Assembly: GCA_016203305.1 (NCBI GenBank)
Contig: JACQMY010000036.1
Span: 1,886 to 65,885, forward strand
Reading direction: 5' to 3'
DNA from: Candidatus Woesearchaeota archaeon
Lineage (GTDB): Archaea > Nanobdellota > Nanobdellia > Woesearchaeales > ARS49
Length of the DNA: 64,000 bases
Notes under the pieces: generated by a model
The model's input: the letters and a program-made list of their open reading frames with translations, nothing else
What the model was told of the DNA's origin: nothing
Database searches by the model: none
Made by a program: the position numbers and the translations under genes
In this document: positions 1 to 64,000 of the stretch, in pieces
How positions within the stretch are numbered: position 1 is the stretch's first letter
Layout of the letters: every line of letters starts with the position of its first letter

Positions 1-253
1 AGCGAAAAGAGCCGAGCCAAAAAATCAAAGAGCCGAGAACAGACAAGAAAAGAGCGGAAAAGGGTAGTCTTTGTGGCATCTGGAACGACAAGATAATGTA
101 ACAAAATTCAGCCAATCACTAAATACCTATGATTATCTGGGCAGAATGGCCGCCAAAAAAAGTGAACGGCCGGGGAGCTCTGCAAAACTGGCTGAAGAAA
201 AGCGTGGTGTGCAAACGGAGCATACCGAAACACAGGTTGCATAGGAGATCTCG

Positions 254-691
254 TTAACTTCGATCATACGTTTTTGCCTGAAACATACAGAAATCTTCGT
301 CCTTTTCAATCGCTTTTGATTTTAGCCCCAAATCTTTGCGTATAGCAATGATGAGATGTTTGATGTCTTGTGTATATGGTTGCTTGCCTTTTTTGATCTT
401 ATTGTTCAGTTTAACGAGTTCTTCAACAACATCTGGTGATGAGAAGAAGTACAATTCATTTAGTTTTTGGCAAGCATCTTTTAGATCGCGCTCTGATGGC
501 TGCCCTCCATATACCGTAGCAAGAGGTTTTGCGACGTCAAGGTATTTTTGCAATTTTAGTTCATATGCGCGCATTCGTTTTTCATGAAAAAACTTCAAAT
601 ACGCTGCAACTATCCCAAGGGAAACAAGTGAAGGTAATACAGTATTCTTAACAATCGGCCATGTTTCAATGGCAAAATTTATCCAACTCAT
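254..691 (-). CDS. hypothetical protein with an N-terminal hydrophobic segment
   Basis: ORF track; no recognisable motif; 4-nt overlap (688-691) with the upstream ORF suggests co-transcription. Confidence 0.35.
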   Translation of the reverse strand: MSWINFAIETWPIVKNTVLPSLVSLGIVAAYLKFFHEKRMRAYELKLQKYLDVAKPLATVYGGQPSERDLKDACQKLNELYFFSSPDVVEELVKLNNKIKKGKQPYTQDIKHLIIAIRKDLGLKSKAIEKDEDFCMFQAKTYDRS

Positions 692-1809
692 AGTTGCTCT
701 AATGCCTCTTGTTGAAGACCTTCATCTTTAGTACTCATGAAAAATACGGAGAAATCATTTTTCTCTGCCTCTTTGAAAAGAGCTAGAAGCATTGCGAAAT
801 CGCTTTTTCCTAATTGTTTCGTAAAATTCTTCAATTCTGTCGCATTTTTACAAAAACCATTGAAATGGTCTGTTGTTAAACCAAGAACTGGCTTTACGTC
901 ATACTGTTGTCCAGCTATTCTTGCTTCTGCAATATTGGTGTATAGAATCATTTTGATTAACCCATCTTGAATGTCTGCGAGACTTGGAATTGAGGTATGT
1001 GAATGTTTTTTCTCAATCAAAAATAGCTTTTTCTTGCTTATGACAATTTCGTCAACAGTGAAATAATACGCTCCGCCAAGATAATTTGTTATGGTGATGG
1101 TTCCTTTTTCATTCACTATTCTTTCTTTAGGCTGTGTTGTTAGTGATTCTCTTTTTTGTGCTTTTTTAGCAAGCTCGCGCGAGAATTCTTTAAATTTCTC
1201 GACATCTTGGGTGATTTGCTGTATTCGTTCTCGAAAACTCTCAATACCATGCAACTCAACACCGCATTTTTTGCTTATTTGTTTGTAATAGGCATTTTCG
1301 GATTTCTTTGATATTTTGTTGATTTCTGATAGTTGTTTTAGATTCCAATGTAACGCATCAGATTTGTAGTTAAGTAATTCTTGCAGTTTCTCTTTGAGAT
1401 ATTTGTAATCAAATTCCTGGTCTGTTATTTTATTTTCATATTCTTCTGACTTTTTGGCTTTCTTATAGTACGCAATGATTACGTATACGCCAAGAAGGCT
1501 CATAAGTGAAACGGTATCCCATTGCAAATAATCTCGATCGCCATCTTTTCCTTCATCTTTTACGAGAGGGATGATGGTGACTCTTGTTTTGTAAGTCATG
1601 GTGTCATAAACACGCGCAAATGGGTAACTTCGAGTTCTTTTGGCAGAAACCCAATGACTGACGGCAATTTTACCTTCTTTGAAGTCAATAACAAAAGAAG
1701 CATTAGCAAATGCTTTACCGTTTTCAAACTCTTTCAAAGAAACAATTGGAAGATCACGACAAAGTAACGGTTCATACTCTACGTTTTCAATTCTTGCAAG
1801 AACATTCAT
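688..1809 (-). CDS. candidate Type II restriction endonuclease, partner of the adjacent methyltransferase
   Basis: Its start codon overlaps the methyltransferase stop (1809/1811). No motif confirmed; D...ExK-like segments (TVDE...LIEKK) are only suggestive. Call rests on gene neighbourhood. Confidence 0.4.
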   Translation of the reverse strand: MNVLARIENVEYEPLLCRDLPIVSLKEFENGKAFANASFVIDFKEGKIAVSHWVSAKRTRSYPFARVYDTMTYKTRVTIIPLVKDEGKDGDRDYLQWDTVSLMSLLGVYVIIAYYKKAKKSEEYENKITDQEFDYKYLKEKLQELLNYKSDALHWNLKQLSEINKISKKSENAYYKQISKKCGVELHGIESFRERIQQITQDVEKFKEFSRELAKKAQKRESLTTQPKERIVNEKGTITITNYLGGAYYFTVDEIVISKKKLFLIEKKHSHTSIPSLADIQDGLIKMILYTNIAEARIAGQQYDVKPVLGLTTDHFNGFCKNATELKNFTKQLGKSDFAMLLALFKEAEKNDFSVFFMSTKDEGLQQEALEQL

Positions 1810-1810
1810 G

Positions 1811-2728
1811 TTAATCAGTAAGCTTCTGTTGCCCTTCTATATTCTTAATCTTTTCCAGGGCATAGTCAACGTACTCTTTTTGTGTGTCCATTCCTATAAA
1901 CTTTCTACCTTGCATTTCGGCCGCTAACAACGTTTGTCCACTTCCGGCAAAGATGTCTACCACTATGTCATCTTTGTATGAGTAAAATTTGATAACTCTT
2001 GAAGCAAGTTCAACAGGGAATGCACAGGGGTGAATGTTCTCTTGTGGCGCTACAGGACGGATTTTCCAAACATTCTTGCTCATTTCACCTTGATAATCCT
2101 TTAAGTCAATGCGATTTCTCTCCTTTTCTTCTTTTGATCGATGCCAATAAATATTCTCTTTATTTTCTTTTTCTGCAGCTTTCTGGAAGACAAAGACGTA
2201 TTCAGAAACAAGACTTGGATAATAGTAACCAGGGTAGGGGTGCTGCAGCAATACGCCCGATCTCCGGTCTTTTGCAATTGGTTTTTCCCAAATAATATCT
2301 TCGCAGAACTTCCAGCCTATGGACTCCATCCAACTGACAAAATGGAAAGGTAACGCAACCCGCGTACCATTCCAACCAACAGGAGCGATGTTGACAACAT
2401 TATACCCGCCTGGCTTGGTGATACGTAAAAGCTCTCTGAATCTATCAATTAAGAAATCCCTATATTCTGTATAAGAAACCTCTTTGCGCTCCCAGCGCGC
2501 CTTCTTTCCCTGCAATTTTTCGACATGCTCCTCATAGTTGATCGCATTATGATACGGAGGCGAAGTAAACGCCAAGGTGATACTATCATCAGCCAACTGC
2601 TGCATTGCTTTAAGGCAGTCACCCAAAAAGAACACACCGTTCTTACTTTTGAATGCTTTGACTTCAACAGCTTGAACTATCTGAATTGTTTCCTTCTTCT
2701 CAACACGTACTTGTGAAAGCGCAGGCAT
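1811..2728 (-). CDS. DNA methyltransferase, beta class (N4-cytosine or N6-adenine)
   Basis: Motif IV 'FTSPPY' lies upstream of motif I 'DIFAGSGQT' (FxGxG). This circular permutation is typical of the PF01555 N4/N6 methylase family. Confidence 0.85.
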   Translation of the reverse strand: MPALSQVRVEKKETIQIVQAVEVKAFKSKNGVFFLGDCLKAMQQLADDSITLAFTSPPYHNAINYEEHVEKLQGKKARWERKEVSYTEYRDFLIDRFRELLRITKPGGYNVVNIAPVGWNGTRVALPFHFVSWMESIGWKFCEDIIWEKPIAKDRRSGVLLQHPYPGYYYPSLVSEYVFVFQKAAEKENKENIYWHRSKEEKERNRIDLKDYQGEMSKNVWKIRPVAPQENIHPCAFPVELASRVIKFYSYKDDIVVDIFAGSGQTLLAAEMQGRKFIGMDTQKEYVDYALEKIKNIEGQQKLTD

Positions 2729-2897
2729 CTCTTTTACACCCCTTGTTGTTGTAGGGCGTGTTTATTAATAAGACTTTCGTTCGAAGATGTCCGGTGTCGA
2801 GTATATTTCCGTTCCATGATTATTTTTTATCATCTACAATCAAGACGATAGAACAGCGTAAGTAATATAAACTGGTTCTACAAAGCACGCTCGGAGG

Positions 2898-3386
2898 GTG
2901 ATAGAAATGAAGGAAAAAGTAATCGCGGCCGCAAAAGAAGCTGAGCAATGGATTAGCGAAGCCAATTTGTCTCCAGAATTCAAGCAAAAGGCATACGAAG
3001 TAATGTTTAACTTTCTGCTCGCACAGGGTGTTTCACCGAAGAAGATAAGCATCCCTGCGACCGTCAGCGAACCAATCACCGACGCACCACATAACACTTT
3101 TCCGGAGTTTTTTATGGGCCACAACTGTGAGACGAATGCCGAAATAATTACTGCGATGGCATACTTTCACGGCTTGAGAGAGCCAGATAAGCGAGTCAGC
3201 GTTAAAGATTTGGAAACGTACTTTGCCTTGATTAAACCAAAGTCGGCGAACGTTTCGCGAGATGCGAAAACAGCAGTGATGAATGCATGGTTGAAACCTG
3301 CAGAGAAAAAAGATAGCTCAAGCGCGTGGGAGCTTATTCCCTTAGGAAAGCAACATATTGAGAGCTTGAGGAAGAATGAAGACTGA
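2898..3386 (+). CDS. hypothetical protein, first gene of a two-gene cassette
   Basis: ORF track; overlaps the next ORF by 11 nt. Confidence 0.45.
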   Translation: MIEMKEKVIAAAKEAEQWISEANLSPEFKQKAYEVMFNFLLAQGVSPKKISIPATVSEPITDAPHNTFPEFFMGHNCETNAEIITAMAYFHGLREPDKRVSVKDLETYFALIKPKSANVSRDAKTAVMNAWLKPAEKKDSSSAWELIPLGKQHIESLRKNED

Positions 3387-4131
3387 AGTCCTTAATTCGG
3401 TAAAAAACATAGAGACATCACTATTTAAGGAGCTTGTAGACGAACAGGAAGAACTCACCAAAGCCTATTTTCGGAAAGATTATGAAAAAGTTCTGCTGAA
3501 AACAGGCAAGTTTACTGAAACTCTTTTTCAGATATTCGAATTTCTGCAGGAAGGAAGTTTTTCACAGCAACCAGTTATGAATGATATTGAGAATGCACTC
3601 GCGAAGTTGCCCGAAGGATCAATTCCCGAATCTATACGCATCATTCTCCCACGATTAGGCAAGGCAATATACTCTATTAGAAGTAAAAGAGGAGGAGGTC
3701 ATAAAACAGTAGTTCCGCCCCAGGAAGTTGATGCATATGTATGTCTTACCTCGTCTCAATACGTACTTGCAGAATTGCTTCGACTTTACTCTGATTTACC
3801 TGAAAAAAAGATTATTGATTATGTCAGGTCGTATATTCGGCCCAAGCTACCTTTTATTGAAGAATTTGAAAATGGTGACTTGATGCTTCTCGTTGAAACA
3901 AAATCCTGTAAAGATAAGATAATGTTGATACTATATCATTTGTACCCTCAAAGAGCATCCAACGACGTCCTTCGAAAGCATCTCAAGGGCGAAACATCTC
4001 AAAATATCATATCCTCCCTTGCCTTTGCAGAAGAAAAGAAACTGATCCATCGTTCAGATGAGGGTTCAAAATTAACAGAATTGGGTAAACGGTTTGTGGA
4101 AGATGAATATTCTGCAGAGCTTAAAGCGTAA
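3376..4131 (+). CDS. hypothetical protein; possible HEPN/Abi-like defence protein
   Basis: 'RSKRGGGH' fits the HEPN R-x4-6-H motif. C-terminal 'SKLTELGKRF' resembles an HTH. Sits next to the R-M genes. Inference only. Confidence 0.4.
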   Translation: MKTEVLNSVKNIETSLFKELVDEQEELTKAYFRKDYEKVLLKTGKFTETLFQIFEFLQEGSFSQQPVMNDIENALAKLPEGSIPESIRIILPRLGKAIYSIRSKRGGGHKTVVPPQEVDAYVCLTSSQYVLAELLRLYSDLPEKKIIDYVRSYIRPKLPFIEEFENGDLMLLVETKSCKDKIMLILYHLYPQRASNDVLRKHLKGETSQNIISSLAFAEEKKLIHRSDEGSKLTELGKRFVEDEYSAELKA

Positions 4132-4163
4132 TTCCTGCGCAAAACGGCTGTGGGACAGATTAA

Positions 4164-4322
4164 CTAGTCTTTGACTATGATGACGTATGCTCTCCAGTTG
4201 CGGTATTTCTTTGGAGCGTCGAGTTTAGCAGAATTACCGAACGCGGTAATTCTTTTTTCGTAGATGAGTTCTACGTTTTCTTTGAGGTTTAGTTCTCCTT
4301 TATGTGTTTTGATGTTTCTCAT
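4164..4322 (-). CDS. small ORF (52 aa) inside the IS; possible AbrB/SpoVT-like swapped-hairpin protein
   Basis: Hand-translated: MRNIKTHKGELNLKENVELIYEKRITAFGNSAKLDAPKKYRNWRAYVIIVKD. 'ITAFGNSAKLDAPKKY' resembles the VGNSxxVtIPK motif. Confidence 0.3.
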   Translation of the reverse strand: MRNIKTHKGELNLKENVELIYEKRITAFGNSAKLDAPKKYRNWRAYVIIVKD

Positions 4323-4378
4323 AATCTATGGATATCCATGGATATATTTAAATATTTGTATGTTCTACCCTATAAATC

Positions 4379-5380
4379 ATGACCCAACTCAGAAACAAAC
4401 AACTCAGAAAAATGTTGAAAGATATTGATGCTTTTGTCGAGGAGCAGTACAAGCCTGCGCACCCTGCGCAGGAACGTGACTGGCGCACGTATGAGCAGCA
4501 ATGGGAAGCGAGGATCAAGAATGCGGTTGCTCACTTAAGACCGTTAATAGACGAATCAACCGCGTCAATTATCAGTCCCGTAAAGACAGGACCTGAGCAC
4601 AAACTCTCGCTCTACCAGCGCGTCATGCTGTTGCTCGTTCAACGTTGGTGTAAACAGAGCAATAGGATTACGAGCTGTTTTCTCACTCTCTTTGGAGCAC
4701 TCAGCGGCTCAGATATTTCCTATAAAACAGTTGAGCGTCTCTATTCTGATCAAGACGTGATACTCGCGCTACACAACTTGCACGTTCTCATTCTCAAAAA
4801 ACAAGGCGTGACCATTATTCGCGCGGCCGGTGACGCCACCGGCTACGGGCTCACGGTCACCAAACATTATGCAACAGAAGCTCAAAAGCTCAAAGATGGT
4901 GCAAAGAGTCAGATGGGAGCACGTAAGTTCGTCTACGTGTTCCGCCTTCTCGATCTCAACTCGAGCATGTATGTCACACAAGGTACAAGTTTCACGAGCG
5001 AGAAGGATGCATTTGATCAAGCGATGCGCGTGCTGCGCACGCTTGACATTTCACTCGATAGCTTACGGCTTGATAAATATTACAGCGCACCGCATTATAT
5101 AGACCAATTCCCCGACACAACCATATACATCATCCCGAAAAAGAATGCCACTCTGAACGGAAGCTGGCATTGGAAACGAACCATCCTTCGAATGCATGAT
5201 AACCTCATGCATTATCTCGAAGAATACTACCAAAGAAATCACGCAGAAACCGAGATCAAAAACGACAAACAGCATTTCGGCTGGCAACTACCTCAAAGAC
5301 GCGACGATAGAATTGATACCGCAACACGAGCCACCATGAACTTGCACAATCTTCTCAAACTCACAACAGAACCGACCTAA
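4379..5380 (+). CDS. DDE transposase of the IS4/IS5 type
   Basis: C-terminal 'YYQRNHAETEIKNDK' matches the Y-x2-R-x3-E-x6-K signature. Candidate catalytic Asp residues at 'AGDATGYG' and 'LRLDKYY'. Lies within the TIR-bounded element. Confidence 0.65.
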   Translation: MTQLRNKQLRKMLKDIDAFVEEQYKPAHPAQERDWRTYEQQWEARIKNAVAHLRPLIDESTASIISPVKTGPEHKLSLYQRVMLLLVQRWCKQSNRITSCFLTLFGALSGSDISYKTVERLYSDQDVILALHNLHVLILKKQGVTIIRAAGDATGYGLTVTKHYATEAQKLKDGAKSQMGARKFVYVFRLLDLNSSMYVTQGTSFTSEKDAFDQAMRVLRTLDISLDSLRLDKYYSAPHYIDQFPDTTIYIIPKKNATLNGSWHWKRTILRMHDNLMHYLEEYYQRNHAETEIKNDKQHFGWQLPQRRDDRIDTATRATMNLHNLLKLTTEPT

Positions 5381-5506
5381 TATGTCCCACAGCCGCGCAA
5401 AACGAAACATTATTATTCTTGCTCGTCATTCCTACCATTCAGATTCTCGCACCTCCAAAGTAAGCTGTTTGTGCTTACGAAGAGGGTGCCGCCTCCCGTG
5501 TGAGGC

Positions 5507-6838
5507 TTACAACCCAATACTGGCAAGTAGTTTTTCCTTATCAAACGGTTGCAAGTCCTTGTACTCCTGACCCATGCCTAAGAACAAGATTGGCTTCTTG
5601 GTAACGTAACTCACGCTGATAGCAGCGCCGCCTTTTTCGTCAACATCCGCCTTTGCCAGAATTATGCCGTCAATGCCGATAGCTTCGTCAAACTTCTTAG
5701 CCTGCTCGATGCAGTCATTGCCTGTGATGCTCTCGCCAACAAAGATTTTGACATCTGGCTTTGCGATGCGCACTATCTTTTTCATCTCGTCAACAAGGTT
5801 CACGTTGCTATGCAGTCTTCCAGCAGTGTCAATAAGCACAACGTCTTTCTTTGAGGCTTCAGCGTGTTTTATCGCGTCAAAAGCAACAGCAGCAGGATCA
5901 GCACCATAATCATGACGCACCAATTTCACGCCCAAATTATCAGCATGCAATTGCAATTGGTCAATCGCAGCAGCCCTAAACGTATCAGCAGCAGCAAGCA
6001 CAACGCTCAAACCGTTTGACTGCAAATATTTCGTCAGCTTCGCAATAGAAGTTGTTTTACCGCTACCATTCACGCCAACAAAACAAATCACAAAAGGCTT
6101 CTTCTGCTTGGCACGCTCAAGCAAGTTAATAGACGGAACCTCAAACAAGCTTTCCAAACTATCATGCAAAGATTGAGCGATGGTTTCCTCAACCCTGCCT
6201 CTCGGCACTGGCTTGTCTATCAGGGCAGACTTAAGGTCTCCTTTTATTTTCTCAATTACTTCGACAGCGACGTTGTTTTCCAACAAGGCAAGCTCCAAGT
6301 CCCAGAACAACTCATCAAACTGTTCAACAGAAATCTTCTTCGTAGTAATCTTCTCAGTCAACCTTGAGAAGAAACCCTTTTCTGGCTTTTCTTTGGCAGG
6401 CTCGACCTTTGGCTCCTTTTCAACCTTAGTTTCAGGTTTAGCCATCTCAACTTTTGTCTCAACCTTTGGTCTTTCCGGTTCAACCTTAGGTGACTCAACC
6501 TCATCCTTGCCAACAATAGTCTCTTTCAACCTAGAGAAGAAACCTTTCTTTTCCGGCTCGGGAAGCTCAACCGGCTCTACTTGTGGTGCAGGCTTTGGCT
6601 CAACAGACTTTGGCTCTGGCTTAGTTTCAACCTTAAGTTTAGCTGGCTTTGGAGCTTTCTCAACTTTTGGCTTCTTTACACTCTCAAGCTTCTTCTCAAC
6701 CTTTTTCTCAATCTTCTCCTCAACAGGCTTCTTTTCTTCCGACTTTGGAACTTCAACGACTTCTTCAGGAGCTTCCTCTACCTTCTTCGTCAACTTCGCA
6801 AGCGCTCCTTTCAACTTGTCCTTAAGAAATCCGAACAT
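5507..6838 (-). CDS. ftsY: signal recognition particle receptor FtsY
   Basis: NG-domain motifs: 'GVNGSGKTTSIAKL' P-loop, 'DTAGR', 'ILAKAD'. Lys/Glu/Pro-rich repeat N-terminus. Confidence 0.9.
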   Translation of the reverse strand: MFGFLKDKLKGALAKLTKKVEEAPEEVVEVPKSEEKKPVEEKIEKKVEKKLESVKKPKVEKAPKPAKLKVETKPEPKSVEPKPAPQVEPVELPEPEKKGFFSRLKETIVGKDEVESPKVEPERPKVETKVEMAKPETKVEKEPKVEPAKEKPEKGFFSRLTEKITTKKISVEQFDELFWDLELALLENNVAVEVIEKIKGDLKSALIDKPVPRGRVEETIAQSLHDSLESLFEVPSINLLERAKQKKPFVICFVGVNGSGKTTSIAKLTKYLQSNGLSVVLAAADTFRAAAIDQLQLHADNLGVKLVRHDYGADPAAVAFDAIKHAEASKKDVVLIDTAGRLHSNVNLVDEMKKIVRIAKPDVKIFVGESITGNDCIEQAKKFDEAIGIDGIILAKADVDEKGGAAISVSYVTKKPILFLGMGQEYKDLQPFDKEKLLASIGL

Positions 6839-6839
6839 T

Positions 6840-7259
6840 TTACTTAACCAATGATTTCATCTCATCCTGCAAACCTTCCGCACGACCGGCAAGCTTTTGC
6901 AACTGCAACATCAAGTCTTCCTGCAATTTTCTCAACTCCAAACCTTGACCGTGCACAATCTTCTTGGCATCGCCAACAGATTTTTCAACAACAGCACCAC
7001 CGCCAACATTCAACAAAACCCGCTCTGTGTTCTCAACACGCGCCTTAACAAACAAGCCAGGAGTGAGTGTTACAAATGCATCGCCAGGCTTGGCACGAGT
7101 GAAATCATCCAATGCTTGCTCAACACTATCCATCTCGGAAGCTTGGGCTTCCAGCATTTGTGCTTGTTTTTGAACTTGCTGTACCTGTGTCTGGACCATC
7201 TGAAGCTCCATGTACTTCTGCTGTAACACCTTCATGTCCACCTGCTCTTTATCAGTCAT
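6840..7259 (-). CDS. pfdA: prefoldin alpha subunit
   Basis: 139-aa coiled-coil protein with a central beta-hairpin region. ftsY-pfdA adjacency is a conserved archaeal arrangement. Confidence 0.65.
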   Translation of the reverse strand: MTDKEQVDMKVLQQKYMELQMVQTQVQQVQKQAQMLEAQASEMDSVEQALDDFTRAKPGDAFVTLTPGLFVKARVENTERVLLNVGGGAVVEKSVGDAKKIVHGQGLELRKLQEDLMLQLQKLAGRAEGLQDEMKSLVK

Positions 7260-7403
7260 AACTTCTCCAACAACCTCTCCAAAAAGTGGCCATACTCATG
7301 CTCTGCCTTGAGGAACTTAAGCGATGAACTTGTCGCAACAGTCTTTTCCTCACGCTTAAAATGTTCCAACTCGCGCTTTACCAACTCCTGCAAAACCTTC
7401 ATT

Positions 7404-8156
7404 TCATCCTTGCTGAACATCCTTTCCCTCCACAAGCTTGATGCTGATAGGACCGAAAGCTTGTTCTTGCTCTAACTCAACCTTACGATGATTACTCAAG
7501 TGCAACAACGGAATAAACGTGTAAACCTTGTCCTGCTTTGTGTCGGCAGGCAACAAGTCGGTAAACAATAGTTTGCCCCTCGCGCCAAACAAAGAAGTAA
7601 TCCTGCGGAACAATCCAGTAATAGCGGCAGTAACGTCAAACCTCCGCTCAGGAAGAACAACAGGAGGAGGCATATGGTTAAGCACACGTCTCTGCTTAAC
7701 CTCCAAAGCTTTCTCCAACGCCCTCACCAGGTCGTACACGCTGACCTTACGACGACGAGCCTGCGGCATCCTAGGCAATAATTCCAGGTCCTCTTGCAGG
7801 GCAAGACGTTCTCCTTGTGCCAGTTCTTGTTCTAATGAGTCGTAGAATTCTTCTTGTGTGACATCGTTGCCAGCGAGCAATCGGTCAAACTCGTCCAAAT
7901 CATCGCCAACAAGCTTGTTGCTCTTAATCCGCAACAACATCGCAGCAGCCAAAAGAACCTTGCCACCAACCTTGAGGTCCTGCTCCTTCATCTGCCTCAA
8001 ACGCTCAACATATTTATCAGTAAGCAAAGAAATATCCACATCCCAAGGATTCATCTGCTCAGAACTAATAAGCTCCAAAATAATAGACTTCCAACTAATC
8101 TCGTTCTGCTCAACCAACAACGAAAATAACCGTTCTTGCATGAAGAAAAAAGGCAC
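7404..8156 (-). CDS. scpA: segregation and condensation protein A (kleisin ScpA)
   Basis: N-terminal 'ELISSEQMNPWDVDISLLTDKYVERL' and overall 250-aa layout are typical of ScpA. Confidence 0.7.
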   Translation of the reverse strand: MPFFFMQERLFSLLVEQNEISWKSIILELISSEQMNPWDVDISLLTDKYVERLRQMKEQDLKVGGKVLLAAAMLLRIKSNKLVGDDLDEFDRLLAGNDVTQEEFYDSLEQELAQGERLALQEDLELLPRMPQARRRKVSVYDLVRALEKALEVKQRRVLNHMPPPVVLPERRFDVTAAITGLFRRITSLFGARGKLLFTDLLPADTKQDKVYTFIPLLHLSNHRKVELEQEQAFGPISIKLVEGKDVQQG

Positions 8157-8178
8157 TCGAGGGTTTATAAATGTTTGT

Positions 8179-8334
8179 GGACGAGGATAAAGATTGAAGG
8201 TATAAGGTTGTAGGACGAAGGCAGAAGGTTGTGGGTATTAGGGTGAAAGCGGAAGGACGAAGGATGTAGGTATTATGCGATTGGCTATTGGGTATTAGGA
8301 TGTAGGGATTAGGACGGAGGAGGAAGGCACAAAG
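8179..8334 (+). repeat. tandem array of about 22 degenerate heptads (G-N-N-N-W-A-G)
   Basis: ggacgag gataaag attgaag gtataag gttgtag gacgaag gcagaag gttgtgg gtattag ... with strict 7-bp periodicity. Confidence 0.8.
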
Positions 8335-8366
8335 CTTAAAAACGCCCCATTCGCGGGAATACGTAC

Positions 8367-8439
8367 GGACCCGTAGTTTAGTGGCTATAACGCATCCCTT
8401 ACACGGATGAGGTCGGCAGTTCGAATCTGCCCGGGTCCA
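8367..8439 (+). tRNA. tRNA-Val (anticodon TAC), no intron
   Basis: Manual fold: acceptor GGACCCG/CGGGTCC, anticodon stem CATCC/GGATG, loop CTTACAC, T-arm GGCAG-TTCGAAT-CTGCC. CCA is not encoded. Confidence 0.8.
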
Positions 8440-8493
8440 TTATTCTTCTTCCCCACACAAAAACTTTTAAACGCCACTCAGTAAGACACCACT

Positions 8494-9522
8494 ATGGGAT
8501 GGTTATTTGGGAATGGGGTGAAGGGCAGCTGGCTCAACATACGCTTATCGCGAATATCAAATATTAGCGAAGCGCTCAAAAAACAACTACAAAACTATTG
8601 CATAATAGCAGACATAAAAGAACTTTCAAGCGTCAATCTTCTCAAGCTAGAAAAAGACTGGAACGTGCCAAGACAAGAACTCGCCAAACTCTTCCTACAC
8701 GCGACAAAAGAAAAAATATTCACCATGAACTATGTCATGCACTGCGAAAAATGCCCGGCACAAGGAACGCTGCCAAAACTCTCACAATTCAAAAGCAAAA
8801 TGGTATGCACAGGATGCCAAGCATCACTAACCCCAAAACTCGACCAGAGCGTAGAAGTAGCATTCAGCATACACGAAGACCTGGCAAAAAGCCAAAAAGT
8901 CCAACCAGGACACTATATCCCTGCAATAGAAATAGTAAACACAGAAGAATTCAGAACACTATTTGAAGCAGAAAAACCATTGCCAGGAGAACACCTAGTG
9001 ATAAACCAGCTCACCTTCTTCTTCACAGACCTATCAGGAAGCACGGCAACCTACGAAAAACTCGGAGACGGAAAAGCATACGGCATAGTCAAAGAACACT
9101 TTATACTGTTGTTTGAAATAATCAAAAAACACAACGGCGCCATTGTCAAAACAATAGGAGACGCAGTCATGGCAACATTTCTTTCAAGTGCTGATGCAGT
9201 AACAGCAGCACTAGAAGCCAAACAAGCATTTGTAAAATTCAACAAACGCAAAGACATCAAAGGAGCGGCAAACATCAAAATAGGAATACACACAGGCAAC
9301 TGCCTGGCAGTCACGCTAAACCAACGTTTAGACTACTTTGGAAACACAGTAAACAAAGCAGCACGCATACAAGGAGCAGCAGACAAAGACGAAATATGCA
9401 TCAGCAAAGACACACTACAAGAAGCACAAACAAGAGCTTTATTCAAGGACTTAAAACCAAGACCAAAAAGCATACAGCTAAAAGGAATACTTCAGCCGGT
9501 TGATATTCTAAGCATAAGATAG
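8494..9522 (+). CDS. class III adenylate/guanylate cyclase-domain protein with an N-terminal zinc ribbon
   Basis: 'FFFTDLSGSTATYEKLGD...IKTIGDAVMATF' cyclase-homology motifs. 'HCEKCPAQG...CTGCQ' Cys4 ribbon. Confidence 0.7.
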   Translation: MGWLFGNGVKGSWLNIRLSRISNISEALKKQLQNYCIIADIKELSSVNLLKLEKDWNVPRQELAKLFLHATKEKIFTMNYVMHCEKCPAQGTLPKLSQFKSKMVCTGCQASLTPKLDQSVEVAFSIHEDLAKSQKVQPGHYIPAIEIVNTEEFRTLFEAEKPLPGEHLVINQLTFFFTDLSGSTATYEKLGDGKAYGIVKEHFILLFEIIKKHNGAIVKTIGDAVMATFLSSADAVTAALEAKQAFVKFNKRKDIKGAANIKIGIHTGNCLAVTLNQRLDYFGNTVNKAARIQGAADKDEICISKDTLQEAQTRALFKDLKPRPKSIQLKGILQPVDILSIR

Positions 9523-9562
9523 GACGAAGGTTGTAGGTGTTAGGATGAAGGAAGGAGATAGT
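9521..9562 (+). repeat. heptad (GNNNWAG) tract beginning at the cyclase stop codon
   Basis: ta ggacgaag gttgtag gtgttag gatgaag gaaggag. Confidence 0.6.
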
Positions 9563-9570
9563 TAGTAGTG

Positions 9571-9660
9571 CATCGGAATTGTAATGTAATTCCGAGGTGA
9601 TCGGAAATTGAAAATTTCCGACATGTTGTTTGTAGTACTACGCACTACTGACTACAAACT
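9571..9660 (+). other. cluster of three hairpins
   Basis: cggaatt-gtaatgt-aattccg; cggaaatt-gaa-aatttccg; gtttgtagt-actacgcactactg-actacaaac (9-bp stem). Confidence 0.55.
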
Positions 9661-9734
9661 CGTTCTGTGGGATGAAGGCGGAAGAATGAGACCTACGCGC
9701 AGCATTTAAATAGTAATAATGCAGTTATTGGTTC

Positions 9735-11042
9735 ATGCAAAAGAGATTGCTGATATTACTCATCCTGGTTAGTTGCGCATATTCTGGCATTGACATTCCC
9801 ATCTCAGCCCAACAAGAAAGTTTACACACCACTCGACTCGACAATGGAATGGAAATAACCGTCAAAGAACTGCATTCACTTCCACTAGTAACAATACAAT
9901 TCTGGGTTCACGTCGGATCAAGGAACGAACCTGACGAATACCGCGGCATTGCACACATATTTGAGCACATGTGGTTCAAAGGCACACCAACACAGCCAAC
10001 TGGTAGTTTTGACAGAAAAGTCGAATCACTTGGAGGAGAGCTCAACGCGATGACATCAAACGATTGGACCACTTATTTCGTCACCCTTCCCTCAGACAAG
10101 TTTGATGAAATATTTCCATTAATGGTCGACCTGCTCTTAAACCCCCTTTTTGACAACACTGAAGTTGAAAAAGAAAAACAAGTCATCATAGAAGAGCAAC
10201 GATTCAGCTTTAATGAGCCAGAAAAATACACTGATGACCAGTTTGCGCAAATACTCATTGATGAGCACCCTTATAGGCACCCAGTCATAGGATACAAGAG
10301 CACCATATCCGCAACCACCAGAGAAGAAATCATCAAATTCTACCAAACATGGTATGTTCCAAACAACATGAACATCGTCATAGTAGGAGATGTCAAAAAA
10401 GAGCACGTAATCCCAAAAGTCAAGAGCGCATTCGAGAAACTGGCGCCAAAGGAATTGCCGCGCCTAGAGCTACCAATACAGAAACCAATAACCGTACCAC
10501 GATATAACAGCAGCTTCCGAACTCTTGGTTATACTTATGTTGAATTTGGATTCTTAGCACCAAGCTCGAAAGACAAAGACAGATACGCAATGGATGTTCT
10601 ACAAACAATCCTAGCAGTCGGAGATAGTTCACGACTCGAGCTCACCGTCAAAAAACAAAAAAACCTCATTGTAAGAGGCATAAGCTCGTTTGCCGCATTG
10701 AACGATTTTGGAGTACTCGCCATTCTGGCAGTTGTTGAGCCAGAAAAAGCAACTTCTGCAAAAGCAGAAGTACTATACCAGCTCAACCGTTTCAAAACAG
10801 AATACGTGACCGATGAAGAACTCGAACGAGCAAAAACAATCATCCTGGCAAATAAGTTAAAGTCCAGAGAAGAAATGTTCCAGGTCGCATTTGACATTGG
10901 ACAATCCTGGATTGATGGCGACGTTAACGAACATGAACAATTTGCAAACCGCATAAACTCGGTAACAAAAGAAGATATTAAGAAAGCGGCACAACAGTAC
11001 CTCGTCGCGTATACCATGTATGAATTGAAACCAACACCATGA
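9735..11042 (+). CDS. M16-family (insulinase-like) zinc peptidase, active subunit, secreted
   Basis: Inverted zinc motif 'HIFEHMWF' (HxxEH). Signal peptide. Overlaps the next gene by 4 nt. Confidence 0.8.
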   Translation: MQKRLLILLILVSCAYSGIDIPISAQQESLHTTRLDNGMEITVKELHSLPLVTIQFWVHVGSRNEPDEYRGIAHIFEHMWFKGTPTQPTGSFDRKVESLGGELNAMTSNDWTTYFVTLPSDKFDEIFPLMVDLLLNPLFDNTEVEKEKQVIIEEQRFSFNEPEKYTDDQFAQILIDEHPYRHPVIGYKSTISATTREEIIKFYQTWYVPNNMNIVIVGDVKKEHVIPKVKSAFEKLAPKELPRLELPIQKPITVPRYNSSFRTLGYTYVEFGFLAPSSKDKDRYAMDVLQTILAVGDSSRLELTVKKQKNLIVRGISSFAALNDFGVLAILAVVEPEKATSAKAEVLYQLNRFKTEYVTDEELERAKTIILANKLKSREEMFQVAFDIGQSWIDGDVNEHEQFANRINSVTKEDIKKAAQQYLVAYTMYELKPTP

Positions 11043-12349
11043 AAAAACTCGCGTTATTAATCATATTCCTTGCTGCCTGCAGTAGTGTAACGTTCGAAGA
11101 ACACAACGATGCAGGAAGCAAATATCTGTTAAACAACGGACTGGTCATTCTAATGAAAGAAAACCCTGACACTGGAATGGTCGCAATCGACTTCATGATC
11201 AAAAAAAGCATTGCGGCAGATAGAGAAAAACACGGACTTGGATACCTAACACACCGCTTATTGCTCGCAGGCACAACAACACGAAGCAGAGAGCAAATAC
11301 TCAACGATGTCGAAACAGTTGGAGGAAGTATCACAGCTAAAACATACGCTGAATACAGCGAAATTGTTGCAGAAGTTCCCAGTAACAAGTTCAGCATAGT
11401 ATTAGAAGTTTTACAGGACGTAATCCTCAATCCTGCATTCACACCTGAAGAAATAGAACGAGAAAAGATAGCAATCCTTGGCGAACTCAATGCAAAAAAA
11501 GACCAGCCTGGCCCGGTCACCGAAGACTTGTTTATGAAAACACTATATGAAAACCACCCATACCAACACCCAATTGAAGGGTATGAAGAAACAATAACTT
11601 CGCTCACCCGTGAAGACATAATAAACCATTATAATTCATGGTATGTTCCAAACGCAATAATAATATCAATAGTTGGAAACATCAAAGAAAAACCAACACT
11701 ACACGCAGTCCAACGCATCTTTGGAAAAATGAAGCCAAGCACTTTGCCACCTGAAGGGCTATTTGAACTTCCCCCACGCACTTCCTCCAAAAAAAGCACC
11801 CACAACATGCCAATAGAAAGTTTCTATATCCAATATGGACACCAACTAGTCCCGGCAACACACCCTGATTTCATAAAACTTCGCATGGCAAATGCAGTAC
11901 TAGGCTCAGGCGCTTCCAGCAGGCTATTCTACGAACTCCGCGAAAAAAGAGCACTCGCCTACCGCGTCTTCTCAATTGCACCAAGCGTAAGAACAATAGG
12001 CTTCCTAAAAGTAACCATGATTTCACGCCCCGCAGTACTAAACGAAAGCCTAGTAGGCATACAAGAACAACTAACTAGACTGCAAACAGAACCAGTAACA
12101 GAAGAAGAACTAAACATAGTCAAACAAAAAGTCAAAGGATTCTTCTTTTTAGACCACCAGAAAACAACAGACCAGGCAAACTATCTTGGCTTGTACGAAA
12201 TGCAAGGACTCGGATACCACTACGACAAAGAATACCCTGACAAGATTGGTGCGGTTAGTTCTGAAGAAGTCCAAACAGTCGCGAATCAATACTTTGTTAA
12301 TCCTGTGATTGCTGTTCTGGGACCGTTTGAAGGCGGCGGGATAGAATAG
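11039..12349 (+). CDS. M16-family peptidase-like protein, HxxEH-less partner subunit, lipoprotein
   Basis: Paralogous length and position. Lacks the HxxEH motif. 'LLIIFLAACSS' lipobox-like signal. Confidence 0.7.
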   Translation: MKKLALLIIFLAACSSVTFEEHNDAGSKYLLNNGLVILMKENPDTGMVAIDFMIKKSIAADREKHGLGYLTHRLLLAGTTTRSREQILNDVETVGGSITAKTYAEYSEIVAEVPSNKFSIVLEVLQDVILNPAFTPEEIEREKIAILGELNAKKDQPGPVTEDLFMKTLYENHPYQHPIEGYEETITSLTREDIINHYNSWYVPNAIIISIVGNIKEKPTLHAVQRIFGKMKPSTLPPEGLFELPPRTSSKKSTHNMPIESFYIQYGHQLVPATHPDFIKLRMANAVLGSGASSRLFYELREKRALAYRVFSIAPSVRTIGFLKVTMISRPAVLNESLVGIQEQLTRLQTEPVTEEELNIVKQKVKGFFFLDHQKTTDQANYLGLYEMQGLGYHYDKEYPDKIGAVSSEEVQTVANQYFVNPVIAVLGPFEGGGIE

Positions 12350-12467
12350 TTCTGATGCACCGTCCGCACGGGGCAAGAAAGGTGCAGTTCTTTATGTCAA
12401 AAACCGCAGGTCATCGCTCGCTCAAGACCAGTGGCTTGGATCATATCCAGTGGTTTTTGATCACACT

Positions 12468-12532
12468 CGGAAATCCACCCAATTGTGGTTTGCGAACGAG
12501 CAAACCACCAGTCTAAGACTGGTGGATTTCCG
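12468..12532. other. multi-hairpin structured element
   Basis: 12-bp perfect outer stem cggaaatccacc/ggtggatttccg enclosing tggtttgc-gaacga-gcaaacca and ccagtc-taa-gactgg. The alternative 9-bp pairing ccaccagtc/gactggtgg is mutually exclusive with it. Confidence 0.5.
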
Positions 12533-12556
12533 ATGTTTAAATGGTGATTTTGGTGG

Positions 12557-13192
12557 TTATCTGGTTAAAACTGCTTGTGCTTGCATATCCCAAAATAGCC
12601 AGAACCGTATTTCTTCTGCTTCAAGTGGAGCATTGCTGGCTGAAAACTTTTGCATTAGCTCCTTAAATTTTAATTGGGAGACGTTGTACGCATCCTCTGC
12701 GGTTTTTCCATTAAGAAGTGCAAGTGCGACTTGATTTGACGCTTCTTTAAACACATTGGCAAGTTCGTCATCTTTTGGTCTGCATTCTTTGTTCTTGTTT
12801 GTGAGAAATGAGAATGGTTCTGTGTAGCCTATATACGCTTTTGTTCCTTTTTTGATCGCGGAAGCTCCAAGTTTTGATGCAGAGTCGCAAGAAAGAGCAT
12901 AGACAACTTTGTCTTTTAGCACTTCTTCATTATCACCACATTTGACTAACGGTTCATCTTTGTGACCTTTAACTGTTTCAGCATCACCATGCCCATTGAG
13001 AAAAACGAATGAAGGATTTTGTTTTGTGAGGAACTTTTCAAATTCTGTTCGGTTTGCTTTATCCGCTGCCAAATCTTTCATTAAGATTCCTTTTTTCTTT
13101 GCTTCCGTAATAACCTCTTTGTTCCATTCAGATAGATATTTTGTTATCTTGTCGTGTTCCGGACGTGTGATTATTGCGTTTTGAGAAGTCAT
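12557..13192 (-). CDS. hypothetical protein; candidate clan-CD (caspase-like) His-Cys protease fold
   Basis: Hydrophobic strand + 'GHG' (H68) and hydrophobic strand + 'SCDS' (C102), spaced 34 residues apart as in caspase/gingipain pairs. Low-confidence inference. Confidence 0.4.
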   Translation of the reverse strand: MTSQNAIITRPEHDKITKYLSEWNKEVITEAKKKGILMKDLAADKANRTEFEKFLTKQNPSFVFLNGHGDAETVKGHKDEPLVKCGDNEEVLKDKVVYALSCDSASKLGASAIKKGTKAYIGYTEPFSFLTNKNKECRPKDDELANVFKEASNQVALALLNGKTAEDAYNVSQLKFKELMQKFSASNAPLEAEEIRFWLFWDMQAQAVLTR

Positions 13193-13194
13193 TT

Positions 13195-13398
13195 TTACAA
13201 TCCTTGTTTGAACGTCCTTAAGTATTTCATTTGTACTTCGATGAATTTCTTTCCAAAATCATCTCCTTTCTTAACGTGATTCATGAGTTCTTCTTTTCCT
13301 AAAGTGCCAAGATTTCCCAAGTTGATTTGAATGTACTCAGGCATGGTCTCCAAACGTGCAAGGATGAGTTTTTTGATGTCAGCTTCGTATTCGGTCAT
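13195..13398 (-). CDS. small hypothetical protein (67 aa)
   Basis: ORF track; overlaps the neighbouring ORFs by 4 nt, giving a three-gene operon. Confidence 0.4.
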   Translation of the reverse strand: MTEYEADIKKLILARLETMPEYIQINLGNLGTLGKEELMNHVKKGDDFGKKFIEVQMKYLRTFKQGL

Positions 13399-13586
13399 AT
13401 GAGCTCCATTTTTTCGAGTTTTTTTAATATGTCTTTGCCGAGAGGAGTGTCATTATGGATTTCGATGTATGCGCTGTCCCAAGTATACGGCTTGTCAATG
13501 TCGCCCACTTTGACAACTACAATAACTTCATTTCGTACATTTTCTGGAAGTTTGGCATAAACCTTTATAAAGCGGTCTTTTGACAT
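13395..13586 (-). CDS. small hypothetical protein (63 aa), first gene of the three-gene operon
   Basis: ORF track; TTTATAAA box about 25 nt upstream on its own strand. Confidence 0.4.
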   Translation of the reverse strand: MSKDRFIKVYAKLPENVRNEVIVVVKVGDIDKPYTWDSAYIEIHNDTPLGKDILKKLEKMELI

Positions 13587-13849
13587 CAGGTGTTGCCTTC
13601 CTTATGCGTGTTTATAAAGATGCCGTACGCTAAATATATACCTTTCTGTTGTCCAATTTGCATGCGTTCTCTGGTTGTGCTATATGCAGCAAAAAATGCG
13701 CATCAGTTATAAAAAATGTTGCGTGACTTGGACCAGAGTTGCTATGCGCCGTCCGGGCGGCTTATGTAAGGGACAAAAGAGGCGGTAGATTTATTTCAGA
13801 AACTATTATATGAGTTTGAATAGTGGTTTGAGTATTAATATTTTGTGCA

Positions 13850-15001
13850 CTATTTGAGTTTGATGAATCCATCTTTTTCTTCGTATTTCATGCCTGCATT
13901 TTTCATTTCCTTCTTTAAGAGCTTCAGATTTTGCGCCTGTACTGCTTTGCCTTTTTCTTCCCACATCGTGTGGTCTTTACCGAGTTTCTTGAGAACTTGC
14001 GCTTTCAAAGAGTAATAGTCAAAATGGGGAATGTTTCGTTTTTCTGCATATTTGATGCACTCATCAATGGTTTTGAGTGCGCTTTCGGGATTTCCTTCAT
14101 TCAGTTCAACTTGTGCTTTGTAAAGATGCGCGTGCGGATTCTCAGGGTTCTCCTGCAATAACCGGCGAATGAGCTGTTTCGCTTCCTCTGTTCTTTTCAG
14201 AACAAGAAGGCATTCTACTTTCATCCCTTTTACCATTTCTTTTATTTGTGGTTCGAGCGATTCCTCTTTGACGGCTCTGAGTAGGTAGAGTGCTTCTTCA
14301 AATCTCTCTTTGAGCATGAACTCATTGACTTTTTCCAATGTGTCATTTAATTGAGCCAAGGGATGGCAAGGAGGGATTTCTTCTATCCAGAATTTTTTCA
14401 TGAAATTGTCAGTCCGCTTTTTATCAATTCTTCTTGCGATGTCGATGAGCGATTGGTATTCCTTCCCCAACCAATAATGGAGTTGGGCTTTCATGATGAC
14501 CGGATCAAACCAATCAGGAGCCATTTTCAAGACCACGTCCACTTTTTTCAAAGCGGCATCATATTCTTCCTTGAGAATGTGCTGATGTACGATTGAGAGA
14601 AGGAACTCTGGATTTTCCGGATTGATATCCATTAATCTTGCGGAGTATTCTTGCGCCTCTTTGGACTGGCCAAGAGCAACATGCGCTTCAATGATGAGTG
14701 ATAACGCTTCTTCATCCTCAGGGATGATATTGAGGACTTTCTGCAATAACGGGATCGCTTTGGAGTACTTTCTTTTATCCATCAATGAGAGTGCATCTTC
14801 TATCAGATCGTCAGGTTCTGCGTAATCTTCCTCAAATTCAAACTCCCACGTTGTACTGTGTTTCTTATTATACCAACCATTGAATTCTTCTAATTGTTTT
14901 CTCTCTTCGGCATCATTTTGGGGCAGGGGTTTGTCTCTGAAGTACTCTTTCCATGCTTGTCTGAGCTGCCTTTGTTCCGCATTAAAATCTGATTTGGTCA
15001 T
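13850..15001 (-). CDS. TPR-repeat protein
   Basis: Multiple 34-aa helical repeats with the W-LG-Y/A-F-A-P tetratricopeptide pattern. Confidence 0.65.
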   Translation of the reverse strand: MTKSDFNAEQRQLRQAWKEYFRDKPLPQNDAEERKQLEEFNGWYNKKHSTTWEFEFEEDYAEPDDLIEDALSLMDKRKYSKAIPLLQKVLNIIPEDEEALSLIIEAHVALGQSKEAQEYSARLMDINPENPEFLLSIVHQHILKEEYDAALKKVDVVLKMAPDWFDPVIMKAQLHYWLGKEYQSLIDIARRIDKKRTDNFMKKFWIEEIPPCHPLAQLNDTLEKVNEFMLKERFEEALYLLRAVKEESLEPQIKEMVKGMKVECLLVLKRTEEAKQLIRRLLQENPENPHAHLYKAQVELNEGNPESALKTIDECIKYAEKRNIPHFDYYSLKAQVLKKLGKDHTMWEEKGKAVQAQNLKLLKKEMKNAGMKYEEKDGFIKLK

Positions 15002-15003
15002 TT

Positions 15004-15507
15004 TTATTCCTGTAGAACAGTTTTCGTTTTCTCAATAAAAGCCTTTGTTTGTTCGTATAATGCCCTAATTTTCCCTGCTTCAAAGCGAGTTTCTGTCCCG
15101 TACTGGAAGCGTTCCCGTAATTCAACAATATCGGCTGTTTCAAGCTTGTCTCGTTGGTCTGTTGCGAATATGCTATGCAGTTCTTCTTTGGTTAGACCAA
15201 TTTTACCTTGTTCAATGAGAACTTCTATTGTGGCGAACGTGCATTCTTGGTTCCTGCTCTCATAGCCAAATTTGCAGAGAATTGCGAGTAAACAATGATA
15301 CTGAGCGTAGAATGAAGCGTGAACGGCCCAATCAGTATATCCGCCTTTGATCAGGTGTTGCATTGCGGCAAGATTATGCTCTGCTTTCTTGACGTGGTCA
15401 CTCGCAGTATCTGTGTCTGGCTTTACTTCTCGAAGTCCGCGATGCTTTCTACCTTCTTTCTCAGCTTTCTTCAAGCACCAGTTGAGCTTGTTTTCCGCGT
15501 GCGTCAT
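15004..15507 (-). CDS. HEPN-domain protein (toxin-like)
   Basis: 'HASFYAQYHCLLAIL' resembles the HEPN conserved helix. Overlaps the upstream MNT gene by 4 nt. Confidence 0.65.
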   Translation of the reverse strand: MTHAENKLNWCLKKAEKEGRKHRGLREVKPDTDTASDHVKKAEHNLAAMQHLIKGGYTDWAVHASFYAQYHCLLAILCKFGYESRNQECTFATIEVLIEQGKIGLTKEELHSIFATDQRDKLETADIVELRERFQYGTETRFEAGKIRALYEQTKAFIEKTKTVLQE

Positions 15508-16091
15508 GCTGCCTCTTTCACCGCATTGATGATAATGTCATGTCCCCAGAGGACTTTGCCTGTTTTAAGGATTTCTAAAATGACTTTGTCAGGCTTCTTA
15601 AAGTTTTTGACGAGGTCATCGAACGTTTGCACGACGTCTTGAATCGGCTTGGTCTTTAATGCCCGCAATTCGTCAAGCGCTTTTTTATATGCCTCGTACT
15701 TTTTGTCTTCCAAGATGAACAAGACATCAATATCTCCTGCTTTCTCGCCTTTTTCAAGAACCGACCCAAAGAGCGCTGCTGCCTTTGCAAATGGGCGCAA
15801 TCTTTCCAAGTCTTTTGCTTGGGCTTTGGCATAGGGAAGCGCGATCTCTTCAACGAGCGCGAGGTTTGCAGCTATTCTTGCAACCTCTGAGTCGAAATTG
15901 AGCTGAAAGAAGACTGCATTTCCCAGTTTTTCGAATTTCAAAATGCCTTGTTTTTCCAATCGATTCAGAAGCTTATGCATCCCTTTTGGAGTGATTCCTA
16001 CCTTCTTTGCAAGCTGGTTTATGCTGTACTTTTCGTGAAAATGCCTCACAAGGAAGTTCAGCGTTTTCAATTCGTTTTGCGTCAAAGACAT
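15504..16091 (-). CDS. minimal nucleotidyltransferase (MNT) with an N-terminal wHTH
   Basis: 'LFGSVLEKGEKAGDIDVLFIL' (GS...DxD) nucleotidyltransferase motif. N-terminal HTH 'INQLAKKVGITPKGMHKLLNRLEKQG'. Confidence 0.7.
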   Translation of the reverse strand: MSLTQNELKTLNFLVRHFHEKYSINQLAKKVGITPKGMHKLLNRLEKQGILKFEKLGNAVFFQLNFDSEVARIAANLALVEEIALPYAKAQAKDLERLRPFAKAAALFGSVLEKGEKAGDIDVLFILEDKKYEAYKKALDELRALKTKPIQDVVQTFDDLVKNFKKPDKVILEILKTGKVLWGHDIIINAVKEAA

Positions 16092-16343
16092 ATGAACCCA
16101 AGGTATATGATTGAATACTTGAAGTATATAAAGCTTTCTAGGGGCAAATCATGTACCTTAAGTACATAAATATGTACTGGGCGTGAATAGCCTTCGTTCA
16201 CCCGAGCGAACAACTGTTCACCAAAGGACACTACAGACGGGACCAATCGATACTATTCGTAGCATAACGCAGCGCATAAGAACTCCCAGTTCCCATATGA
16301 GAACCAAAGGTTCCTGCCAAGCTCGCAAAGTGCGAGCAAGATT

Positions 16344-17201
16344 TTACTGAAAGATATACTTGTGTTTTCCTTCCAAGGAGAGTTTGAAGTTATACTTGTT
16401 CAACATCAAAATTAAATCGACTTCTTCAGAAAAAATATCGCGATTCTCTCTTTGCAGGAGATCGGCAAGAAAGCAGAACGTGAGATATGCGATAAAACGA
16501 TCTAACAATCGCGCATGCACCCTTGCTTTTTCCACACTCTCTATCGGCCGTCTGTAATAAAGTGTTCGCATCTTCTCAACAGATCTTTTGTCCTTCAAGT
16601 CAATCTTGATTAGGTGTTCAATTATGTCAAGATCTTCAGCTGCTCTCCGTCGATTTATGACCGAATGGAATGCCGTTCGGGATTGTTCGATAAGATGATA
16701 GATAAAACTGTACTGGTAGTAATTTGGAATTAATTCTTCGGATATTTGCAAGCTTTTGCTCAGAATCTTAGGCAGGTAATTGTGCAAAAGAACGCTAAAT
16801 GTTCTTGTTCTCATAAAATCTGTCAGCCGTCCATGTTTAAACGCTAAATTTGACAAACGAATGAATCCCGGCTCGTCATCTTTCAACTTCCAGGTATATG
16901 TATCAAGAAAGCCCTTCACAGTGAACACATCTTGGCGTTCTAAATAACCCAAATCAGCAAGCGCTTGTAAATGCTCACGAACCTCCTTTGTAGAACGAAT
17001 GTGAAACGCATCACGAACGTGAAAGTGAACATCCGCTGTTGGAACGTGCTTGAATGGATGCTCTCTAGCAAGATAAATCAAAATGTTCAACTTGGTTTCC
17101 CAAGGACCATAACCTTTGCCCCGCTCAAGCTTCTCAAACAACGGCTTTTTTGGCCTCTTCTTGCCGATTACTCTCTTACCTGCCCATTTGTGCTGTCGCA
17201 A
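16344..17201 (-). CDS. hypothetical protein with a probable wHTH
   Basis: ORF track; 'LQALADLGYLER' wHTH-like segment. Stem-loop gctcgca-aag-tgcgagc lies just downstream (16318-16334). Confidence 0.4.
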   Translation of the reverse strand: MRQHKWAGKRVIGKKRPKKPLFEKLERGKGYGPWETKLNILIYLAREHPFKHVPTADVHFHVRDAFHIRSTKEVREHLQALADLGYLERQDVFTVKGFLDTYTWKLKDDEPGFIRLSNLAFKHGRLTDFMRTRTFSVLLHNYLPKILSKSLQISEELIPNYYQYSFIYHLIEQSRTAFHSVINRRRAAEDLDIIEHLIKIDLKDKRSVEKMRTLYYRRPIESVEKARVHARLLDRFIAYLTFCFLADLLQRENRDIFSEEVDLILMLNKYNFKLSLEGKHKYIFQ

Positions 17202-17470
17202 ATTCCCGCCCCTTCCTAGTTCAAGAAAGACTGGTTCTTTTAAGCTTTCCCTTCATAAACACGAGGGGTTTCTCCACAAAACAAACCCCTTGTTCATTCT
17301 GTGAGAAAATAACAAAATACTCCGGACGCCACATAAGTATTATTGGATAAGGAATTAGAAAAACACCTGCCCGAATGGTACATTCTCCTACGCAGAGCTA
17401 TCTACGAACAACCCCAAAGCGAACAGGCACGTCCAGAAGCAGCAGCAGACAATCTTGACCAAACAAAACA

Positions 17471-17848
17471 GTGCGAGGTGGAAACATGACAAGCGGAAAA
17501 ACCATATGGGATTATGTGCCAGGAGAAATGGCAAAAAGGTTTGAGGCAGTTGCTAAGAAGGTGAGCTACAAAAAAAGCACTGATCTGGACGACAAGCCGG
17601 TTTTTCTCGCCAGCGTCGATTTGGAAAAAATCGACATGGACGACTTTGCGTATTATTGGGCGTTCACCCTGGGCAAAGACTTCGAGAACCCGCCACATAT
17701 GAACTTCTGGAGACACCAACTCACGCCAGAAGAGCTCAGAGCGTGGGATAAAGCATGGGAAAAAGCGGTTCTGCAAAGAAAACAGGAAATTGAGCGTATT
17801 CAGCATCTTTTGATGGAGTTCAACAAGAAGGCAACAGCTAAACAATGA
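17471..17848 (+). CDS. hypothetical protein
   Basis: ORF track; 4-nt overlap with the next gene. Confidence 0.4.
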   Translation: MRGGNMTSGKTIWDYVPGEMAKRFEAVAKKVSYKKSTDLDDKPVFLASVDLEKIDMDDFAYYWAFTLGKDFENPPHMNFWRHQLTPEELRAWDKAWEKAVLQRKQEIERIQHLLMEFNKKATAKQ

Positions 17849-18618
17849 CTGAACTTGCGCCTCCAGTCAAGGGCGAGGATCACAAGGAGTATTATCGGAA
17901 GCTTAAAGCGTGGCAGTTGCAAGACCGCGAAAGACGCTTCTACTTGCAATACTCCTTGCAAAACCCCCTAAGCTCAAAACGCCCTGAAGTAGCGAACGCA
18001 AAGGAGCGAGAGATTTGGCGAACTATGTTTTTCCAAAGATTCGGGAAAAACCGGCTGATGGAGCTCATCCAAGAATACGTTATTCCTTGCAGTGAGGTAG
18101 AACCAGAATTGCAGCACGTTCTCACCGATGACCTGCTCATCAGCTGCATCGGAAAATGGCTCAGAAGATACAACAAAGTACGCGCAACAGAACTCGGCGG
18201 CAACCAATTCAAGTATTATTTGGTTAAAGAGAATTGGAAACGAGAAAGCGCAAACCATTTGATATGGAAATTCGAACTTAAAAGACTTTTTAACTGCCAA
18301 ATCGAGCAACACGATAACGATACTCAAGGACGTTTCGACGCGGTTTTGAAGAAAAACGGCAAAACGATCATCATTGAGATTGTGTGCAAACGACAAAGCG
18401 TCAATCAGGCCTTGATCGATAAACTGCTCATCAAAGCGCCAGAAATAGAACGCAAAGGATATTTCGTTGTGCTCGCCCCGCAAAGAATCCACAAATACCT
18501 CAAAGGCGTTGAAGACGGACTACCTGGAACCATACACCTAACTGACTCAAAAAATATTTTATCACTACTCGATACCTTAGTTAACGGCCGGGAAGTTCAG
18601 AACGCCGAATCGGCGTGA
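17845..18618 (+). CDS. hypothetical protein with a candidate PD-(D/E)xK nuclease motif
   Basis: 'GRFDAVL...KTIIIEIVCK' gives a D ... E-x-K arrangement on beta strands. Confidence 0.4.
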   Translation: MTELAPPVKGEDHKEYYRKLKAWQLQDRERRFYLQYSLQNPLSSKRPEVANAKEREIWRTMFFQRFGKNRLMELIQEYVIPCSEVEPELQHVLTDDLLISCIGKWLRRYNKVRATELGGNQFKYYLVKENWKRESANHLIWKFELKRLFNCQIEQHDNDTQGRFDAVLKKNGKTIIIEIVCKRQSVNQALIDKLLIKAPEIERKGYFVVLAPQRIHKYLKGVEDGLPGTIHLTDSKNILSLLDTLVNGREVQNAESA

Positions 18619-18748
18619 CACCTGTTGAAACTCACTATTGCTTGGACGCTTGGAAAGAACAGCTAACCAAACCAGCCCACAAGGCGAATATTTTCTACAT
18701 ATCAACGTCGAATGCTAATCAAAACCAAGAAGTCAGGGGTCGTCGTTG

Positions 18749-20359
18749 CTAGATTTTCAAAGGTTTGTTTTCAGCATAGTTAATTCCAGATTCTCTGTAA
18801 AACTCTCTAGTAGTTTCGGGGTCGCCATTAAGTTTTTTGAATGATTCTCTTACATGGGCAATTTTTTCTCTTATATCTTTATCAGGAATTTCGCCGAAAC
18901 TATTTGGATTATCATTGTGTCCGTTAATAAGGGGTTCTTGGTAAGTGTGAACAACTACTCTTTTTCTTCCATTAAATTCTACTTTTGGAATGAAGTATGT
19001 TACTATTTGAGTTCGCGTATCAATTTCTTTATCGGCAGTAAAATGGGGGTAAGCAGTTAAGTACAGATTCCCCTGTTCGTGAAGAATGTTATAAGCCTGC
19101 CATCGTTCATGATCAGAATGATGCTCATGTTGATCTAAAAATCCGATTACTTTTGTAACCGTTTCAATCGGAACTGTTAAGTCTGAATGTGATGGAGAGT
19201 GCATATCAACAATCATTTTGTAAGGAATTACACCTAAACCATAAGCAAGTTTTGATATTCTTCTCAATTTTTCAATGCTCCATGCCATGTCATCTCTTTG
19301 AAAATTGATTCCTTCCTGTAAGGGCATTTGAAGATGGATTGTAATTCCGGCGCTTTCAAGTTTATCTACTGCCATTCTTGCTTCTGGTGCTGATAGTTGA
19401 TAGTCGTCTGTAACATGAGCATTGATGTAGACTTGCTTACCTGTTTCACTTTCAAAATCTTGTAACATTTGCACAAATTCATGATCTATTCTATACCACA
19501 TTCCCTGAAAGACAGAAGACGTGCACATCCTAACAACTTTTACGTGCTCTGCTTGTGTATATTGCTCAAGAATCTTTTTAAGAGCAGAATTTGAAAATAA
19601 GGTTGGCTCTCCGCCACTTATGACAATAGTGTCCACTTCTTGATTTTGATTGAGCCATTGCGTAAGGAGTTCTGCTTGTCTTTCTGCGCGTTCTTCTTGA
19701 AGATTAAGTTGTTTTTTAATTTGTGCATATTCAGGATAAACTTCAGCAAGGGCAGATAATGCGGTTCTTACCATTGAGCCCTTGTAACAACCATCACACC
19801 CAATATGGCAGGCCTCAGTAATATTTGCTAAAACTGCGTAGCTAAATTTTCTTGTCGCCAGATAAGTTTCATTTTCATTGCCATCAATAGCAACAACTCT
19901 ATCCATTCCTCTGAAAATTCCATAAGGATCCATACTGTGCCTCCAATTTCCAGAGAATTTGTCTGAGCGAGATGGAATGTATTTTTTTAAGGTGGTATCG
20001 CCCATTACTGCATTATACGGTAAAATACTCATTACTCTTCCAACTTTAACTGCCGCTTCTGCTGCTTCTACATATTGTTCTAAACCGAGAAGTCTTAGGT
20101 GCTCTGATTTTGTCGCTCTAAAGAGTAATTGAAATCTTTGCGAAGCCCAAAGTTGTTCGGGAGATAACCGTAGTTGTTGGCTAACAACATCAAGAATAGA
20201 GTCTAATGTTTGGTTTTCTTTGCTTGTTCCTAAGTATCTTTCTCTTGCTTGATTGAAGAAGTCTCTAGCAGAATGTCCTCCTAGTTCTTGCTCTAAGTTT
20301 CCTAAATTCAATTCTGATTCTACCATTTTCCATCGTGGAGTAGTGTTATGTTTATTCAT
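18749..20359 (-). CDS. radical SAM protein of the KamA family (lysine 2,3-aminomutase-like)
   Basis: 'CHIGCDGC' (CxxxCxxC). 'IVISGGEPTL' (KamA 'SGGDPL'-like). 'LESAGITIHLQMPLQEGINF' resembles the KamA AG(I/V)...NQ.VLL.GVND block. Has a long N-terminal extension. Confidence 0.6.
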   Translation of the reverse strand: MNKHNTTPRWKMVESELNLGNLEQELGGHSARDFFNQARERYLGTSKENQTLDSILDVVSQQLRLSPEQLWASQRFQLLFRATKSEHLRLLGLEQYVEAAEAAVKVGRVMSILPYNAVMGDTTLKKYIPSRSDKFSGNWRHSMDPYGIFRGMDRVVAIDGNENETYLATRKFSYAVLANITEACHIGCDGCYKGSMVRTALSALAEVYPEYAQIKKQLNLQEERAERQAELLTQWLNQNQEVDTIVISGGEPTLFSNSALKKILEQYTQAEHVKVVRMCTSSVFQGMWYRIDHEFVQMLQDFESETGKQVYINAHVTDDYQLSAPEARMAVDKLESAGITIHLQMPLQEGINFQRDDMAWSIEKLRRISKLAYGLGVIPYKMIVDMHSPSHSDLTVPIETVTKVIGFLDQHEHHSDHERWQAYNILHEQGNLYLTAYPHFTADKEIDTRTQIVTYFIPKVEFNGRKRVVVHTYQEPLINGHNDNPNSFGEIPDKDIREKIAHVRESFKKLNGDPETTREFYRESGINYAENKPLKI

Positions 20360-20433
20360 ATTTAAAGAGTTGTAGTCTTAATTGAGATGACAAAAGAGAA
20401 AAGTTTAAAAGGAATAGTTAATCCAATATTAGT

Positions 20434-21171
20434 ATGGCTGAACTTGAGGTGCTTGAGGAATTAGGGCTTTCCGAAGCAGAGGCAAAAGTCTATCTCGCTT
20501 TGTTAGAAACAGGATCCACGCTTGCAGGCACGATTATCAAAAAGACGGGCTTGCACCGAGGCACCACTTATCAAATCCTCCAAAGACTGAAAGAAAAGGG
20601 GCTTGTGTCATCGGTAATAAAAGGTAAAAAGCAATACTTTGAGCCAGTAAGTCCTGAAAGGCTCATGGACATCCTAAAGGAAAAACAGGAAAGACTGCAA
20701 GAATTCCTCCCAATTCTAAAAGCGCGCACAGAATTCAGTAAAGACAAACAAGACGTCACCGTGTATTCTGGGATCAGAGGTATTCGATCTGTGCTTGATA
20801 AAATGCTTGAAGAACTCGGTCCGCATGGGGAATATTATGATTTTGGAGTTTCTGGACTATTTCGCAACGTTATAGGTCCGTATTGGGATCTTTGGCAGAA
20901 ACGCAAAAGAAAAAACAACATAAAATCTCACGTTATTTTCAATGAAGAACTCAAAAGAACAAATCCAAAACTCTTGCAAGAGTACTATGGCAAAGCTCGC
21001 TTTCACCCAAAAGAATACGCAAGCATGACCGATACTATGATCTACAAAGATACGGTGATTATGTTCATTTGGACTGCTAAGCCTCCGATAGCAGTCATCA
21101 TTAAAAACAAAGAGAATGCGGAAAGCTACAAAAACCAATTCAGACTGATGTGGAGGTTTGCCAAACCCTAA
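20434..21171 (+). CDS. TrmB-family transcriptional regulator
   Basis: N-terminal 'LGLSEAEAKVYLALLETGSTLAGTI' wHTH typical of TrmB. Confidence 0.65.
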   Translation: MAELEVLEELGLSEAEAKVYLALLETGSTLAGTIIKKTGLHRGTTYQILQRLKEKGLVSSVIKGKKQYFEPVSPERLMDILKEKQERLQEFLPILKARTEFSKDKQDVTVYSGIRGIRSVLDKMLEELGPHGEYYDFGVSGLFRNVIGPYWDLWQKRKRKNNIKSHVIFNEELKRTNPKLLQEYYGKARFHPKEYASMTDTMIYKDTVIMFIWTAKPPIAVIIKNKENAESYKNQFRLMWRFAKP

Positions 21172-21280
21172 GACTCCCCCTGCTTAATTGCACAGTCTGA
21201 AAAGAGCCGTTTCTTGTGCGGTTTACGTGAGAGGATTAGGGTTCATTAATTATATAAACACGTATGTGTTATGGTAGAAT

Positions 21281-21637
21281 ATGGACAAGCTAACAATCGT
21301 AGGAAGAACAAATTGGGAGGGTGGTTTCTATGTCAAATTAAAATCTGAAGAAAAAGTTATGAAAATCATCAAGAAAATTGTTGAAGATCTCGACTCTGAC
21401 TATTTTGTGGATAATCAAGTAATACCAAAAGCATTTTCAAATTATTCTAAATGGAAAGACCAATGGATTCCAATAGTACAAAAGAATTTAAGAATTGATA
21501 TAATTTGTGGAGACAAAATGATCCACCTGATAGTGCACCGATATCCAAGCATTGAATTTGTGAACACTATTCTTGACAAGTACTGCAATTGGGCACAAGT
21601 AAGATACAAAAAGGGACTTGGTCAAGCAAGCAAATGA
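21281..21637 (+). CDS. hypothetical protein
   Basis: ORF track only. Confidence 0.35.
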   Translation: MDKLTIVGRTNWEGGFYVKLKSEEKVMKIIKKIVEDLDSDYFVDNQVIPKAFSNYSKWKDQWIPIVQKNLRIDIICGDKMIHLIVHRYPSIEFVNTILDKYCNWAQVRYKKGLGQASK

Positions 21638-21678
21638 TTTGAACATCCTTTTCGAACCGTCCGTTTGAGCAGAATTTG

Positions 21679-22473
21679 TTAGCGGGTTTCGGTTATTGCT
21701 TTGACTTTATTCACGAACTGCGTAAGCATTTCTGCGGAATCTGACATGCCGCATGCTTCGAGATCTTGGAAGAAATTTTCAGGGGCCAGGAATCTCTTGC
21801 CTTGAGCGGCTGCAACCACCTTAAAATCATCATATCCATATTTGTAAACCAACGGAATCCTGTTAATTGCAGCTATGGCTTTAGAGCAACACCAAAGCGC
21901 ATCAAATTTGAGTAGTGCGGCAGTGAACTTTGCCCGTCCTTTCGTTGCCTTTTGGCATTTATCAGCATTCCATAATGCAAGACCTATCGAATCTTGGATG
22001 AGCTTTTTGGTCGCCCAATCGGGAAACTCTTTCTTTTGAAGATCAGCGACTATTCCTGTTGGGTCGTACAGTACCTTTGCAACCTTCAGGAATTCGAGTT
22101 GTTGATCGATAACCGGATAATGGAGATTTTCCTTGAACGCATGAAGCAAAAATGCAACATTAACAAAACCCAACGTGACATCTATCCCTTCCGGTGTTTT
22201 GAATCCTTTGCCACCAAGAACGAAGTGGCGTTCAAGTTCAGGAAAAATTCTTGCTTCAGACACGGATTGTAATGGGAAATCTTTAGTCAATCGGTTAATG
22301 AGATCAGGAGTTGGGTCTTGTTCCAACTGAACTCCAAAATCATAATCGCTTGTTGAGACAGCAGTTCCTTTAGCACGACTGCCGCCTAAAATAACCGCGG
22401 TGATCTCTTTATGATCTCTTGCCCAATCTATAACTATTCCCGATATATCCATCAAGAGGTTAAATTTAGGCAT
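21679..22473 (-). CDS. Pol-beta superfamily nucleotidyltransferase with a C-terminal helical domain (ANT/LinB-like)
   Basis: 'LGGSRAKGTAVSTSDYDFGV' (GS-x9-DxD) followed by a helical domain of about 150 aa. Confidence 0.6.
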   Translation of the reverse strand: MPKFNLLMDISGIVIDWARDHKEITAVILGGSRAKGTAVSTSDYDFGVQLEQDPTPDLINRLTKDFPLQSVSEARIFPELERHFVLGGKGFKTPEGIDVTLGFVNVAFLLHAFKENLHYPVIDQQLEFLKVAKVLYDPTGIVADLQKKEFPDWATKKLIQDSIGLALWNADKCQKATKGRAKFTAALLKFDALWCCSKAIAAINRIPLVYKYGYDDFKVVAAAQGKRFLAPENFFQDLEACGMSDSAEMLTQFVNKVKAITETR

Positions 22474-22556
22474 GTTACTTAAACTTTTTGCTAGCTCTCG
22501 TGGATGAGAGTCTTTGAGTGAAAAGCTTAATAAGCAGCTTATTCTAAGGGCAAATT

Positions 22557-23420
22557 ATGGGGGATGTTGATATTAGAACTCTTCAAAGAGCAATCGAAGG
22601 TAGTCCGAATGATTTTATTGTGCATCAACAATTAGAAAATGCACTGCGACGTAAGTATGGTGGCTTAGTTGCAGAACAAGATGTTTTGGGTTTTGTCTCT
22701 GATTTCAATGCGCGTATGTTTTACATTGTTGAAACCGAGTCGAGTTACATTATTTTTAACGTTCTCAACATAAGGAATTCACAAGGACACGGACCTTCCA
22801 CTAATGTAACAGTGCAGTGGAGCAAAGGGCTACTTGAAAATGGACATCGCTACTCACAGGATGCTTGGCAAGCGCGTCTGAAAAAGATTGGTTGGGAACT
22901 GCCCGACTCACAATTATGGTTTCACACACTAAGCTCGCTTTACTTATTTCACCGTGGACAACAGGCAGCACTAATCAAAAACATTCGAGATATTTTTCAG
23001 ATATTCATGAAGGTGGGGGCGATGACAGGTTCGCGTGTAACTTCTCAAAGGCTTCCAAACTCCTTCACGCGTTTTAGAGACATCTTTCAGCATAGATATG
23101 ACACAGAATATGAATATTCAATCACCATAGAAGAGACTCATCCTGAAACTAGCGCGCAATTACAATCAGAACGCATTTGGCAAATCACCCGCGAGCAACT
23201 TGAGCTCGTAGCAGGTGCTCTTTTAGGAACAGATCTAAAAACGAAAGAAGAAGTAAAAAAATGGTTCGGCACCGATCTACTAGGGAGAGATCCATTTCCA
23301 TATGATAATCCATCTGAACTTACGACTCGCAATATCATAATAGACAATCTTAACGGTGCAAACTTTAAGAGCGATATAGCACTTGACAAACCCGCTTTTG
23401 GCATCCGATTCTTTCGTTGA
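22557..23420 (+). CDS. hypothetical protein
   Basis: ORF track only. Confidence 0.4.
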   Translation: MGDVDIRTLQRAIEGSPNDFIVHQQLENALRRKYGGLVAEQDVLGFVSDFNARMFYIVETESSYIIFNVLNIRNSQGHGPSTNVTVQWSKGLLENGHRYSQDAWQARLKKIGWELPDSQLWFHTLSSLYLFHRGQQAALIKNIRDIFQIFMKVGAMTGSRVTSQRLPNSFTRFRDIFQHRYDTEYEYSITIEETHPETSAQLQSERIWQITREQLELVAGALLGTDLKTKEEVKKWFGTDLLGRDPFPYDNPSELTTRNIIIDNLNGANFKSDIALDKPAFGIRFFR

Positions 23421-24135
23421 AGCCCCTACATAATTCTTCACCATTTAGGAGGGAGTTTGTCTTGCTCTTCTGTGTGCTCGTTTGAATGTTTTTTGGACTA
23501 TTGATTTTTGTCATGGCCTGTTTTAATTTAGGGCATACTGAATGAGCCGTAGGGTATACGGGTTTCGACTTCTCGTCGATATTTTTAGTATGGCCTACGG
23601 TTGTTGTATTAAGGGGAGGGTATCCGCCAGGGGGAGTGCTTTTTGAGGTGCCATTGGATGTGTTTGCATAGGATAGCTGGTATGCGTGGTTGAATGATGG
23701 CGTGGTATGAACGCTCACAGGCATTGATGGGTGAAGGGAGCGGGGTGCTTGCGTCAGGAGAGGAGAATGCGGGAGGGATATGGCGCAGGATTGTTTGCAG
23801 TGACTGTTGGATGTGAGGAAGACGCATCGGTGTTGGAGTTGGACGATCAAGAGGTATCTTTTGAAGGAGGTGGTCAAAGTGATAGTGGTAGACCAAAGCT
23901 GCTCAAATCGTGCACTTCGTAGTATGTCCTTGAAGAAGCAATAAAGAAAAAGATGAATAATACACGCGCACCGATACTACAAACCCATTCGCACATAAAC
24001 CATGTGCACCTCAAAACCTGTCCATGGTCGATAAACAGCCGCTTGCACACCAAGAATGATCGTGTCGAGGTATGTTGCCTCCCTATGGGAGGCACTCTTA
24101 CCCCCTTTCCCGCGCGCGCATGCGGGAGAGAGGCT

Positions 24136-25395
24136 TTACTTCTTGAGCAGTCGTTCAGCAAGTCCCTTCTTCATGACCTTCTCAACGAGCAGCTTCTGAA
24201 CCTCTGGGTCTTTGACAAGCTCGCTCATCAGGTCGTCTGCGTTCTTACGGTTCTCTTCAAGCTCGATAGCAGCTTTGGTATCAAGCGGCAAGCTGCAACC
24301 ACCGCAGAATTTGAAGTTTGGAGGGTTAATCTCTTTGCAGCGAGGGCATCGTTTGGCTTTAGAACTCTCATTATCTGGTTTTTCTTCCTGCAAGCCATGA
24401 AGTTTGAGTAAAGCATCATCGACGTCCCTGCCGCTCATATGGACGTATACGGCGGCCATGTCTGAGCTTTGCGTCCAGCCAAACATTTCTTTCAATTGTG
24501 CTTCTGTGAGTTTGCTTGCCAATATGGTGGCGCGGGAATGTCTGAAATTGTGCGGGTTCACTTTTTTCTTTATTCCTGCCTTGTCCGCTGCCCGTTGGAT
24601 GGCTTTCATTATAGTGTGGTGTTTGAGTTCGTATGACCATTTGAATTTGTAACCGTCTAATTTGCCGCTTTTTGCAACATTTTTGGTTGTGCCAATCACT
24701 ACCCATAATGCCGCGTTTGGATCGTCTTTGTCAGGATGCTCTGAAAGCCAACGGGATAGATACTGTGAGTACATAATCATGCGCACACGACGCATGCCAG
24801 TCTTGCCATTCACTAAAATAACTGCGCCGTATTTGTCAAAAGAAACGTGCTTCAAACGCAGAGACGCAAGTTCTCCCACGCGACAGCCAGTTTCGAAAAG
24901 GGTGGAGATGAGCGCTTTGTCGCGGATGTGGTCTGCTGAAGAAATCAGCTTTTCAACGTCTTCTTGGGAAAGTAAATCTTCAGGAAGGCGTTCCCTGTCG
25001 GACTTCATTGAGGTTTTGATCCATGCGACGTCTTCGGGGTAGCCCTCTTTTCCTTCCCAACCTTTGACATGTTTGTAGAACCTTTTGAACGAACCAAGAT
25101 AATCAATTCGAGTGTGTTCGGTGTATCCTTTTGCGTTCACTGCTTTGACAATTTGTTCAATATCTTTTCTTGTGAGTTGAGCAAAGTCGTTTTTTGTTAA
25201 TTGTGCGATTTGGTATAATCGTTCCAAGTAAAATAGAATGCGGGGTTTGGTCAAACCTTGAAGTTCTATGAATTCAATGAAGCTAAGAATTGCTTTTTTG
25301 TTTTTTGCGGGAATGTCGCTGTTGTTTAATCGCGTAATGGCTTGTGAGATTTGTTTGTCGTAGTTGTAGATGTCAATTTTCGCGCTTGCCATCAA
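24136..25395 (-). CDS. tyrosine recombinase/integrase with a C-terminal zinc ribbon
   Basis: Catalytic R...HxxR...Y signature ('HNFRHSRAT', 'AAVYVHMSGRD'). C-terminal 'RCPRCKEIN...CGGC'. Adjacent to tRNA-Gly. Confidence 0.85.
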   Translation of the reverse strand: MMASAKIDIYNYDKQISQAITRLNNSDIPAKNKKAILSFIEFIELQGLTKPRILFYLERLYQIAQLTKNDFAQLTRKDIEQIVKAVNAKGYTEHTRIDYLGSFKRFYKHVKGWEGKEGYPEDVAWIKTSMKSDRERLPEDLLSQEDVEKLISSADHIRDKALISTLFETGCRVGELASLRLKHVSFDKYGAVILVNGKTGMRRVRMIMYSQYLSRWLSEHPDKDDPNAALWVVIGTTKNVAKSGKLDGYKFKWSYELKHHTIMKAIQRAADKAGIKKKVNPHNFRHSRATILASKLTEAQLKEMFGWTQSSDMAAVYVHMSGRDVDDALLKLHGLQEEKPDNESSKAKRCPRCKEINPPNFKFCGGCSLPLDTKAAIELEENRKNADDLMSELVKDPEVQKLLVEKVMKKGLAERLLKK

Positions 25396-25454
25396 ATGTA
25401 GAGAAGTGCCCTTTACTTAAATACTTTTCGTTATATCTTAACCCTTAGGTTAAA

Positions 25455-25538
25455 TGCGCCGTCCGAGATTCGAACTCGGGCTACAGCCTCATTGCTTTGC
25501 AATGGCAAGGCAGCGTACTACCGCTATACTAACGGCGC
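25455..25538 (-). tRNA. tRNA-Gly (anticodon GCC) with a 13-nt intron at the canonical 37/38 position
   Basis: Manual fold: acceptor GCGCCGT/ACGGCGC, anticodon stem CTGCC/GGCTG (one U-U mismatch), loop TTGCCA|intron TTGCAAAGCAATG|A, T-arm CCGAG-TTCGAAT-CTCGG. Confidence 0.7.
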
Positions 25539-25822
25539 GAATACAGTGGCAAGAACGCAGTCTGTTTAAAAAGGTTACGAGCGCGAGTGCTCGTCAGCGG
25601 CAAACGCTGCACAACATGGAAACCGCCAACGTTACCTTTGGGCCAATAGCAGAACGCATCAACAATGGAAAAATAGTGCGTTCTGCTAATATAGCAAATC
25701 TCACAAAATCCCTTCCAAAATTAATGAGATTTGCTATAAGCTCGCGGTTAAGAGTATGCAAACTCGAGGTCGATGGTTTGACGTAGAAATGTTAATATAC
25801 TTATGCTGCAGTATTCAGGCAG

Positions 25823-26467
25823 ATGTCTGCGAAAACTGAGGTGATTCTCCCAGAAAAATTTCTGGACATATGTTCTCACGATTTCTTAAACGGCATCGTT
25901 CCTATGCTCGCAGCTACTGATATCCTGAAGAAACAAAAGCTCGGAAAACATCAAAAACGCATGATTAACCTAATTCGGGGCAGTGTTCAGACGCTTCACG
26001 AACTCATTAACATTTTTTTTGATGCTGAGCGCATGACCTATGGTTTGAAGACGTTAAAACTTTCGCGGGTGCAAGCAAATAAGGTGGCATCTGCCGCGAT
26101 TCACGATGCAAAGGCGTTTTCAAGCCAGAAAAAAGTACGTTTAAAAAAATCAGTCCCAAAACGGTTTTTTTTAATTGCTGATGAAACTTATCTTGCTAAA
26201 GCGCTCAGTTATGCTTTGAAAAGCGCCATTATGATTGCTCCGGAACGCGGAACAGTGCATATACGCGCACATCAATCAGGCAAGTATGTTGCGCTAAGCA
26301 TCAGCGGGGCGCGCATGGAAACTATAAAGTCATTGTTCAACATGGAGCCTGAAACGCTAAGGCGGTGCAAGGACGCCTCATTGTATGTGGCGAAAAACAT
26401 AATTAAGCTCCATGGGGGAAAGGTGAAAACTGCAAAGGACACTATAACGTTTTTCCTGCGCGCTTAG
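25823..26467 (+). CDS. minimal histidine kinase-like protein (H-box plus HATPase_c, no sensor domain)
   Basis: 'ICSHDFLNGIVPML' H-box. C-terminal 'LYVAKNIIKLHGGKV' G-box-like. Confidence 0.5.
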   Translation: MSAKTEVILPEKFLDICSHDFLNGIVPMLAATDILKKQKLGKHQKRMINLIRGSVQTLHELINIFFDAERMTYGLKTLKLSRVQANKVASAAIHDAKAFSSQKKVRLKKSVPKRFFLIADETYLAKALSYALKSAIMIAPERGTVHIRAHQSGKYVALSISGARMETIKSLFNMEPETLRRCKDASLYVAKNIIKLHGGKVKTAKDTITFFLRA

Positions 26468-26928
26468 TATTCCTTTGTCTCTCCATACACTTTACCAACG
26501 ACCACCCTGCCTGTTGAGACATCAAACCATATGCTTCGCCCCTGGCTACCGCCAACATCTTCCGCCACGATTCGTATGTTTTCAGCATGGAGCTTTTTTC
26601 TGACCGACTTGACATTGTCATTACCAATAGAGTTTTGAATGGTGGGAAACATAGAAGCGCCTCCAAATATTTTCGCAATTATGCTCTTGCAACCACGGGA
26701 TCGCATTTGTTTAACTATGGCATCGAGAGCAGCATAAACGAACCTGAGCGGGTTTTTCTCATGGCTGCTTTTTCGACCAGGGAGGAGTATGTGAGCCAGA
26801 CCCCCGATCTTTTTTCCGGCGTCATAGAGGCATACGACCACGCAGCTTCCCACACCGACGGATTCAAGGATGGCGTTGCCTCCAGCGACTCTGCATTCGG
26901 CGATGTTCACACTGATTTTTTCAGACAT
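26464..26928 (-). CDS. cheD: chemoreceptor glutamine deamidase CheD
   Basis: 'GVGSCVVVCLYD...GGLAHILLP' CheD signature. Start trimmed to the internal Met, giving a minimal overlap with cheC. Confidence 0.8.
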   Translation of the reverse strand: MSEKISVNIAECRVAGGNAILESVGVGSCVVVCLYDAGKKIGGLAHILLPGRKSSHEKNPLRFVYAALDAIVKQMRSRGCKSIIAKIFGGASMFPTIQNSIGNDNVKSVRKKLHAENIRIVAEDVGGSQGRSIWFDVSTGRVVVGKVYGETKEY

Positions 26929-27535
26929 GGGGCGTTCGAACCTTTTCGCGCAAGGAATAATAGAAAGAATCATCGAATAGAACGATCATGTGGAACCGCG
27001 TTTTTTCGTTCCCCATGGAAAAGTCAGTTTTGAAAACGAAAATTCCTTCTGCTCTTGTAGCAAGTTGGGCCAACAGCGTATCAAGAGTTGAACTCAAGCG
27101 ATCGATGCTGATGTCGGGAATGGATTCTATCAGGCGCAACCCGAGGGCCTGCGAAATGAAATCCAGACTCGAGCCGCTCAGGATATTGCCGGTCTCTTTC
27201 AACAGGTCTTTGCGCAGATCATCAAGGTCGTTTCTCTTCTCATGAAGAACTATGTTGGTGAAGGTTAACGCGTCGGCGATAGTTGAGATTAATAGGAAGC
27301 TTCCCACGCGTGCAGGTTTTTTCTTGATAAGCCTGTCAATCCCAAGATAAACCGTCGCCATGACAAGCTCTGGAGAAATATTCTTGGGCATATCTTCAAT
27401 GCGACACCAGCTGAACGACGTTTTAGTTATGACAATCTTTTTCTTAGCGAGTTCGGATAATGCTCTCGCTGCTTGTCGAGCGCTTCCAGATAAGACGCTC
27501 TTCAATGTATCACTCTCTTTTTTCGTCAGTTTCAT
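26921..27535 (-). CDS. cheC: CheY-P phosphatase CheC
   Basis: Two 'E.GN...S' motifs ('ETGNILSGSSL'). Confidence 0.8.
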   Translation of the reverse strand: MKLTKKESDTLKSVLSGSARQAARALSELAKKKIVITKTSFSWCRIEDMPKNISPELVMATVYLGIDRLIKKKPARVGSFLLISTIADALTFTNIVLHEKRNDLDDLRKDLLKETGNILSGSSLDFISQALGLRLIESIPDISIDRLSSTLDTLLAQLATRAEGIFVFKTDFSMGNEKTRFHMIVLFDDSFYYSLREKVRTPHV

Positions 27536-29097
27536 TTTGATGAGCAGCTCTCGAGGAGCGTTTGCATGTCGATAATCAGTGCGGTGCTGCCGTCTCCCAG
27601 GATGGTCGCGCCCGAGAGCCCGTTTATATCGCGCAATGACGGATCAAGCGGCTTGATCAAGACATCTTGCCGTCCAACTATCCGGTCAACAAGAAAACCG
27701 ACGCGTTCCCCTCTGACATCCACTACGATTGCAACACTCCTTTTCCTTGTCTCTGAAGGCTGTTCAAAGAGTCTCGCGAGGTGGAACAGCGCAATTTCCT
27801 GATCCTCGAAAATAATAATCTCCTGTTTCTCCATGGTTTTGATGTCATTCTCTTCTGTCTCAACGATTTTCACAATATTCGTCATTGGGATGGCGTACGA
27901 TGCTTGCCCGACAGCTACAAGAAAACATTGGACGATAGCAAGCGTGAGCGGCAGTTCAATTGTGATCTTTGTTCCCTCACCCTTCTTGGTGTCAAGGACA
28001 ACCTTGCCGCTCAGAGACTCCACAGTTCTTTTCACCGCATCCAAGCCAACCCCTCTGCCAGAAATCTCCGTTACTTTTTTGCTTGTGGAATATCTTTGAT
28101 TGAATGGAAGCTGGTACACTTTTTCATCAGGCAGTTTCCCCAGTTGCTCTTTCGTGATAATGCCTTTTTCCACGGCGACACGCTTAATTTCCTCGATGTC
28201 CAAACCCGCACCATCATCTTCGACACTGATGAGAACCTTGTTCCTGTCTCTTACCGCGCTGAGCGTGATTCTTCCTGCCTTCTTTTTCAGTCCTCCCCGT
28301 TCTTCATTCGCCTCAATCCCATGATCAACCGCGTTTCGCAAGAGATGCACGAGCGGTTCACCGAGCTTATCCAATATCGTCCTATCGAGTTCACTATCAA
28401 GACCGCTCATGGAAAAATTGACTGCTTTGTTTTCGCGTGCCGCTAAGTCTCGAACCATTCGGGGAAACTGCATGCATATGTGCTCCAGCGGAATCATCCG
28501 CATCCCCATCACCTGGAACTGCAGTTCCTGCATCAACCTATCAAGTTCAGTCAACGGCTGGTTCAACGCTTCACAGTCCTGTTTTAACCGGCTCAGTTTC
28601 AATTTGTTGACGAGAAACTCTCCTACCAGCTCAAGCAACGCATCAAGTCTTGAGCTTTCAATTCGTATAGAGGACGGAGTTCTGGCGAGTTCAGGCCTTT
28701 CGGCCAAATGAATGCCGGCCTGCTTAGTCTTCCGGTCTTGCTTCTCTCGCGAATCCAAAACATGCCCGTTTTGCGCACCTTTATTCATCAACTCCTCCAC
28801 CGCGTTCCCCAGAGCATCGATAGATGCGAACAAAGTGTCAACCACCTCTTTGGTCAGCTTCACTTCCTTATTTCTAAGCTTGACAAGGAGATCCTCCATT
28901 TGGTGAGCCCTATCCGCGAGTTCTGTGAATCCCATCATGGCCGAAGAACCCTTGAGTGTGTGGGCGCTTCGAAACAATTGATTTATGCTCTCCTGGTCTC
29001 CTGGATTTTTCTCCAAAGCAATCAGTGCGCGGTTGAGCTTTTCGATATGTTCTCTCGACTCTGCAAGAAACTCTTTGAGGAATTTGACCGTATTCAT
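27532..29097 (-). CDS. cheA: chemotaxis histidine kinase CheA
   Basis: P1 Hpt 'HTLKGSSAMMGF', P4 ATPase 'HLLRNAVDHGIE', 'GRGVGLD', C-terminal CheW-like P5. Confidence 0.9.
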   Translation of the reverse strand: MNTVKFLKEFLAESREHIEKLNRALIALEKNPGDQESINQLFRSAHTLKGSSAMMGFTELADRAHQMEDLLVKLRNKEVKLTKEVVDTLFASIDALGNAVEELMNKGAQNGHVLDSREKQDRKTKQAGIHLAERPELARTPSSIRIESSRLDALLELVGEFLVNKLKLSRLKQDCEALNQPLTELDRLMQELQFQVMGMRMIPLEHICMQFPRMVRDLAARENKAVNFSMSGLDSELDRTILDKLGEPLVHLLRNAVDHGIEANEERGGLKKKAGRITLSAVRDRNKVLISVEDDGAGLDIEEIKRVAVEKGIITKEQLGKLPDEKVYQLPFNQRYSTSKKVTEISGRGVGLDAVKRTVESLSGKVVLDTKKGEGTKITIELPLTLAIVQCFLVAVGQASYAIPMTNIVKIVETEENDIKTMEKQEIIIFEDQEIALFHLARLFEQPSETRKRSVAIVVDVRGERVGFLVDRIVGRQDVLIKPLDPSLRDINGLSGATILGDGSTALIIDMQTLLESCSSK

Positions 29098-29447
29098 TTC
29101 ACACGTTTTAAGTTGAGACTTTTACCATTCAATTCCGCGGCGACGGCCATTTTCAAGACTTTTATCAAGGCTTTAACTGCGATGAAAATGTCACGACTGC
29201 CGTCGAGATCCTTCTTTTGCAATGCGGCCACCAGATTTTTGATATTATCAGAGATCTCTTGGGCAATGATTGCAACGGAGTTGTAACCCATCTGCAAGGA
29301 ACTCCCTCGCAACATGTGATTTAACCGTCTCAATTCCAGAAGGACCTTTTCATCGTAGCTGTTCTTATCCAGCTTTTGCACCGATTTTTTAATGCCGGCG
29401 ATGCATTTTTTCGCTTCCTCTTTGTAGAGTTTTTTGAGGCAGTCCAT
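29094..29447 (-). CDS. free-standing Hpt (histidine phosphotransfer) protein
   Basis: 'NHMLRGSSLQMGY' Hpt motif in a 117-aa helical protein between cheB and cheA. Confidence 0.6.
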   Translation of the reverse strand: MDCLKKLYKEEAKKCIAGIKKSVQKLDKNSYDEKVLLELRRLNHMLRGSSLQMGYNSVAIIAQEISDNIKNLVAALQKKDLDGSRDIFIAVKALIKVLKMAVAAELNGKSLNLKRVK

Positions 29448-29448
29448 G

Positions 29449-30447
29449 TTATATCAACTCCATTATTTTTTTTGGAATCCTGTCTAGAGACAACACGTGG
29501 TCGGCATACCCGCGTTCGATAACGGCTTTCGGCATCCCAAAAACAACGCTGGTGCGCTCATCCTGCGCTATGACCACTCCGCGATATTTCTTGACCTCTT
29601 CTGCGCCACGAACGCCATCCTGCCCCATGCCGGTCAAGATGACAGCAATAACATTCTCCTTGAACACCTGCGCTATCGATTTCAACGCAGTATCAATGCA
29701 GGGCATGAGCTCCGCTCTCTCTCTTTTCAGCCTGACTTTCGCGCCATTGTCCTTCGCTACTATCTCAAGCGCGAACCCTCCTGGCGCCACCAGCGCTTTT
29801 CCCTGACTCGTCCTCTCTCCTTGCTCCGCTTCTTTCACGCCAATTTCGCATCGCTTGTTCAGGCGCTCAGCGAATGTCTTGGTAAAACCAGGGGGCATGT
29901 GCTGGACGACCAGAAGAAAAGCGGGAAATCCCGTGGGAATTGATTTCAGGATGAATTCTATGGCTCTTGGACCCCCGCTGCTTGCGCCCAAGACCACTAT
30001 TTTATTCGAGCGCCGCGGAAACCTTCCGATTTTCCCGCGCTGTTCAAGAGCTAGCTTTTTGATCTCGACGGACGCTGCCGTCTTGACAAGCGCAATGAGC
30101 TCTTCCTTCAGGTCCATCATTTTTGAGTTCCGTTTTGGCTTGGTGATGAAATCAAATGCGCCATATTCGAAGGCAGTGAGCACTTCATGGGAGGAAAGAT
30201 CGTTTGTCGAAGAGGTGATGATCACCGGCACTGGCTGCGTGCCCATGATGTTGTGCAAGATATCCAGGCATGAAATCCTCTTCATGTCGATGCTCAGAAT
30301 GATAACATCGGGATGGAGCTTCAATTTCTGCATGGCTTCCTCGTAATCCTTGGCCGTGAACGCCTTTATCAAGGGATCAGAATTGAGAAAGTTGGCCAGC
30401 GTGAATCTGAGAAAGTAAGCATCGTCGATAACGAGGACTTTGATCAT
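29449..30447 (-). CDS. cheB: chemotaxis methylesterase CheB (receiver plus esterase)
   Basis: Receiver 'IKVLVIDD'. Esterase 'VVLGASSGGP', 'VVQHMPPGFT'. Confidence 0.9.
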   Translation of the reverse strand: MIKVLVIDDAYFLRFTLANFLNSDPLIKAFTAKDYEEAMQKLKLHPDVIILSIDMKRISCLDILHNIMGTQPVPVIITSSTNDLSSHEVLTAFEYGAFDFITKPKRNSKMMDLKEELIALVKTAASVEIKKLALEQRGKIGRFPRRSNKIVVLGASSGGPRAIEFILKSIPTGFPAFLLVVQHMPPGFTKTFAERLNKRCEIGVKEAEQGERTSQGKALVAPGGFALEIVAKDNGAKVRLKRERAELMPCIDTALKSIAQVFKENVIAVILTGMGQDGVRGAEEVKKYRGVVIAQDERTSVVFGMPKAVIERGYADHVLSLDRIPKKIMELI

Positions 30448-30800
30448 TTAAGCACCTTTTTGATCGTTTCAATGACTTTTTTCGGTTCGAACGGCTTTCC
30501 AACATATTGTTTCGCCCCGGCACGCAACGCGTCATCAATGGTTTCTTTCTGGCCTGTCGCGCTGATCATGATGACCTTCGCCAGAGAATCAATTTTCATG
30601 ATTTTCTGAAGCGCGGCCAAACCGCTATCTTTCATGACTATATCCAAGAGCACGATGTCTGGCTTCTCCTTTTTGTAGAGTTTTATCGCATCTTCACCAC
30701 TCTCTCCTTCAACAATCTGCTTGTAGCCTCCTTTCATGAGGATGTCTTTTAGAACCGCGCGAATGAATGCGCTATCGTCAACAATAAGTATTTTCGTCAT
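30444..30800 (-). CDS. cheY: chemotaxis response regulator CheY
   Basis: 118-aa receiver: 'ILIVDDS', 'IVLLDIVM', 'KPF'. Confidence 0.85.
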   Translation of the reverse strand: MTKILIVDDSAFIRAVLKDILMKGGYKQIVEGESGEDAIKLYKKEKPDIVLLDIVMKDSGLAALQKIMKIDSLAKVIMISATGQKETIDDALRAGAKQYVGKPFEPKKVIETIKKVLK

Positions 30801-31165
30801 CAGCCAAGCACCTTTTTCACTTCCGTAACTAGTTTCTGTTCCGTGACTGGCTTTGTGATATACGCCTTTACTCCCAATCTCAGCGCTTCATCAACGGTTT
30901 CTTTGGCGCGCACGATGCTTACCACGATGCATTTCACGGCAGGATTTATCTTCTTGAGCGCCCGAAACACATCAAGGCCGGCAGGTTCGCCAGGAAGCCG
31001 CAAATCAAGAAGCACTAAATCAGGCTTTTCTTTCCTGTATTTTTCCACGCCTTCGGCACCATTCTCCGCTTCAATGACATCCGTATAGCCGCCCTTTCGC
31101 AGCAAGTTTATGATAGCTTTTCGTTCAAACATCGAATCCTCAATGGTAAGTATTCTTTTTTTCAT
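30800..31165 (-). CDS. second CheY-like single-domain response regulator
   Basis: Receiver 'RILTIEDS', 'LVLLDLRLPG', 'KP'. Start moved to the internal Met (MKKRIL). The longer ORF 30800..31219 overlaps cheW. Confidence 0.75.
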   Translation of the reverse strand: MKKRILTIEDSMFERKAIINLLRKGGYTDVIEAENGAEGVEKYRKEKPDLVLLDLRLPGEPAGLDVFRALKKINPAVKCIVVSIVRAKETVDEALRLGVKAYITKPVTEQKLVTEVKKVLG

Positions 31166-31742
31166 GGGAGATCCTCCTTTTCGTTCTTTGACGCACGACC
31201 TCTTTTTTCGCGTCGGCAACGCTTTTTTGGGGCAATTTTTCCCCTTTCACTCCTCTCGACTCCGCCTGAATCACGATTTCATGCACGTCTGAACTCTCTT
31301 GTTCTGAGAGAATCTTTTGCAAATTCAAGAGTATGACCATACGTTCACCAAGTATGATGACTCCTTGAAGATACTCTGAATGGATTTTCGTTGATAAGAT
31401 CGCAGGCGTCTTCTTGATGGCGTCTTTTTCCGCCCGGAGCACTTCCGAGACCTGTTCAACGATGATGCCAAAAAGATTGTCGCCAGCATTCACGATAAGA
31501 ATGTGCTGCGGTTTGGATTCAGCAGTGACGTGAAATTTCTTTAGAAGATCAATTGCTACTATGATCTTTCCCCGTACATTGATGATTCCCTCGACAAAAA
31601 CAGGAGCGTTTGGAACCTTTGTTATCCTTGTTGCTTTGAGTATTTCCTTGACATCAAGGATCGGCGCAGCATACTCTTCTCCCCCGATAGCAAAAACAAC
31701 GAACTGCAGCTCCTCTTTTGGTTTTTCAAGCTCTGCGTGCAT
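31140..31742 (-). CDS. cheW: chemotaxis coupling protein CheW
   Basis: 'QFVVFAIGGEEYAAPILDVKEI' CheW-domain start. Confidence 0.85.
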   Translation of the reverse strand: MHAELEKPKEELQFVVFAIGGEEYAAPILDVKEILKATRITKVPNAPVFVEGIINVRGKIIVAIDLLKKFHVTAESKPQHILIVNAGDNLFGIIVEQVSEVLRAEKDAIKKTPAILSTKIHSEYLQGVIILGERMVILLNLQKILSEQESSDVHEIVIQAESRGVKGEKLPQKSVADAKKEVVRQRTKRRISHEKKNTYH

Positions 31743-31743
31743 A

Positions 31744-33681
31744 TTACCTTTTCGTTTTTTTCTTTATCCTTGGATCTTCATGCTGAACAGTTTCACGCGC
31801 TTCCTCGCGGGGTTCTGGACTCGTTTGTCGTTTTTGCGGCTCTTTACCCATAAGCACCTGAAGCCTTACGGCGATTTCCGCGAGTTGCCGTGCAGACGCG
31901 CTGACCTGTTGAACCGCAGCGCTCGTTTGCTGCATGGATGCACTTACTTGCTGCGTGCCGGCGGCATTCTCTTCAGCAGTCGCGGCAAGCTCGGTCATAG
32001 CAGCGACTATTTGCTGTGTGCCTGCTTGTTGCTGCTGCGTCGCCGCAGAAATCTCCTGCAACTGGGACGAGATACTTTGGGCAGCCAATGAGATATCTTT
32101 CACCGCATTGAGCGATGCGCCGATTACCTCCGAACCCTGGACGACTTGTTCCGCCCCCTTCTCCATCGAGCTTACCGCAGCATTCGTACTCTGCTGCATG
32201 TCCATGATAAGCGCGGAAATCTGTTCGGCAGCCCTTCCTGATTCTTCAGCAAGTTTTCTGACTTCATCAGCGACCACTGCGAATCCCCTGCCTTGCTCTC
32301 CTGCACGGGCAGCTTCAATGGCCGCGTTCAACGCAAGCAGATTTGTCTGCTCGGCGACGTCGTTGATAGTTTTGATGATTGTGCTTATCTTCGCGCTTTT
32401 CTCACCGAGCGCTTTTATGCCCGCCGTCGAGTCTAGAACACTGGTTTTGATAGCATCCAAATTCTTAACGCCCCGTTCAGCCGCGGTTCCTGCATCAATC
32501 GCTTTTTTGCTCGCATCAGCCGCGCTCTTCGCTGATTTCTGGGCGTTGTCCGCAACCTGGGTGATGGCTGACGACATCTCAGTGATGATTTTCCCAACCT
32601 CTTCAACCTTCTCGGTCGCCTTCGTACTTGATGCTGCCATCTGCTGAGTCGTAGAAGCTATCTCTTGAGTGGCGGATGCGGTCGAAGTGCTGGTTTCAGA
32701 GAGCTGTTCTGACGCGGTAGCAGTGTTCAAAGCAGTATCTTCAATTGTTGCGAAAATCTTTCTTATTAGGAAAAAGCTTACGAATCCCGTGATAAGCATC
32801 GCAACGAGCCCTATCAAAGAGAGCATTGTTGCGAATTGTTCACTTCTTTCCATCTCCCGCATCGTGATTGGTTGGAGTTCCTCATCGAGAAGCACATCCA
32901 TCTCACGGCTTGTTTTTGTGAACAGGTCTATATCGTACGTTTGCCTGTCTTCGTCAGCAATAGTCTCCTTTGTCAACACGCTTATCTTTTGCAATTCCAT
33001 CTTTATTTCCGCAAAGAAATCACGTTCTGCCTGAGAAAGCTCCAAGGTCCGATACCCATCCAGCAACAGTCCAGCACCAGCGATAGCACTATCGACACTC
33101 GTTTTCAGCTTTTGATCGGGCTTTATGAGATACAATTGCAGCAAAGACGTGATTTCGTAAGTCTTGCTTTCCAGCTTGAGAATGAGTTCCTTTTTCTCTC
33201 CCGAACGCGAATCATCCACTCTCAGCGCGCGTACATTGCTCGCAAGAAGTTCGCGCACCTTTTCTTCCAGCCGCAGCCGTTCTTCTCTTTTTTGGATCTG
33301 CTGATCCTCGAGCGCAAAGATTTCCTTCGCTTGAGAGTTGAATTGTTTCATAAACTCTCCGAACCGCAGGAGTGCGTAGCGTTCTTCATCGGTGCGCACA
33401 AGGGCGAGATACGCAGCATACTCCCGGTTCAAATCGTCACTGTTATCGGCAAACTGCACCTTTTCCTCAGGATTCTTTGTCGCTAGATAATCAACTACGT
33501 CTTTTGCGAATTCTTTTTGATTGATTTCCAACTCCATCGCCGCTTGAACCTTGGGAGTTGCATGTCCAACAAGTTCAACGACAGTCGAGCGTATAAAGAG
33601 AAGACTGCCGCCTGCTACCATCAGCACAATGAGAAACAAAGTTATCAATTTGGATTGAGCACCAAACTTTAGTTGAACCAT
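31744..33681 (-). CDS. methyl-accepting chemotaxis protein (two transmembrane segments, HAMP, signalling domain)
   Basis: Highly conserved signalling hairpin '...[34 protein letters not shown]...'. Confidence 0.9.
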
Positions 33682-34010
33682 TCAATACCTCTTTTCTCTA
33701 ATACTCATTCAATAACCTACATTGATTTATAAATATTGCGACCTTGAGCATGCATGCCATAGTTTCATAAGAGTATTCTACAGACAGAACTCGTCATTAT
33801 TGGCTGTCCCAGCATGCCACTAAGCAGTATAGCACTATTCAAGCTCGGCACTTCTCGTTATATCAAATCACTTGCAATTGGAACGGAATTCCCTGCAAAA
33901 GTGATTGATTATTAGGAAATAACATTACACACATTTCATTTATCCTAAAATAAGGTTATTTCCTATAAATATATAAACACGCTAACAGATTGTAAAAATA
34001 AAAGAGCACC

Positions 34011-35237
34011 ATGAACATAGGAACAAAACTCGTCTTACTTTTAATAACGGCAACAGGCATAGTTGCAGCAGCAGAGTACTATGCGCTCAGAACCATCAAC
34101 CACCCAATAAGCTTTGAAGTCCTCGCACTCACCGTAGCGCCACTCCTTTCAGCACTAGGAATAGGCATGCTGATGAGCTACAACGTCAGCAAAAACATCA
34201 AAAAACTAACGCACACAATAGAAGATATCAGCAAAGGAAAACTAGACGTGCACGTAGCAGGAAAAAACAGACAAGACGAAATCGGCGAACTCGCAAGAGC
34301 GTTCGACAGAATACTTGTATCGCTCAAGCTGGCAGTGGAAAAAGTAGGCCTGAAAAAAGAAGAACTCAAACTAGGGGAAGCACTAGAAGCAAAAGAAATC
34401 GCAGAACACCTAAAAAGAGAAGCAGAAGAAAGATACAAAGTACTCGCACAAACAAGCCCAGACTGCATCACCCTACTAGACAAACAAGGCAAAGTAGTCT
34501 TTATGAATTCAAGCGGGCTAAAAGAACACGGCTTCAAACAGCTAAGCCAAGCAGTAGGGAAAGACTACTTGGCATCAGCAATGAAAGACGAGTACAGAGA
34601 ACAAGGCAAACACGCGCTAACAAACGCGCTCAAAGGAAAAACAACAACACTGGAAGTCCAACACCGCACAATAGGCGCGCCAGAATGGAGCCTGGATACA
34701 TATACTCCTGTGAAGAGCGAGAAAGAGGAAATTACCCACATCCTGGTGCTCAGCAGAAACATCACAAAACTCAAAAAAACAGAGTCACAACTAGTAACAC
34801 AACGCAACTTCGTACAAGAGATGATAACAGGAGCAGGAGTGCCGATAATAGCATTCGACAACCACGGAAAACTCTTGCTTACGAACAAGACTCTTACGAA
34901 ACTGACAGGATATGAGCACATCGCGACCAAGCAAAACTGGCTGGAGACTGCATTCCCGACTGAGGCCAGAGAAAAGGTTGCCAAAGCGATTAGCGATGTT
35001 CAACGAGGGCAAGCAGTCACTGACTTTGTGACACCCCTGCGCTGCAAAGACGGAAGAGACATAATAGTAGTAAGCAACATCAGCCCAATAAAAGACGAGA
35101 AAAACAACATAACAGGAACAGTCATGTTCATGAGAGACCTAAGCGAAATATTCACACTAGAACAACAAATCATGCACTGGGCAAGCCAAGACCTAAGAAA
35201 ACCAGCAAACATAGAAATAACCAACCATAAGAGTTAA
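34011..35237 (+). CDS. membrane-anchored HAMP/PAS sensor protein with no kinase domain
   Basis: N-terminal transmembrane segments, HAMP, two PAS-like segments ('DCITLLDKQGKVVFMN', 'PIIAFDNHGKLLLTN'). Confidence 0.6.
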   Translation: MNIGTKLVLLLITATGIVAAAEYYALRTINHPISFEVLALTVAPLLSALGIGMLMSYNVSKNIKKLTHTIEDISKGKLDVHVAGKNRQDEIGELARAFDRILVSLKLAVEKVGLKKEELKLGEALEAKEIAEHLKREAEERYKVLAQTSPDCITLLDKQGKVVFMNSSGLKEHGFKQLSQAVGKDYLASAMKDEYREQGKHALTNALKGKTTTLEVQHRTIGAPEWSLDTYTPVKSEKEEITHILVLSRNITKLKKTESQLVTQRNFVQEMITGAGVPIIAFDNHGKLLLTNKTLTKLTGYEHIATKQNWLETAFPTEAREKVAKAISDVQRGQAVTDFVTPLRCKDGRDIIVVSNISPIKDEKNNITGTVMFMRDLSEIFTLEQQIMHWASQDLRKPANIEITNHKS

Positions 35238-35251
35238 AAACAATGCTTGGT

Positions 35252-35283
35252 TTGTAGTGTGTAGTTAGTAGTTACAAACTGCA
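35252..35283 (+). other. hairpin gtttgta-(18 nt)-tacaaac
   Basis: Same GTTTGTAG...CTACAAAC arms as the hairpin at 9626-9660. Confidence 0.5.
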
Positions 35284-35296
35284 AAGAGGTAAAAAA

Positions 35297-36046
35297 ATGG
35301 TCAAACGCGTTCAAACAGGAATAAAAGGATTTGACAAACTAGTCCAAGGAGGACTCCCAGAAAACTCAGTAACACTCCTAATCGGCACGCCAGGAACAGG
35401 AAAAACACTATTCTCACTGCAATACTTGCATAATGGAGCCACTAATAAGGAAAAAAGCATGTATGTGACTCTTGAACAGAGCTTGGAAGACATCAGAAGC
35501 CAAGCCAAGGATTTGGGAATGGATCTTGCGAAGGCAGAAAAAACAGGCATGCTGACGCTCATGCACATCCCAATACACGATCTAACTTTGAACACAATAG
35601 AGCAAATCAAAAAAGAAGCAGAAAAACGCAAAATCAAACGATTAGTCATTGACAGCATCTCAACACTCGCAGTAAATGCGCCAGTCTACACTCCTTTGAA
35701 AGATCTTGCACTCAGGGATGTCATGAACTACAAAGCATTCTTCTCACCGCCAATACTGGGAGACTTTGTGGTGAAACGATTCATCTACGGATTTTTATCA
35801 GATTTAAAACAACTGGGATGCACAACCATTGTAACAGGAGAAGCGCCAGAAAAAGGAGAATTCCTGACAAGGGATACTGTGAGCGAGTTTATTGCAGATG
35901 GCATAGTGAGCATCACCTTTGAGAGCATGGGAGGACAATACAGCAGGAGCCTACTCGTGCGCAAGATGCGAGGCACGAAAGCAGACGAGGACATACATCC
36001 ACTAGAAATCACTGACAAAGGACTTGTCATTCACACAGTCAAGTAA
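35297..36046 (+). CDS. KaiC-like RecA-superfamily ATPase (single domain)
   Basis: 'GIKGFDKLVQGGLPENSVTLLIGTPGTGKTLFSLQY' Walker A. 'LVIDSIS' Walker B region. Confidence 0.75.
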   Translation: MVKRVQTGIKGFDKLVQGGLPENSVTLLIGTPGTGKTLFSLQYLHNGATNKEKSMYVTLEQSLEDIRSQAKDLGMDLAKAEKTGMLTLMHIPIHDLTLNTIEQIKKEAEKRKIKRLVIDSISTLAVNAPVYTPLKDLALRDVMNYKAFFSPPILGDFVVKRFIYGFLSDLKQLGCTTIVTGEAPEKGEFLTRDTVSEFIADGIVSITFESMGGQYSRSLLVRKMRGTKADEDIHPLEITDKGLVIHTVK

Positions 36047-36058
36047 ATTTGTCGAACG

Positions 36059-36688
36059 TCACAAACGGACTTTGCCCAAATCAGGCACGACTTCCTCAAA
36101 AACAAACTTATTCGCCTTTACCAACGGGTCCTTCTTATTCCACTTGTCCATCGGGCGAACAACAAACTCGCAATACGGCTGGCCCTTGGCAATACATGAA
36201 GTCTCTATACAAGCAGTCTTCTTTCCAAGAATGTATTCAAGCACTCCAGCCCATGCGCCAGCGTTCCAATAATCAACAGCCTCCTTGCTTAGCCCAAGCG
36301 TTGCCTTATAGACCTTCGCATACGAGCAATTCATATGCAAAATGAAGTGCTCATTTTGAAAATCCATACGCACCCACTCTGAAGAACCATACCCAAGCAA
36401 GTCTGATTGTCCAGAACTAAAAAGAAGCAAGTCCTTTTTGCTTTTGAACGTCTGCGAATAGCCAAACTTTTCGCCTGTTATGCGAACACCCATATACGCC
36501 TGGAACTTCTCTGAAAAATAGTCTATCTTCTTGCGCGTATCACCTTTAACCAGCTGATCAGTGAGCCGGTCACGAACGAGAACACCTATTATCGGGTTAA
36601 TAAGACATGAGTGACCCCACAACGTCACCTCTCCCTTCTCATGCTTAAGCGCATCAAAGCGCAGTGCCTTTTCAACAATACTCGGCAT
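36059..36688 (-). CDS. V4R-domain (4-vinyl reductase-like) protein
   Basis: C-terminal 'CIETSCIAKGQPYCEF' cysteine pattern typical of V4R domains. Confidence 0.45.
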   Translation of the reverse strand: MPSIVEKALRFDALKHEKGEVTLWGHSCLINPIIGVLVRDRLTDQLVKGDTRKKIDYFSEKFQAYMGVRITGEKFGYSQTFKSKKDLLLFSSGQSDLLGYGSSEWVRMDFQNEHFILHMNCSYAKVYKATLGLSKEAVDYWNAGAWAGVLEYILGKKTACIETSCIAKGQPYCEFVVRPMDKWNKKDPLVKANKFVFEEVVPDLGKVRL

Positions 36689-36696
36689 AAAAACCC

Positions 36697-37806
36697 CTAG
36701 CCTTGCCGAGTATAAATAGCTTGTGTCATCACTTTCAACTCAAGTCTGTCAAAATGCTCGCGAAAGGACGCTATCAGTTCTTCTGTTCCGTGCATCACGG
36801 GAGCCTCCCCATCCAATCTTGTCGTCAGCAACACACAATCGTAACGCCGCCCTTCTTCCTCGTACCACGCAGGAAGATAACCACTCATCCTAAAACGCTG
36901 GTTCGGAACCCCATTAAATTGGGCACATAACTGCGCGATGAGTTCAGCCTTATCCGCTAACACATACATCGAGACATGCCCGGCAACAGTTGATATTGGT
37001 TGGGCGGGCGTTGCTTGCGGTGCGATGAAATCCCAGATTAAACGCAACGCATCGGAAACATTATCCGCATTCACTCCTGTTATCGCGAGACACTTGCTTG
37101 GTTCAAAGTCAGCAAATGCCACTCGCCCATAACGCGATTCGTATGACCTCTCAGCCGCAGGGCCAACAATGAGCCTAGCAGGATACTGCCCGATATTTGT
37201 CTCAAGATCAAACTGTTCAACAAGCCTTGTTAGCTCCCTGCTCTTCCCATAAAGAGGATTTTGGGGAACAACGCGCGAAAGCGTCTTATGTGGATTATAG
37301 ACAAAACACATCAGATGCTCTTCACGAACCCCTGAGACTATATGCATCCCTCCATCGCTTCCGACAACTGCTATTGGCGGGGTGGTCTTCTCAAGCAGAC
37401 GTTTCATCAGGTCAGAACGTGGATACCCAAACACCATATCGCAATCGGGACGATGGAATGCTGTTTGCAACACCATCTCATAGAGAAACTTCCCTATATT
37501 GCGCCCATTGTACGACCCACGTGTCACACTCCTACAAGTCTCATAACTCTTATTCCATGATTCGGGCTTTGCAACAGCAGCACCCACGAGTTCACCTTTG
37601 TCAAATGCAACCATCCATATATGCTCATTTTTCTCAATTATATCATTGATCCGCACAGGATCAAGACAATCAACAATTGGATACCCTCCTTTGTAAACCT
37701 CATCATAGAGCTTTGCAAGCTTATGAGCATCGCTTGGAACCGCACTCCTATAATGAATCGTGCCCTGATCATCCGTACGTGAAAACCCTTTCTTGAATGG
37801 AACCAT
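36697..37806 (-). CDS. hypothetical protein with an N-terminal GNAT-like acetyltransferase region
   Basis: 'IHYRSAVPSDAHKLAKLY...GELVGAAV' GNAT-like. Weak call. Confidence 0.4.
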   Translation of the reverse strand: MVPFKKGFSRTDDQGTIHYRSAVPSDAHKLAKLYDEVYKGGYPIVDCLDPVRINDIIEKNEHIWMVAFDKGELVGAAVAKPESWNKSYETCRSVTRGSYNGRNIGKFLYEMVLQTAFHRPDCDMVFGYPRSDLMKRLLEKTTPPIAVVGSDGGMHIVSGVREEHLMCFVYNPHKTLSRVVPQNPLYGKSRELTRLVEQFDLETNIGQYPARLIVGPAAERSYESRYGRVAFADFEPSKCLAITGVNADNVSDALRLIWDFIAPQATPAQPISTVAGHVSMYVLADKAELIAQLCAQFNGVPNQRFRMSGYLPAWYEEEGRRYDCVLLTTRLDGEAPVMHGTEELIASFREHFDRLELKVMTQAIYTRQG

Positions 37807-37905
37807 AACCGCCTCTTTCTACCGACAAACTTTGCCAGCTACGCAAAAATTATACCAACCGCTACAAAAATATTCTCGCTATTTAAACATTTGGAACGAT
37901 TATCG

Positions 37906-39471
37906 TCACAATCGTACGGAATTTCGGTTTATACGCTCAACAGCATAACGCAGAAAGCCCACATCACCCTCCTGAATAGCAACCCTGCAACTCGCATTAA
38001 ACTCGTGGCACTGCGCTCTTCGCCCATCTTGCTCCAAGCTAAGCCGACCATGATACAAATCAGCCATCAAAACAATCTCATCAGATAACGAACGCATACC
38101 TTTTTGTGCGATCTGCTTGGCAAACCTGCCACTCACCTCAAATGGATTGTCAACGAATTCTCCATTCACCCTCAACTTCCATGGCGGCTTAGGCCACGAC
38201 CCGGAGGGCTGCAACAAATCAATCTCATATGCCATCAACCTGGCCACGTAGCCCTCCTCAAGCAAAATCCCCTGGGCAGGGTCAGCAGTCTTCATCAGCA
38301 CTGTGCCTGGCATAGGCCACATCGGCAAAACAGGAGTGAAATCAGGATTTGTCCTTAACAAGAAATCAAGCGTACGCGCCATACTCTCATCAGTCTCGTT
38401 GGGAGCAGGAACAATGCATGACGCAACCGAAGGAATTCCATGTTCCTTGAGAGAATGAATCAACACTTCGGCGTTGCGCACATACTCGATAGGATCATCC
38501 GCCTTTTTCATATCACGCAAAATAGCAGGATCAGCCGACTCAAGACCGATGAATACACCACCAACAAGCGTTTTTGACAGAAGATCAAAATCGTACCCTA
38601 CATGATCTGCCCGTCCAAACGCGCTGAACCTGGCGCCTTCTGGAAGCATTCTTGCTGTAGCGTTCACATATTCGACCTTCGGATCCGGACCACTCAGCCG
38701 AAAGATGTTGAACCCGTACGTCCTCTGATTAAACTCCACCTCCTTTATCAAGCCAGCAACACTCTTCTCTCTAAAACGCCCGCCGATACGCGGATGAATA
38801 CAGAATGTGCACTTTCTCCAATCACAATTCCTGCTATCCTCTATCGCATACACCTTAATCTTCTCATCTATACCCCGATAAACAGCAGGGTCATATGTTG
38901 GGTAAGGCAAGCCGTCTAATTCCACTTCTTGCTTTTTATTGCGAGCGGTATGCCCGCCTTGGCGATAAATCGCGCCAGGAATACGCGAGACCTCTGCATC
39001 CTGCGCAATTGCACGAATTGCAGCATCACCCTCACCTGCGACCAATGCATCAAACACATCACTCCCATAAGCAGACCGTGCATAGCCAAACACAGAATCA
39101 CCAAACCAACTCACCTGAGGTCCACCGCCAAAAACCCTGATGTCTGGGTTACGCTCCTTCAGCCTGGCAGCAATCAACACTGAGTCCTGAAAACCGTTTG
39201 CGTACAACTTGAAACCGATTTTTCGCACGCCGTGCTCCTTAATGAACGCATCCAACTCCGCGACCACTCCGTCCAGAAATCCCTGCTTGCCATCTCTTGC
39301 AATCTTTTCAATCGAACCAACCGTACTGTAATCAAATATCACCGGAACAAGACCTTCCTGCGCCACTTCTGCACCAAGCAAAGCAAGACCATTATCAAGC
39401 ATTAAGCCACTAAGCAAAGGCCCTTTGCTTTGTACTGCATAGCTAACCAGAGGGAAAACCTCTTTTACCAT
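37906..39471 (-). CDS. B12-binding radical SAM protein
   Basis: N-terminal Rossmann-like B12 domain. 'RNCDWRKCTFCIHP' cysteine cluster (C-x4-C-x2-C). Confidence 0.6.
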   Translation of the reverse strand: MVKEVFPLVSYAVQSKGPLLSGLMLDNGLALLGAEVAQEGLVPVIFDYSTVGSIEKIARDGKQGFLDGVVAELDAFIKEHGVRKIGFKLYANGFQDSVLIAARLKERNPDIRVFGGGPQVSWFGDSVFGYARSAYGSDVFDALVAGEGDAAIRAIAQDAEVSRIPGAIYRQGGHTARNKKQEVELDGLPYPTYDPAVYRGIDEKIKVYAIEDSRNCDWRKCTFCIHPRIGGRFREKSVAGLIKEVEFNQRTYGFNIFRLSGPDPKVEYVNATARMLPEGARFSAFGRADHVGYDFDLLSKTLVGGVFIGLESADPAILRDMKKADDPIEYVRNAEVLIHSLKEHGIPSVASCIVPAPNETDESMARTLDFLLRTNPDFTPVLPMWPMPGTVLMKTADPAQGILLEEGYVARLMAYEIDLLQPSGSWPKPPWKLRVNGEFVDNPFEVSGRFAKQIAQKGMRSLSDEIVLMADLYHGRLSLEQDGRRAQCHEFNASCRVAIQEGDVGFLRYAVERINRNSVRL

Positions 39472-39545
39472 GCACCCTGTAAGCCTGCGTTCCTATAAAA
39501 GCATTTGCCGAAAAAGCTATAAACACCCGTATCACTATAGGTTAC

Positions 39546-40295
39546 ATGCAAGCAGAGGATATTATCGGGCTTTTTTTGACTTACTCTGCCGAGCTCGATT
39601 CGGCAATACGAACACACAAACTTTTTGAACCCTTCTTCACTAAAAGGTTCAACGGAAGAACCATCGACCAGCTCAGAGCAGCCCACGCAGCATACCATCA
39701 TGTCAGCGCAGGATACACGCATTGGACTGTGCCGCTCCTTCGTGCGGGTGGAGAAGCGCTCGCAAATGGCGACGCAGAGGACAAGGCGTGCAGCAAAGCA
39801 TACGTAAAGAACGCAAATGACGAGATCGATCATAGAGGCCATTATGGACACGATCGCTGGGCGCTCAATGACATACAAGCAATCGGGTTCCCCGAACACC
39901 TTGCGCATTCACCTGCACCTGTAATCGTGAATGGAAAATATAAGCAATTCATGGTTGATAACGCAAACCTACACCCATATGGTGGATTGGGCGCAAAAGG
40001 AGTGCTTGAACATCTAGCAATTCACGTATCAGGCGATTTCTGCGAGGGCTTTCGCGCAAGCGGCATTCCAAACATAGAGAACGGCCTTGTTTTCCTTGCC
40101 CAACATGGCATCTTGGACCTTGACCACACAAAAAGCGGGAATGATGCCGTACGCAGCATAAGCTCTCCTGCCAAACTTGAGCAGATCGCCGAAGGATCAC
40201 GAATCACCCGAGAGCAATACCACCTGTTCCTTGGTGCAATGAATGAATCATACGAGTTCTTCCTTCGATCTCTACAAACCCAACGAAACACTTAA
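39546..40295 (+). CDS. hypothetical His-rich protein
   Basis: ORF track; 'HAAYHHVSAGYTHW', 'DHRGHYGHD'. Confidence 0.4.
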   Translation: MQAEDIIGLFLTYSAELDSAIRTHKLFEPFFTKRFNGRTIDQLRAAHAAYHHVSAGYTHWTVPLLRAGGEALANGDAEDKACSKAYVKNANDEIDHRGHYGHDRWALNDIQAIGFPEHLAHSPAPVIVNGKYKQFMVDNANLHPYGGLGAKGVLEHLAIHVSGDFCEGFRASGIPNIENGLVFLAQHGILDLDHTKSGNDAVRSISSPAKLEQIAEGSRITREQYHLFLGAMNESYEFFLRSLQTQRNT

Positions 40296-40332
40296 AAACA
40301 TAAAGGTCGCCTAAACACTAAAGAGGTGTCAA

Positions 40333-40710
40333 ATGGCAAAAAAAGCAAGTTCTGGGACAAAAACGATCATGATTGTTGATGATGAAGAAGACATACGCGA
40401 AACAGCCAAAACCATCTGTGAAAAAGCAGGATATGAAGTGATAACGGCGGCCAATGGAGACGACTGTCTTGAAAAGCTCAAAAAGGCCAAGCCAGACCTT
40501 ATACTAATGGACATTATGATGCCTGGCACTCCTGTCAAGGAAGTGGTCAAAAAAATCAAAGGCGTGCCGATCGCATATTGCAGCGTAGTTAGAACATCTG
40601 ATGCAGAGCGAGAACAACTCCTACAAGAAGGAAACGTCGTCGATTTCATACAAAAACCGTTTGACATCAACGACCTCCTCAGACGAGTGAAAAAACTGGT
40701 GGCTAAATGA
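40333..40710 (+). CDS. single-domain response regulator (receiver)
   Basis: 'IMIVDDEED', 'LILMDIMMPG', 'KPF'. Confidence 0.8.
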   Translation: MAKKASSGTKTIMIVDDEEDIRETAKTICEKAGYEVITAANGDDCLEKLKKAKPDLILMDIMMPGTPVKEVVKKIKGVPIAYCSVVRTSDAEREQLLQEGNVVDFIQKPFDINDLLRRVKKLVAK

Positions 40711-41219
40711 ACCTGCTGAAAGAGCTCCAGGACAACCAAACAGTCCTCATGCTCATGCCAGGAATGGATTACAAAAATACCATCCTGGAAACTGCCAAGG
40801 CTCTAAACGGCAAAAAAATCTGTTACATAACCCTCAACCGCACCTTTGACAGCCTAAAAGAACTCTTCAAAAAACACGGCATCAAAACGGAAAACACCAC
40901 CTTTATCGACTTGATAACAACACTTATCACAAAACCAGCCCAAACGCGAAATGTCCACTTCCTCAACCCACACCAGGCAGCGGAAACATTCGCATTCATC
41001 GCCAGCCAGCTAAAAAACAACTACGAATACATCATCTTTGACAGCATCACAAACCTGTTCAGCTACCGCGACATCGAAGACGTGGAACAATACATATTTA
41101 TAATCATAAACAAAATCAGGCAAACAAGAACTGTCATCTACGCGCTTGACGAGCAAGAAACACGCATCCCACGATGCTGCATGTATGTTGACAAAACAGT
41201 AAGGTGTACAAAAAAATGA
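40707..41219 (+). CDS. degenerate KaiC-like (RecA-fold) protein lacking Walker A
   Basis: 'YIIFDSITNL' aligns with the KaiC Walker-B region 'IVIDSLSAL'. No GxxxxGK[ST]. Paralog of the next gene. Confidence 0.45.
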   Translation: MNLLKELQDNQTVLMLMPGMDYKNTILETAKALNGKKICYITLNRTFDSLKELFKKHGIKTENTTFIDLITTLITKPAQTRNVHFLNPHQAAETFAFIASQLKNNYEYIIFDSITNLFSYRDIEDVEQYIFIIINKIRQTRTVIYALDEQETRIPRCCMYVDKTVRCTKK

Positions 41220-41734
41220 TACTTGACACTGCATTACAAGGCAACCAGGTAGTCCTTCTATTCATCCCTTCAGAAAAATACAACGAAGCAACGATCGACG
41301 TAGCCAAGAAGTTCTCCAGCAAAAAAGTATGCTACATTACCCTAAACAAAACTTATGAACACCTCAGCCAAACATTCACCAGCAAGAACATAAACATCAA
41401 GAACTTCTTCTTCATAGACGCAATAAGCAAAATATTCAAAGAACCAGCCACAACAGACCCCCGCTGCCAAGCAGTAACCCCTGGAAATCTGACAGAACTA
41501 GCATTAGTAATCTCTGAAGCGCTAACAATGAACTTCGACTACATAATCTTTGACAGCCTCACAAACCTCCTGGTATACCAAAAACATTCGGACATACTCA
41601 AATTCATAATGGACCTCTGCAGCAAGGTTAAAACATCCAAAACAAAATGCGTCCTCTACACAATGCAAGAACACCAGGAAATAATCCAACGCGCATGCGT
41701 AATGGTAGACTCGTGCGTCAACTGGGGCAAATAG
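41204..41734 (+). CDS. degenerate KaiC-like protein, tandem paralog
   Basis: 'YIIFDSLTNL'. Same architecture and length as the preceding gene. Confidence 0.45.
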   Translation: MYKKMILDTALQGNQVVLLFIPSEKYNEATIDVAKKFSSKKVCYITLNKTYEHLSQTFTSKNINIKNFFFIDAISKIFKEPATTDPRCQAVTPGNLTELALVISEALTMNFDYIIFDSLTNLLVYQKHSDILKFIMDLCSKVKTSKTKCVLYTMQEHQEIIQRACVMVDSCVNWGK

Positions 41735-41771
41735 GCTTAAATAATATATCATCTGAGTTCTATAAAAAAAG

Positions 41772-43379
41772 ATGAACCTGCAAAAAAAACTAACCATAAT
41801 AATCATAGGCATAGTTCTCATTCCAGGACTTGTAGCCTATTTCACAGTCCAGAAATCACTTGAACATGCCTCCAAGGAAGAAGCAACAAGCTACGGACTT
41901 CCAATAGCGCAACAAATCGCGAAAAATGCCGCCCCACTAGTAATACTCCAGCAAAGACAAGCCATCCATGAACTCATCACCCAAGCACGAGACCCACGAA
42001 TTTCTTACATAGTCATCACAAATCCACAACAAAGAATTCTGGCCAACACAGGAAAAATTCCTACAAAACTACCGCCTTTAACCGGACAGGCAACACTTGC
42101 AGAAGTAGATGGTGAAGAACTTTACGCCATAAGCTCCAAGCTCCCGCAAGAATTAGGAGAAGTCACAATAGGCATTAACACAAAAATGCCCACCAGCAAC
42201 ATCCTTCCACTAATCATACTGAGCACTATCCTCGCAGCAATAACTGCAATCTACACAACATCCAGAATAGTCAGCCCATTACGACAAATTTACAACTCAG
42301 CACACGAACTCAGCCAAGGAAATTTCAACACGAGAATAAACGTCAAAACAGGAGACGAACTGGAAGAATTAGGGAACACGTTTAACCAAGCAACAGAAGC
42401 ACTCGGCAGAATAGACCAAGAAAGAAAACAAATAGACCAAGCAAAGACAAGATTTCTCAGCATAACAAGCCACGAGCTAAGAAGCCCAATGACGCCCATG
42501 AAAGCACAATTGCAAATGCTCGGACAAGGATACTACGGCAAGCTTGGAACAAAGCAAAAACAAAGCGTGGAAATGGTGTTAAGAAACGCAGACCGATTGG
42601 ATTCAATCATTGGTGACTTCCTCGAAATCTCGCGCATAGAAGCAGCAAGACTAAGATTCACCTTCCAAAAAACAAACATTGCCGAAATTGTGCTTGATGT
42701 TGTAAAATACATGAACACATTTATGCCAGACAAAAAGGTAAGTCTGACCACAAAGCTAGGAAAACTGCCAGTTATCGAAGCAGACCCCAACCGCATAAGC
42801 CAAGTACTGCGCAACTTATTAAGCAATGCAATAAAGTTCTCACAGCCCAACAGCACAGTCACCATCGCGGCTGCCGTCAATGGAGAATTCATCGAGTTCA
42901 GCGTCCGCGACACAGGAATAGGCATTTCACAAAAAGACCAAGCAAAACTATTCGAGCCATTCTTCCAAGCAGAACAAACAATATACCGAGAAGGAAAAGG
43001 AGTGGGGCTAGGACTGGCAATCTGCAGAGGAATAGTACTAAGCCAAAACGGCAAAATCTGGGTTGAAAGCCAGCCAGGCAAAGGAAGCACATTCTTCTTC
43101 ACCCTGCCACTAACACCAGTAAAAGAAATAAGACCAATACGCGTACTATTCTCCAGCAAAGAAGCAATTGACCGCAAAATAAAAGAAGCCTTCAAAGAAA
43201 TGCTGGGACCCATCGGCAGCAGCGAATTTGACGACCTCAGACAAAACCTCACCCACGAAAGTCTCAGAAACTACGTAGACGAGCTCAGGAAAAGAAACAT
43301 AATAACACCAGAGCTTGCAGAACAATTCAAACACAGAGTAAACCACGCACTAATGGCAGATGTACATCATGTGAAGTAA
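41772..43379 (+). CDS. sensor histidine kinase (transmembrane, HAMP, HisKA, HATPase_c)
   Basis: 'ITSHELRSPMTPM' H-box. 'LRNLLSNAIKFS' N-box. 'DTGIGIS', 'GKGVGLGLAICRGIV' G-boxes. Confidence 0.85.
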   Translation: MNLQKKLTIIIIGIVLIPGLVAYFTVQKSLEHASKEEATSYGLPIAQQIAKNAAPLVILQQRQAIHELITQARDPRISYIVITNPQQRILANTGKIPTKLPPLTGQATLAEVDGEELYAISSKLPQELGEVTIGINTKMPTSNILPLIILSTILAAITAIYTTSRIVSPLRQIYNSAHELSQGNFNTRINVKTGDELEELGNTFNQATEALGRIDQERKQIDQAKTRFLSITSHELRSPMTPMKAQLQMLGQGYYGKLGTKQKQSVEMVLRNADRLDSIIGDFLEISRIEAARLRFTFQKTNIAEIVLDVVKYMNTFMPDKKVSLTTKLGKLPVIEADPNRISQVLRNLLSNAIKFSQPNSTVTIAAAVNGEFIEFSVRDTGIGISQKDQAKLFEPFFQAEQTIYREGKGVGLGLAICRGIVLSQNGKIWVESQPGKGSTFFFTLPLTPVKEIRPIRVLFSSKEAIDRKIKEAFKEMLGPIGSSEFDDLRQNLTHESLRNYVDELRKRNIITPELAEQFKHRVNHALMADVHHVK

Positions 43380-43385
43380 TAAATC

Positions 43386-43427
43386 AGGATGTAGGTTGTA
43401 GGAAGAAGAGTGGAGGATAATAAGATG
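43386..43427 (+). repeat. heptad (GNNNWAG) tract after the histidine-kinase stop
   Basis: ag gatgtag gttgtag gaagaag agtggag gataata. Confidence 0.5.
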
Positions 43428-43443
43428 GGCCCGAGGAGATTTG
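43427..43443 (+). repeat. 17-bp copy of the tRNA-Ile 3' end (att-like)
   Basis: GGGCCCGAGGAGATTTG is identical to 44641-44657 and 44745-44761. Confidence 0.65.
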
Positions 43444-43582
43444 GGTGTTTACCTTTTTCTTCAATTCTCTGGTAGTTAGATTATCTTGGATTAAGTATTG
43501 GTTGGGTATGTAGGTAGTTAATTTTTGCGCTCATTGTCCAGACCGATACATTTATATATCAGATGGCATATTTATATCTCAT

Positions 43583-44107
43583 ATGATACAAAAATATTCC
43601 AGATATAGAGTTTTGCAACAGTTTTTTGATTTTCCACGCAAAGCATTCTTGATTCGTGAGCTTTCGAGAAATACGAAGCTTTCAGTGCCTTCGGTTCGTC
43701 TCCACATTAAGGCTTTGCGCGCTGAAGGGCTTATCATAAAGGACAACACTGGCCTGTACCCTTCATTTAGAGCAGTGAGGGAAGACTCTTTGTTCAAACT
43801 TCTGAAAGCTCAGAACATGGTTTTAAGGCTCCATCAAACAGGCATTCTGAGCACCATCGAGAAAACTACGTACCCGTCTTGCATTGTGCTATTCGGTAGT
43901 GCTTCCCGAGGCGAAGACGCTGAGGAAAGTGATATTGATTTGTTCATGCAGGCAAAGCGAGTGAACCTTGATTTGAGAAAGTTCGAAAAGGCTTTGAACC
44001 GAAAGGTCAATCTTTTATTCGAACCCGATATGAAAACAATCAGTCCAGAGTTGCTCAATAATCTTGCAAACGGAACGGTAGTGTATGGGTATTTGAAGGT
44101 GATTTGA
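43583..44107 (+). CDS. minimal nucleotidyltransferase (MNT) with an N-terminal wHTH
   Basis: 'LFGSASRGEDAEESDIDLF' GS...DxD motif. Confidence 0.7.
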   Translation: MIQKYSRYRVLQQFFDFPRKAFLIRELSRNTKLSVPSVRLHIKALRAEGLIIKDNTGLYPSFRAVREDSLFKLLKAQNMVLRLHQTGILSTIEKTTYPSCIVLFGSASRGEDAEESDIDLFMQAKRVNLDLRKFEKALNRKVNLLFEPDMKTISPELLNNLANGTVVYGYLKVI

Positions 44108-44539
44108 TTGGAACCATGGACTGAACAATCTGATAAAGTAAGCAAACAACGACCTGACACTGAAAAAGCTCGCGCACTCCTCAAGATGATCGCCCTTCGA
44201 GAACAACGTGCCCAAATAACACCCCTTCCACAGTTTGCCACCTTGTTAGCAGAAGAACTATACGAAATCGTCAAGGAACTCATAACTGGAATAATGAGCG
44301 TTGACGGTTGGAAAACCGCCAGTCATGAACTGCTAATTGGATACCTCGCCAAATTCTATCCTGAATTTAGCACCGCAGAAGTCATGCTCTTGGATCAACT
44401 TCGGGAAATGCGAAACGATATCGCATACCGAGGCGTCATGATAAACCCAGAATATCTAGAGAGAAACCAACAAAATATCTCCAATGCCATTCAAAAACTC
44501 AAACAAATACTAAACGCAAGACTCAACAAAACAAGATAA
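44108..44539 (+). CDS. HEPN-like partner of the MNT
   Basis: Helical 143-aa protein directly abutting the MNT. 'LREMRNDIAYRG' occupies the position of the R-x4-6-H motif, but the His is not conserved. Confidence 0.45.
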   Translation: MEPWTEQSDKVSKQRPDTEKARALLKMIALREQRAQITPLPQFATLLAEELYEIVKELITGIMSVDGWKTASHELLIGYLAKFYPEFSTAEVMLLDQLREMRNDIAYRGVMINPEYLERNQQNISNAIQKLKQILNARLNKTR

Positions 44540-44632
44540 TCACGTTCAAACGTCGGAATTCCACCAGCCTGCTGGCTGGCGAAGTTCAAATCTCCTTGCA
44601 TGATGCGGATTAGCGCGAAGCGAATTAAAAAA

Positions 44633-44657
44633 GGTGGGCCCGAGGAGATTTGAACTC
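44633..44657 (+). repeat. 25-bp direct repeat of the tRNA-Ile 3' end (att-like scar)
   Basis: GGTGGGCCCGAGGAGATTTGAACTC is identical to 44737-44761 inside the tRNA. Followed by T-run on the minus strand. Confidence 0.75.
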
Positions 44658-44738
44658 AGTCCAACCCTTTTGGGCTTGGCCAAGTTCAAACTCCTCACTG
44701 CGCGGCCAGATGTTAGAGCTAACGCTGTGATCATTTGG

Positions 44739-44854
44739 TGGGCCCGAGGAGATTTGAACTCCCGACCACTGGTGGGCTTAGAACGTCCGGGTGTTGTTTT
44801 GTGCCAGACGCGGTCATATAAGACCAGTGCTCTACCAGGCTAAGCTACGGGCCC
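44739..44854 (-). tRNA. tRNA-Ile (anticodon UAU inferred) with a 42-nt intron; CCA encoded (44736-44738)
   Basis: Manual fold: acceptor GGGCCCG/CGGGCCC, D-arm GCTT-AGCCTGGTA-GAGC, anticodon stem CTGGT/ACCAG, loop CTTATA|intron|C, T-arm GGGAG-TTCAAAT-CTCCT, then ACCA. Anticodon depends on the canonical 37/38 intron placement. Confidence 0.6.
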
Positions 44855-44975
44855 AGTGTGCTCGAACTGTTACTGTATTAAAAACTCTTCGGCCATCACA
44901 ATCATTCATCTCAGAAAACCCAAACCAGTATACAAAAGAGTAACTTTTATATACTTGAGTTCTTGTGAAATACTT

Positions 44976-46046
44976 ATGCGTCACGTCGTCATCGCGCTAG
45001 CCGCATTGGTAATACTCCTCGGACTTGCAACAACCCTTGACAGAATTTCACTAGCACCTGCTGTTGTTGTAGAAACAATCATCCAATGCAACGATGGAAC
45101 GTTCGCACACTCACCAGAAGAATGCCCACTTCCACCAGTTCCAACACCAGTACAATTTGAAAGCACTGCATCAGCAGCAGTACAACCACAAATCACAATG
45201 CAGGAAGACCCGATCGGAAAAACATTCCTAAAAAAAATGCCACAAAATTACGTCTACAACAAAGGAGAACTTCCAATATACGCGTCAGGGCCAAGCAGAA
45301 GCACAGGAGAATGGCCGTTCGTCGCACCAGGAATACTCTACTGGAACGTTGAAGACAATAAAGCACTCTACGTCTACCCAGGAGATATCTCACCAGGATG
45401 GTGGGCAGAATACACAAACCAAACAAAACAGGTGATCACCACTGACCTGGTCGGCGCAAGCCTCTACCCCGCAGCACTAATAAGACTACAACTCACAGGA
45501 AACAAAGACCTTGACGAAAACCTGCTGCCAAAAGAATTCCTCAAATACTTCAACTTCCTCTTCAGAGGCACTTTACGCGAAGACAACATAATAAGAACCA
45601 TCGAACCATTCTACAGCAAAAGCCCAATAGAATGGTTTGCCAACTATGCAAGCGACCAGCCGGTCAAAGTCGATACCAAGGAACGAGTTCTCCCAACCAT
45701 TGGCGGAAGCATAATGAGCAAGCTCTCACTACACTATTCAAGCAAGGAAACGACCCAACGCATTCTACGAACACAAGAAGGAAGCGCCTACGAATACAAA
45801 CCAACCCAGTCAGCAGAAATAGTTTTCCGCTTTGATCCAAGAGGAATACCACTAGTTATCGACGAGCTTGACACAGAAGGAAACCTAATCGAAAGACACA
45901 CTTACACAGTCCAGACAACATACAACAGAGATGGCGTGATGAACACCCCAGTGGATCCAAGAATCGTAAACCTACCACCACACCTAATTGTAACAGTCCA
46001 AGACTGGGAAAAATGGACAAACAGCAAAGAAAACATAATGAGATGA
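44976..46046 (+). CDS. hypothetical secreted or membrane-anchored protein
   Basis: Start set at the internal Met (MRHVVIALAALVILLGL, signal/TM). The longer ORF from 44856 would overlap the tRNA. Confidence 0.45.
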   Translation: MRHVVIALAALVILLGLATTLDRISLAPAVVVETIIQCNDGTFAHSPEECPLPPVPTPVQFESTASAAVQPQITMQEDPIGKTFLKKMPQNYVYNKGELPIYASGPSRSTGEWPFVAPGILYWNVEDNKALYVYPGDISPGWWAEYTNQTKQVITTDLVGASLYPAALIRLQLTGNKDLDENLLPKEFLKYFNFLFRGTLREDNIIRTIEPFYSKSPIEWFANYASDQPVKVDTKERVLPTIGGSIMSKLSLHYSSKETTQRILRTQEGSAYEYKPTQSAEIVFRFDPRGIPLVIDELDTEGNLIERHTYTVQTTYNRDGVMNTPVDPRIVNLPPHLIVTVQDWEKWTNSKENIMR

Positions 46047-46999
46047 ACATGGACGCCCCTGAAAGTACACTAGAAGAACATAATCCAGAACAAGAAGCCA
46101 AAAACCTGCCAGAAGAACAGGCAACGCCTTCAGCCGGCCAACAGCGCAAGAAAAAACAGCCTGCGCAAAAACCAACCAATAAAAACTCAAACGAGCAAAT
46201 GGATTTCTCAAAACTCAAAGAAAAACTCCAACAAACCCAAAGCGCGCCTACCATCGCCATATCAGGCAAAACGCACGTAGGCACAGGAATCGACGGCATA
46301 GACCAACTGTTTGCCAAAGGAATCCCCCGCGGAAGCACAACACTGGTTGTCGGAGGACCAGGAAGCGGCAAAACAATCTTCTGCCTGCAAACCCTATACG
46401 AAGCAGCAAAAGCAGGAGAGAAAGTCCTCTACATGACACTAGAAGAAGACACTGAAAGACTAAGACAACACATGAAAGACTTCGGATGGGATATAACGCC
46501 ACTAGAAAAAAGAGGCTTCTTTGTAATAAAAAAATTCAACCCAATGGACATCACAAGACAAATGGACGCAATGCTTGAACAAGTAAGAGGAGAACTCCTC
46601 ATCGACCTAAAGCCGCTCTTAATCCCAAAAGATTTTGAACCAGACAGAGTGGCGCTCGACAGCCTGTCAGCAGTCGCGGCAGCACTATTTGAAAAAGAAG
46701 AAAGCTACCGCTTATACCTGGAACAACTATTCAAACTCTTCAACGACATTGGAAGCACAGCATTTTTGATATCAGAAACCCCAGACCCGACGCAAAAACT
46801 AAGCGCCACAGGAACAGAAGAATTCCTCGCAGACGGAGTATTCATCTTCTACAACGTGAGAACAGGGAACTCAAGAGAAAGCGCATTCGAAATCCTCAAA
46901 ATGAGAGGAGCAAGCTTCAAGAAACAAATAGTGGCAATGCAAATCAAAGAAAACGGCATAGTCGTCTATCCAGAACAAGAAGTGTTTACGACGATATAG
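46013..46999 (+). CDS. KaiC-like RecA-superfamily ATPase with a low-complexity N-terminal extension
   Basis: 'GIDGIDQLFAKGIPRGSTTLVVGGPGSGKTIFCLQ' Walker A. 'VALDSLSAV' Walker B region. Confidence 0.75.
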   Translation: MDKQQRKHNEMNMDAPESTLEEHNPEQEAKNLPEEQATPSAGQQRKKKQPAQKPTNKNSNEQMDFSKLKEKLQQTQSAPTIAISGKTHVGTGIDGIDQLFAKGIPRGSTTLVVGGPGSGKTIFCLQTLYEAAKAGEKVLYMTLEEDTERLRQHMKDFGWDITPLEKRGFFVIKKFNPMDITRQMDAMLEQVRGELLIDLKPLLIPKDFEPDRVALDSLSAVAAALFEKEESYRLYLEQLFKLFNDIGSTAFLISETPDPTQKLSATGTEEFLADGVFIFYNVRTGNSRESAFEILKMRGASFKKQIVAMQIKENGIVVYPEQEVFTTI

Positions 47000-47084
47000 G
47001 ACGAAGGCGGAAGGTATTAGGCGTTAGGTTGTAGGAGTTAGGACGAAGGAAGAAGCACGTAGGTATCAGGATGAAGGGCGAAGA
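46999..47084 (+). repeat. heptad (GNNNWAG) array, 12 units
   Basis: ta ggacgaag gcggaag gtattag gcgttag gttgtag gagttag gacgaag gaagaag cacgtag gtatcag gatgaag ggcgaag. Confidence 0.8.
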
Positions 47085-47085
47085 T

Positions 47086-47127
47086 AGACGTTCTTCGTCC
47101 TTCCACCTTATACCTTCATCCTCGTGC
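47086..47127 (-). repeat. heptad array in inverted orientation, 3' flank of the minus-strand gene
   Basis: Reverse complement reads g gatgaag gtataag gtggaag gacgaag. With 46999-47084 it forms a convergent pair between two convergent genes. Confidence 0.7.
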
Positions 47128-47134
47128 AAGTACT

Positions 47135-48055
47135 TCACCCCTTTCTAAACCGGTTCAGCAACGCATACCTCCGATACTTCTGAACACCAGACTTCCAAGC
47201 AGCAAGCTCTGCCTTAACTTTCCGTCCACGCTCACGCAACTGCTCCATACGCTGCCGATATGAAAACCTGCCCATCTTACCAGCAAAATACTCCTCCTGA
47301 ACATGTTGCAAAGTCTTATTCGTTGCATCAATCACCCTTGAAGCCTCACGCTCCTTCTGCAAAGCAAACATCACGCGAAACTCAAGCCAGCCCCAAACTC
47401 CCAAAATAGCCAGGATTGCCAGAACCACAATCACACCGATCGTATGCCTCTTGACAAACTCTGTTATGTTCTTCTTTGCAATATAAGCAAACGTGCGTTC
47501 ACGAACGGCAGCAGACTCTGCCTCTGCCAAATGCATCCTAGTGGCATGCACCAAGACAAAAACTTCATCGTACCGTTCTGACTCAAAAGCATCACGCGCC
47601 TTTTCAAACGTCCGGTCAACCAAAGACATATTTACCGAAACATTCACCTGAACCAACAACGCACCCAAATCCTCCAACGCATCACGAGCGTCAAAAGCAG
47701 AAACCTTTTTCTCAGCAATCCATCGCCCAAGCTCAACCACTCTGGTTAAATTCTGACCGGGCCTCAACCCAGCACTCCGCGCTTGTGCAATCATCCTGAA
47801 ATACTCCTCAGCAAGAGGCTTTCCCTCCACTGATTCGTTCAAGTGGACAGCAGTCTGCAACAACGCGAACTCATCACGGCCAACCAAAGAGTCGTTCATT
47901 CTCAATAACGTATCTTCCAAAGAAGCATATGGAAGACCTGCCTTTTTAACCTGAGCAACATCAACAGTAGCGTTCAAAAACACCTCTTTTGCCTGCTCAA
48001 CAGAAACTGCACAAGCCAAAGAAGACAAAACAATTAACAAAAGCAACCACTTCAT
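47135..48055 (-). CDS. signal-peptide protein with a C-terminal TM helix and basic coiled coil; paralog of the giant protein's C-terminal anchor
   Basis: Signal 'MKWLLLLIVLSSLACA'. TM 'IGVIVVLAILAILGVWGWL' followed by a 'QEEYF'-type coiled coil, mirroring the C-terminus of the 4872-aa protein ('WWALALLAALALYGAL...EAQEAYF'). 4-nt overlap with it. Confidence 0.6.
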   Translation of the reverse strand: MKWLLLLIVLSSLACAVSVEQAKEVFLNATVDVAQVKKAGLPYASLEDTLLRMNDSLVGRDEFALLQTAVHLNESVEGKPLAEEYFRMIAQARSAGLRPGQNLTRVVELGRWIAEKKVSAFDARDALEDLGALLVQVNVSVNMSLVDRTFEKARDAFESERYDEVFVLVHATRMHLAEAESAAVRERTFAYIAKKNITEFVKRHTIGVIVVLAILAILGVWGWLEFRVMFALQKEREASRVIDATNKTLQHVQEEYFAGKMGRFSYRQRMEQLRERGRKVKAELAAWKSGVQKYRRYALLNRFRKG

Positions 48056-51000
48056 TTTCCCACCTCTTTCCTCAACTCTGCAATATGCGCGTCCAGCTCA
48101 GTTACCAAACTCTTGAACACCTGCATTCGAAGCTCATATCTCCTCCTGGAAATAACGTGATGAGCAAAATATGCCAATTGAGCCTCGCGCAAGCCACGCA
48201 TTGCCTCCTGGCGTTCTGCGATGGCCACCTTCAAAGCCTGATCCTTTCGGTACAAACGAGAACGCAACAAGCGCAGCCCAACCATGTCGCCAGTAATTCT
48301 TTCCAAACGCAACTGCAACTGGCCACTTGCACGCTCGAACTCCCTGCCACCAAGCTCGCGCCTGACAAAATAAGCCTCCTGAGCCTCACGCAACAACCGC
48401 TGCGCCTCAACACGCTCGCGCAACAACGCATCCAACCTGTACTTTATGAACGCAAGACGCGCAAGAAGCACTGCTTTAAGAGCGCCATACAAGGCAAGCG
48501 CTGCCAGCAACGCCAAAGCCCACCAGTACCTGCGCGCAACACTCTGCCACGTCCAAGCACGCTCTACAACTCTCAACTGCACGGCGAGCGCTTCATCTGC
48601 CAACGAGATCGCACGATCAAAGTCCTCACGCTCGAATGCCTTAACAGCAAGAGAAAGCAACTTCTCAACAGCAAGAACGTCAAGCCCTTCGTCCTCTGCC
48701 TTGTTTATCTCTGTCCTTACCTTATCCAACAAAGCGCCTGCTTCCAACTCGCGCTCCAACAACAAACGCAACTTCTCAACAACATACGCAGACTCCTTGT
48801 AATCACGTTGAACAAGAGCGTTCCTTAACATTCCGCGCAACACATCAGCCCGAGTAACAGGATAATCCTTTGCCACAACTATTGCATACAAGCTCTCCAC
48901 ATCAGTATAAGCACGCTCAACCTCATCCGATGTAACTTCTCGAATAATCAAACGGACCCGTTTGTACTCAACAACAGTCTTCCTAATCTTGGTTGAAAAC
49001 GGCAAACCATTCCTGAACTCAACACCCTCTGCTTCCAACAGAGAAGTCATTATGAAGGTTATGTTTACTTCTGATTGCTGCTCATAAGCAGGAGCGGCAA
49101 GCTCGATATCGAAAATCCTACTCTGCCCATACGGAATGTTCTCCAATGCTTGCGGGGACCAGTGAATGTATCTTGAGAGGTAGCCGTCAACAGTTAAATC
49201 AACACGTTTCATCAAGGAATTATTGTAAACGTTCGTAACAATCAACGGAAATACTATTCTTGTACCACGCTTAACCTCGATAGTCTCATTTGTCACTAAG
49301 GCAGCTCGCTCAAAAAATGTCTTCTGGAACGTGCCGGGATCTATCCCTCCACCGCCACCGCCCGCACCTCCTGCGCCACCAGCACCACCACCGCTGCCTG
49401 AGCCGCCACCTCCTACAACAAATCCAGGACCGGCAACAACCAATACTTGAGCCGTTGTACCAAGCGTCAAGTTCTGAGAAGAAAGCAGGACGCCAGAATC
49501 ATTAAACCCGTCAGCTGCAGTGCTAACATCCCTGAACCCAAGAACTGCGCCTGATGGAATCTGCACAATAATCGGCAACTCCTCACTAGCATTCGGTTCG
49601 ATCGTTCCAAAGAACGTTGACAAACCACCACCAGTTAGCACCCAATCAACAGGCAAGGTTATATTCAAAGTCACATTAGACGCATTCTTCGTGCCTCTGT
49701 TAGTTACCCTTGCAATAATCGAAATTCCTGACTGGCCACGCTGCACTTGAGACGGAATTACTGAAAAGTCGGCAAACAAGAATGCATCATCCACAGTTGT
49801 AATTGTGAAACTTGTGTTCAACTGCGCAGGAGACGCGTTCAGCGAGCTGCCAACAGTGGTCGCGTTGATAGTGATATTATTAGAGAATACACCAACAGTC
49901 CCAGGAGCAGTCGCGTTAACACCCACCATTCTGACCCCGCCAGGAGAAAGAGTAAAGTTAGTCTCGCTGAAGAAGGTGGCATTAAGAGTAGAGTTCAACA
50001 CAAACGATAAGTTCACATCCCCTGTATTATTAATAGTTATATTGCCCATCGAGATATTGACCCCCATCGGACTTGAGAACACACCCAAATTGGCAGGAGA
50101 ACGCGTCCACGTAGCCTCGAATGAAACATTAAACACTACAATTCCAGACGTGCCATTATTTCCTGCGGTGTCATTCCCAGTCATAAACACGATATAACTC
50201 CCCTCGACTGCAAGGAACGAAGCATTAAACTCACCAGTCAAGACATTGAACGACATCGACACATTTGCAAAAGAAGAACCGTTCACCACTATATGCAACA
50301 CCACAGAGTTCAAGTCAACAGCGGTGAAATTATCAGTAATGTTCGCAGTGAAATTAATCAACACTCCTGGATCCAGCGCGTCAACCGTACTCGGAGAGAA
50401 TAACAAACTCAAGAAGTCAGGAGGAGTACGGTCAACAGCAAATACCCTCGTTTCAGACGTGCTTGTATCAGCCGAAGTATCAGTACATGCAACCGCCCAA
50501 GTATAGTTGCCCTCTGACAGGCCTGAGACAGTAAAGTTTACCACTGAGTTATTCAGAACCGAAGAATTTGTCTGATTAACTGAACCATTCAACAACAATG
50601 AACAATTCAAAGTTGCAGACTCCGCGTCAGTCACGTTGGCAAAAAACAACACTGTCAAGTTTGTCGTGTTCGTCCCATTAGCAGGAGCAATGGAAACAAC
50701 AACAGGGGAGAGACCTGAAATAACCGTTGTCGACTCCGTAGCATTCACCTGCACAAACTCGCCTGACACGCTTACCGCTGACACGTTCACAGAGTTATTC
50801 AAAACAGTGCCGTTTGCAATACCATTGCTAACGTTCACCAAAATAGACAAGTTCACAGACGCGCCAGGAGAAAGATTGCCTAGCGAGAACGTACTATTGC
50901 CCGAAGCAGGGGCAGGAGAAGAACTCACAAACAACACGCCAGACGGATAGGTTTCATTCACCGTCACGTTATATGCAATCTCGCCGTCCAGATTCTGCAC

Positions 51001-54000
51001 TGTGATCGTGTAATTCAATTGCGACCCTTGCAAAACAGGATCAACAGAGTCAGATTTTGAAACAGCCAACGCAACAATACCTGCGATTGTTGTCGTCGTA
51101 CTATTCGTTACCGTAAAGTTCTGCCCTGTTGCGTTGGCAAACGAAACGTTATACGAATTATTCAACAATGAACCGTTGAAGGCAGCAAAGCTCACGTTAA
51201 CAGTAATGTTAATCGTTGTTGAACCTCCAGGCAAAATATTGCCAACGCTAAACGTGCCATTTCCTGAGCTTGGAAGAGGCTGACTGCCATTGAACGTCAC
51301 ATTAACAGGATAACCCTCAACAACAGTAACGTTGTACGCAATGTCATCACCAACATTGTTCACCATAATCTGGTACCGCAATGTTGAATTCACCGGAACA
51401 GGATCAGGACTATCAGACTTTGAAGTAAACACAACAGCGAATCCTGTAACAGTTGTGACCTCTGTATCGCTCGACGACCTATTACCGCCAGACGTGTTCT
51501 GGAATGAAACATTCACAAAATTTGAAAGCAACGTTCCATTTGCCAAGCCATTGCTCACATTAACAGTAATGTTCACAGTTGTAGACGCATTCGGAGACAA
51601 GTTACCTAGAGAAAACGTATTGTTTCCAACAGTTGGAACAGGACTACTGTTGTGGAACACAACACCAGACGGATAAGTTTCTGTCAAAGTAACATTAAAC
51701 GCAACATCATCACCAGTATTGTTAACCAAAATACTATAATTCACCTGCTGGCCTTTTATGACCGGATCGGGTGAATCAACTTTTACAACCGAGATCGTTG
51801 CAGCACCCAAAACAGTAGTCGTTGTGCTATTGCGCACAGTCGTGTTCACCCCAGAAACGTTTGCAAACGTAACGTTATAACTATTATTCAAAACCGAACC
51901 ATTCGCTGCAGCAGCGCTTACGTTCAGGGTAATATTCACTGTAGCGCTCTGACCAGGAGACAAGTTACCAAGCGAGAACGTATTGTTCCCAACGCTTGGA
52001 GCAGGACTGCTGTTGTGGAACGTAACATTCTCAGGATAATTCTCAACAACAGTCACATTATATGCTATCTCATCACCAAGGTTGCTTACCACAATGGAAT
52101 ACTGCAACTGCTCGCCTCTTGCGACCGGATCAGGAGCATCAGACTTGCTCGTAAATACAACAGGGAAACCAACAACAGTAGTCTGTTCAGTATCACTCGC
52201 GCTCTGATTTAGCCCAAACGTATTCTGGAAAGAGGCATTTGCAGTATTGTTCAACAACGTTCCATTTGCCAAGCCATTGCTCACATTAACAGTAATGTTG
52301 ACCGTTGTTGAAGCATTCGGAGACAAGTTACCTAGCGAAAACGTATTGTTTCCAACAGTTGGAACAGGACTACTGTTGTGGAACACAACACCCGACGGGT
52401 ATGAATCCAAAAACGTCAAGTTGAACGCAGTATCATCACCAGTATTGTTGATTAAGATACTATAATTCAACTGCTGACCCTTAACAACAGGATCAGGACT
52501 ATCGGTCTTAATCGTAACAACAACCGGCGCGCCCAGCACACTCGTAAGAGTGCTATTCGTAACCGTAGCGTTCTGACCAGAAGCATTCGCAAAAGTCACA
52601 TTATAACTATTGTTCAACACCGTACCATTCACCAATCCAAGGCTCACGTTCACAGTAATATTCACCGTTGTTGACATGTTTGGCGAAAGATTGCCTACTG
52701 AGAACGTGCCGTTTCCTGAGCTTGCAACAGGACTACTACTATGGAACAAGACACCAGAAGGATAACTCTCAACAACAGTCACGTTGAACGCAGTGGAGTT
52801 GCCAGTGTTGTTGATTAAGATGCTATAGTTCAACTGCTGACCTTTCACAACAGGATCAGGACTATCGGTCTTTGAAGTCGAGATAGAAGGCGTAACAAAT
52901 AGTGCAGTGAAGTTCGTAACCTCAGAGCTATTGACTCTGCCACTAGTATCATTCGCTATAATTGTCACATTGTACAAACCAGTGAGCGGGATGAAGAAAG
53001 ATGCATTATACTTACTTGTGCCAGGAACAATCACCAACACAACCTGCTGTATTGTTCCATTAGGCAAGGTCACGTTGGCAAGCACGGTATCAATAACGCC
53101 ATCATCAGTCACGTTGGCAGCAAGCTCAATTGTCTCACCAATGTTAAACGTGCTATTCACAACAGGCCTCAAGTCAAACACCAATGGAGTCACCAAGTCA
53201 CAAGTCCCATCCCACGAACTGCCATCAGTGAAGAAGCCTTTAAACACGCCCTGGCCAGAACTATTCGTGTATGCAACCACAAACCTGCCAGGACAGATAG
53301 AGTTATTTGTAACTGAAACACGACCTGCAACATCCAACAATCTGAACGTACTATTAGGCTGAGACTCGACTGTTATCTCGTTGCTTATGTTGGAACCACT
53401 CGCATTAAAAGTAGCTGCCTTGATCGCACCAGCATTCTCATCCCACCACGCGACAACAGCCACATCCTCAGAGCTTGTCTCATTCATCTTCACAGTACCC
53501 GCCGAAATTCGCGAAATGACTCCTGCATTCCCATCGATAGATGCCGGAGCGAACAGCACCACGTTATCGCTCGTCCTGCCAGCAATGTAAACGTTCTGAT
53601 CAACAGAATCGTAGAATGCCATGAAGAAAGAATTGTTCACTAATGAGCTATTCCCAAGCGAGGTCATCGCAACCTGCCCAGTTTCGCCGACATCAGCATC
53701 TATGTCAACCTGGCCTGTCAACAATGCCCCCGTCTCACTTTGAATGCTGAAAGTAGCATCGTTTGACAAGTCATCAAACCAGAAGTACGCCCACCGTGTA
53801 CTATTCGCACCAGCGCATCCAACCAAATTCTCATTAGGAGCAGCAGGAGCCATGTTGCCATCAACCGCTAACTCCCCAACAGACTGAGTTCCATTATTGA
53901 AGAACGTCAAGAATGACGCGTCTGCGTTCCCATCATTCGCATAACACGTCACAGACTGGTTAACGATAGAGGCAAGCTTCACATCAGTATTCAAACCAAT

Positions 54001-57000
54001 CCCTGCACGCACAACAGTCGGAGAAGTTGTGTTCGTTCCATTTATCAGGAACAGCCCCTGGGTCAAGTCATCAGATGGCCCATCAACCCACGAAATCAAA
54101 AAGTGCGTGCTATTGACCAAAGCAACATCAACCCGCGAAACATTATCCGCAGAAGTATCAACATCAGTCGTGTTCACAATCACGGTTCCATTCGTGTTCA
54201 TAATTCTAAATGAGACATCAGATTCATTGTTGTCAACAAACGCTATCACAAATGCGGTATTGTTAACAGGCGCAATAGCGACATCAACAGCAGAGCTTGT
54301 TTCAAGGAAGCCAGGGTCGTTCGGCGTGATAGTTATTGTATAATTCTGTCCAGGAGAGATGTTCATTATTTCAGACCAGTTACCCAAACACTCCTGACCT
54401 GAGAAGTTATAATTCTTACACGTGTACAAAAGATAGTCTCCAATCGCAGTAACCACTACGCTTGCATTGGTGAAATTAATCCCAGTCGGATCGATAGCGT
54501 ACTCGACAAAGGAGCCATTCGGCGTCTGGCTCTCTGAGAACGGATCATCAATGCGCAAAATACTCAAAATGCTGCTTGAATTGTGCAACAGCATGCTGAT
54601 AGATTTCACACGCGACCCGCTAATATTCGCAGAAAGGTTCAACATGCCAGAAACATTACTCGTCACGGACAAAGTGTAGTTAACAAATCCACCCGTACGG
54701 TTGACTATGTCGATCACATTCAAGCTCTGCCTTATGAACGTCAGCGTGAAAGAGTTGTTCACATTATTCAAAGTATCATTCGCAAATATTCTGATCGTAT
54801 AATTACCACGCTGCGTCAAGTTTGAGAATGACAAATTATACAAAGAGCCAGTAACGTTTGTCGAAAAGTTCTGCAAAGTGCCATCTGGATAGGTAATCTG
54901 CACCATAACCGTGCCAACACCCAGCCAATCAGTCACGTTCGCCGTGATGTTAATAGTATCGTTCAACAAGAACGAACCGCCAGCAACAGGACTCAACACT
55001 GAAACATTCGGAGGATTAACCTTAACGACAACTTGCCGCGTCTCAGTATTGTTGATATTGCCAGCCAAGTCAAACACTGTTGCATTAAAGAAGTACAAAC
55101 CGTCCGCAAGACCTGTGAAGTTCACAAAGTTAGGAGAACTGGAAGTATTACTGCTGTTAATCTCTCCGCCAGTCGAGTTGAACAAGCGAATTGTGGTGTT
55201 CGCAAAGTTCACGTCTGTTCCGGTCAAATTAACCAGGATATTCCGCCTCGCAATTGTGGAACCATTCGCATCAGTCGGAGAAACAAATTCAGCAGCCGGC
55301 CTCAAAGTATCAATCGTAATCGTCCTGTTCCCAGTCTGATTCGAATTACTACCTATATCGCTCACACTGCCAAAGTACTGGTACACGCCATCCGCAAGAC
55401 CTGTGAAGTTATTGAAGAACGACATGTTCAAAGGAGTGTAAGTAATATTTGACTGGTCAATAGTTGCAGTAACTGCAATCACCGGAGCATACTCGATGGT
55501 ATTCGATCCTATAAGCAAGAAGTTTGAAGCATTCTCAAACGTCTTCGGAGAAACATCAGAAGTTCCAATTGTCCCAACATTGTTCCCGTTAACAAGCACG
55601 TTCAAAGTACCGGAAATTACGGAAAAAGTGGCTGTCAAATTAGCCCTTGAAGCATTATCGGCAATAGTAATGACATGGCTCTGTGAGGTAAGACTTGCGA
55701 CAAAAGTTATGTCAGTGCCATTCGCTTCTGACCTGAGAGGAGTTGTAAAGTTCACACGAGAGCCATTAAGCTCGATAAGCGCAACACTCATGTTCGCTTC
55801 GTCAACAGAAATGTTCACGGGCACAAACGTATTGCCTGTAAACGTGTTGTCAGCAGGAGTTGGACCTACAAATCTAATCTGTGGAACAATGGTATCTAGC
55901 CCTACATTGAATGACGTCACCACTGTATTATTGATGTTGCCTTCAGTATCGTTCGCCCTGAAAGTAATATTATACTGCCCGTTCAAGTTCGGCGTTATGA
56001 AAGACCCATTATATTTATCCGTACCTGGAACTCTGGTCAAGTTAACCAAGAACGTCGTACCATTAGGGAAAGTAATGTTCGCAGTCACGTTATCAACAGC
56101 AATATTATCTGTAACGTTTGCAGAGATCTCGATCACGATGCCTGGAGCGAATGCCGTTCCTTCAAACGGACGCACATCAAACACCAAAGGCTGAATAGTG
56201 TCTGCAATAACTGTTGTGTTCTGAGAAGCATTCTGAGTAAAGTTAACACCAGACAGGTTGGCAAAAGTCACGTTAACAGTGTTATTGATGACCGTGCCAT
56301 TCGCCAGACCACGGCCAATATTCAATGTGATGTTAATTGTCGTGAAAGTTCCATTCGTCAGGTTTCCAAGCAAGAACGTATTGTTGCCCGAGCTTGGAAC
56401 AGGTTGGGAGCCATTGAATACTACGCTCACAGGATAATCCTCAAAAACAGTAATGTTATACGCGATCTCATCACCAGTATTGTTCACAACAATCTGATAC
56501 CGCAACGTAGCACCACGCACAACAGGATCAGGACTATCAGACTTATTTACAGAAACTTGAGCAAAGCCAAGAACTGTTGTTAGCTCTGAATCAGACACTG
56601 TGACATTCTGACCAGAAGCATTAGCAAAAGTAGCAGAAACACTATTGTTCAAAACAGAGCCGTTTGTCAAGCCATTACTCACATTAACAGTAATGTTAAT
56701 CGTGGTTGACTGGCCAGGCAACAAAGTGCTAAAGCCAAACGTGTTATTGCCGCTACTTGGAGCAGGCGTACTTGAATGAAACACAACACCAGATGGATAG
56801 CTCTCAACAACAGTCACATTATAAGCGATCTCACCACCCGTATTATTCACAAATATCGAATAGTTCAACTGCTGACCCTTTATGACGGGGTCAGGATTAT
56901 CATTCTTAATCGTGATAACAATAGGAGTACCCTGCACATTCGTAGTAGTACTGTTAGTCACGGTCGTGTTAACACCTGAAACGTTTGCGAACGTCGCATT

Positions 57001-60000
57001 AAACGAATTATTCAAAACAGAACCATTAGCCAAAGCACCACTAACATTAACAGTAATGTTAACAGTCGCACTCTGACCAGCAGACAAGTTGCCCAATGAG
57101 AACGTGTTGTTGCCAGAAGATGGTGAAGGTTGGCTTCCATTAAATACGACGTTTGAAGGATAACTATCAACAACAGTCACGTTATACGCAAATTCATCAC
57201 CCAAGTTTATCACAGTAATCTGATACGACAAAACAGAACCATTCAACACAGGATCAGGACTATCACTCTTAGAAGCGAACACAACAGGGAAACCAAGCAC
57301 AGTAGTAAGCTCAGAATCAACAACAGAACTATTCTGACCAGAACTATTCGCAAACGTAGCATTAACAACATTAGTCAAAACAGTACCATTTGCCAAACCA
57401 TTGCTAACGTTCACAGTGATGTTAATCGTCGTGGAAGAACCATTTGAGATATTGCCAAGCAAGAACGTGCCATTTCCTGAGCTTGCAACAGGACTGCTAT
57501 TATGGAACACCACGCCAGCAGGATAAGTTTCTACTACAGTAACGTTAAACGCAGTATCGTCACCAGTATTGTTGATTAAGATACTATAATTCAACTGCTG
57601 ACCTTTAACAACAGGATCAGGACTATCGCTCTTAATGTTCACAATAACAGGACTACCCAAAACAGCAGTTGTAGTACTATTGGTCACGGTCGTGTTAACA
57701 CCAGACAAGTTCGCAAAAGTAGCATTAAACGAGTTATTCAACACAGTACTATTTGTAAGAGCAGAACTCACATTAACAGTAATGTTCACGGTTGTTGATT
57801 GACCAGGAGACAAGTTGCCAAGACTAAACGTGTTATTGCCACTTGTTGGAACAGGTTGGGAGCCATTGAATACTACGCTCACAGGATAACCATCAACAAC
57901 ACTCACATTATATGCAAACTCATCACCCAAGTTCACCACAGTAATCTGATACCGCAAAGTTGTGCCCTTAGGCACAGGATCAGGACTATCACTCTTAGAA
58001 GCGAACACAACAGGGAAACCAAGCACAGTAGTAAGCTCAGAATCAGAAGCAGAACCATTCTGACCAGAACTATTCGCAAATGTAGCATTAACCGTGTTCG
58101 TCAAAACAGTACCATTAGACAGACCATTACTCACGTTCACAGTAATATTAACAGTTGTAGATGCGTTCGGAGACAAATTACCCAAACTAAACGTGCCGTT
58201 TCCTGAAATTGGAACAGGGCCACTACTATGGAAAACAACACCAGCAGGATAAGTTTCCACCAAGGTAACGTTAAACGCAGTATCGTCACCAGTATTGTTG
58301 ATTAAGATACTATAATTCAACTGCTGACCCTTAACAACAGGATCAGGACTATCGCTCTTCACAGACACCACCACAGGAGAACCAAGCACAGTAGTCAAAG
58401 TACTATTAGAAACTGTTGAGTTCTGACCGGCCAGACTTGCAAAAGTAACATTATAACTATTGTTCAACACGCTATTGTTAGTCAACCCAGCACTCACGTT
58501 CACAGTAATATTAACGGTTGTAGAAACGCCAGGCAACAAATTGCCAAGACTAAACGTGCCATTGCCTGAAGAAGGCGAAGGTTGTGAGCCATTAAATATA
58601 ACGTTTGCAGGATAGCCGTCAACAACAGTCACATTATACGCAATCTCTGTTCCAACGTTATTCACAACAATCTGGTACCGCAAAGTTGTACCCTTAGGCA
58701 CAGGATCAGGACTATCAGACTTGCTCGTGAACACCAAAGCAGCACCCTGCACAGTCGTAATAGTACTATTAGGCACGGTCGTGTTAACACCTGAAATGTT
58801 GGCAAAAGTCGCATTAAACGAATTATTCAAAACAGAACCATTCGCCAAAGCGGCACTCACGTTCACTGTGATATTGATCGTTGTAGATTGGCCAGGCAAC
58901 AAATTGCCAAGACTAAACGTGCCATTGCCAGAAGCAGGCGAAGGTTGTGAGCCATTAAATATAACGTTTGCAGGATAGCCGTCAACAACAGTCACATTAT
59001 ACGCAATCTCATCACCAGTGTTGAATACTGTGATCTGATAACGCAACGTCGACCCATTCAACACAGGATCAGGAGTATCCGCCTTGTCCGCAAACACAAC
59101 AGGGAAACCAAGCACAGTAGTCAAGATGCTTGTGTTAACAGACTGGTTGCCAGTCGAGTTCGAATAGTTCACAACAGCAGTATTGTTCAACAACGAGCCG
59201 TTTGACGCGCTCACGTTCACAGTAATGTTAACAAGGAAAGATCGACCAGCAGAAAGATTACCAATCGTGAACGTGTTATTACCCGAACTTGGAGCAGGCT
59301 GTGAACCGTTAAATACAACGTTTGTCGGATAAGTTTCGCGCACAGTAACATTCTCCGCAACTATCGTACCAGCATTTGACACGTTAATCTGATACCGCAG
59401 CGTTTGGCCTCTCACAACAGGATCAGGACTGTCAGACTTGGCAACAGTCACATTAGTAAACAACGCACCACTAATTGTAAAGGACCCTGAAACAGAGCTT
59501 GACGCACCAGACGAGTCAAGCGCGAACACTGTAAAGTTATACTGACCATTCTGAGTCGTATTAGTGAAGTTCAACTCGTACAACCCACTTGTTGTTGTGC
59601 CGCTCACTAAAGTCAAGTTGAACGACACAATACTACCGTTCGGCAAAGTCACGCTCACGTTAACCCTGCTGATGTTAATGTTATCCGTCGCGTTCACGGT
59701 AAAGTTCACAGTTCCATTTGTCGTGAAAATCGAACCATTTGCTGGAGAAACAACCAGGATGCTCGGAGCGGGATCAAAGCTGCCCCAGGCAAACATTGCA
59801 CACTGAGTCTGACCGTTCAAGCAATCGAGAGCTGTTTCAATAGTGGAAACATTCGTCCAGTTTGAACCATTCCACCTCGCGCTCGCCAAATTCTCTACAA
59901 AGCTAAAACCAAGCATCATAATCTCATTCGTAACAGGATGCGGGTAGAACTCAAGCGTTTCCACGCTATTCCCGCCACCAATCAACGAGCCAGTGAGCGG

Positions 60001-62670
60001 ACAGTTTATCATGCTCGAATGCGACCATGACGAGCTATTGTAACTGCATACCCGGGCATCATTATCAGCACCAGGCAAACCAGGTATATACCCGAATAAT
60101 CCATTGTTACTCTGGCTTTCGAACGCACAATCCAAACTCACCGCGCCCGCACCATTTGCCTCAATCGCAGCATCCTCGGCAGGAGGAACAGGAGAAGTCT
60201 CAACAGCACTGCCATTCCACATCCTGAAGTTGCCATCACCCGTAGTATCCTGGCTCACGAAACCAATACGATCAGATTTTTTATCGCCACAAAGACGCAT
60301 CCCATTCGGAGCACCGCTGTCCAAAGTGAAGAACACCTGATCAGCACTCCAAGACTTTGCAGAATAGTTAAACGTCCTGAACGCATAAGTCGTTGTAGAG
60401 TTTGCGTACACTACCAAGCCATCCTTGCTTGAACCCTCCCAAATAAAGTCAAACAATTGCTCGGCAATATCGTTAACGCTACCAGTAATGTTCATCTGAG
60501 TAGCATTATCAAACCCTGTACCGTTCCACATCACAGCAAAAATGTCAAGGTTCGCATCCTCCAATAAAACCATGACATCATCACTACCATTGCGGCCCAC
60601 AGTCTTAACCCAATGAACAGCAGCAGTAACATTCGTATTCAAAGCAAACTCAGAACTCCAACCAGTGCCATTATACAACCTATACTTAACCTGTCCATTC
60701 GCAACAATTGAATCTTCATAAACAATTAAGGCGTCTCCTGATATTTGCTCGAAATCAAGATCAAACCCTCTGCGCCCAGTATTCGGGTTGTCAAACGCCA
60801 ACGCCTGAAAGTCAGACCAGTTAGACTCGTACACCTGAACAGACGTGTTTGTATTAATGTCAAGAGTCCCCATCACAAACTTGTCAAACCTAGGTCCCGG
60901 ACGCAAAACCAGCCATTCAATATCCGCACCAACCGAGTTCGCATCAGTTTGTTCCTGCATAAATGACTGGTTTGACAAATTCCAGAACCGGTAACGCGGA
61001 GCAGGAACTGAAGCTTCAGCATAAGCAGCCAAGCCATCAGAACCAGCAGCAGTAACTGCAGCATCATGAATGAAGTCAAACTCAATAAATCCAGACAGTG
61101 CGTTCTCTGCAAACGTATTAGCATTACAATCAGGCTCTGTTGCATCACAATTATCATTCGTAATATTGCGCACAAGCTTGACCACTTTGAGGTCGAAAAC
61201 ATCTGTGCCAAATGGAACACCACCTAGTTTCACATATTGAACTTCAGCAATACCAGCAATACCAGAACGGCCAACTATCACAGAAGTATTCGCCACGTAA
61301 ATTTCAACATAGCTAACTGTTCCATTATCCCTTGCCAAAAAGTCGATCACGCTGCCATTCGTCAAGTTACGCTCGAAAGTTACTCTAACTTTATGGCCTG
61401 CTGGAATCGGCTCAGACCACACACCATCAATAGCGTTCACCTGTGAGAAGACATCGCTCACGAACGAACCGTTCTTGTCAAGATGAATGGCAGCAGTAGC
61501 ATTAATCTCGCCAAAGCCAGGGTCTTCCGGAGTAAGCTCAAACGAATACTCTCTACCCGGAATCAACCCAGACTTGAAAACAGACCAGCTACCAGCGCAA
61601 GATCTTGAATCAAAGTCCCACTGCTTACACTTCAACAAAGCAGTACCCTGAGCAACAACAGTAACAGTGGCTGTTGAGAAGTTCACCCCAACAGGATCAA
61701 TCGCGTACATCTGCACGAACCTGCCGGACTCAGGAGTATCATCAACACGCAAAACCTCACTTCCAGAAAGGTTAACATCCTCGAACTCAATCGAACTTAC
61801 AGGACCTGAATCCAAGTCAACCAAGACGTCAACACTTCTTGGAACCTCAACAGCAGAGCTTGTTCCCACACCCATTGCCTTCTGCGCCAATAACCTGCCA
61901 GTGCCACGCTCAAGGAATTTCACACTGCCCGAAACACCCCTGCCAGAAGCATCACGCACAACAAACACTGCAGAGACATTGGCTAATGCATTGACCTGTG
62001 CAGACCCATTCAAAACCAATTCTACAGACTCATTAACCAGGATCGAGTCGTTAATCGCCACCAGCTCTCCGCGCAATGAATTGTTCACAGTATTGTTAAC
62101 AGGCGGCTCAACTGGTACAACAGGCGAAGCGTTCTGCAACTGGTCAACCATTGCATCCAATGCATCCTCAACATACGGGGCAACAGCAGGAACATCCACA
62201 GTTTCGACAACCTCGACAGTAGGCGGTAGGTTGTAGATAGTAGGTAGTAGGTAGTAGGTGGTTGGCGGAACTGAATAGTTTGTAGTGGGCAGCGTGTAGT
62301 TTGTGGTTTGTGGCACGTCATCTGGTTGTTCAGACTCATTGACCGCATCAAGCGGTTCAACAGAATAGTTTGTAACAGGCACTGCATCAGAATCGTTCAA
62401 TAGCCCGACAGGCTGTTCAACTATGCCTGTGTTTTCTGTCGTGAATTCCACAACTAACTCTGACAAATTGTCTGGAGTTTGCACGACTTCCAAGACACGG
62501 CCAGGCACGTCAGGAACTGAAGCGTTCGACAAAGCAGAACCTAGCACGCTCAGTGCGTCGTCTACAAGAGGAGCAGAAGCTGGAACGTCAACAGTCTCTA
62601 TCACAGTCACGTTCTCTGCAGCAGCAGAAAGAACAAGTGCAAGTACCAACAAGAGAGTGAAGCGTTTCAT
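48052..62670 (-). CDS. giant (4872 aa) secreted surface protein with about 30 DUF11-type repeat domains, Gly-rich linker and C-terminal TM/coiled-coil anchor
   Basis: Signal peptide 'MKRFTLLLVLALVLSAAA'. Recurring '(K/S)SDSPDPV..G..L.Y.I.V.N.G' DUF11/TIGR01451-type repeats, N-glycosylation-sequon rich. 'GGGGSGSGGGAGGAGGAGGGGGG' linker. Uninterrupted 14.6-kb ORF. Confidence 0.85.
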   Translation of the reverse strand: MKRFTLLLVLALVLSAAAENVTVIETVDVPASAPLVDDALSVLGSALSNASVPDVPGRVLEVVQTPDNLSELVVEFTTENTGIVEQPVGLLNDSDAVPVTNYSVEPLDAVNESEQPDDVPQTTNYTLPTTNYSVPPTTYYLLPTIYNLPPTVEVVETVDVPAVAPYVEDALDAMVDQLQNASPVVPVEPPVNNTVNNSLRGELVAINDSILVNESVELVLNGSAQVNALANVSAVFVVRDASGRGVSGSVKFLERGTGRLLAQKAMGVGTSSAVEVPRSVDVLVDLDSGPVSSIEFEDVNLSGSEVLRVDDTPESGRFVQMYAIDPVGVNFSTATVTVVAQGTALLKCKQWDFDSRSCAGSWSVFKSGLIPGREYSFELTPEDPGFGEINATAAIHLDKNGSFVSDVFSQVNAIDGVWSEPIPAGHKVRVTFERNLTNGSVIDFLARDNGTVSYVEIYVANTSVIVGRSGIAGIAEVQYVKLGGVPFGTDVFDLKVVKLVRNITNDNCDATEPDCNANTFAENALSGFIEFDFIHDAAVTAAGSDGLAAYAEASVPAPRYRFWNLSNQSFMQEQTDANSVGADIEWLVLRPGPRFDKFVMGTLDINTNTSVQVYESNWSDFQALAFDNPNTGRRGFDLDFEQISGDALIVYEDSIVANGQVKYRLYNGTGWSSEFALNTNVTAAVHWVKTVGRNGSDDVMVLLEDANLDIFAVMWNGTGFDNATQMNITGSVNDIAEQLFDFIWEGSSKDGLVVYANSTTTYAFRTFNYSAKSWSADQVFFTLDSGAPNGMRLCGDKKSDRIGFVSQDTTGDGNFRMWNGSAVETSPVPPAEDAAIEANGAGAVSLDCAFESQSNNGLFGYIPGLPGADNDARVCSYNSSSWSHSSMINCPLTGSLIGGGNSVETLEFYPHPVTNEIMMLGFSFVENLASARWNGSNWTNVSTIETALDCLNGQTQCAMFAWGSFDPAPSILVVSPANGSIFTTNGTVNFTVNATDNINISRVNVSVTLPNGSIVSFNLTLVSGTTTSGLYELNFTNTTQNGQYNFTVFALDSSGASSSVSGSFTISGALFTNVTVAKSDSPDPVVRGQTLRYQINVSNAGTIVAENVTVRETYPTNVVFNGSQPAPSSGNNTFTIGNLSAGRSFLVNITVNVSASNGSLLNNTAVVNYSNSTGNQSVNTSILTTVLGFPVVFADKADTPDPVLNGSTLRYQITVFNTGDEIAYNVTVVDGYPANVIFNGSQPSPASGNGTFSLGNLLPGQSTTINITVNVSAALANGSVLNNSFNATFANISGVNTTVPNSTITTVQGAALVFTSKSDSPDPVPKGTTLRYQIVVNNVGTEIAYNVTVVDGYPANVIFNGSQPSPSSGNGTFSLGNLLPGVSTTVNITVNVSAGLTNNSVLNNSYNVTFASLAGQNSTVSNSTLTTVLGSPVVVSVKSDSPDPVVKGQQLNYSILINNTGDDTAFNVTLVETYPAGVVFHSSGPVPISGNGTFSLGNLSPNASTTVNITVNVSNGLSNGTVLTNTVNATFANSSGQNGSASDSELTTVLGFPVVFASKSDSPDPVPKGTTLRYQITVVNLGDEFAYNVSVVDGYPVSVVFNGSQPVPTSGNNTFSLGNLSPGQSTTVNITVNVSSALTNSTVLNNSFNATFANLSGVNTTVTNSTTTAVLGSPVIVNIKSDSPDPVVKGQQLNYSILINNTGDDTAFNVTVVETYPAGVVFHNSSPVASSGNGTFLLGNISNGSSTTINITVNVSNGLANGTVLTNVVNATFANSSGQNSSVVDSELTTVLGFPVVFASKSDSPDPVLNGSVLSYQITVINLGDEFAYNVTVVDSYPSNVVFNGSQPSPSSGNNTFSLGNLSAGQSATVNITVNVSGALANGSVLNNSFNATFANVSGVNTTVTNSTTTNVQGTPIVITIKNDNPDPVIKGQQLNYSIFVNNTGGEIAYNVTVVESYPSGVVFHSSTPAPSSGNNTFGFSTLLPGQSTTINITVNVSNGLTNGSVLNNSVSATFANASGQNVTVSDSELTTVLGFAQVSVNKSDSPDPVVRGATLRYQIVVNNTGDEIAYNITVFEDYPVSVVFNGSQPVPSSGNNTFLLGNLTNGTFTTINITLNIGRGLANGTVINNTVNVTFANLSGVNFTQNASQNTTVIADTIQPLVFDVRPFEGTAFAPGIVIEISANVTDNIAVDNVTANITFPNGTTFLVNLTRVPGTDKYNGSFITPNLNGQYNITFRANDTEGNINNTVVTSFNVGLDTIVPQIRFVGPTPADNTFTGNTFVPVNISVDEANMSVALIELNGSRVNFTTPLRSEANGTDITFVASLTSQSHVITIADNASRANLTATFSVISGTLNVLVNGNNVGTIGTSDVSPKTFENASNFLLIGSNTIEYAPVIAVTATIDQSNITYTPLNMSFFNNFTGLADGVYQYFGSVSDIGSNSNQTGNRTITIDTLRPAAEFVSPTDANGSTIARRNILVNLTGTDVNFANTTIRLFNSTGGEINSSNTSSSPNFVNFTGLADGLYFFNATVFDLAGNINNTETRQVVVKVNPPNVSVLSPVAGGSFLLNDTINITANVTDWLGVGTVMVQITYPDGTLQNFSTNVTGSLYNLSFSNLTQRGNYTIRIFANDTLNNVNNSFTLTFIRQSLNVIDIVNRTGGFVNYTLSVTSNVSGMLNLSANISGSRVKSISMLLHNSSSILSILRIDDPFSESQTPNGSFVEYAIDPTGINFTNASVVVTAIGDYLLYTCKNYNFSGQECLGNWSEIMNISPGQNYTITITPNDPGFLETSSAVDVAIAPVNNTAFVIAFVDNNESDVSFRIMNTNGTVIVNTTDVDTSADNVSRVDVALVNSTHFLISWVDGPSDDLTQGLFLINGTNTTSPTVVRAGIGLNTDVKLASIVNQSVTCYANDGNADASFLTFFNNGTQSVGELAVDGNMAPAAPNENLVGCAGANSTRWAYFWFDDLSNDATFSIQSETGALLTGQVDIDADVGETGQVAMTSLGNSSLVNNSFFMAFYDSVDQNVYIAGRTSDNVVLFAPASIDGNAGVISRISAGTVKMNETSSEDVAVVAWWDENAGAIKAATFNASGSNISNEITVESQPNSTFRLLDVAGRVSVTNNSICPGRFVVAYTNSSGQGVFKGFFTDGSSWDGTCDLVTPLVFDLRPVVNSTFNIGETIELAANVTDDGVIDTVLANVTLPNGTIQQVVLVIVPGTSKYNASFFIPLTGLYNVTIIANDTSGRVNSSEVTNFTALFVTPSISTSKTDSPDPVVKGQQLNYSILINNTGNSTAFNVTVVESYPSGVLFHSSSPVASSGNGTFSVGNLSPNMSTTVNITVNVSLGLVNGTVLNNSYNVTFANASGQNATVTNSTLTSVLGAPVVVTIKTDSPDPVVKGQQLNYSILINNTGDDTAFNLTFLDSYPSGVVFHNSSPVPTVGNNTFSLGNLSPNASTTVNITVNVSNGLANGTLLNNTANASFQNTFGLNQSASDTEQTTVVGFPVVFTSKSDAPDPVARGEQLQYSIVVSNLGDEIAYNVTVVENYPENVTFHNSSPAPSVGNNTFSLGNLSPGQSATVNITLNVSAAAANGSVLNNSYNVTFANVSGVNTTVRNSTTTTVLGAATISVVKVDSPDPVIKGQQVNYSILVNNTGDDVAFNVTLTETYPSGVVFHNSSPVPTVGNNTFSLGNLSPNASTTVNITVNVSNGLANGTLLSNFVNVSFQNTSGGNRSSSDTEVTTVTGFAVVFTSKSDSPDPVPVNSTLRYQIMVNNVGDDIAYNVTVVEGYPVNVTFNGSQPLPSSGNGTFSVGNILPGGSTTINITVNVSFAAFNGSLLNNSYNVSFANATGQNFTVTNSTTTTIAGIVALAVSKSDSVDPVLQGSQLNYTITVQNLDGEIAYNVTVNETYPSGVLFVSSSPAPASGNSTFSLGNLSPGASVNLSILVNVSNGIANGTVLNNSVNVSAVSVSGEFVQVNATESTTVISGLSPVVVSIAPANGTNTTNLTVLFFANVTDAESATLNCSLLLNGSVNQTNSSVLNNSVVNFTVSGLSEGNYTWAVACTDTSADTSTSETRVFAVDRTPPDFLSLLFSPSTVDALDPGVLINFTANITDNFTAVDLNSVVLHIVVNGSSFANVSMSFNVLTGEFNASFLAVEGSYIVFMTGNDTAGNNGTSGIVVFNVSFEATWTRSPANLGVFSSPMGVNISMGNITINNTGDVNLSFVLNSTLNATFFSETNFTLSPGGVRMVGVNATAPGTVGVFSNNITINATTVGSSLNASPAQLNTSFTITTVDDAFLFADFSVIPSQVQRGQSGISIIARVTNRGTKNASNVTLNITLPVDWVLTGGGLSTFFGTIEPNASEELPIIVQIPSGAVLGFRDVSTAADGFNDSGVLLSSQNLTLGTTAQVLVVAGPGFVVGGGGSGSGGGAGGAGGAGGGGGGIDPGTFQKTFFERAALVTNETIEVKRGTRIVFPLIVTNVYNNSLMKRVDLTVDGYLSRYIHWSPQALENIPYGQSRIFDIELAAPAYEQQSEVNITFIMTSLLEAEGVEFRNGLPFSTKIRKTVVEYKRVRLIIREVTSDEVERAYTDVESLYAIVVAKDYPVTRADVLRGMLRNALVQRDYKESAYVVEKLRLLLERELEAGALLDKVRTEINKAEDEGLDVLAVEKLLSLAVKAFEREDFDRAISLADEALAVQLRVVERAWTWQSVARRYWWALALLAALALYGALKAVLLARLAFIKYRLDALLRERVEAQRLLREAQEAYFVRRELGGREFERASGQLQLRLERITGDMVGLRLLRSRLYRKDQALKVAIAERQEAMRGLREAQLAYFAHHVISRRRYELRMQVFKSLVTELDAHIAELRKEVGK

Positions 62671-62831
62671 TTTTTCTTCACCCTCTTCAGCGTCAACTTG
62701 CCACTCTCAAAACCAAAATCGATCTCATCCTTATCGTTCCACTCGAGAATTTTCACTAAAGTCTTAGGAATCGTTAGAATATACTGATCTTTAGGAGTCC
62801 TCTGTAATTTGCGTGTGATTCCCTTCGTCAC
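62667..62831 (-). CDS. small AbrB/SpoVT-family (swapped-hairpin) DNA-binding protein, GTG start, stop overlapping the giant-gene start
   Basis: Hand-translated: (V/M)TKGITRKLQRTPKDQYILTIPKTLVKILEWNDKDEIDFGFESGKLTLKRVKKK. 'ILTIPKTLVKIL' resembles the AbrB/MazE 'vtIPkei' motif. ATGA overlap with the giant ORF. Confidence 0.4.
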   Translation of the reverse strand: MTKGITRKLQRTPKDQYILTIPKTLVKILEWNDKDEIDFGFESGKLTLKRVKKK

Positions 62832-62956
62832 TTATTACTTCCTCTTTTCCTTTGAAATTCATATGAAAATGGAGCGCCTATTTAAAAGCTTTGTGGTGTG
62901 GTAAAAGGTATACTGGTACAATTGAGGAGTACATTCTTGACATATGATAAGTAGTA

Positions 62957-63001
62957 TGATGAATAATATGATGAATAATATGAAGATTCATATGAATCTA
63001 A
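62957..63001 (+). promoter_or_regulatory. tandem 12-mer plus palindrome upstream of the AbrB-like/giant-protein operon (candidate operator)
   Basis: TATGATGAATAA x2 (62957-62980) followed by the palindrome AGATTCATATGAATCT (62986-63001). TTTTAAATA box about 55 nt upstream of the GTG on the minus strand. Confidence 0.4.
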
Positions 63002-63099
63002 GAGCTGAAAATACTTCACAAGTGCCAGCAGGCATCAGAAAAAAACAACCACACAGCCAACGATATCTTTTTAAACGACTCGCCTTCCTCACAGACAAC

Positions 63100-63203
63100 G
63101 CCGCGGTAGTATAGTCCGGTCAAGTATTCGGCCCTTTCGAGGCAGCCAGCAAGTGCTGGTCCAAAGCTAGGCTGAGACACGGGTTCAAATCCCGTCCGCG
63201 GCA
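63100..63203 (+). tRNA. tRNA-Glu (anticodon UUC) with an intron of about 29 nt
   Basis: Manual fold: acceptor GCCGCGG/CCGCGGC, anticodon stem CGGCC/GGCTG, loop CTTTCG|intron with ccagca-ag-tgctgg hairpin|A, T-arm ACGGG-TTCAAAT-CCCGT. T-run follows. Confidence 0.65.
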
Positions 63204-63353
63204 CTTTTTTTAGTGCGTAGCACTTGCTGGTTAAGTTAAAAGGGGATTTGAACAAGCCTCCTCGCGATGCTATGCTCGCATCGGAGGTTCTCCAAATGCT
63301 TGCCTACGCTCGCATTTGCAGAAACTTTCCGTCCGCTACGCTCCCGGAAAGTA

Positions 63354-63372
63354 ATCCCGTCCGCGGCACTTT
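63354..63372 (+). repeat. second copy of the tRNA-Glu 3' end (19-bp exact repeat)
   Basis: ATCCCGTCCGCGGCACTTT is identical to 63189-63207 and 63467-63485. Followed by a T-run. Confidence 0.75.
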
Positions 63373-63466
63373 CTTTTTTTTGCAATGACGAACCTAATTT
63401 CTACCCCAAAAACGCACACCCTGGGGATCTCCAAAGCCGCCGCTCCCCTGGAACCCCTGCGGCATC

Positions 63467-63485
63467 ATCCCGTCCGCGGCACTTT
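63467..63485 (+). repeat. third copy of the tRNA-Glu 3' end (19-bp exact repeat)
   Basis: ATCCCGTCCGCGGCACTTT followed by a T-run. Confidence 0.75.
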
Positions 63486-63489
63486 TTTC

Positions 63490-63729
63490 TTAATGCGCAC
63501 GCTTAACCGCGAAATAATAAACGCTTGCGCCGATAAAGCCCAAGAAAACAAGCACGAGAATCCACGCGATGCGCTCGCTGTCAGCCAGCTGTTTTCTTTT
63601 TGCACAATCAATAATCATCAAAATCCAGAAAACTGTAAGTGCTATTACTGCGGCAAACATCAAAAACATGAAGAGTATCATGCCAACAACAAACAAGCCG
63701 TCTCCACCATTCATCATTGCTTGAAACAT
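63490..63729 (-). CDS. small two-TM membrane protein (PLD-nuclease N-terminal-like)
   Basis: 'IAWILVLVFLGFIGASVYYFAVKR' resembles the PLDc_N small-membrane-protein family. Confidence 0.35.
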   Translation of the reverse strand: MFQAMMNGGDGLFVVGMILFMFLMFAAVIALTVFWILMIIDCAKRKQLADSERIAWILVLVFLGFIGASVYYFAVKRAH

Positions 63730-63808
63730 GGTATGCTGAATATGTTTAAAGTTTATAAAATCTCTGCAAACAAAACTTAAATACTTGGCGTGGATAAGAG
63801 TATACTAG

Positions 63809-64000
63809 ATGGCTTACCAAAGAGGAAGTCTCCAGCGCCACGAACAGCTCAAACACCAAATTCTATCCAACCCGGAGATCGTCGGCATAGCAAAAAAGGA
63901 CATCATCAGCGTGGAAACAGAGTATCCACTAACAAAACGAAGACGAACAGTATTTGCACGACCAGACATCCACATAACATACCGTTGCAAACAAGGAATC
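63809..64000 (+). CDS. hypothetical protein, N-terminal fragment (runs off the window)
   Basis: ATG at 63809 with a TTTATAAAA box about 45 nt upstream; open to the window end. Confidence 0.3.
   Translation, partial: MAYQRGSLQRHEQLKHQILSNPEIVGIAKKDIISVETEYPLTKRRRTVFARPDIHITYRCKQGI

Follow-up and report, generated by a model that had tools for sequence, protein, structure and literature searches.

A nucleotidyltransferase/HEPN-type gene cassette bracketed by tRNA-Ile 3'-end copies, and by other gene ends elsewhere, in Woesearchaeota

The window, by which we mean the whole 64,000-nucleotide stretch of Woesearchaeota DNA that was analysed, carries on its minus strand an intron-containing tRNA-Ile(UAU) gene, and next to it lie a pair of protein-coding genes and two displaced copies of the tRNA 3' end. 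The features, in plus-strand order, are the following.

43426-43443, minus strand: repeat copy 3, a tRNA-end relic, 18 of 18 nt, TGGGCCCGAGGAGATTTG
43444-43520: left junction filler, unique to the tRNA-Ile locus and outside the block common to other cassettes
43521-43582, plus strand: cassette promoter region, conserved in all 11 cassette contexts
43583-44107, plus strand: winged-helix (wHTH) plus minimal nucleotidyltransferase (MNT) gene, 174 aa, by Pfam and PADLOC matches
44108-44539, plus strand: HEPN-fold partner gene, 143 aa, by predicted structure and PADLOC model PDC-M05B
44540-44632: unit A, the filler from the cassette to copy 2, with a hairpin (CCAGCC-TGCT-GGCTGG) and an inverted T-arm copy
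44633-44657, minus strand: repeat copy 2, a tRNA 3'-end relic, 25 of 25 nt
44658-44736: unit B, the filler from copy 2 to the tRNA, weakly resembling unit A, with an inverted T-arm-like piece at 44672-44692
44737-44761, minus strand: repeat copy 1, the working tRNA 3' end, in use by the tRNA gene
44736-44854, minus strand: tRNA-Ile(UAU) gene, with 5' exon 44854-44817, intron 44816-44774, 3' exon 44773-44739 and CCA 44738-44736

The tRNA-Ile that the original prediction placed on the minus strand is real, as judged from a full-length match to Rfam RF00005 (44739-44854 minus, model positions 1-71, 58.4 bits against a threshold of 29). Its 43-nt intron follows position 37, the CCA is genome-encoded, and the anticodon loop reads CUUAUA, so that the anticodon is UAU (Ile); the same intron-bearing gene is found in relatives at 86-91% identity. 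Copy 1 contains 3 nt of the T-stem, the T-loop, the 3' strand of the T-stem, the 3' strand of the acceptor, the discriminator and CC. This 25-mer, GGTGGGCCCGAGGAGATTTGAACTC, occurs exactly twice in the window (44633-44657 and 44737-44761), just as had been claimed for the 25 of 25 recurrence of the tRNA end, and 100 shuffles produced no chance match to it even with up to three mismatches allowed. A 17-nt core had also been placed at 43427-43443; the position holds, but the actual match is 18 of 18 nt at 43426-43443, running from inside the T-loop to the discriminator. On the tRNA strand copy 3 is followed by a T-rich trailer like those of native loci, and with its flank (43419-43443) it matches the tRNA end plus trailer of a related locus (L011) at 24 of 25 nt. 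Copy 2 is followed on the same strand by TTTTTT (44627-44632). Trailers with T-runs, as at native tRNA-Ile loci, are present at copies 2 and 3 but absent at the working tRNA end. All three copies have the same orientation, with copies 1 and 2 on one side of the cassette and copy 3 on the other.

The nucleotidyltransferase/HEPN pair expected between the outer copies is indeed there, at 43583-44107 and 44108-44539, and these two genes are the only real ORFs between the repeats. A TATA-like element, ACATTTATATA (43548-43558), precedes the ATG by 25 nt, and a palindrome at 43564-43601, overlapping the promoter region, may represent an operator. The MNT protein matches Polbeta (1.1e-07), NTP_transf_2 and HTH_5 in Pfam, the two former above their cut-offs. 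Its GSx10DxD-type motif is intact (G105, S106 ... D117, I, D119), and all four of G105, S106, D117 and D119 are invariant across 17 MNT homologues. We found 575 homologues, almost all of them 174 aa long, and an exact look-up of the protein gave no match, while that of the neighbouring histidine kinase returned only one 1.9-kb Logan contig. The NCBIfam MntA equivalog model scores 29.5 against a cut-off of 60, and so the protein is not an equivalog of MntA. Both models of the PADLOC candidate defence system PDC-M05 are matched, PDC-M05A by the MNT (1.6e-14) and PDC-M05B by the partner (1.6e-05); PDC-M05 is a candidate system without demonstrated function.

The partner has no Pfam match, and a PDB sequence search with its profile returned nothing, so that only the fold search was informative. 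The AlphaFold model, for which the alignment was built from database homologues, has a pLDDT of 94.8, and its best PDB fold matches are almost all HEPN proteins (2hsb with TM 0.63-0.70, 1ufb, HepT 7bxo and 5yep, sacsin 3o10), with TM values up to 0.70 but weak E-values (best 8e-3). At the level of this predicted structure the HEPN fold of the 143-aa protein is confirmed. The invariant motif is R102-N-D-I-x-Y107-R-G; the canonical Rx4-6H RNase motif is absent, with tyrosine at the histidine position in 28 of 28 aligned members, and the likewise invariant H73 sits elsewhere in the protein. The pair therefore looks like a toxin-antitoxin or defence-type module, similar to type VII, by the Pfam, PADLOC and HEPN-fold matches, and the earlier description of it as an addiction module agrees with this, toxin-antitoxin activity being predicted.

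The fillers contain inverted T-arm-like pieces, two of which had been predicted as degenerate copies. Both exist, and the one in unit B (44672-44692) is degenerate, with a 19-nt arm that is 74% complementary, but in unit A the 14 nt of 44583-44596, which lie 36 nt from copy 2, are perfectly complementary to the repeat core. The similarity between units A and B is about 60%, with an alignment score of 45 as against 19.3 +/- 6.7 in shuffles. Copy 2 and the inverted piece of unit B can pair into a long hairpin followed by U6 (z = -3.1). At permissive thresholds, Rfam revealed no further RNA family in 43380-44980 or around the cassette of a second genome (L002), and the 64-kb window contains no donor of either the cassette or the fillers. 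We considered units A and B and the inverted pieces as relics of a Glu-type tRNA, the convergent neighbour of tRNA-Ile in L012 and L016, and dropped this possibility, as only 9-11-nt T-loop matches were obtained, no better than in shuffles. A second tRNA of the window, at 63100-63203, has a similar array of 3'-end relics, with fillers at 63205-63466, and no cassette, and small cassette-free relic arrays are also seen in L016 and L028.

Is the pair then an insertion? The comparison with related tRNA-Ile loci, which the original prediction had called for, covered 13 other tRNA-Ile(UAU)-type loci; the cassette is absent from all of them, and each has one copy of the tRNA end. The syntenic L027/L017 locus has in common with the window the histidine-kinase block and, beyond the tRNA, the p356 and KaiC-like genes; between the histidine-kinase block and the tRNA there are different genes and no cassette. 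In the MAG CAZXKS01 the tRNA-Ile locus lacks the cassette, which is found on another contig. The view that the pair is an insertion adjoining the tRNA and bracketed by displaced 3'-end copies is supported by these 13 cassette-free loci, none of which is near enough in sequence to serve as an exact empty site. Scans of sequence collections recovered no other contig with this tRNA-Ile locus, the only overlap being the short Logan contig L001, which ends at 43559. Compared to the CAZXKS01 cassette, the MNT is 83% and the HEPN protein 72% identical in amino acids, and one host gene is 67% identical; at the sequence level the divergence of the cassette appears similar to that of this host gene, with no sign of recent horizontal transfer. 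Base composition was considered as a marker of foreign DNA and abandoned: G+C is unremarkable (0.42-0.43 in the cassette against about 0.44 locally), and the local excess of A over T is missing in the MNT gene only, in a window that is heterogeneous anyway.

Eleven different gene neighbourhoods host the conserved pair among Woesearchaeota and related DPANN archaea. Nucleotide homology of the window cassette to the other contexts begins about 60-95 nt ahead of the ATG and ends at the stop codon, and among the other contexts it continues for about 25 nt past the stop. These limits define the unit as a promoter plus two genes, with the repeats outside it. In four of the 11 contexts the cassette is bracketed by direct repeats of the neighbouring gene's 3' end, stop codon included, as follows.

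Window: tRNA-Ile end, repeats of 18 and 25 nt
L006: GatB/E-like gene end, 97 nt identical (103 nt with one mismatch)
L008: ferredoxin gene end, 68 nt, 81% identity
L047: epimerase gene end, 77 nt, 83% identity

Such repeats were found around only three of 237 control pseudo-cassettes (Fisher p = 7e-5 against four of 11), and the remaining seven contexts have no detectable flanking repeat. In all four cases the insert between the repeats (about 1005, 1034, 1096 and 1189 nt) is the cassette only, and its margins extend 9-85 nt ahead of the TATA box and 3-93 nt past the stop codon. A mini-cassette targeted to tRNA ends, which had been suggested as an alternative, is not supported, since in other Woesearchaeota the pair is bracketed by the ends of GatB/E-like, ferredoxin and epimerase genes. 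Nor does the pair look like a transposon, IS or MITE, as no inverted repeat joins the insert ends, and both these ends and the repeat lengths are variable. In L008, a structure found in three independent assemblies (L008-L010), the repeat copies differ in 12 codons, with nine of the changes synonymous and both frame and stop codon kept (P about 1e-3), which indicates that the copies diverged as working genes, one of them being a foreign or allelic gene end; alternatively, the ferredoxin gene could have been replaced later by another allele. Literature searches found no earlier account of gene-end repeats around HEPN/MNT cassettes.

No integrase is found in any insert or near it (within 3-6 kb) in the 11 contexts, nor between 40.7 and 47 kb in the window, where the cassette is surrounded by genes for a histidine kinase, DUF835-like proteins, an unknown protein and a KaiC-like ATPase. 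The sole integrase of the window is a tyrosine integrase (PF00589, 6e-21) at 24136-25395, directly after a tRNA-Gly gene, in an island that carries another wHTH-MNT/HEPN pair, which makes cargo of an integrase element a realistic origin. A search for the limit of this island by a second copy of the tRNA-Gly end gave as best a 12-nt match (E = 0.5), suggestive but not significant. Among the short tRNA-end relics in the Ile and Glu-type arrays of the window, L028 and L016, four of five start inside the T-loop (five of six with a one-base-deleted relic in L016). This is where tyrosine integrases that target tRNAs classically cross over, so that a site-specific enzyme is suggested, at any rate where tRNAs are involved. 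The IMG/VR viral contigs contain neither a match to the 25-mer nor a relative of the MNT, and hence give no support for a viral carrier; also, neither the window nor the fetched loci contain a related autonomous element that shares the attachment site.

Judged from sequence comparisons, the cassette, a unit of about 1.0-1.1 kb with no recombinase gene of its own, appears to change its position in the genomes of Woesearchaeota and related DPANN archaea. Our tentative favourite, to which we give a probability of roughly 45%, is that a cassette-sized unit recombines within a gene-end segment shared with the target, with the catalyst provided in trans. The cassette would enter as a small, probably circular DNA carrying a short stretch that equals the target gene's 3' end or is homologous to it. 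By a single crossover within the common segment the gene body would again acquire a complete end, and the other gene end would be displaced, together with the old trailer, to the opposite flank of the insert. At tRNA-Ile this would give the order tRNA - copy 1 ... cassette ... copy 3. Unit B and copy 2 would then have been added by another small event, of 104 bp, with the same topology, and the copy 2 relic with its inverted partner could have become the hairpin plus U6 at which the tRNA transcript ends. After insertion the cassette may be retained through addiction or a defence benefit. We infer the circular intermediate, the single crossover with its catalyst, and the order of the two events from the arrangement of the repeats; as the catalyst in trans, a resident tyrosine recombinase seems to us somewhat less likely than host homologous recombination. 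Several points weigh against this favoured reading: 18-25 nt is short for homologous recombination, relics mostly start inside the T-loop, an integrase island with another such pair lies at tRNA-Gly, seven of the 11 contexts have no flanking repeat, the cassette diverges much like a host gene, the collection scans showed neither a circular form nor an empty or polymorphic version of the tRNA-Ile locus, and a single crossover leaves the origin of the first repeat at each new target unaccounted for. A more specific version, which we regard as doubtful, is that the wHTH-MNT/HEPN pair represents a new kind of integrase-less DPANN mobile unit, travelling as a minicircle whose attachment site is the 3'-end stub of its last neighbour gene and re-entering by recombination in this stub. 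If true, it would account for the cassette-only inserts with gene-end repeats at unrelated loci and for positional instability despite vertical-like divergence. Participation of the wHTH-nucleotidyltransferase itself in insertion is a more remote idea.

The original prediction read the locus as the scar of an integrative element with the module as its surviving cargo. In this case one or two elements with a tyrosine integrase would have entered the tRNA-Ile segment from T-loop to 3' end, and later deletions in a streamlined genome would have spared the addiction module, whose loss is not tolerated, and the attachment relics; as a variant, a CIME-like unit could be mobilised in trans. Such elements are typically recognised by direct repeats of a tRNA 3' end, the relic boundaries in the T-loop (four of five, or five of six with L016) are where they should be, the perfect 14-nt inverted T-arm copy near copy 2 resembles an inverted core-type site, the window does contain a tyrosine integrase together with a wHTH-MNT/HEPN pair at tRNA-Gly, and addiction would provide a reason for the survival of the toxin-antitoxin-like pair alone. 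This reading is possible, but we do not favour it and consider it unlikely, because inserts of 1.0-1.2 kb are cassette-only in four of four cases and none of the 11 contexts has retained an integrase. Neither an integrase nor a fragment of one is present between or near the repeats, and IMG/VR is devoid of MNT relatives and of the 25-mer. To arrive at the same cassette-only result at four unrelated targets would take four integrases and four convergent deletions, some of them trimmed to 3-9 nt from the cassette, and the L006 insert is already cassette-only despite 97-nt identical repeats, which indicate a recent event.

Local duplication by template switching at the T-arm hairpin or at gene ends, with the cassette copy templated from elsewhere in the genome and the repeats arising as on-the-spot target duplications, seems to us improbable. 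Inverted T-arm copies beside direct partial copies that start in the T-loop are the expected signature of strand switching at a hairpin, and the cassette-free arrays (63100-63203, L016, L028), the repeat lengths of 18 to 103 nt with unfixed insert ends, and the host-gene-like divergence, which fits relocation within a genome, would all be accommodated. However, a local duplicate under neutral decay should not differ mostly at synonymous sites, as the L008 copies do, identical 25-nt cores go with units A and B that are only about 60% alike, unlike a simple old tandem duplication, and a donor of cassette or fillers is absent from the 64-kb window. A coincidence, in which a long-resident gene pair sits in a region that accumulates tRNA-end relics independently of it, would be consistent with the relic arrays that have no cassette and with the seven contexts in which the cassette has no repeats; we find it very improbable in view of the excess of bracketing gene-end repeats over the controls (four of 11 against three of 237) and of the syntenic L027/L017 locus, which has other genes instead of the cassette between the histidine-kinase block and the tRNA. 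Hardly credible is an assembly artefact, a misjoined circular element or strain variants. The perfect 97-nt repeat of L006 could come from an assembler circling once, and the independent Logan unitig L007 both starts and ends within this repeat; but assembly k-mers are typically longer than the window repeats (18 and 25 nt), the repeats of L008 and L047 have diverged and so are not assembly cycles, and the L008 structure was assembled independently three times.

Toxin-antitoxin and small defence modules shift position between genomes, but the movement of bare two-gene cassettes is rarely visible. Islands inserted into tRNA genes by tyrosine recombinases are known in archaea, where they lead to 'gene capture', and some integrase subfamilies cross over in the T-loop. 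As in such islands, tRNA 3'-end repeats bracket foreign DNA here, the tRNA is regenerated, the displaced end keeps the native trailer, and boundaries fall in the T-loop; in contrast to them, the insert measures no more than 1.2 kb and has no integrase within or beside it, and the same cargo is found elsewhere at the ends of protein genes. Cis-mobilisable elements (CIMEs) are remnants of integrative elements that are flanked by attachment sites and have no recombination genes. The cassette shares with them an attachment-site-like repeat on both sides, the lack of its own recombinase and a small tandem accretion (copies 2 and 1), but no cognate autonomous element was found in the window and fetched loci, and four unrelated target sequences go with one cargo family.

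With respect to the cargo, the HepT/MntA (HEPN/MNT) pairs are type VII toxin-antitoxin systems (PMC7641770, PMC11586414). The gene order (MNT then HEPN), the abutting genes and the intact nucleotidyltransferase motif are the same, and HepT is among the best fold matches. On the other hand, the cassette MNT has an additional N-terminal winged helix, and its HEPN partner, of a DPANN-restricted family matching PDC-M05, has no Pfam match and contains RNDIxY in place of the catalytic Rx4-6H. A parallel to the joints is homology-facilitated illegitimate recombination, with displaced 'orphan' gene ends in Rhs, CDI and T6SS effector-immunity arrays (PMC5361080). There, as here, a conserved gene serves as the anchor of incoming DNA, the old end is pushed downstream as a relic, and successive events create arrays, whereas the anchor of the cassette is the last 18-103 nt of unrelated housekeeping genes or of a tRNA, and the cargo is always the same toxin-antitoxin-like pair. 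We know of no transformation system in these archaea.

In four genomes the insertion joints of one conserved cassette are visible, with the end of the neighbouring gene present twice, one copy being a relic, and no recombinase aboard. Recombination in gene-end stubs, if it does occur, would offer a simple route for the spread of selfish or defensive cassettes in streamlined DPANN genomes and would also explain the short 'orphan' gene ends and tRNA-end relics found there. For annotation it follows that tRNA-end repeats alone are no sign of a tRNA-specific integrase. We note also that ARAGORN misses both the tRNA-Ile and the tRNA at 63100, and that both are found by Rfam.

The last 25 nt of a tRNA-Ile gene recur beside a ~1-kb cassette made up of a promoter, a gene for a winged-helix minimal nucleotidyltransferase (wHTH-MNT) and a gene for a HEPN-fold partner, laid out as follows (L-numbers below denote other fetched loci or contigs):

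43426-43443, displaced partial copy (relic) of the tRNA-Ile 3' end, copy 3
43583-44107, wHTH-MNT ORF, 174 aa: N-terminal winged helix and minimal nucleotidyltransferase domain (Pfam Polbeta, NTP_transf_2)
44108-44539, partner ORF, 143 aa, abutting the MNT ORF; HEPN fold by AlphaFold model and PDB fold search
44540-44632, filler, unit A
44633-44657, relic, copy 2
44658-44736, filler, unit B
44737-44761, working tRNA-Ile end, copy 1
44739-44854, minus strand, tRNA-Ile(UAU), Rfam 58.4 bits over the full model, with copy 1 as its 3' end

The original prediction that the 25-nt tRNA end recurs at 44633-44657 was borne out at 25 of 25 positions: the 64-kb window has exactly two copies of GGTGGGCCCGAGGAGATTTGAACTC (44633-44657 and 44737-44761), and shuffled sequence gave no match to it, even with up to three mismatches. 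The further copy, predicted as a 17-nt core at 43427-43443, is present but is actually 18 nt long (TGGGCCCGAGGAGATTTG, 18/18, 43426-43443). The inverted T-arm-like copies were also found, one a perfect 14-nt complement of the repeat core (44583-44596) and the other degenerate (44672-44692). Units A and B are ~60% alike yet their 25-nt cores are identical, which makes a simple old tandem duplication an unlikely source. On the tRNA strand, copy 2 forms a long hairpin with its inverted partner, and U6 comes directly after it (z = -3.1); as a tRNA terminator this structure could hold copy 2 under selection.

The tRNA gene encodes CCA and has a 43-nt intron after position 37 (Rfam alignment); its anticodon is read as UAU (Ile) since the anticodon loop is CUUAUA. 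ARAGORN did not call it, presumably because of the intron, and missed both long-intron tRNAs of the window. Across this Woesearchaeota clade (the window, L011, L012, L016, L017, L022 and L025-L029) the UAU anticodon of tRNA-Ile is encoded in the genome, and the gene has a conserved ~43-nt intron at 37/38.

The MNT matches the NCBIfam MntA model under that model's cut-off and PADLOC PDC-M05A at 1.6e-14, and its catalytic G-S...D-x-D residues are invariant among homologues. Neither the partner nor its 114 database homologues have a Pfam family. The best PDB neighbours of its AlphaFold model (pLDDT 94.8) are mainly HEPN proteins, with weak E-values: 2hsb (AF_0298; TM 0.63-0.70), TT1696, the HepT toxins 7bxo and 5yep, and sacsin. 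The family motif R-N-D-I-x-Y-R-G is invariant, as is H73 apart from it, and this motif puts Tyr at the position of the catalytic His of canonical HEPN RNases. The label 'MNT/HEPN-like' holds for fold and gene order; the pair is a candidate rather than an established member of the characterised HepT/MntA family, and a putative toxin-antitoxin-like module. A TATA-like element, ACATTTATATA, lies 25 nt upstream of the MNT ATG and is overlapped by a palindrome. All cassettes examined conserve the two, so the pair has a promoter of its own and the cassette is self-promoted.

In 14 species-representative genomes each locus has the 25-mer a single time, always in a tRNA sequence context (Rfam, run on two of the loci, gives full tRNAs). 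At five of these loci, and likewise on five metagenome contigs, the tRNA is this intron-bearing tRNA-Ile(UAU). Comparison with related loci, as had been proposed, showed none of them with the cassette beside its tRNA. This includes L027/L017, which shares gene order with the window to either side of the tRNA (a histidine-kinase block on one side, p356 and KaiC-like genes on the other), and where the interval from kinases to tRNA holds a PAS sensor, a response regulator and a membrane protein, and neither cassette nor repeat. In the MAG CAZXKS01 the tRNA-Ile locus (L011) is empty, with the cassette on a separate contig (L032; MNT 83% identical). At native loci a T-rich trailer follows the tRNA end on the tRNA strand; such trailers are retained by window copies 2 and 3, while the working end runs into unit B instead, as would be expected from displacement of old tRNA ends by inserted DNA.

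Judging from gene order, the DNA downstream of tRNA-Ile is a rearrangement breakpoint within the clade. An M16-peptidase gene pair adjoins the tRNA in seven related genomes (L011, L012, L016, L022, L025, L026, L029), and a histidine-kinase block replaces it in the window and L027/L017; the window M16 genes lie at 9735-12349, 31 kb from the tRNA-Ile locus (43.4-44.8 kb). The records of L011, L012, L016, L022 and L032 are titled 'uncultured Methanosarcinales archaeon', a label that looks doubtful from their content: they share the Woesearchaeota-type tRNA-Ile(UAU) and M16 peptidases at 64-67% amino-acid identity, and CAZXKS01 also the cassette (83%). An independent Logan unitig (L001, SRR12113383) equals window 41691-43559 and ends inside the cassette promoter, which suggests an assembly-graph branch at 43559, caused either by multiple variants of the cassette in that sample or by an occupied/empty polymorphism.

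MNT homologues number at least 575, nearly all of 174 aa, in Woesearchaeota, Nanoarchaeia and Aenigmarchaeota, and a 139-144-aa partner follows the MNT in every fetched locus. Ten further distinct contexts were fetched, with different neighbours in every one: LemA and ProRS; a GatB/E-like gene (L006); a ferredoxin (L008); phosphoglucomutase and a protein kinase; PrmA and RpoL; HicAB and a giant protein; SMC and IMPDH; epimerases (L047); GatD; and unannotated genes (L031/L032). Nucleotide homology with the window is limited to the promoter and the two genes. It starts ~60-95 nt upstream of the ATG and ends at the stop codon against the window, or ~25 nt past it among the other contexts. Outside this block fall the repeats derived from the tRNA, along with fillers 43444-43520 and 44540-44632. 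Cassette divergence between genomes is about that of one host gene. Between near-identical strains (L049 and L052/L053, 99.5-99.8%), L049 2206-2416 is swapped for ~1 kb with a 278-aa ORF, the right breakpoint lying 59 nt upstream of the MNT start, at the cassette left edge.

In three of the ten other contexts the cassette is bracketed by direct repeats of the last part of the adjacent gene, stop codon included:

L006, GatB/E-like gene end, 97 nt identical (103 nt with one mismatch)
L008, ferredoxin gene end, 68 nt, 81% identity
L047, epimerase gene end, 77 nt, 83% identity

With the window this makes 4/11 contexts, against 3/237 control positions in the same test (Fisher p = 7e-5); we found no earlier description of gene-end repeats around HEPN/MNT cassettes in the literature searched. 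The DNA between the repeats (1005-1189 nt) is the cassette and little else. Insert ends vary from 9 to 85 nt upstream of the TATA box and from 3 to 93 nt past the stop, with no terminal inverted repeats, which rules out a transposon with defined ends. Identity of the two L006 copies implies that the event was recent, though the insert is already cassette-only. In L008, 12 codons differ between relic and working end, nine synonymously, with no indels and the same stop (P ~1e-3). Such a bias implies that both copies diverged as functional genes, and on this codon pattern one of them is a gene end of foreign or allelic origin rather than a freely decaying local duplicate; L047 shows the same tendency, not significantly.

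What, then, put the repeats there? Site-specific integration, with the window locus as the scar of an integrative element, is possible, and the tRNA-end repeats and displaced trailers agree with it. So do several other features, among them these in the window:

15004-15507, HEPN protein (PF05168)
15504-16091, another wHTH-MNT
24136-25395, minus strand, tyrosine integrase (PF00589, 6e-21), directly after tRNA-Gly
25455-25538, tRNA-Gly(GCC)
63100-63203, plus strand, second intron-bearing tRNA (32-nt intron), probably Glu-UUC

The last of these heads a second relic array (63100-63484): ATCCCGTCCGCGGCAC at the tRNA end (63189-63204) recurs with a T-run at 63354-63369 and 63467-63482, separated by fillers of ~150 and 98 nt, the first with an inverted T-arm-like GGGGATTTGAAC. 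The array has the same architecture as at tRNA-Ile but lacks a cassette. L016 (2600-2706, between convergent Glu-type tRNA and tRNA-Ile) has a Glu-type relic, ATCCGTCCGCGGCAC, with a T-run after it and an inverted T-arm-like GAGGATTTGAACCCTC before it. In L028 (Ga0209541_10368554) a 17-nt partial tRNA-Ile end, GGTGGGCCCGAGGAGAT, with an A-rich flank lies ~90 nt downstream of its tRNA, beyond an unrelated 73-nt filler with two hairpins; it is an independent small duplication at the same tRNA in another population. Four of five short relics start inside the T-loop (5/6 with the one-base-deleted L016 relic), where tRNA-targeting tyrosine integrases classically cross over. The tRNA-Gly block also encodes a TPR protein, one more nucleotidyltransferase and a TrmB regulator. 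It spans ~11.7 kb (13744-25538) and is probably an integrated island; the 12-nt repeat of the tRNA-Gly end, ATGCGCCGTCCG, at 13744-13755 is weak (E = 0.5). Evidence also points to template switching, in which a strand switch in the T-arm hairpin would have made the copies, as inverted T-arm copies beside direct partial ones are an expected product of that too.

Against an element scar, the 3-6 kb around the cassette contain no integrase call in any of the contexts, nor does 40.7-47 kb of the window, and the same cargo sits at four targets. A scar would call for four site-specific systems, all different, and for four reductions that converged on exactly this cargo, one of them (L006) without time for decay. 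For this reason we favour, at somewhat below even odds (about 0.45), a cassette-sized unit that would carry a stub of some gene's 3' end and enter by a single crossover within the stub, restoring the gene end and leaving the other copy behind as a relic; the catalyst would act in trans, as host homologous recombination or a resident tyrosine recombinase. The topology resembles attP x attB integration. It is also like the proposed origin of orphan effector-immunity arrays by homology-anchored displacement (PMC5361080). The alternative original proposal of a tRNA-end-targeted mini-cassette did not hold, because the tRNA is one of several target kinds: the L006, L008 and L047 repeats are protein-gene ends. 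At face value a toxin-antitoxin-like pair, a tRNA and flanking repeats form an ordinary genomic islet; less ordinary, on comparison, are one conserved self-promoted cassette at 11 places and gene-end repeats around it at four unrelated targets without a recombinase.

Elsewhere in the window, 26464-33681 holds a complete-looking chemotaxis set (CheD, CheC, CheA, CheB, CheW and a methyl-accepting protein) in a DPANN-type genome. A single 4873-aa ORF with many internal ~360-nt repeats occupies 48052-62670 on the minus strand and is matched by L029 and L022 at many offsets.

Follow-up and report, generated by a model that had tools for sequence, protein, structure and literature searches.

A tRNA-Ile gene with a UAU anticodon and a bulge-helix-bulge intron in a Woesearchaeota contig

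In the standard archaeal route, the codon AUA is read by tRNA-Ile2(CAU), in which C34 is converted to agmatidine (agm2C) by TiaS. Here, we analyzed a 64,000-nucleotide stretch of DNA (the window) that contains a tRNA gene apparently suited to the same task, reading AUA as Ile without reading AUG, but with a T at position 34 in place of the C that needs TiaS. The locus raises the question of whether it encodes a functional AUA reader and, if so, what its intron and its unusual 3′ end signify. Comparison with related sequences makes it very probable that the gene is a functional minor tRNA-Ile(UAU) of a DPANN (Woesearchaeota) archaeon that reads AUA. A U34 tRNA would then split the AUA/AUG pair, instead of the agmatidine (TiaS) system on which most archaea depend.

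The tRNA gene, its intron and its anticodon

The pre-tRNA gene, including a CCA in the DNA, occupies 44736..44854 of the minus strand, as judged from the Rfam match over 44739–44854 and from reading of the sequence. The Rfam family RF00005 matched minus-strand positions 44854..44739 as a full-length cloverleaf (model positions 1–71) with 58.4 bits, above the gathering score of 29 (E 4.9e-10), and the alignment placed a 43-nt insertion directly after ...CUUAUA. The 38-nt 5′ exon (GGGCCCGUAGCUUAGCCUGGUAGAGCACUGGUCUUAUA, 44817..44854, minus strand), which comprises positions 1–37 with a 17a and is the same in the relatives described below, reads GGGCCCG UA GCUU AGCCUGGUA GAGC A CUGGU CUUAUA. It is followed by a 42-nt intron (UGACCGCGUCUGGCACAAAACAACACCCGGACGUUCUAAGCC, 44775..44816, minus strand) at the canonical 37/38 site, assigned by hand analysis of the bulge-helix-bulge (BHB) motif and from an RNAalifold consensus. 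The 36-nt 3′ exon (44739..44774, minus strand, positions 38–73, from Rfam and the sequence) holds, in order, C38, the 3′ strand of the anticodon stem, a 5-nt variable loop, the T arm, the 3′ strand of the acceptor stem and A73, so that the gene after the intron reads C ACCAG UGGUC GGGAG UUCAAAU CUCCU CGGGCCC A CCA.

The cloverleaf is canonical in all four arms, with every stem intact. Excision of the intron yields the mature anticodon loop C-U-U-A-U-A-C, and thereby the anticodon U34-A35-U36 (44818..44820, minus strand), encoded wholly 5′ of the intron and located from both the Rfam alignment position and the BHB register. The Rfam score and the spliced loop together bear out the preliminary description, which had called the gene a tRNA-Ile with a UAU anticodon. 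That description had looked to tRNA-finding software for a check of the gene and its intron, and here the outcome was divided. Rfam placed the insertion after CUUAUA, as expected, but ARAGORN, run on the window, reported the Val and Gly tRNAs only and was silent on the tRNA-Ile(UAU) gene.

The body of the tRNA is of Ile type, with a GGGCCCG/CGGGCCC acceptor stem, A73, U12-A23 and C4-G69. It fits the pattern that we used to scan for Ile bodies (GGGC...UAGCUYAG..GGU..AGAGC, A73, C4-G69, U12-A23), as do the 49 archaeal UAU tRNAs listed in that scan. Sequence resemblance and established identity rules suggest an Ile identity. Position 38 is usually an A in tRNAs; it is a C here and in the closest relatives. 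A TATA-like A/T-rich box, recognized by sequence (TTTTTAATA, 44876..44884, minus strand), lies ~22–30 nt 5′ of tRNA position 1 and is a putative archaeal promoter. The three remaining tRNA genes of the window are likewise preceded by A/T-rich sequence, at about −30 to −24. The locus at 44736..44854 is a real, intact archaeal tRNA gene.

The precursor can adopt a strict hBHBh′ motif. In this motif, C32-U33-U34-A35 pairs with UAAG (44780..44777) near the 3′ end of the intron, and the resulting helix is flanked by two bulges of 3 nt each, U36-A37|U and C-C|C38. The anticodon stem serves as the outer helix, and the inner intron helix is formed by GA/UC plus GCGUCUGG/CCGGACGU and closes an A/C-rich loop. 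All elements of a canonical BHB are present: two 3-nt bulges on opposite strands, a 4-bp helix between them, flanking helices, and predicted cuts at 37/38. In the minimum free energy (MFE) fold of the single sequence the weak 4-bp central helix stays open, and the hand-built cloverleaf with the BHB has an energy of −40.2 kcal/mol against −46.9 for the MFE fold. RNAalifold, run without constraint on the window gene and six close relatives (7 sequences), gave the CUUA/URAG 4-bp helix, both 3-nt bulges and the inner helix. The 42-nt intron at the canonical 37/38 site, as claimed previously, was therefore recovered as a strict BHB without prompting.

The decisive evidence for the intron position comes from these relatives, one on a genome contig (L046) and five on metagenome contigs (L121-L125), all of which have the exact 38-nt 5′ exon, a 41–43-nt intron at 37/38 and C38. 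Across the seven homologues a single G-to-A change is the only difference between the exons. The partner of U34 in the central BHB helix is A in five of the sequences and G in two, and four pairs of the inner helix have undergone double-sided compensatory changes, which is the covariation expected of a BHB intron maintained by selection. Since the exons are near-identical in the six relatives and the intron changes are compensatory, the pattern carries the signature of purifying selection on both the tRNA and the BHB. Any other register of a 42-nt excision would either retain UAU or place a pyrimidine at position 37, and thus the UAU call is robust.

The intron was also considered as a box C/D guide, which we rejected as the RUGAUGA/CUGA boxes are absent on inspection by eye. 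Among the scanned ORFs of the 64-kb window, none matched the Pfam families of the splicing endonuclease EndA or the ligase RtcB.

The 3′ flank and alternative readings of the locus

The DNA does read CCA after A73 (44736..44738, minus strand), in agreement with the preliminary description, but comparison with L046 and L121-L125 indicates that the encoded CCA is probably not a trait of this gene. Past the end of the tRNA the window gene reads ACC-AAATGATC..., whereas the six close homologues end GGGCCCACCT..., that is, GGGCCCACC followed by T. None of these six encodes CCA, and neither do the other three tRNAs of the window (0/3). The CC is probably ancestral, as the relatives read ACC-T, and the A of CCA is probably the first base of a downstream insert. 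The encoded CCA is therefore probably incidental, arising at the junction with the insert.

The region downstream of the gene contains further copies of the tRNA 3′ end. The 25-mer at 44737–44761 is repeated exactly as a direct repeat at 44633–44657 (GAGTTCAAATCTCCTCGGGCCCACC, minus strand), starting 104 nt downstream, and such a repeat had 0 matches in 100 shuffles. This second copy ends ACCTTTTTT, TTTTTT, with the T6 at 44627–44632 (minus strand). The same ending is found in L046 and L124, which suggests that the second copy and its T6 were originally the end of the gene and its terminator. The tRNA-Ile gene itself is not immediately followed by a T-run, the nearest one on its 3′ side lying past the repeat, 104 nt away. 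A third, degenerate copy (43424..43448, minus strand, 19/25 identical, including the exact 18-mer TGGGCCCGAGGAGATTTG on the plus strand) lies ~1.2–1.3 kb beyond the second.

The spacer between the tRNA and the repeat (44658..44735, minus strand) weakly resembles the intron and the 3′ exon, for example at UGGCCGCG and CCAAGCCCA. The 79 nt between the first and second copies cannot form a T stem (3/5 pairs), and an Rfam scan of 43300–45000 in E-value mode for tRNA-like fragments returned the real gene only, with no match in the spacer. A 20-nt motif is common to the spacer and 44577–44596; further copies of it were not found. The spacer may be a remnant of an inserted or duplicated segment. Copies two and three bracket a 1.2-kb segment with a gene for an MntA-like HTH-nucleotidyltransferase (43583–44107) and a 143-aa ORF (44108–44539). 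Independently, L124 repeats the 3′ end ~70 nt downstream of its own tRNA gene. We infer that the 3′ end of this tRNA-Ile is a recurrent att-like site of insertion or duplication. As at an att site, direct repeats of the tRNA 3′ part bracket foreign DNA. The 79-nt and 1.2-kb segments, examined for an integrase and other genes of an element, contain the MntA-like gene and the 143-aa ORF only, and since an integrase is absent from both, they are at best remnants. Scars of insertion or duplication downstream of the gene would explain the fortuitous CCA.

These scars bear on whether the gene is functional. If it were a decaying or redundant pseudogene copy left by rearrangement, with AUA read by another tRNA such as tRNA-Ile2(CAU) with agmatidine, then the exact repeat, the degenerate third copy and the lack of a terminator-like T-run right after the gene would be unsurprising. 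We consider this very unlikely, because the stems are intact, the full Rfam model is covered, and the exons are identical or near-identical to those of six relatives while the intron diverges through compensatory changes. Decay is instead seen in the downstream copy, which has 3/5 T-stem pairs and lacks a 5′ half. The presence of this 3′-half-like fragment just downstream could also suggest that the intron lies elsewhere, or that the locus is one piece of a split or permuted tRNA, such that the mature anticodon would not be UAU. Non-canonical or multiple introns are frequent in DPANN tRNAs, and among the matches listed ~10 UAU homologues show a further insert in the T arm. Nevertheless, such an arrangement is barely credible here: the precursor has a single BHB, which puts the cuts at 37/38, the alternative registers do not yield another plausible anticodon loop (UAU is kept or position 37 becomes a pyrimidine), the D arm, T arm and acceptor stem are contiguous and canonical, and the downstream fragment is missing a viable T stem.

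A different reading of the same repeats is that the tRNA is carried by a mobile element, with the att-like sequences marking an integrated element that has its own AUA decoder. In its favor, three direct copies of the 3′ end bracket the 79-nt and 1.2-kb segments, the larger of which holds an MntA-like nucleotidyltransferase gene, typical toxin-antitoxin cargo, and the second 3′-end copy in L124 is independent. However, the position of the repeats, 3′ of the gene, is the one expected of elements that enter a host tRNA gene, there is no adjacent integrase (the sole one scanned, at 24136–25395, is beside tRNA-Gly), and the relatives carry the same tRNA in different, unscarred contexts. An origin within an element is thus improbable, and we favor a functional tRNA-Ile(UAU) gene of the host, into the end of which DNA was inserted or duplicated.

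AUA decoding and the proposed pathway

We examined the use of AUA in the window. AUA accounts for 220 of the 766 Ile codons in 20 ORFs (29%, or 34% when a giant ORF is left out). The FtsY gene has five AUA codons, which were compared with 100 homologues. Three fall in columns that are 100% Ile, another at a site where Ile (81%) alternates with Val (19%), and the last at a site that is 95% Val; none of the five aligned with Met. By this comparison, AUA keeps its standard meaning, Ile. Since AUA makes up 29–34% of the Ile codons and is used at Ile-conserved positions of FtsY, a dedicated AUA reader is needed.

Scanned ORFs of the window gave no Pfam match to TiaS or IleRS, which is weak evidence from a 64-kb sample. 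Ile-type tRNA(CAU) and tRNA(GAU) were both sought in 405 kb of archaeal loci plus the window and neither was found, hence this search has no positive control. A literature search for DPANN archaea with TiaS or agmatidine turned up nothing relevant. Published precedent in other DPANN archaea suggests that tiaS and tRNA-Ile2(CAU) may be absent from the source genome, although both systems could coexist.

We propose the following pathway for the tRNA-Ile(UAU). The precursor would be transcribed from the A/T-rich box ~25 nt upstream and, as the sequence and its covariation show, fold into a cloverleaf whose anticodon arm is extended by the strict BHB. In line with the established archaeal pathway, the splicing endonuclease would cut in both 3-nt bulges, after A37 and before C38, and an RtcB-type ligase would join the exons. 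A 3′ trailer, probably of ~100 nt and ending at the first T-run beyond the repeated 3′ end, would be removed, with the CCA either already in place or added. The mature tRNA would then be charged by an IleRS of the archaeal/eukaryote type and read AUA as Ile, replacing tRNA-Ile2(CAU) and the agmatidine made by TiaS.

Known systems with a UAU anticodon offer two models of how U34 might avoid AUG. By analogy with Mycoplasma mobile, U34 could be unmodified and rely on a specialized IleRS and ribosome; alternatively it could be modified, for example to pseudouridine, as in eukaryotes. In M. mobile, U34 of tRNA-Ile2(UAU) is unmodified (PMC3575796). This tRNA and the UAU tRNAs of CPR bacteria from our scan (see below) resemble the window gene in that they occur in reduced genomes and serve AUA with a UAU tRNA rather than a modified C34, but they are bacterial, have no intron and are charged by a bacterial IleRS. 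The cytoplasmic tRNA-Ile(UAU) of eukaryotes is also a minor AUA reader and has a 37/38 intron and an archaeal/eukaryote-type IleRS (PMC4090602). Its anticodon is Ψ-A-Ψ, and formation of Ψ34 and Ψ36 by Pus1 in yeast depends on the intron (PMC4090602).

By analogy, the intron-containing precursor of the archaeal tRNA might be needed for a modification of U34, so that UAU reads AUA and not AUG. We regard this as unlikely, yet several observations are compatible with it. U34 and A35 sit in the central BHB helix of the precursor, beside a conserved A/C-rich loop, and a YACAA-like start of this loop after the inner helix is common to several introns from Woese-, Micr- and Iainarchaeota. The 37/38 intron is kept in 37 of 50 archaeal UAU tRNAs (the 49 listed plus the window gene). 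Of 18 neighboring tRNAs from 20 of these genomes, no more than 7 have the length to accommodate an intron. The UAU tRNAs of Korarchaeum and ARMAN are also intron-bearing (PMC6000648, PMC3239211). Against such a role, 13 of the 50 UAU genes lack the intron, the comparison with neighboring tRNAs is small and uncontrolled, and the source of the window is rich in introns anyway (3/4 tRNAs). Were it true, the intron of DPANN tRNA-Ile(UAU) would be more than baggage.

Lineage, distribution and genomic setting

The preliminary description had taken the UAU anticodon as a clue to lineage, naming Nanoarchaeum and Korarchaeum, and the direction of this clue was right. The FtsY ORF (5507–6838, minus strand) matches a protein in NCBI from 'Candidatus Woesearchaeota archaeon' with 100% identity, which places the window in DPANN, a broad grouping that also includes Nanoarchaeum. 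The next-best FtsY matches with a source name (56–85% identity) bear the labels Woesearchaeota, Nanoarchaeia or uncultured archaeon.

The accompanying statement, which limited UAU-bearing tRNA-Ile to a few known lineages, no longer holds. Among 167 archaeal genomes, UAU was recorded in two, Nanoarchaeum and Korarchaeum (PMC6000648). [quoted passage not shown] We scanned contigs from one genome per species for an Ile body with CTTATA and obtained at least 120 loci. Among the matches listed, at least 49 UAU loci are archaeal and at least 71 are bacterial, the latter mostly from CPR/Patescibacteria. The archaeal labels in this set include nine Woesearchaeota as well as Micr-, Aenigm-, Iain-, Pace- and Marsarchaeota, Nanoarchaeia and unlabelled entries, and almost all of the listed archaeal loci with a lineage label are DPANN. 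The tRNA-Ile(UAU) is thus unusual for archaea in general and routine in DPANN.

The intron is similarly widespread. Among the matches listed, 36 of the 49 archaeal UAU genes have an intron of 13–79 nt at 37/38, and in most of these 36 CUUA is paired to a URRG that precedes a 3-nt bulge. Across the 36, the sequence on the 3′ side of this central helix is mostly UAAG, UGAG, UAGG or UGGG. All nine listed genes with a Woesearchaeota label have the Ile-type body, CUUAUA, the 37/38 intron, and URRG with a 3-nt bulge. Besides the 37/38 intron, the genes of L034, L052, L058, L059, L061, L078, L085, L088 and L095 have a further insert in the T loop or T arm. Three loci with an intron-containing, DPANN-type tRNA-Ile(UAU) (L046, L026 and L061) are titled 'uncultured Methanosarcinales archaeon'; this label looks unreliable, at least for L046, whose exons are identical to those of the window gene.

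We compared the window gene to the archaeal systems described previously. The ARMAN genes (Micrarchaeota/Parvarchaeota) are also of DPANN origin, carry UAU and have their intron at 37/38 within a strict hBHBh′ motif, but it is 25 nt long rather than 42 nt (PMC3239211). The pre-tRNA-Ile(UAU) of ARMAN-2, with its 25-nt strict-BHB intron at 37/38, was cleaved in vitro (PMC3239211). The window gene differs in its C38 and its Woesearchaeota lineage, and it is for ARMAN that cleavage and the absence of TiaS have been reported. Nanoarchaeum equitans and Korarchaeum cryptofilum share the UAU anticodon and lack tiaS (PMC6000648, PMC3575796), and the Korarchaeum gene, as does the window gene, contains an intron (PMC6000648). 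Since Korarchaeum, unlike the source of the window, lies outside DPANN, UAU probably arose more than once. Replacement of tRNA-Ile2(CAU) and TiaS by a UAU tRNA therefore has precedent in Nanoarchaeum, Korarchaeum and ARMAN (PMC3575796, PMC6000648, PMC3239211). The window gene itself does not depart from the known DPANN pattern. Decoding of AUA by UAU-type tRNAs appears common across DPANN archaea and CPR bacteria, beyond two or three oddities, and tRNA-Ile(UAU) should be useful as a taxonomic and annotation marker for DPANN contigs.

Introns are present in three of the four tRNAs of the window, as noted previously. Hand analysis identified tRNA-Val(UAC) (8367–8439) with no intron, tRNA-Gly(GCC) (25455–25538, minus strand) with a 13-nt intron at 37/38 in a relaxed BHB, and tRNA-Glu(UUC) (63100–63203) with a 29-nt intron at 37/38 in a strict BHB, in addition to the 42-nt intron of tRNA-Ile. 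In L046 (430–669), the tRNA-Ile(UAU) gene lies next to a tRNA-Glu(UUC) gene with window-type exons, in convergent orientation. Their counterparts in the window are divergent and separated by 18 kb that includes the giant ORF, indicating that the locus has been rearranged.

A tyrosine recombinase of the XerA/phage-integrase family with a C-terminal zinc ribbon (24136–25395, minus strand) is encoded 60 nt past the 3′ end of tRNA-Gly(GCC). An integrase beside a tRNA 3′ end is the classic layout of a tRNA-integrated element; no second copy of the tRNA-Gly 3′ end, as an att repeat, was found in the window. Genes for an HTH and nucleotidyltransferase (MntA-like) protein, each followed by a small ORF, occur twice, at 43583–44107/44108–44539 (plus strand) and 15504–16091/15004–15507 (minus strand). 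The ORF at 15004–15507 has a HEPN domain, and the arrangement therefore resembles HEPN/MNT toxin-antitoxin pairs.

The window also contains a chemotaxis cluster (26464–33681, minus strand) with CheD, a CheC-like protein, CheA, an Hpt protein, CheB, a CheY-like receiver, CheW and an MCP. PAS/HAMP sensor proteins and KaiC-like ATPases are encoded near the cluster (34011–36046, 41772–43379 and 46013–46999), and signaling seems unusually rich for a DPANN genome. The giant ORF (48052–62670, minus strand) encodes 4872 aa with DUF11 (15 stretches), DUF7507, DUF7619, TRAP-beta-like and Ig-like repeats, and is probably a huge surface or adhesion protein.

What the first reader, a model, noticed from the sequence alone, without database searches (positions are those of the whole stretch)
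46999..47127. Convergent inverted pair of heptad arrays between two convergent genes
Twelve plus-strand heptads directly follow the KaiC-like stop. Four minus-strand heptads directly follow the stop of the convergent 306-aa gene. Between them lies a short palindrome (gaaga-tagacgt-tcttc).

The two arrays are partially complementary. They could form a long imperfect stem serving as a bidirectional terminator.
Basis: seen in the sequence. Interest (0 to 1): 0.55.

Follow-up and report, generated by a model that had tools for sequence, protein, structure and literature searches.

The report
Opposed AGG-phased heptad arrays, archaeal spacer
The spacer between two tail-to-tail genes of a Woesearchaeote consists of two opposed runs of a 7-base unit (NNKWAGG) that are absent from its closest relatives; they resemble the unexplained intergenic heptamer repeats of bacteria, and the hairpin they can form is a by-product of their orientation, with no sign of a canonical terminator.

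Summary
46994-47084 (+) carries 13 units of NNKWAGG. The first unit overlaps the TAG stop of the KaiC-like gene. 47092-47126 (-) carries 5 more units. The two arrays meet in the palindrome GAAGA-TAGACGT-TCTTC.

The pair belongs to a family. The 64-kb window has five intergenic arrays and one in-frame coding copy. Period 7 is specific: 9 AGG runs against 0.2 in shuffles.

The family is young. In three relative lineages the same two genes overlap by 8-14 nt, and about 52 kb of distinct relative sequence contains no such array.

A stable hairpin is predicted on both strands (z -3.0 and -2.3). However, random pairs of arrays built from the same units fold equally well. No T5 tract lies within 337 nt (- strand) or 707 nt (+ strand). 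The other arrays have no inverted partner. The stem is therefore a by-product, and nothing marks it as a canonical terminator.

The closest known relatives are the intergenic heptamer repeats of Xanthomonas, Nostoc and Beggiatoaceae, which also occur as convergent pairs near gene ends and whose function is unknown. My scans found the same architecture in many bacteria and phages.

Best reading: slippage-type repeat expansions with a constrained AGG anchor. Rival readings are an RNA platform for a HutP/TRAP-like protein, a selected 3'-end hairpin, DNA-binding heptads, and a palindromic insertion.

The parts
46013..46999 (+). KaiC-like ATPase gene. The ORF is 328 aa, but a public gene call of the identical protein is 318 aa, which would start at 46043. 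The stop is TAG at 46997-46999.
   Evidence: Pfam PF06745 KaiC, E 2.7e-54. P0002 is 100% identical and 318 aa long.
46994..47084 (+). Array A4: 13 heptads NNKWAGG on the sense strand of the KaiC-like gene. The first unit, ATATAGG, contains the stop codon.
   Evidence: The 12 nt ATAGGACGAAGG that include the stop are identical to the start of array A2.
47073..47103 (.). Near-perfect 31-nt palindrome at the junction of the two arrays: GAAGGGCGAAGA / tagacgt / TCTTCGTCCTTC. It gives a 12-bp stem with one G-U pair and a 7-nt loop.
   Evidence: Folds. Both apical units end in AGA instead of AGG.
47092..47126 (-). Array A5: 5 heptads (CACGAGG ATGAAGG TATAAGG TGGAAGG ACGAAGA) on the sense strand of the 306-aa gene. 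It begins 9 nt after that gene's TGA stop.
47135..48055 (-). Convergent 306-aa gene with no Pfam match. It is the ortholog of the 305-334-aa gene that overlaps the KaiC-like gene tail-to-tail in relatives.
   Evidence: BLASTP gives 41% identity over the full length to L240:11010-12014.
8180..8334 (+). Array A1: about 22 heptads in two registers (8180-8284 and 8286-8334). It fills the space between a palindromic TATA-like box (TTTATAAA, 8165-8172, next to the ScpA start) and the tRNA-Val promoter region. The G-strand points away from scpA.
   Evidence: tRNA-Val at 8367-8439. ScpA Pfam match. The RNA fold is unstructured, z +0.44.
9517..9558 (+). Array A2: 5-6 heptads starting at the TAG stop (9520-9522) of the adenylate-cyclase-domain gene. 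It is followed by three small hairpins.
   Evidence: The spacer to the next gene is 212 nt here and about 31 nt in relative L240.
43382..43416 (+). Array A3: 4-5 heptads starting 3 nt after the TAA stop of a histidine-kinase gene.
62218..62259 (+). Heptad array (TAGTAGG-like, 6 units) inside the giant 4872-aa ORF, antisense to it. (CCTACTA)x3 is read in frame as PTTYYLL.

Best explanation
The 135-nt spacer is two abutting, oppositely oriented members of a genome-specific family of AGG-phased heptad arrays (unit NNKWAGG, a mosaic of a few preferred heptads).

What is shown:
- The arrays are a family restricted to period 7.
- They fill intergenic spacers, with the G-rich strand reading away from the adjacent gene.
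- They start at or next to stop codons.
- They are missing from the closest relatives, where these two genes overlap.
- The predicted hairpin is what any two opposed arrays of this family would give.

What is inferred:
- The arrays arose and grow by replication slippage in 7-nt steps, as proposed for the over-represented heptamer simple-sequence repeats of bacteria.
- The invariant AGG/CCT at the end of each unit is the anchor that lets unlike units re-pair one unit out of register. Units that lose it stop propagating. This would keep AGG conserved without a cellular function.
- The palindromic centre arose by a snap-back or template-switch copy.

The likely consequence for the cell is incidental. 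The two formerly overlapping genes are uncoupled. Each mRNA that reads through gets a C-poor, unstructured purine-rich tail followed by a shared imperfect hairpin of roughly 30 bp. That hairpin may slow read-through or 3' exonucleases, but it is not a canonical terminator.
For: - Family and period: (9 observed against 0.2 expected, at period 7 only).
- Unit logo NNKWAGG with C at 6% of positions.
- Restricted unit vocabulary: 27 identical unit pairs against 10.2 expected, P = 0.0006.
- No block copying between arrays: P = 0.25.
- Lineage-specific: synteny is kept in L240-L244, but the convergent genes overlap by 8-14 nt. No AGG array occurs in these loci, which total about 93 kb held but only about 52 kb distinct, because L242-L244 are near-identical copies. 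The 306-aa gene is orthologous to its C-terminus. The spacer at array A2 is 212 nt against about 31 nt.
- A slippage-type signature inside a gene: (CCTACTA)3 kept in frame as PTTYYLL.
- The stem is a by-product.
- The same architecture is widespread. Heptad arrays turned up in many bacteria, metagenome contigs and phages. Convergent partners outnumber divergent ones 37 to 6. Arrays lie mostly just downstream of a gene with the G-strand as the sense strand, 87 against 26 (crude ORF calls).
- AGG is not special at large: the KWGAG control gave 64 loci against 59.
- Literature: heptamer repeats are over-represented, 89-93% intergenic, on average 28 nt from the upstream ORF, 70 of 186 sit in convergent pairs, a polymerase-slippage hypothesis has been proposed, and the function is unknown (PMC4692102).
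- Short-read assemblies of the same strain break inside the array at 47032 and 47080 in two runs. This is compatible with length heterogeneity.
Against: - Neutral decay of a perfect repeat would erode all seven positions equally. Here positions 5-7 are 88-94% conserved and positions 1-2 are nearly random. The 'AGG anchor' explanation for this is my inference and is untested.
- The arrays are absent from relatives with 80% KaiC identity, yet they are already highly mosaic. That is odd for young slippage products, which are near-perfect in most bacterial examples.
- All four gene-proximal downstream arrays are on the sense strand, and two share the 12 nt ATAGGACGAAGG including the stop codon. 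This hints at an RNA-level or insertion-site constraint.
- Slippage and length polymorphism were not observed directly. The contig breaks are only suggestive.
- Only 64 kb of this genome could be examined.
Confidence: 0.45

Rival explanations
1. RNA platform for an oligomeric RNA-binding protein. The arrays are 3'-UTR tracts (A1 possibly a free-standing decoy RNA) that present an XAG(G) motif every 7 nt on C-poor, unstructured RNA. A ring-shaped or multimeric protein reads them the way HutP reads three XAG motifs at a 7-nt period on each face, or the way TRAP reads 11 (G/U)AG triplets. Binding would set mRNA stability or translation of signalling genes.
For: - 46 of 51 units carry A/T/G/C-AG at fixed 7-nt phasing, and A and G are the conserved bases.
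- HutP contacts at U498, U505 and U512, and at U7, U14 and U21, show a 7-nt period with specific recognition of A and G only (PMC2425495).
- The arrays are unstructured as RNA: A1 MFE -14.2 kcal/mol for 146 nt, z +0.44.
- Sense-strand orientation in 4 of 4 downstream arrays, starting at the stop codon.
- Constraint on AGG that neutral decay does not explain.
Against: - No HutP, TRAP or other candidate was found among about 38 window proteins scanned against Pfam. Only 64 kb of the genome was available.
- A1 lies between two divergent promoter-like boxes and may not be transcribed (inference).
- One array sits antisense inside a coding region.
- The arrays are absent from close relatives, so a binding protein would also have to be lineage-specific.
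- Unit numbers range from 5 to 22 with no preferred count.
- Known HutP and TRAP sites sit in 5' leaders that overlap terminators, not after stop codons.
Confidence: 0.2
2. Selected bidirectional 3'-end hairpin. The opposed arrays are kept because the stem stops or pauses RNA polymerase from either side, or blocks 3'-to-5' exonucleases. This would protect both convergent mRNAs and prevent antisense read-through.
For: - Stable fold on both strands.
- Position exactly between convergent stops.
- Other gene 3' flanks in this window also carry hairpins (TCGGAAWT...AWTTCCGA and GTTTGTAG...CTACAAAC), while T5 tracts are rare after genes. Hairpins may therefore mark 3' ends in this organism.
- Convergent pairs strongly outnumber divergent ones in bacteria.
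Against: - The stem is no better than chance for two such arrays.
- There is no T tract.
- Archaeal termination is not known to use hairpins (own knowledge).
- The left arm has 8 unpaired extra units.
- Relatives manage with overlapping genes and no spacer.
- The other arrays of the family lack a partner.
Confidence: 0.12
3. DNA-level binding array. Contiguous 7-bp units in direct and inverted orientation are bound cooperatively by a small DNA-binding protein, so the arrays act as operators, insulators or centromere-like sites. Models are the ribbon-helix-helix omega repressor on WATCACW heptads (own knowledge) and ToxT/H-NS on the TTTTGAT heptads of the ctxAB promoter.
For: - Exact 7-bp phasing with a short conserved core and variable spacer.
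- Direct plus inverted arrangement at 46994-47126.
- The largest array, A1, occupies a divergent promoter region next to scpA.
- Heptad repeats recruiting regulators at a promoter are documented (abstract of bioRxiv 10.1101/2021.05.14.444153, seen).
Against: - Four of five intergenic arrays lie at gene 3' ends, not at promoters.
- Orientation tracks the neighbouring gene in 5 of 5 cases, which a symmetric DNA-binding role does not require.
- Only 3-5 of 7 positions are conserved.
- No cognate protein was identified.
- The arrays are absent from relatives.
Confidence: 0.1
4. Insertion of a small palindromic mobile element (MITE- or REP-like) whose arms are heptad arrays, with duplication of the 14-nt overlap of the two genes as a target-site duplication.
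For: - In relatives a single 14-nt segment (TCACCCAGATTTAA in L240) serves both gene ends. In the window, two diverged copies (TTACGACGATATAG and TCACCCCTTTCTAA) flank the 135-nt insert.
- A near-perfect central palindrome is present.
- A2 and A4 begin with the same 12 nt.
Against: - The arms are very unequal: 13 units against 5.
- No second copy of the whole element exists in the window.
- The arrays share no blocks beyond what the unit vocabulary predicts (P = 0.25).
- No transposase or RAYT-like gene was seen.
- A1-A3 are not palindromic.
Confidence: 0.08

Closest known systems
G-rich heptameric simple-sequence repeats of Xanthomonas (GGGAATC) and Nostoc (GGGGAYT), Rehm et al. 2015 (PMC4692102); earlier, the tandemly repeated heptanucleotides of Calothrix cited there
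   Same: - 7-nt tandem units.
- Strongly intergenic.
- Close to the end of the upstream ORF, with the G-rich strand as the coding strand downstream of an ORF, or as the non-coding strand upstream of one.
- Many occur as two short arrays in convergent orientation that can form a stem-loop.
- Length and sequence vary between close relatives.
- Function unknown.
   Different: - Here the host is a DPANN archaeon.
- The units are a mosaic of different heptads with only (K)(W)AGG conserved, not near-perfect copies.
- There are no G3-4 tracts, so a canonical G-quadruplex is not available.
- The arrays abut or overlap stop codons.
TAACTGA heptamer direct repeats of Beggiatoaceae, cyanobacteria and Bacteroidetes (MacGregor 2015, PMC4679880), and the heptamer repeats near Nostoc promoters and start codons (bioRxiv 10.1101/2022.06.06.494920)
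   Same: - Abundant intergenic heptamer arrays dispersed over a genome.
- Patchy phylogenetic distribution.
- Suspected but unproven binding by a post-transcriptional regulator.
   Different: - Those arrays lie mostly just upstream of start codons, whereas these lie after stop codons.
- Those are almost all direct repeats of one exact unit.
HutP and TRAP recognition sites (XAG triplets at fixed spacing on unstructured RNA; PMC2425495)
   Same: - An XAG core with A and G conserved.
- A 7-nt period identical to the HutP sites.
- C-poor, unstructured RNA.
   Different: - 5-22 units instead of 3+3 (HutP) or 11 (TRAP).
- Location after stop codons rather than in a 5' leader overlapping a terminator.
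- An extra conserved G (AGG).
- No cognate protein found.
- This is an analogy of mechanism only.
REP/BIME extragenic palindromes of enterobacteria (own knowledge)
   Same: - Dispersed short repeats that accumulate after stop codons and between convergent genes.
- Often found in inverted pairs that form hairpins in mRNA 3' ends.
   Different: - REP units are 20-40-nt imperfect palindromes mobilised by RAYT transposases.
- Here the unit is a non-palindromic heptad in tandem, and no such transposase was seen.
Intrinsic terminators (bacterial hairpin plus U tract; archaeal oligo-T)
   Same: A stable stem between convergent genes.
   Different: - No U/T tract after the stem, and none within several hundred nt.
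- The stem is imperfect, 30 bp or more, and rich in A-U and G-U pairs.

Membership tests
Intergenic heptameric SSR arrays (as in Xanthomonas, Nostoc, Beggiatoaceae) | Tandem units with a 7-nt period, above chance | tested here: met
   9 runs against 0.2 expected. Periods 5, 6, 8 and 9 are at chance level.
Intergenic heptameric SSR arrays (as in Xanthomonas, Nostoc, Beggiatoaceae) | Intergenic, close to the neighbouring ORF, with the G-rich strand reading away from it | tested here: met
   5 of 5 intergenic arrays. The same tendency appears in 239 bacterial and metagenome loci and in PMC4692102.
Intergenic heptameric SSR arrays (as in Xanthomonas, Nostoc, Beggiatoaceae) | Occurrence as convergent inverted pairs | tested here: met
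   46994-47084 (+) and 47092-47126 (-). Convergent 37 against divergent 6 in fetched loci. 70 of 186 in Xcc.
Intergenic heptameric SSR arrays (as in Xanthomonas, Nostoc, Beggiatoaceae) | Near-identical copies of one unit (a true microsatellite); G3-4 tracts able to form a G-quadruplex | tested here: not met
   The 13 units of A4 have 12 different sequences. Only AGG is conserved and G runs are 2 long. TRF detects only 2.2 copies of a 14-mer.
Intergenic heptameric SSR arrays (as in Xanthomonas, Nostoc, Beggiatoaceae) | Unit-number variation between strains (slippage) | tested here: inconclusive
   Two independent short-read assemblies of the same strain break at 47032 and 47080. No reads were available.
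Bacterial-type intrinsic terminator | G+C-rich hairpin immediately followed by a T/U run | tested here: not met
   No terminator-like site in 46700-47400 on either strand.
Archaeal intrinsic terminator | Oligo-T tract (T5 or longer) shortly after the stop codon | tested here: not met
   The first T5 is 707 nt (+) and 337 nt (-) downstream.
HutP/TRAP-type XAG-repeat RNA site | XAG motifs at fixed spacing (4-nt spacers for HutP) on single-stranded RNA | tested here: met
   Unit logo. Unstructured fold of A1. Spacing compared with PMC2425495.
HutP/TRAP-type XAG-repeat RNA site | A cognate oligomeric RNA-binding protein encoded in the genome | tested here: inconclusive
   None among about 38 window proteins scanned against Pfam. 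The rest of the genome was not available.
HutP/TRAP-type XAG-repeat RNA site | Site overlaps a terminator/antiterminator in a 5' leader | tested here: not met
   The arrays follow stop codons or lie between divergent promoters.
Omega/RHH-type heptad operator | Contiguous 7-bp units in direct and inverted orientation at promoters, with a cognate RHH protein | tested here: inconclusive
   The phasing and the direct-plus-inverted arrangement are met. Only A1 lies at promoters. No RHH gene was identified in the window.
Known RNA families (Rfam 15) | Match at or near a family's gathering score | tested here: not met
   Only generic hairpin matches to miRNA precursor models at 17-22 bits, against gathering scores of 65-100. 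Nothing but the tRNA in 8100-9750.

The most novel reading that the evidence does not exclude
The AGG-phased heptads are a cis-acting code. They would be read on RNA by a lineage-specific ring-shaped or filament-forming protein in the manner of HutP or TRAP, one XAG(G) per 7 nt. They would mark the 3' ends of signalling genes, with the 22-unit array at 8180-8334 acting as a decoy. This would be a post-transcriptional regulon of a kind not described in archaea. It might also hint at what the long-unexplained heptamer repeats of bacteria and phages do.
Probability: 0.15. Interest if true: 0.75.

Novelty: new variant of a known kind. Interest (0 to 1): 0.4.

Why it matters
Intergenic heptamer repeats have been noted in cyanobacteria, Xanthomonas and other bacteria for decades, and no function has been established. 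The papers read here, up to 2022, still call their role unknown.

This locus adds three things:
- An archaeal (DPANN) example.
- A datable origin. Relatives have overlapping genes and no spacer, so the arrays are recent.
- A mosaic form in which only AGG and the 7-nt phase are kept. This separates what is constrained from what is free.

My scans also show the convergent G-array/C-array architecture in many bacterial phyla and in phage contigs. The question is therefore general.

If the arrays are only slippage products, they illustrate how overlapping convergent genes become uncoupled and how spacers grow. If the AGG phase is read by a protein, they would define a new regulatory code.

Tried and rejected
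1. Scans of public collections for relatives of the arrays. None came from a relative of this organism (tblastn). The genome-wide or clade-wide distribution in Woesearchaeota could therefore not be measured.

2. The idea that AGG-type heptads are special across life. Rejected: a KWGAG x10 control gives as many viral loci (64) as KWAGG x10 (59).

3. The idea that the arms were selected to pair. Rejected by the unit-permutation and unit-resampling nulls.

4. The idea that arrays spread by copying multi-unit blocks, prompted by a 24/26 match between A5 and A1 (pair I2). Rejected: the best 4-unit match is no better than for shuffled unit order, P = 0.25.

5. Translation of the array by stop-codon read-through. 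Rejected by eye: TAG and TGA recur in all frames.

6. Shine-Dalgarno decoy. The genes here use GAGGTG-like sites, and the heptads rarely contain AGGTG. Not pursued further.

7. Exact-protein look-up with the 328-aa ORF failed, because the public gene call is 318 aa.

8. Known RNA families: none.

9. Canonical terminators: none.

10. HutP, TRAP or RHH candidates in the window: none found.
Full report
**1. The observation**

The window is a contig of a Candidatus Woesearchaeota archaeon. The source name comes from the only database hit of the 306-aa protein. Intron-containing tRNA genes fit an archaeon.

Directly after the TAG stop of a KaiC-like ATPase gene (Pfam PF06745), the + strand reads 13 in-register heptads, 46994-47084. 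The first, ATATAGG, contains the stop codon.

On the - strand, 9 nt after the TGA stop of the convergent 306-aa gene, there are five more: CACGAGG ATGAAGG TATAAGG TGGAAGG ACGAAGA, 47126-47092.

The two arrays meet at GAAGA-TAGACGT-TCTTC (47080-47096).

The periodicity is far beyond chance. No shuffle reproduces such arrays. It is specific to period 7: 9 AGG runs against 0.2 expected, while periods 5, 6, 8 and 9 are at background.

**2. It is one of a family**

The same scan finds arrays at four other places:
- 8180-8334, about 22 units, between the scpA start and the tRNA-Val promoter region.
- 9517-9558, beginning at the TAG stop of an adenylate-cyclase-domain gene.
- 43382-43416, 3 nt after the TAA stop of a histidine-kinase gene.
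- 62218-62259, inside the giant 4872-aa ORF.

The 51 intergenic units give the logo NNKWAGG. Positions 5-7 are 88-94% conserved, positions 1-2 are almost random, and C makes up only 6% of all positions.

The units are not independent draws from that logo. A few heptads recur: ACGAAGG x5, TTGTAGG x4, TATTAGG, ATGTAGG and ATGAAGG x3 each. This gives 27 identical pairs against 10.2 expected, P = 0.0006. Their order looks random, and the arrays share no multi-unit blocks beyond expectation (P = 0.25).

Arrays A2 and A4 start with the same 12 nt, ATAGGACGAAGG, including the stop codon.

In all five intergenic arrays the G-rich strand reads away from the adjacent gene. It is the sense strand downstream of four genes and the non-coding strand upstream of scpA.

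The copy inside the giant gene is antisense. Three perfect CCTACTA units are read in frame as PTTYYLL.

**3. It is recent**

Homologs of the KaiC-like protein led to syntenic loci at three distances:
- L240, 80% identity.
- L241, 69% identity.
- L242-L244, 67% identity, which are near-identical copies of one locus.

Each has the order [~365 aa][KaiC-like]> <[305-334 aa][giant gene]. In all of them the two convergent genes overlap by 8-14 nt. The window's 306-aa protein aligns to the L240 protein right to the C-terminus (41% identity). The 135-nt spacer is therefore an insertion in this lineage.

The 14 nt shared by both genes in L240 (TCACCCAGATTTAA) appear in the window as two diverged copies flanking the insert.

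At array A2 the spacer is 212 nt, against about 31 nt in L240.

None of these relatives' loci contains an AGG heptad array. They total about 93 kb held, but only about 52 kb is distinct sequence, and they contain no comparable period-7 repeat.

Two independent short-read assemblies of the same strain both break at 47032 and 47080, inside the array. This is compatible with length heterogeneity in the population but does not prove it.

**4. The hairpin**

RNA from either strand folds into a long imperfect hairpin. The + strand gives -49.2 kcal/mol, z -2.98. The - strand gives -41.1 kcal/mol, z -2.31. The apical stem is 12 bp, and the DNA core has z -5.1.

The right null model, however, is not a shuffled sequence but two opposed arrays of the same family. 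Permuting the units within each arm gives an equal or better fold in 67% of trials. Drawing units from the other arrays does so in 38%. Complementarity is thus automatic, because every unit ends in AGG and the vocabulary is small.

The evidence speaks against a dedicated terminator:
- No T run follows the stem.
- No T5 occurs within 707 nt (+) or 337 nt (-).
- The other arrays have no inverted partner and, as RNA, are unstructured (A1, z +0.44) or ordinary.
- The relatives need no spacer at all.

One detail suggests that the centre is an inverted duplication rather than a chance meeting of two arrays. Both apical units end in AGA rather than AGG, and the central 31 nt are a near-perfect palindrome.

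**5. Elsewhere**

Pattern scans of species-representative genomes, metagenomes and viral contigs all saturated. They returned heptad arrays from Cyanobacteria, Bacteroidota, Planctomycetota, Acidobacteriota, Verrucomicrobiota and phages, mostly near-perfect microsatellites.

Many are followed after 10-40 nt by an inverted array of the same unit. Among 257 arrays, 37 had a convergent partner and 6 a divergent one.

With crude ORF calls, unpaired arrays lie mostly just downstream of a gene with the G-strand as sense (87), rather than antisense (26). When upstream of a gene, they lie more often on the non-coding strand (31 against 19). That analysis has a known bias, because G-strand units carry stop codons.

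Some phage-like contigs (L307, L259) carry mosaic arrays in nearly every intergenic region.

A control pattern shows that AGG is not special at large: KWGAG x10 gave 64 loci, KWAGG x10 gave 59. No fetched locus comes from a relative of this organism.

**6. What is known**

Rehm et al. (PMC4692102) described GGGAATC and GGGGAYT heptamer repeats in Xanthomonas and Nostoc:
- 89-93% are intergenic.
- They lie on average 28 nt from the upstream ORF.
- 70 of 186 sit in convergent pairs.
- They vary between close relatives.
- The function is unknown.
- The authors cite the hypothesis that polymerase slippage favours 7-nt units.

MacGregor (PMC4679880) described TAACTGA repeats and proposed an RNA-binding regulator. 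A 2022 preprint still treats heptamer repeats as unexplained.

The present arrays match this kind in period, placement, orientation and pairing. They differ in host (archaeon), in being mosaics with only AGG conserved, and in lacking G3-4 tracts.

A mechanistic analogy comes from HutP. It binds XAG motifs at exactly a 7-nt period and recognises only the A and G (PMC2425495). No such protein was found in the window, and the site context differs.

**7. Verdict**

The feature is real. The stem is real but is a by-product, and the terminator reading is not supported.

My best explanation (0.45) is a lineage-specific burst of slippage-type heptad expansions at gene boundaries. In this view the AGG/CCT end of each unit is the mis-pairing anchor, which is an inference. 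The incidental effects are that two overlapping genes are uncoupled and both mRNAs gain a shared 3' hairpin.

The main unexplained fact is the strong constraint on AGG and on phase in arrays that are young yet mosaic. This keeps the rivals alive:
- RNA-protein platform, 0.2.
- Selected 3'-end hairpin, 0.12.
- DNA-binding array, 0.1.
- Palindromic insertion, 0.08.

I rate it a new variant of a known but unexplained kind, of moderate interest.

Noticed in passing
window 43427-43444 and 44739-44854: An intron-containing tRNA gene lies on the - strand (Rfam 58 bits). Its last 18 nt (CAAATCTCCTCGGGCCCA) recur 1.3 kb away. The two copies bracket a nucleotidyltransferase/HTH gene (43583-44107) and a 143-aa partner (44108-44539). 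This looks like a small element integrated at the tRNA 3' end.
   Followed up: partly
window 63100-63203, 63354-63383, 63467-63496: A second intron-containing tRNA. Its 3' end (ATCCCGTCCGCGGCAC) is repeated twice within 400 nt downstream (repeat finder family D19). These may be nested attachment-site remnants.
   Followed up: no
window 4137-4157 and 5383-5404: ORF 4379-5380 (333 aa, no Pfam match) is flanked by GCGCAAAACG+GCTGTGGGACA on the left and TGTCCCACAGC+CGCGCAAAACG on the right. The 11-12-nt core is inverted and the 10-mer is in direct orientation. This may be a small mobile or recombination cassette.
   Followed up: no
window 9573-9621, 12467-12533, 44553-44575; 9628-9659, 35250-35281: Two other hairpin types recur in gene 3' flanks: TCGGAAWT...AWTTCCGA and GTTTGTAG...CTACAAAC. 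T5 tracts are rare after genes in this window, so hairpins may be the usual 3'-flank feature here. The TCGGAAWT motif count alone is not above chance (7 against 5.1).
   Followed up: partly
window 26464-33681: A chemotaxis gene set: methyl-accepting protein 31744-33681, CheA-like kinase 27532-29097 and CheD 26464-26973. The window also holds many sensor kinases, PAS proteins and an adenylate cyclase. This is a rich signalling repertoire for a DPANN archaeon.
   Followed up: no
window 48052-62670: A giant 4872-aa secreted protein with at least 10 tandem 363-nt (121-aa) domain repeats. Orthologs in relatives (2588 to over 2841 aa) carry CLIPPER/NPCBM_assoc hits. The gene order giant gene, ~306-aa gene, convergent KaiC-like pair is conserved.
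   Followed up: partly
L245-L248 (Logan contigs of SRR12113383 and SRR12113384): Independent assemblies of the same strain stop at exactly 47032 and 47080 in both runs, leaving 47 nt of the array unassembled.
   Followed up: partly
L307 and L259 (IMG/VR contigs): Phage-like contigs in which nearly every intergenic region carries mosaic heptad arrays (NNTTAGG or NNTAAGG). The arrays often form a G-array followed by a C-array, placed next to terminator-like hairpins or just upstream of Shine-Dalgarno sites.
   Followed up: partly
window 8139-8172: A perfectly palindromic TATA-like box, TTTATAAA (8165-8172), lies 24-31 nt from an ATG at 8141-8139 on the - strand. This suggests a leaderless scpA mRNA starting 5 codons inside the listed GTG ORF.
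   Followed up: no

Follow-up and report, generated by a model that had tools for sequence, protein, structure and literature searches.

The giant open reading frame analysed here, from a DPANN archaeon close to Woesearchaeota, is predicted to encode a fibrillar surface protein that is heavily N-glycosylated and anchored in the membrane, most likely an adhesin or contact fibre, a reading of the sequence to which a probability of about 0.7 can be attached. The protein has the repetitive stalk, the signal peptide and the cell-surface anchor by which fibrillar adhesins are recognized, and its new part is the last of these, an anchoring variant on an adhesin-like fibre of known kind. The anchor is a conserved, unannotated module of about 430 amino acids that terminates hundreds of large DPANN surface proteins with diverse passengers. 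Attachment to host cells is believed to be the way of life of DPANN archaea, but to our knowledge almost none of the molecules by which the contact is made and sensed have been identified.

The window (the whole 64,000-nucleotide stretch of DNA that was analysed) carries the giant gene on its minus strand at 48052-62670, where it encodes 4872 amino acids from an ATG start, in agreement with the preliminary description. Exact look-up of the 4872-aa product returned no record. A Sec-type signal peptide is followed by an acidic N-terminal region and two successive supermodules, each of which consists of a beta-rich head, a Big_7 Ig domain and an array of CLIPPER units (nine in the first, six in the second); Ig and NEW3 domains lie beyond them, ahead of a poly-Gly hinge and the conserved anchor. 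The DUF11 arrays had been placed directly behind the signal peptide, but the first of them starts only at aa 1075. The poly-Gly linker that had been described was found at aa 4416-4442. The four Big_7 copies inside the protein occupy aa 969-1067, 2161-2256, 2554-2644 and 3162-3255, and tandem repeats of 7 and 21 nt are present at 62218-62268, within the acidic N-terminal region. The features of the gene, from its start to its end, are as follows.

62614-62670, minus strand: signal peptide MKRFTLLLVLALVLSAAA, aa 1-19; hydrophobic window aa 4-25 after MKR
61810-62613, minus strand: acidic N-terminal region, aa 20-287; short TTNY-type peptide repeats, no family match
59776-61809, minus strand: head 1, aa 288-965; beta-rich modules and recurring WNG-type motifs
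59449-59775, minus strand: Big_7 Ig-like domain, copy 1 of 4 (PF17957)
56191-59448, minus strand: CLIPPER/DUF11 array 1, nine 121-aa units U1-U9, from profile matches
54724-56190, minus strand: middle Ig-like region, aa 2161-2649; Big_7, Big_13 and Big_7 matches
53188-54723, minus strand: head 2, aa 2650-3161; copy of the head-1 beta module, then repeats of about 50 aa
52882-53187, minus strand: Big_7 Ig-like domain, copy 4, from internal repeat comparison
50704-52881, minus strand: CLIPPER/DUF11 array 2, six units U10-U15; contains the near-identical tract 51529-51672 / 52255-52398
49426-50703, minus strand: Ig-like, CARDB-like and NEW3 domains, aa 3990-4415; Big_13, Big_3_3 and NPCBM_assoc matches
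49345-49425, minus strand: poly-Gly hinge, aa 4416-4442
48052-49344, minus strand: conserved anchor module, aa 4443-4872, from the profile family and the AF2 model

The identity of the repeated domain, which had been named as DUF11 and is now called “CLIPPER” in Pfam, is borne out by scores far above the curated cutoffs: 386.6 bits for PF01345 (cutoff 24.6 bits), and 137.5 and 95.6 bits for TIGR01451 (cutoff 24 bits). PF01345 matches 15 stretches, which correspond to 15 units of 121 aa (363 nt) in arrays of nine and six; the unit size of roughly 120 aa given earlier is therefore close to the true period, but the estimate of about 30 domains was too high. A lysine (K4), an acidic residue (D/E38) and an asparagine (N91) are invariant in 15 of the 15 units, and in spacing (+34, +87), the feature compared, they resemble K715, D748 and N806 in the structure 9IFR. 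Because these three residues are invariant throughout, each unit may contain a Lys-Asn isopeptide bond that locks it; DUF11 domains that do not have the bond also exist (PMC12617251). The units would form a rigid, protease-resistant stalk. Searches of PDB sequences with a two-unit segment and with the 15-unit profile gave nothing meaningful. The structure and function of CLIPPER domains, as well as their use in archaeal fibrillar adhesins, have been published (PMC12617251), and the arrays themselves are a routine, already known stalk domain.

Each array is preceded by a “head” region of about 1000 aa that matches no family; both regions were overlooked in the preliminary description. Heads 1 and 2 have no match in Pfam, NCBIfam or the PDB sequences, a PDB sequence search with the middle region gave nothing meaningful, and a scan of GTDB genomes with head 1 found no relative. 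The heads (aa 288-965 and 2650-3161) are conserved with the homologous proteins P0001, P0002 and P0005: head 1 shares 50% identity with P0001 over 798 aa, and on the head 1 side the identity to P0002 is 37% over aa 269-540. The two heads are also related to each other, in that the beta module at aa 2704-2808 of head 2 is a copy of the head-1 module at aa 306-404 (43% identical). The approximately seven repeats of about 50 aa that follow this module in head 2 suggest a propeller, and the WNG-motif region of head 1 may be one as well. An AF2 model of head 1 built from three sequences has a pLDDT of 42 and is unreliable. Since the heads match no known family and this model is unusable, the adhesive role is read from the architecture alone; the heads would be the binding parts of the fibre, with head 1 as a candidate ligand-binding part.

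The dense packing of N-x-S/T sequons that had been remarked on is a strong and directional signal. The protein contains 365 sequons, compared to 104.7 ± 8.6 in 1000 shuffles (about 30 standard deviations above the shuffled mean), and the reversed motif occurs 109 times. The excess is confined to the part outside the membrane-proximal anchor: sequons number about 10 per 100 aa in the arrays, where the CLIPPER units are unusually sequon-rich with about 12 per unit, and drop to about 1 per 100 aa or less past the hinge. The same contrast holds for the anchor family overall (5.9 versus 0.9 sequons per 100 aa).

The anchor itself, the last approximately 430 aa, consists of an Ig sandwich, a helical bundle, a transmembrane helix and a basic helical cytoplasmic tail, and is modelled by AF2 with a pLDDT of 85.7. 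The C-terminal membrane helix and coiled-coil anchor noted earlier correspond to a single transmembrane helix at aa 4717-4742 (window 48445-48522) and a tail of 130 charged helical residues, in which the motif Q..YF..K..IS...Y is repeated twice. That the anchor forms a family of its own, conserved together with its gene neighbourhood, had gone unnoticed. The module was found in 546 protein cluster representatives (E <= 1e-3), mostly as full-length matches, and all of the clusters named by organism are DPANN, with named homologs in Woese-, Pace-, Aenigm- and Nanoarchaeota. It corresponds to no Pfam or NCBIfam family; Foldseek against the PDB matched only its Ig part, and word-index searches, whether they used the C-terminal 453 aa or the anchor profile, gave nothing useful. 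The passengers vary widely among family members, and the membrane-proximal arrangement recurs: a NEW3 domain usually lies ahead of the Gly-rich linker and anchor, and the linker occupies the same position in 80 of 118 members. The poly-Gly hinge would give freedom of movement to the fibre, whose length, if extended, would reach several hundred nanometres. No Pfam match to an archaeosortase sorting signal (PGF-CTERM and related) was found in the giant, and sorting by an archaeosortase was rejected on the grounds that the transmembrane helix is followed by the 130-residue helical tail and not by a short basic end. Searches of metagenomes for DPANN surface fibres can use the anchor as a sequence handle.

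The genes around the giant were compared in a sample of eight loci, which includes the window. Those of the window that enter into the comparison are listed here.

62667-62831, minus strand: AbrB/MazE-like small ORF, 54 aa, GTG start; its stop overlaps the ATG of the giant (ATGA)
47135-48055, minus strand: partner gene, 306 aa; 4-nt ATGA overlap with the giant; remote anchor paralog
46013-46999, plus strand: KaiC-like ATPase (PF06745, E = 2.7e-54)
41772-43379: histidine kinase, beside the iKaiC-like genes
40707-41734, plus strand: two iKaiC-like (DUF835/DUF7504-type) genes, 170 and 176 aa, conserved in the wider neighbourhood

The partner, co-oriented with the giant and downstream of it, is built from a signal peptide, a helical ectodomain, a transmembrane helix and a tail, in which the motif that the anchor carries twice occurs once. 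Its relationship to the anchor was detected by profile methods only (hhalign probability 94.5%, E = 7.7e-8; hmmsearch E = 1.9e-7), direct BLASTP likeness being not significant. A small anchor paralog is present in all eight loci, directly downstream of the giant or, in locus L007, fused to it (P0010); the giant and its partner would pair through their helical, transmembrane and tail regions. At the other end of the giant gene, the AbrB/MazE-like ORF matches PF04014 with E = 4.5e-5 and a score of 23.7 bits, which is below the 24.7-bit cutoff. The operon probably begins with this ORF, and a TATA-like TTTTAAATA is found at 62879-62887. In L006 the start of the giant is overlapped by a homologous tandem AbrB-like gene, and in L004, L005 and L008 by other small ORFs (71-73 aa). 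The KaiC-like ATPase is found within four genes of the cassette in all eight loci, and that of the window shares 53-79% identity with its counterparts beside homologous giants in L002 and L006-L009. Identification of this gene as ArlH was rejected (48.5 bits against a 215-bit cutoff), as was the predicted archaeal secretion system with arCOG01314, MoxR and vWA components (PMC5898192), of which the neighbourhood contains none. Intron-bearing tRNAs, together with the named homologs of the giant, support an archaeal, DPANN origin. DUF835 has been described as an inactivated KaiC domain (PMC5847659).

The anchor cassette leads to a concrete hypothesis about how such fibres are mounted and perhaps linked to signalling. 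In its fullest form, which is put forward tentatively and is better doubted than assumed, the giant would be one of many passengers of a system for surface display and sensing that extends across DPANN. Its components would be the anchor, the paralogous partner, which would be co-translated with the giant and in some genomes is fused to it, a small DNA-binding protein whose gene heads the operon, and a dedicated, highly conserved KaiC-like ATPase with iKaiC proteins. If such a system exists, it would couple contact between fibre and host to intracellular signalling or to the assembly of attachment structures; nothing of this kind appeared in the libraries and literature searched. A related and somewhat less probable possibility, which must be rated unlikely, is that the giant is mainly a surface receptor that relays contact through the transmembrane helix, the tail and the partner to the KaiC-like ATPase, the iKaiC proteins and two-component proteins. 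It draws on the proximity of the ATPase in eight of eight loci and on the high identity of its orthologs compared to that of the anchors (25-30%), on the iKaiC-like genes, histidine kinase and response regulators nearby, on the conserved repeated motif in the tail, and on proposals, cited in PMC5847659 and PMC6393860, that KaiC-like ATPases are archaeal signalling hubs. However, the case is one of gene order only, the KaiC-like gene is mostly on the opposite strand, and KaiC-like genes are numerous in archaea. A receptor function is in any case compatible with the adhesin reading and does not exclude it.

The preliminary description had left the choice between an adhesin and an S-layer-associated protein. 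What stands of this is a DUF11-repeat, sequon-rich, membrane-anchored surface protein for which an adhesin or other surface role is the most reasonable one; the S-layer part found no family match. That the giant forms or anchors an S-layer lattice, rather than being an adhesin-like fibre, is decidedly improbable. It shares abundant sequons, Ig-like domains and membrane anchoring with archaeal S-layer proteins, its NEW3 and CARDB-type domains belong to types often annotated as S-layer-like, and the S-layer candidates of DPANN are glycoproteins rich in Ig domains (bioRxiv 10.1101/2023.10.27.564410); yet neither the whole protein nor its segments match any Pfam or NCBIfam S-layer family, its 4872 aa are about five times the length of the proposed DPANN S-layer proteins (about 1000 aa), and the two anchor-family giants that stand in tandem in one genome (L007), together with the widely differing passengers, fit variable display proteins better.

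With the contact-fibre reading preferred on these grounds, there remains the history of its repeats. The near-identical DNA given earlier as an example (51560-51670 against 52290-52400) is real, and over its full span 51529-51672 and 52255-52398 agree at 138 of 144 bases, at an offset of 726 nt. Further tracts pair 58528-58647 with 58891-59010 (118/120 identical), 57515-57633 with 58241-58359 (114/119) and 52424-52504 with 58274-58354 (80/81), the last joining two different arrays. The nine longest tracts each exceed 300 of 300 column shuffles, in a permutation test that ignores site-to-site rate variation. Whole CLIPPER units are only 51-83% identical at the DNA level, no exact repeat within the gene is longer than 75 nt, and the near-identical stretches are mosaic patches of 80-144 nt inside more divergent units.

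The conclusion drawn earlier from this similarity, that the gene has undergone recent intragenic duplication, is not supported in that form: no pair of units exceeds 83% nucleotide identity. Two unit subtypes alternate along the arrays, and because the order of subtypes and the six-unit count of array 2 are common to an ortholog whose anchor is 51% identical, the unit duplications predate the split from it. Units of the same subtype are 80-85% identical to each other here and 60% in the ortholog, and positional orthologs are 61-66% identical. Codons for the same amino acid are identical in 84-97% of cases inside the tracts versus 47-69% outside, a contrast that is partly circular since the tracts were chosen for similarity, and one patch joins arrays 5.8 kb apart. 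This synonymous identity and the inter-array patch together point to gene conversion: the pattern as read from the DNA indicates the signature of conversion among old repeats and not recent duplication. The 363-nt units are old, and patchy conversion within and between arrays would partly homogenise them in this lineage.

An origin of the tracts in recent tandem duplication followed by fast divergence elsewhere, or in purifying selection on the protein, has little probability. Tract offsets of one or two units, and the position of some tracts in well-conserved parts of the CLIPPER domain, speak for it; on the other hand, synonymous codons are identical within the tracts and not outside them, the tracts also link non-adjacent units and both arrays (offsets of 5124 and 5850 nt), and unit number and subtype order are older than the ortholog split. 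The similarity of the arrays is ordinary concerted evolution, and homogenisation of intragenic repeats is common in the giant repeat adhesins of bacteria. Length variation of the gene by recombination is possible, but the units are at most 83% identical, exact repeats reach at most 75 nt and the ortholog keeps six units in array 2, which is not the picture of a contingency-type repeat gene. A block difference of about 200 aa was found only in another member of the anchor family (P0061 versus P0162).

That the arrays are a collapsed, expanded or chimeric assembly artefact and the length of the ORF unreal is scarcely credible. A contig of the Logan assembly does end near 51469, inside the giant gene, and the contigs of L002 and L003 end within the ortholog, but the open frame of 14.6 kb keeps an exact 363-nt register, exact repeats of at most 75 nt can be spanned by 150-nt paired reads, a contig assembled independently from SRR12113384 matches window 47080-51468 base for base over 4.4 kb, and synteny and a six-unit array 2 with the same subtype order are shared with the ortholog in L002.

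The fibre can finally be compared with several known systems. Bap, SiiE, the LapA-type adhesins and Giant1-5 of Apilactobacillus (PMC12863079) are likewise fibres of several thousand residues, made up of Ig-like repeats and carrying binding regions at their ends, but they have no sequence relationship to the present protein beyond generic Ig folds and use T1SS or sortase, whereas the present protein has a Sec signal and a transmembrane anchor with a paralogous partner. DUF11 proteins have been implicated in aggregation of Methanothermobacter (PMC6759345); the protein of Methanothermobacter sp. CaT2 (Sumikawa et al. 2019, PMC6759345) has archaeal tandem DUF11 repeats and is implicated in cell-cell aggregation, but belongs to another archaeal lineage and is not known to have a gene neighbourhood in common with the giant. 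The Ig-rich surface proteins of DPANN come from the same superphylum and share many sequons, stacked Ig-like domains, one C-terminal transmembrane helix and a proposed role in host contact, but are about 1000 aa or less in length and have no DUF11 arrays. In its stalk the protein resembles the CLIPPER adhesins (PMC12617251; 9IFR), in which tandem units of about 120 aa also form the stalk of a long surface protein with a signal peptide; the HMM matches are strong and the Lys, Asp/Glu and Asn set is comparably spaced. The present protein differs from them in that its arrays are split by a second head, its units are sequon-rich and its isopeptide bond is putative, and in that it ends in a 430-aa anchor with a transmembrane helix and a tail, while the archaeal CLIPPER adhesins mostly end in archaeosortase signals.

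The 4872-residue open reading frame of the preliminary description is real, and runs on the minus strand from an ATG at 62670 to 48052. The encoded giant protein has only two strongly hydrophobic segments, the N-terminus (MKRFTLLLVLALVLSAAA) and aa 4717-4742, the second of which is followed by 130 residues containing 22% Lys+Arg; with a Gly-rich stretch of 27 residues (aa 4416-4442), these segments bear out the signal peptide, poly-Gly linker and C-terminal transmembrane (TM) helix that had been proposed. The reported density of glycosylation sequons also holds, since the protein contains 365 N-x-S/T motifs compared to 104.7 ± 8.6 in 1000 shuffles, and 109 occurrences of the reversed motif. 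Sequon density is approximately 10 per 100 aa in the repeat arrays, approximately 1 in the membrane-proximal anchor and 0 in the tail. Near the N-terminus, tandem repeats of 7 and 21 nt (window 62218-62268, aa ~135-150) encode TTNY(S/T)xP-like peptides, and a segment of about 30 aa (VIETVDVPASAP...) is found twice, at aa 22-50 and 153-181.

The part of this system that merits follow-up is the anchor cassette, the repeats and the other points noted earlier being ordinary. The last 433 aa match no Pfam or NCBIfam family, and were used as the query of an exhaustive HMMER search. At E ≤ 1e-3 the search matched 546 cluster representatives, of which 347 remained at E ≤ 1e-10. The matches mostly span the whole module and sit at the C-terminal end, or close to it, in proteins whose median length is 1553 aa and whose longest reaches 5086 aa; the members with names come from Woese-, Pace-, Aenigm- and Nanoarchaeota, and without exception their annotation is "hypothetical". 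The AF2 model of the anchor, built with 20 family members, has a pLDDT of 85.7. In it, module residues 23-138 form an Ig sandwich and residues 142-275 a helical bundle; a single long helix, in which the TM segment lies, spans residues 277-329, with three more helices beyond. In a Foldseek comparison with the PDB the model was matched over the Ig part only. A Gly-rich linker lies directly upstream of the module in 80 of 118 family members, sequons number 5.9 per 100 aa in the passengers vs 0.9 in the anchor, and DUF11 motifs occur, among the members surveyed, in the passenger of P0005 only. The diversity of the passengers, the linker and the contrast in sequons therefore indicate that the anchor is a common platform on which diverse passengers are mounted.

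The window genes associated with this platform are as follows.
40707-41734 (+): two iKaiC-like genes, ~175 aa, conserved beside homologous giants in other DPANN loci
41772-43379 (+): HAMP histidine kinase, conserved beside homologous giants in other DPANN loci
44856-46046 (+): ORF with an N-terminal TM helix and no family match, conserved beside the KaiC-like gene in the two Woesearchaeota loci
46013-46999 (+): KaiC-like ATPase, conserved beside homologous giants in other DPANN loci
47135-48055 (-): partner gene, downstream of the giant with an ATGA overlap; signal peptide, helical ectodomain, TM helix, and a tail with a Q..YF motif as in the anchor
62667-62831 (-): 54-aa AbrB/MazE-like ORF, whose stop overlaps the ATG of the giant

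The partner is a paralog of the anchor according to profile methods (hhalign 94.5%, E = 7.7e-8, and also hmmsearch), a relationship which was not detected by BLASTP alone. Its association with the giants was evaluated in eight loci (the window, L002 and L004-L009), drawn from at least Woese- and Aenigmarchaeota plus a marine sample. The small paralog is present in all eight and lies directly downstream of the giant in four. A ParA/MinD-type ATPase gene that overlaps the stop of the giant comes between the two in L004 (19258-20028) and L005 (9234-10046), and two unannotated genes do so in L009. In L007 the giant (P0010, 5001-11348) carries the small paralog as a C-terminal fusion, a second anchor-like module being present at aa 1853-2087; directly upstream, a further giant (3537 aa) is followed by a 336-aa gene of its own. 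Fusions of this kind are classical evidence that two proteins are functionally linked.

A KaiC-like ATPase is found at most four genes away in 8/8 loci, and six of them share a single orthologous subfamily, whose members are 53-79% identical to the window copy, while the anchors are only 25-30% identical. Genes that recur near the giants also include histidine kinases or response regulators and iKaiC-like (DUF835/DUF7504) genes, DUF835 having been described as an inactivated KaiC domain (PMC5847659). Comparison with a 365-aa ortholog in L002 indicates that the ORF at 44856-46046 probably starts at an internal Met (MRHVVIALAAL...), giving ~356 aa.

A small ORF overlaps the start of the giant in five of the eight loci (the window, L004, L005, L006 and L008). 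In the window this ORF resembles AbrB, as does its counterpart in L006, a homolog that is tandem-duplicated at the same position; L004, L005 and L008 have ORFs of 71-73 aa that match no family, those of L004 and L005 being winged-helix-like by eye. Upstream of the 54-aa ORF of the window there is a GGAAAAGAGG that resembles an SD sequence and, at 62879-62887 (minus strand), a TATA-like TTTTAAATA; this ORF probably heads an operon of three genes. Just upstream of this putative promoter, an intergenic 12-nt tandem repeat (ATATGATGAATA, 4.5 copies, 62942-62995) could be a binding array for a regulator.

The identification of the repeat domains as DUF11 is upheld by Pfam (PF01345, 386.6 bits in 15 separate stretches), with which NCBIfam TIGR01451 concurs. 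The motif count, on the other hand, is exactly 15 with a period of 121 aa (363 nt), so that the previous figure of about 30 was too high by half, and the arrays do not follow immediately after the signal peptide, since the first begins more than 1000 residues downstream. By motif count, array 1 contains nine units (U1-U9, aa 1075-2160) and array 2 contains six (U10-U15, aa 3264-3989). DUF11, now named CLIPPER, is described as a stalk-forming domain in fibrillar adhesins from both bacteria and archaea; in the crystal structure 9IFR the Ig fold is CnaA-like, and Lys715 and Asn806 are joined, with Asp748 as catalyst, by an isopeptide bond, which raises the unfolding temperature from ~45 to ~80 °C and confers protease resistance, but is absent from some DUF11 domains (PMC12617251). 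K4, D/E38 and N91 are invariant in 15/15 units, at spacings of +34 and +87, a pattern consistent with the triad of 9IFR, so that the units may form this bond.

The protein also contains four Big_7 Ig domains, together with Big_13, Big_3_3 and NEW3 domains, and a beta-rich head ahead of each array (head 1, aa 288-965; head 2, aa 2650-3161). Neither head has a match in Pfam, NCBIfam or PDB sequences, and the AF2 model of head 1 is unreliable. Both share a beta module of ~100 aa, 43% identical between them, followed by periodic motifs (seven ~50-aa repeats in head 2, only three strict matches in head 1) which suggest that the heads may contain a propeller. Head 1 is 50% identical to the partial Woesearchaeota protein P0001 across 798 aa, and its first part is 37% identical to P0002, in which a BNR/beta-helix protein comes next.

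The near-identical DNA repeats that had been described are genuine as to the example given, which is slightly longer than was reported (51529-51672 vs 52255-52398, 138/144), but whole units are only 51-83% identical in nucleotide sequence. The units form two subtypes that alternate along the arrays, "RYQI" (U2, U3, U5, U7, U12, U14) and "QQLNYSI" (U4, U6, U8, U10, U11, U13). Near-identical tracts join U2/U3 (118/120) and U4/U6 (114/119), and, between arrays, U4/U11 (80/81, ~5.8 kb apart) and U6/U11 (86/89, ~5.1 kb apart). All nine of the longest tracts exceed every one of 300 column shuffles, in a test that ignores site-to-site rate heterogeneity. Codons for the same amino acid are identical in 84-97% of cases inside tracts, 47-69% outside and 52.5% gene-wide, a contrast that is partly circular because the tracts were selected by similarity; the identical codons inside tracts indicate that homogenisation of the units acts at the DNA level.

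A collapse or expansion artefact in the assembly is unlikely, because the frame is open for 14.6 kb in exact register, the longest exact repeat within the gene is 75 nt, and an ortholog has the same six-unit array. L001, a contig of 4407 nt from an independent Logan assembly of SRR12113384, has the same sequence as window 47080-51468 and departs from it only in its last 18 bases, ~60 nt ahead of a conversion tract. The public assemblies of the gene and of its ortholog both end inside the gene, so repeats do hinder assembly.

The recent intragenic duplication previously put forward is not supported by the comparison with this ortholog. P0005 (RJQ21346.1, Candidatus Woesearchaeota; annotation, DUF11 domain-containing protein, partial) is 51% identical to the 433-aa query, is cut off at a contig end, and is collinear with the C-terminal 2664 residues of the giant. 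Its locus (L002) and the window are syntenic, the common gene order being the giant, the overlapping 306/334-aa gene, the KaiC-like ATPase on the opposite strand, a secreted 365/396-aa protein and the histidine kinase. The second array of P0005 contains six units with the same subtype order, and the units and their order therefore predate the split of the two lineages. Positional orthologous units are 54-66% identical, while paralogous units of the same subtype are 80-85% identical within the window's gene and only 60% within P0005. These identities indicate that paralog similarity has been renewed in the window's lineage, which is concerted evolution by gene conversion. Elsewhere in the anchor family, P0061 (4110 aa) and P0162 (4309 aa), from one 90%-identity cluster, differ by a block of ~200 aa inside a repeat region, and this may be either true variation in copy number or a difference of assembly.

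Other genes in the window are as follows.
8367-8439 (+): tRNA
25455-25538 (-): tRNA
27532-29097 (-): CheA
31744-33681 (-): methyl-accepting chemotaxis protein
34011-35237 (+): HAMP-PAS protein of the chemotaxis set
43583-44539 (+): HTH + minimal-nucleotidyltransferase protein, then an abutting 143-aa ORF
44739-44854 (-): tRNA
63100-63203 (+): tRNA

Three of the four tRNA genes are over-long (116, 104 and 84 nt), and two of these were missed by ARAGORN; their length suggests introns, which supports an archaeal origin of the window. The chemotaxis genes, in an apparent DPANN genome, suggest a motile, free-swimming stage. The 143-aa ORF has no family match and is possibly a HEPN partner of the nucleotidyltransferase, MNT-HEPN pairs being typical of DPANN (PMC6393860).

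The analysis establishes the architecture, topology signals, family memberships, conversion tracts and conserved cassette, and the mechanism proposed here goes beyond these. The giant would be exported via Sec, N-glycosylated over most of its ectodomain, and held on the membrane by its TM helix in a pair with the small paralog. Its CLIPPER arrays would act as stiff spacers, possibly cross-linked, the poly-Gly linker would serve as a hinge that lets the fibre swing, and ligand binding would fall to the two heads, the DPANN lifestyle making a host cell a plausible site of the ligand. Only gene order points to a link with the KaiC-like ATPase.

Surface fibres with DUF11/CLIPPER stalks are established (PMC12617251, PMC6759345), and the giant belongs to this known kind; sequon-rich, Ig-rich, TM-anchored types are likewise already known among the surface proteins of cultivated DPANN. 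No description of the anchor cassette was found in the family libraries or in the literature searched, the coverage of which is incomplete. It is in its mounting that the giant differs from these systems, since it has no archaeosortase signal but a large anchor that is conserved, a partner paralogous to that anchor, and a KaiC-like gene conserved nearby.
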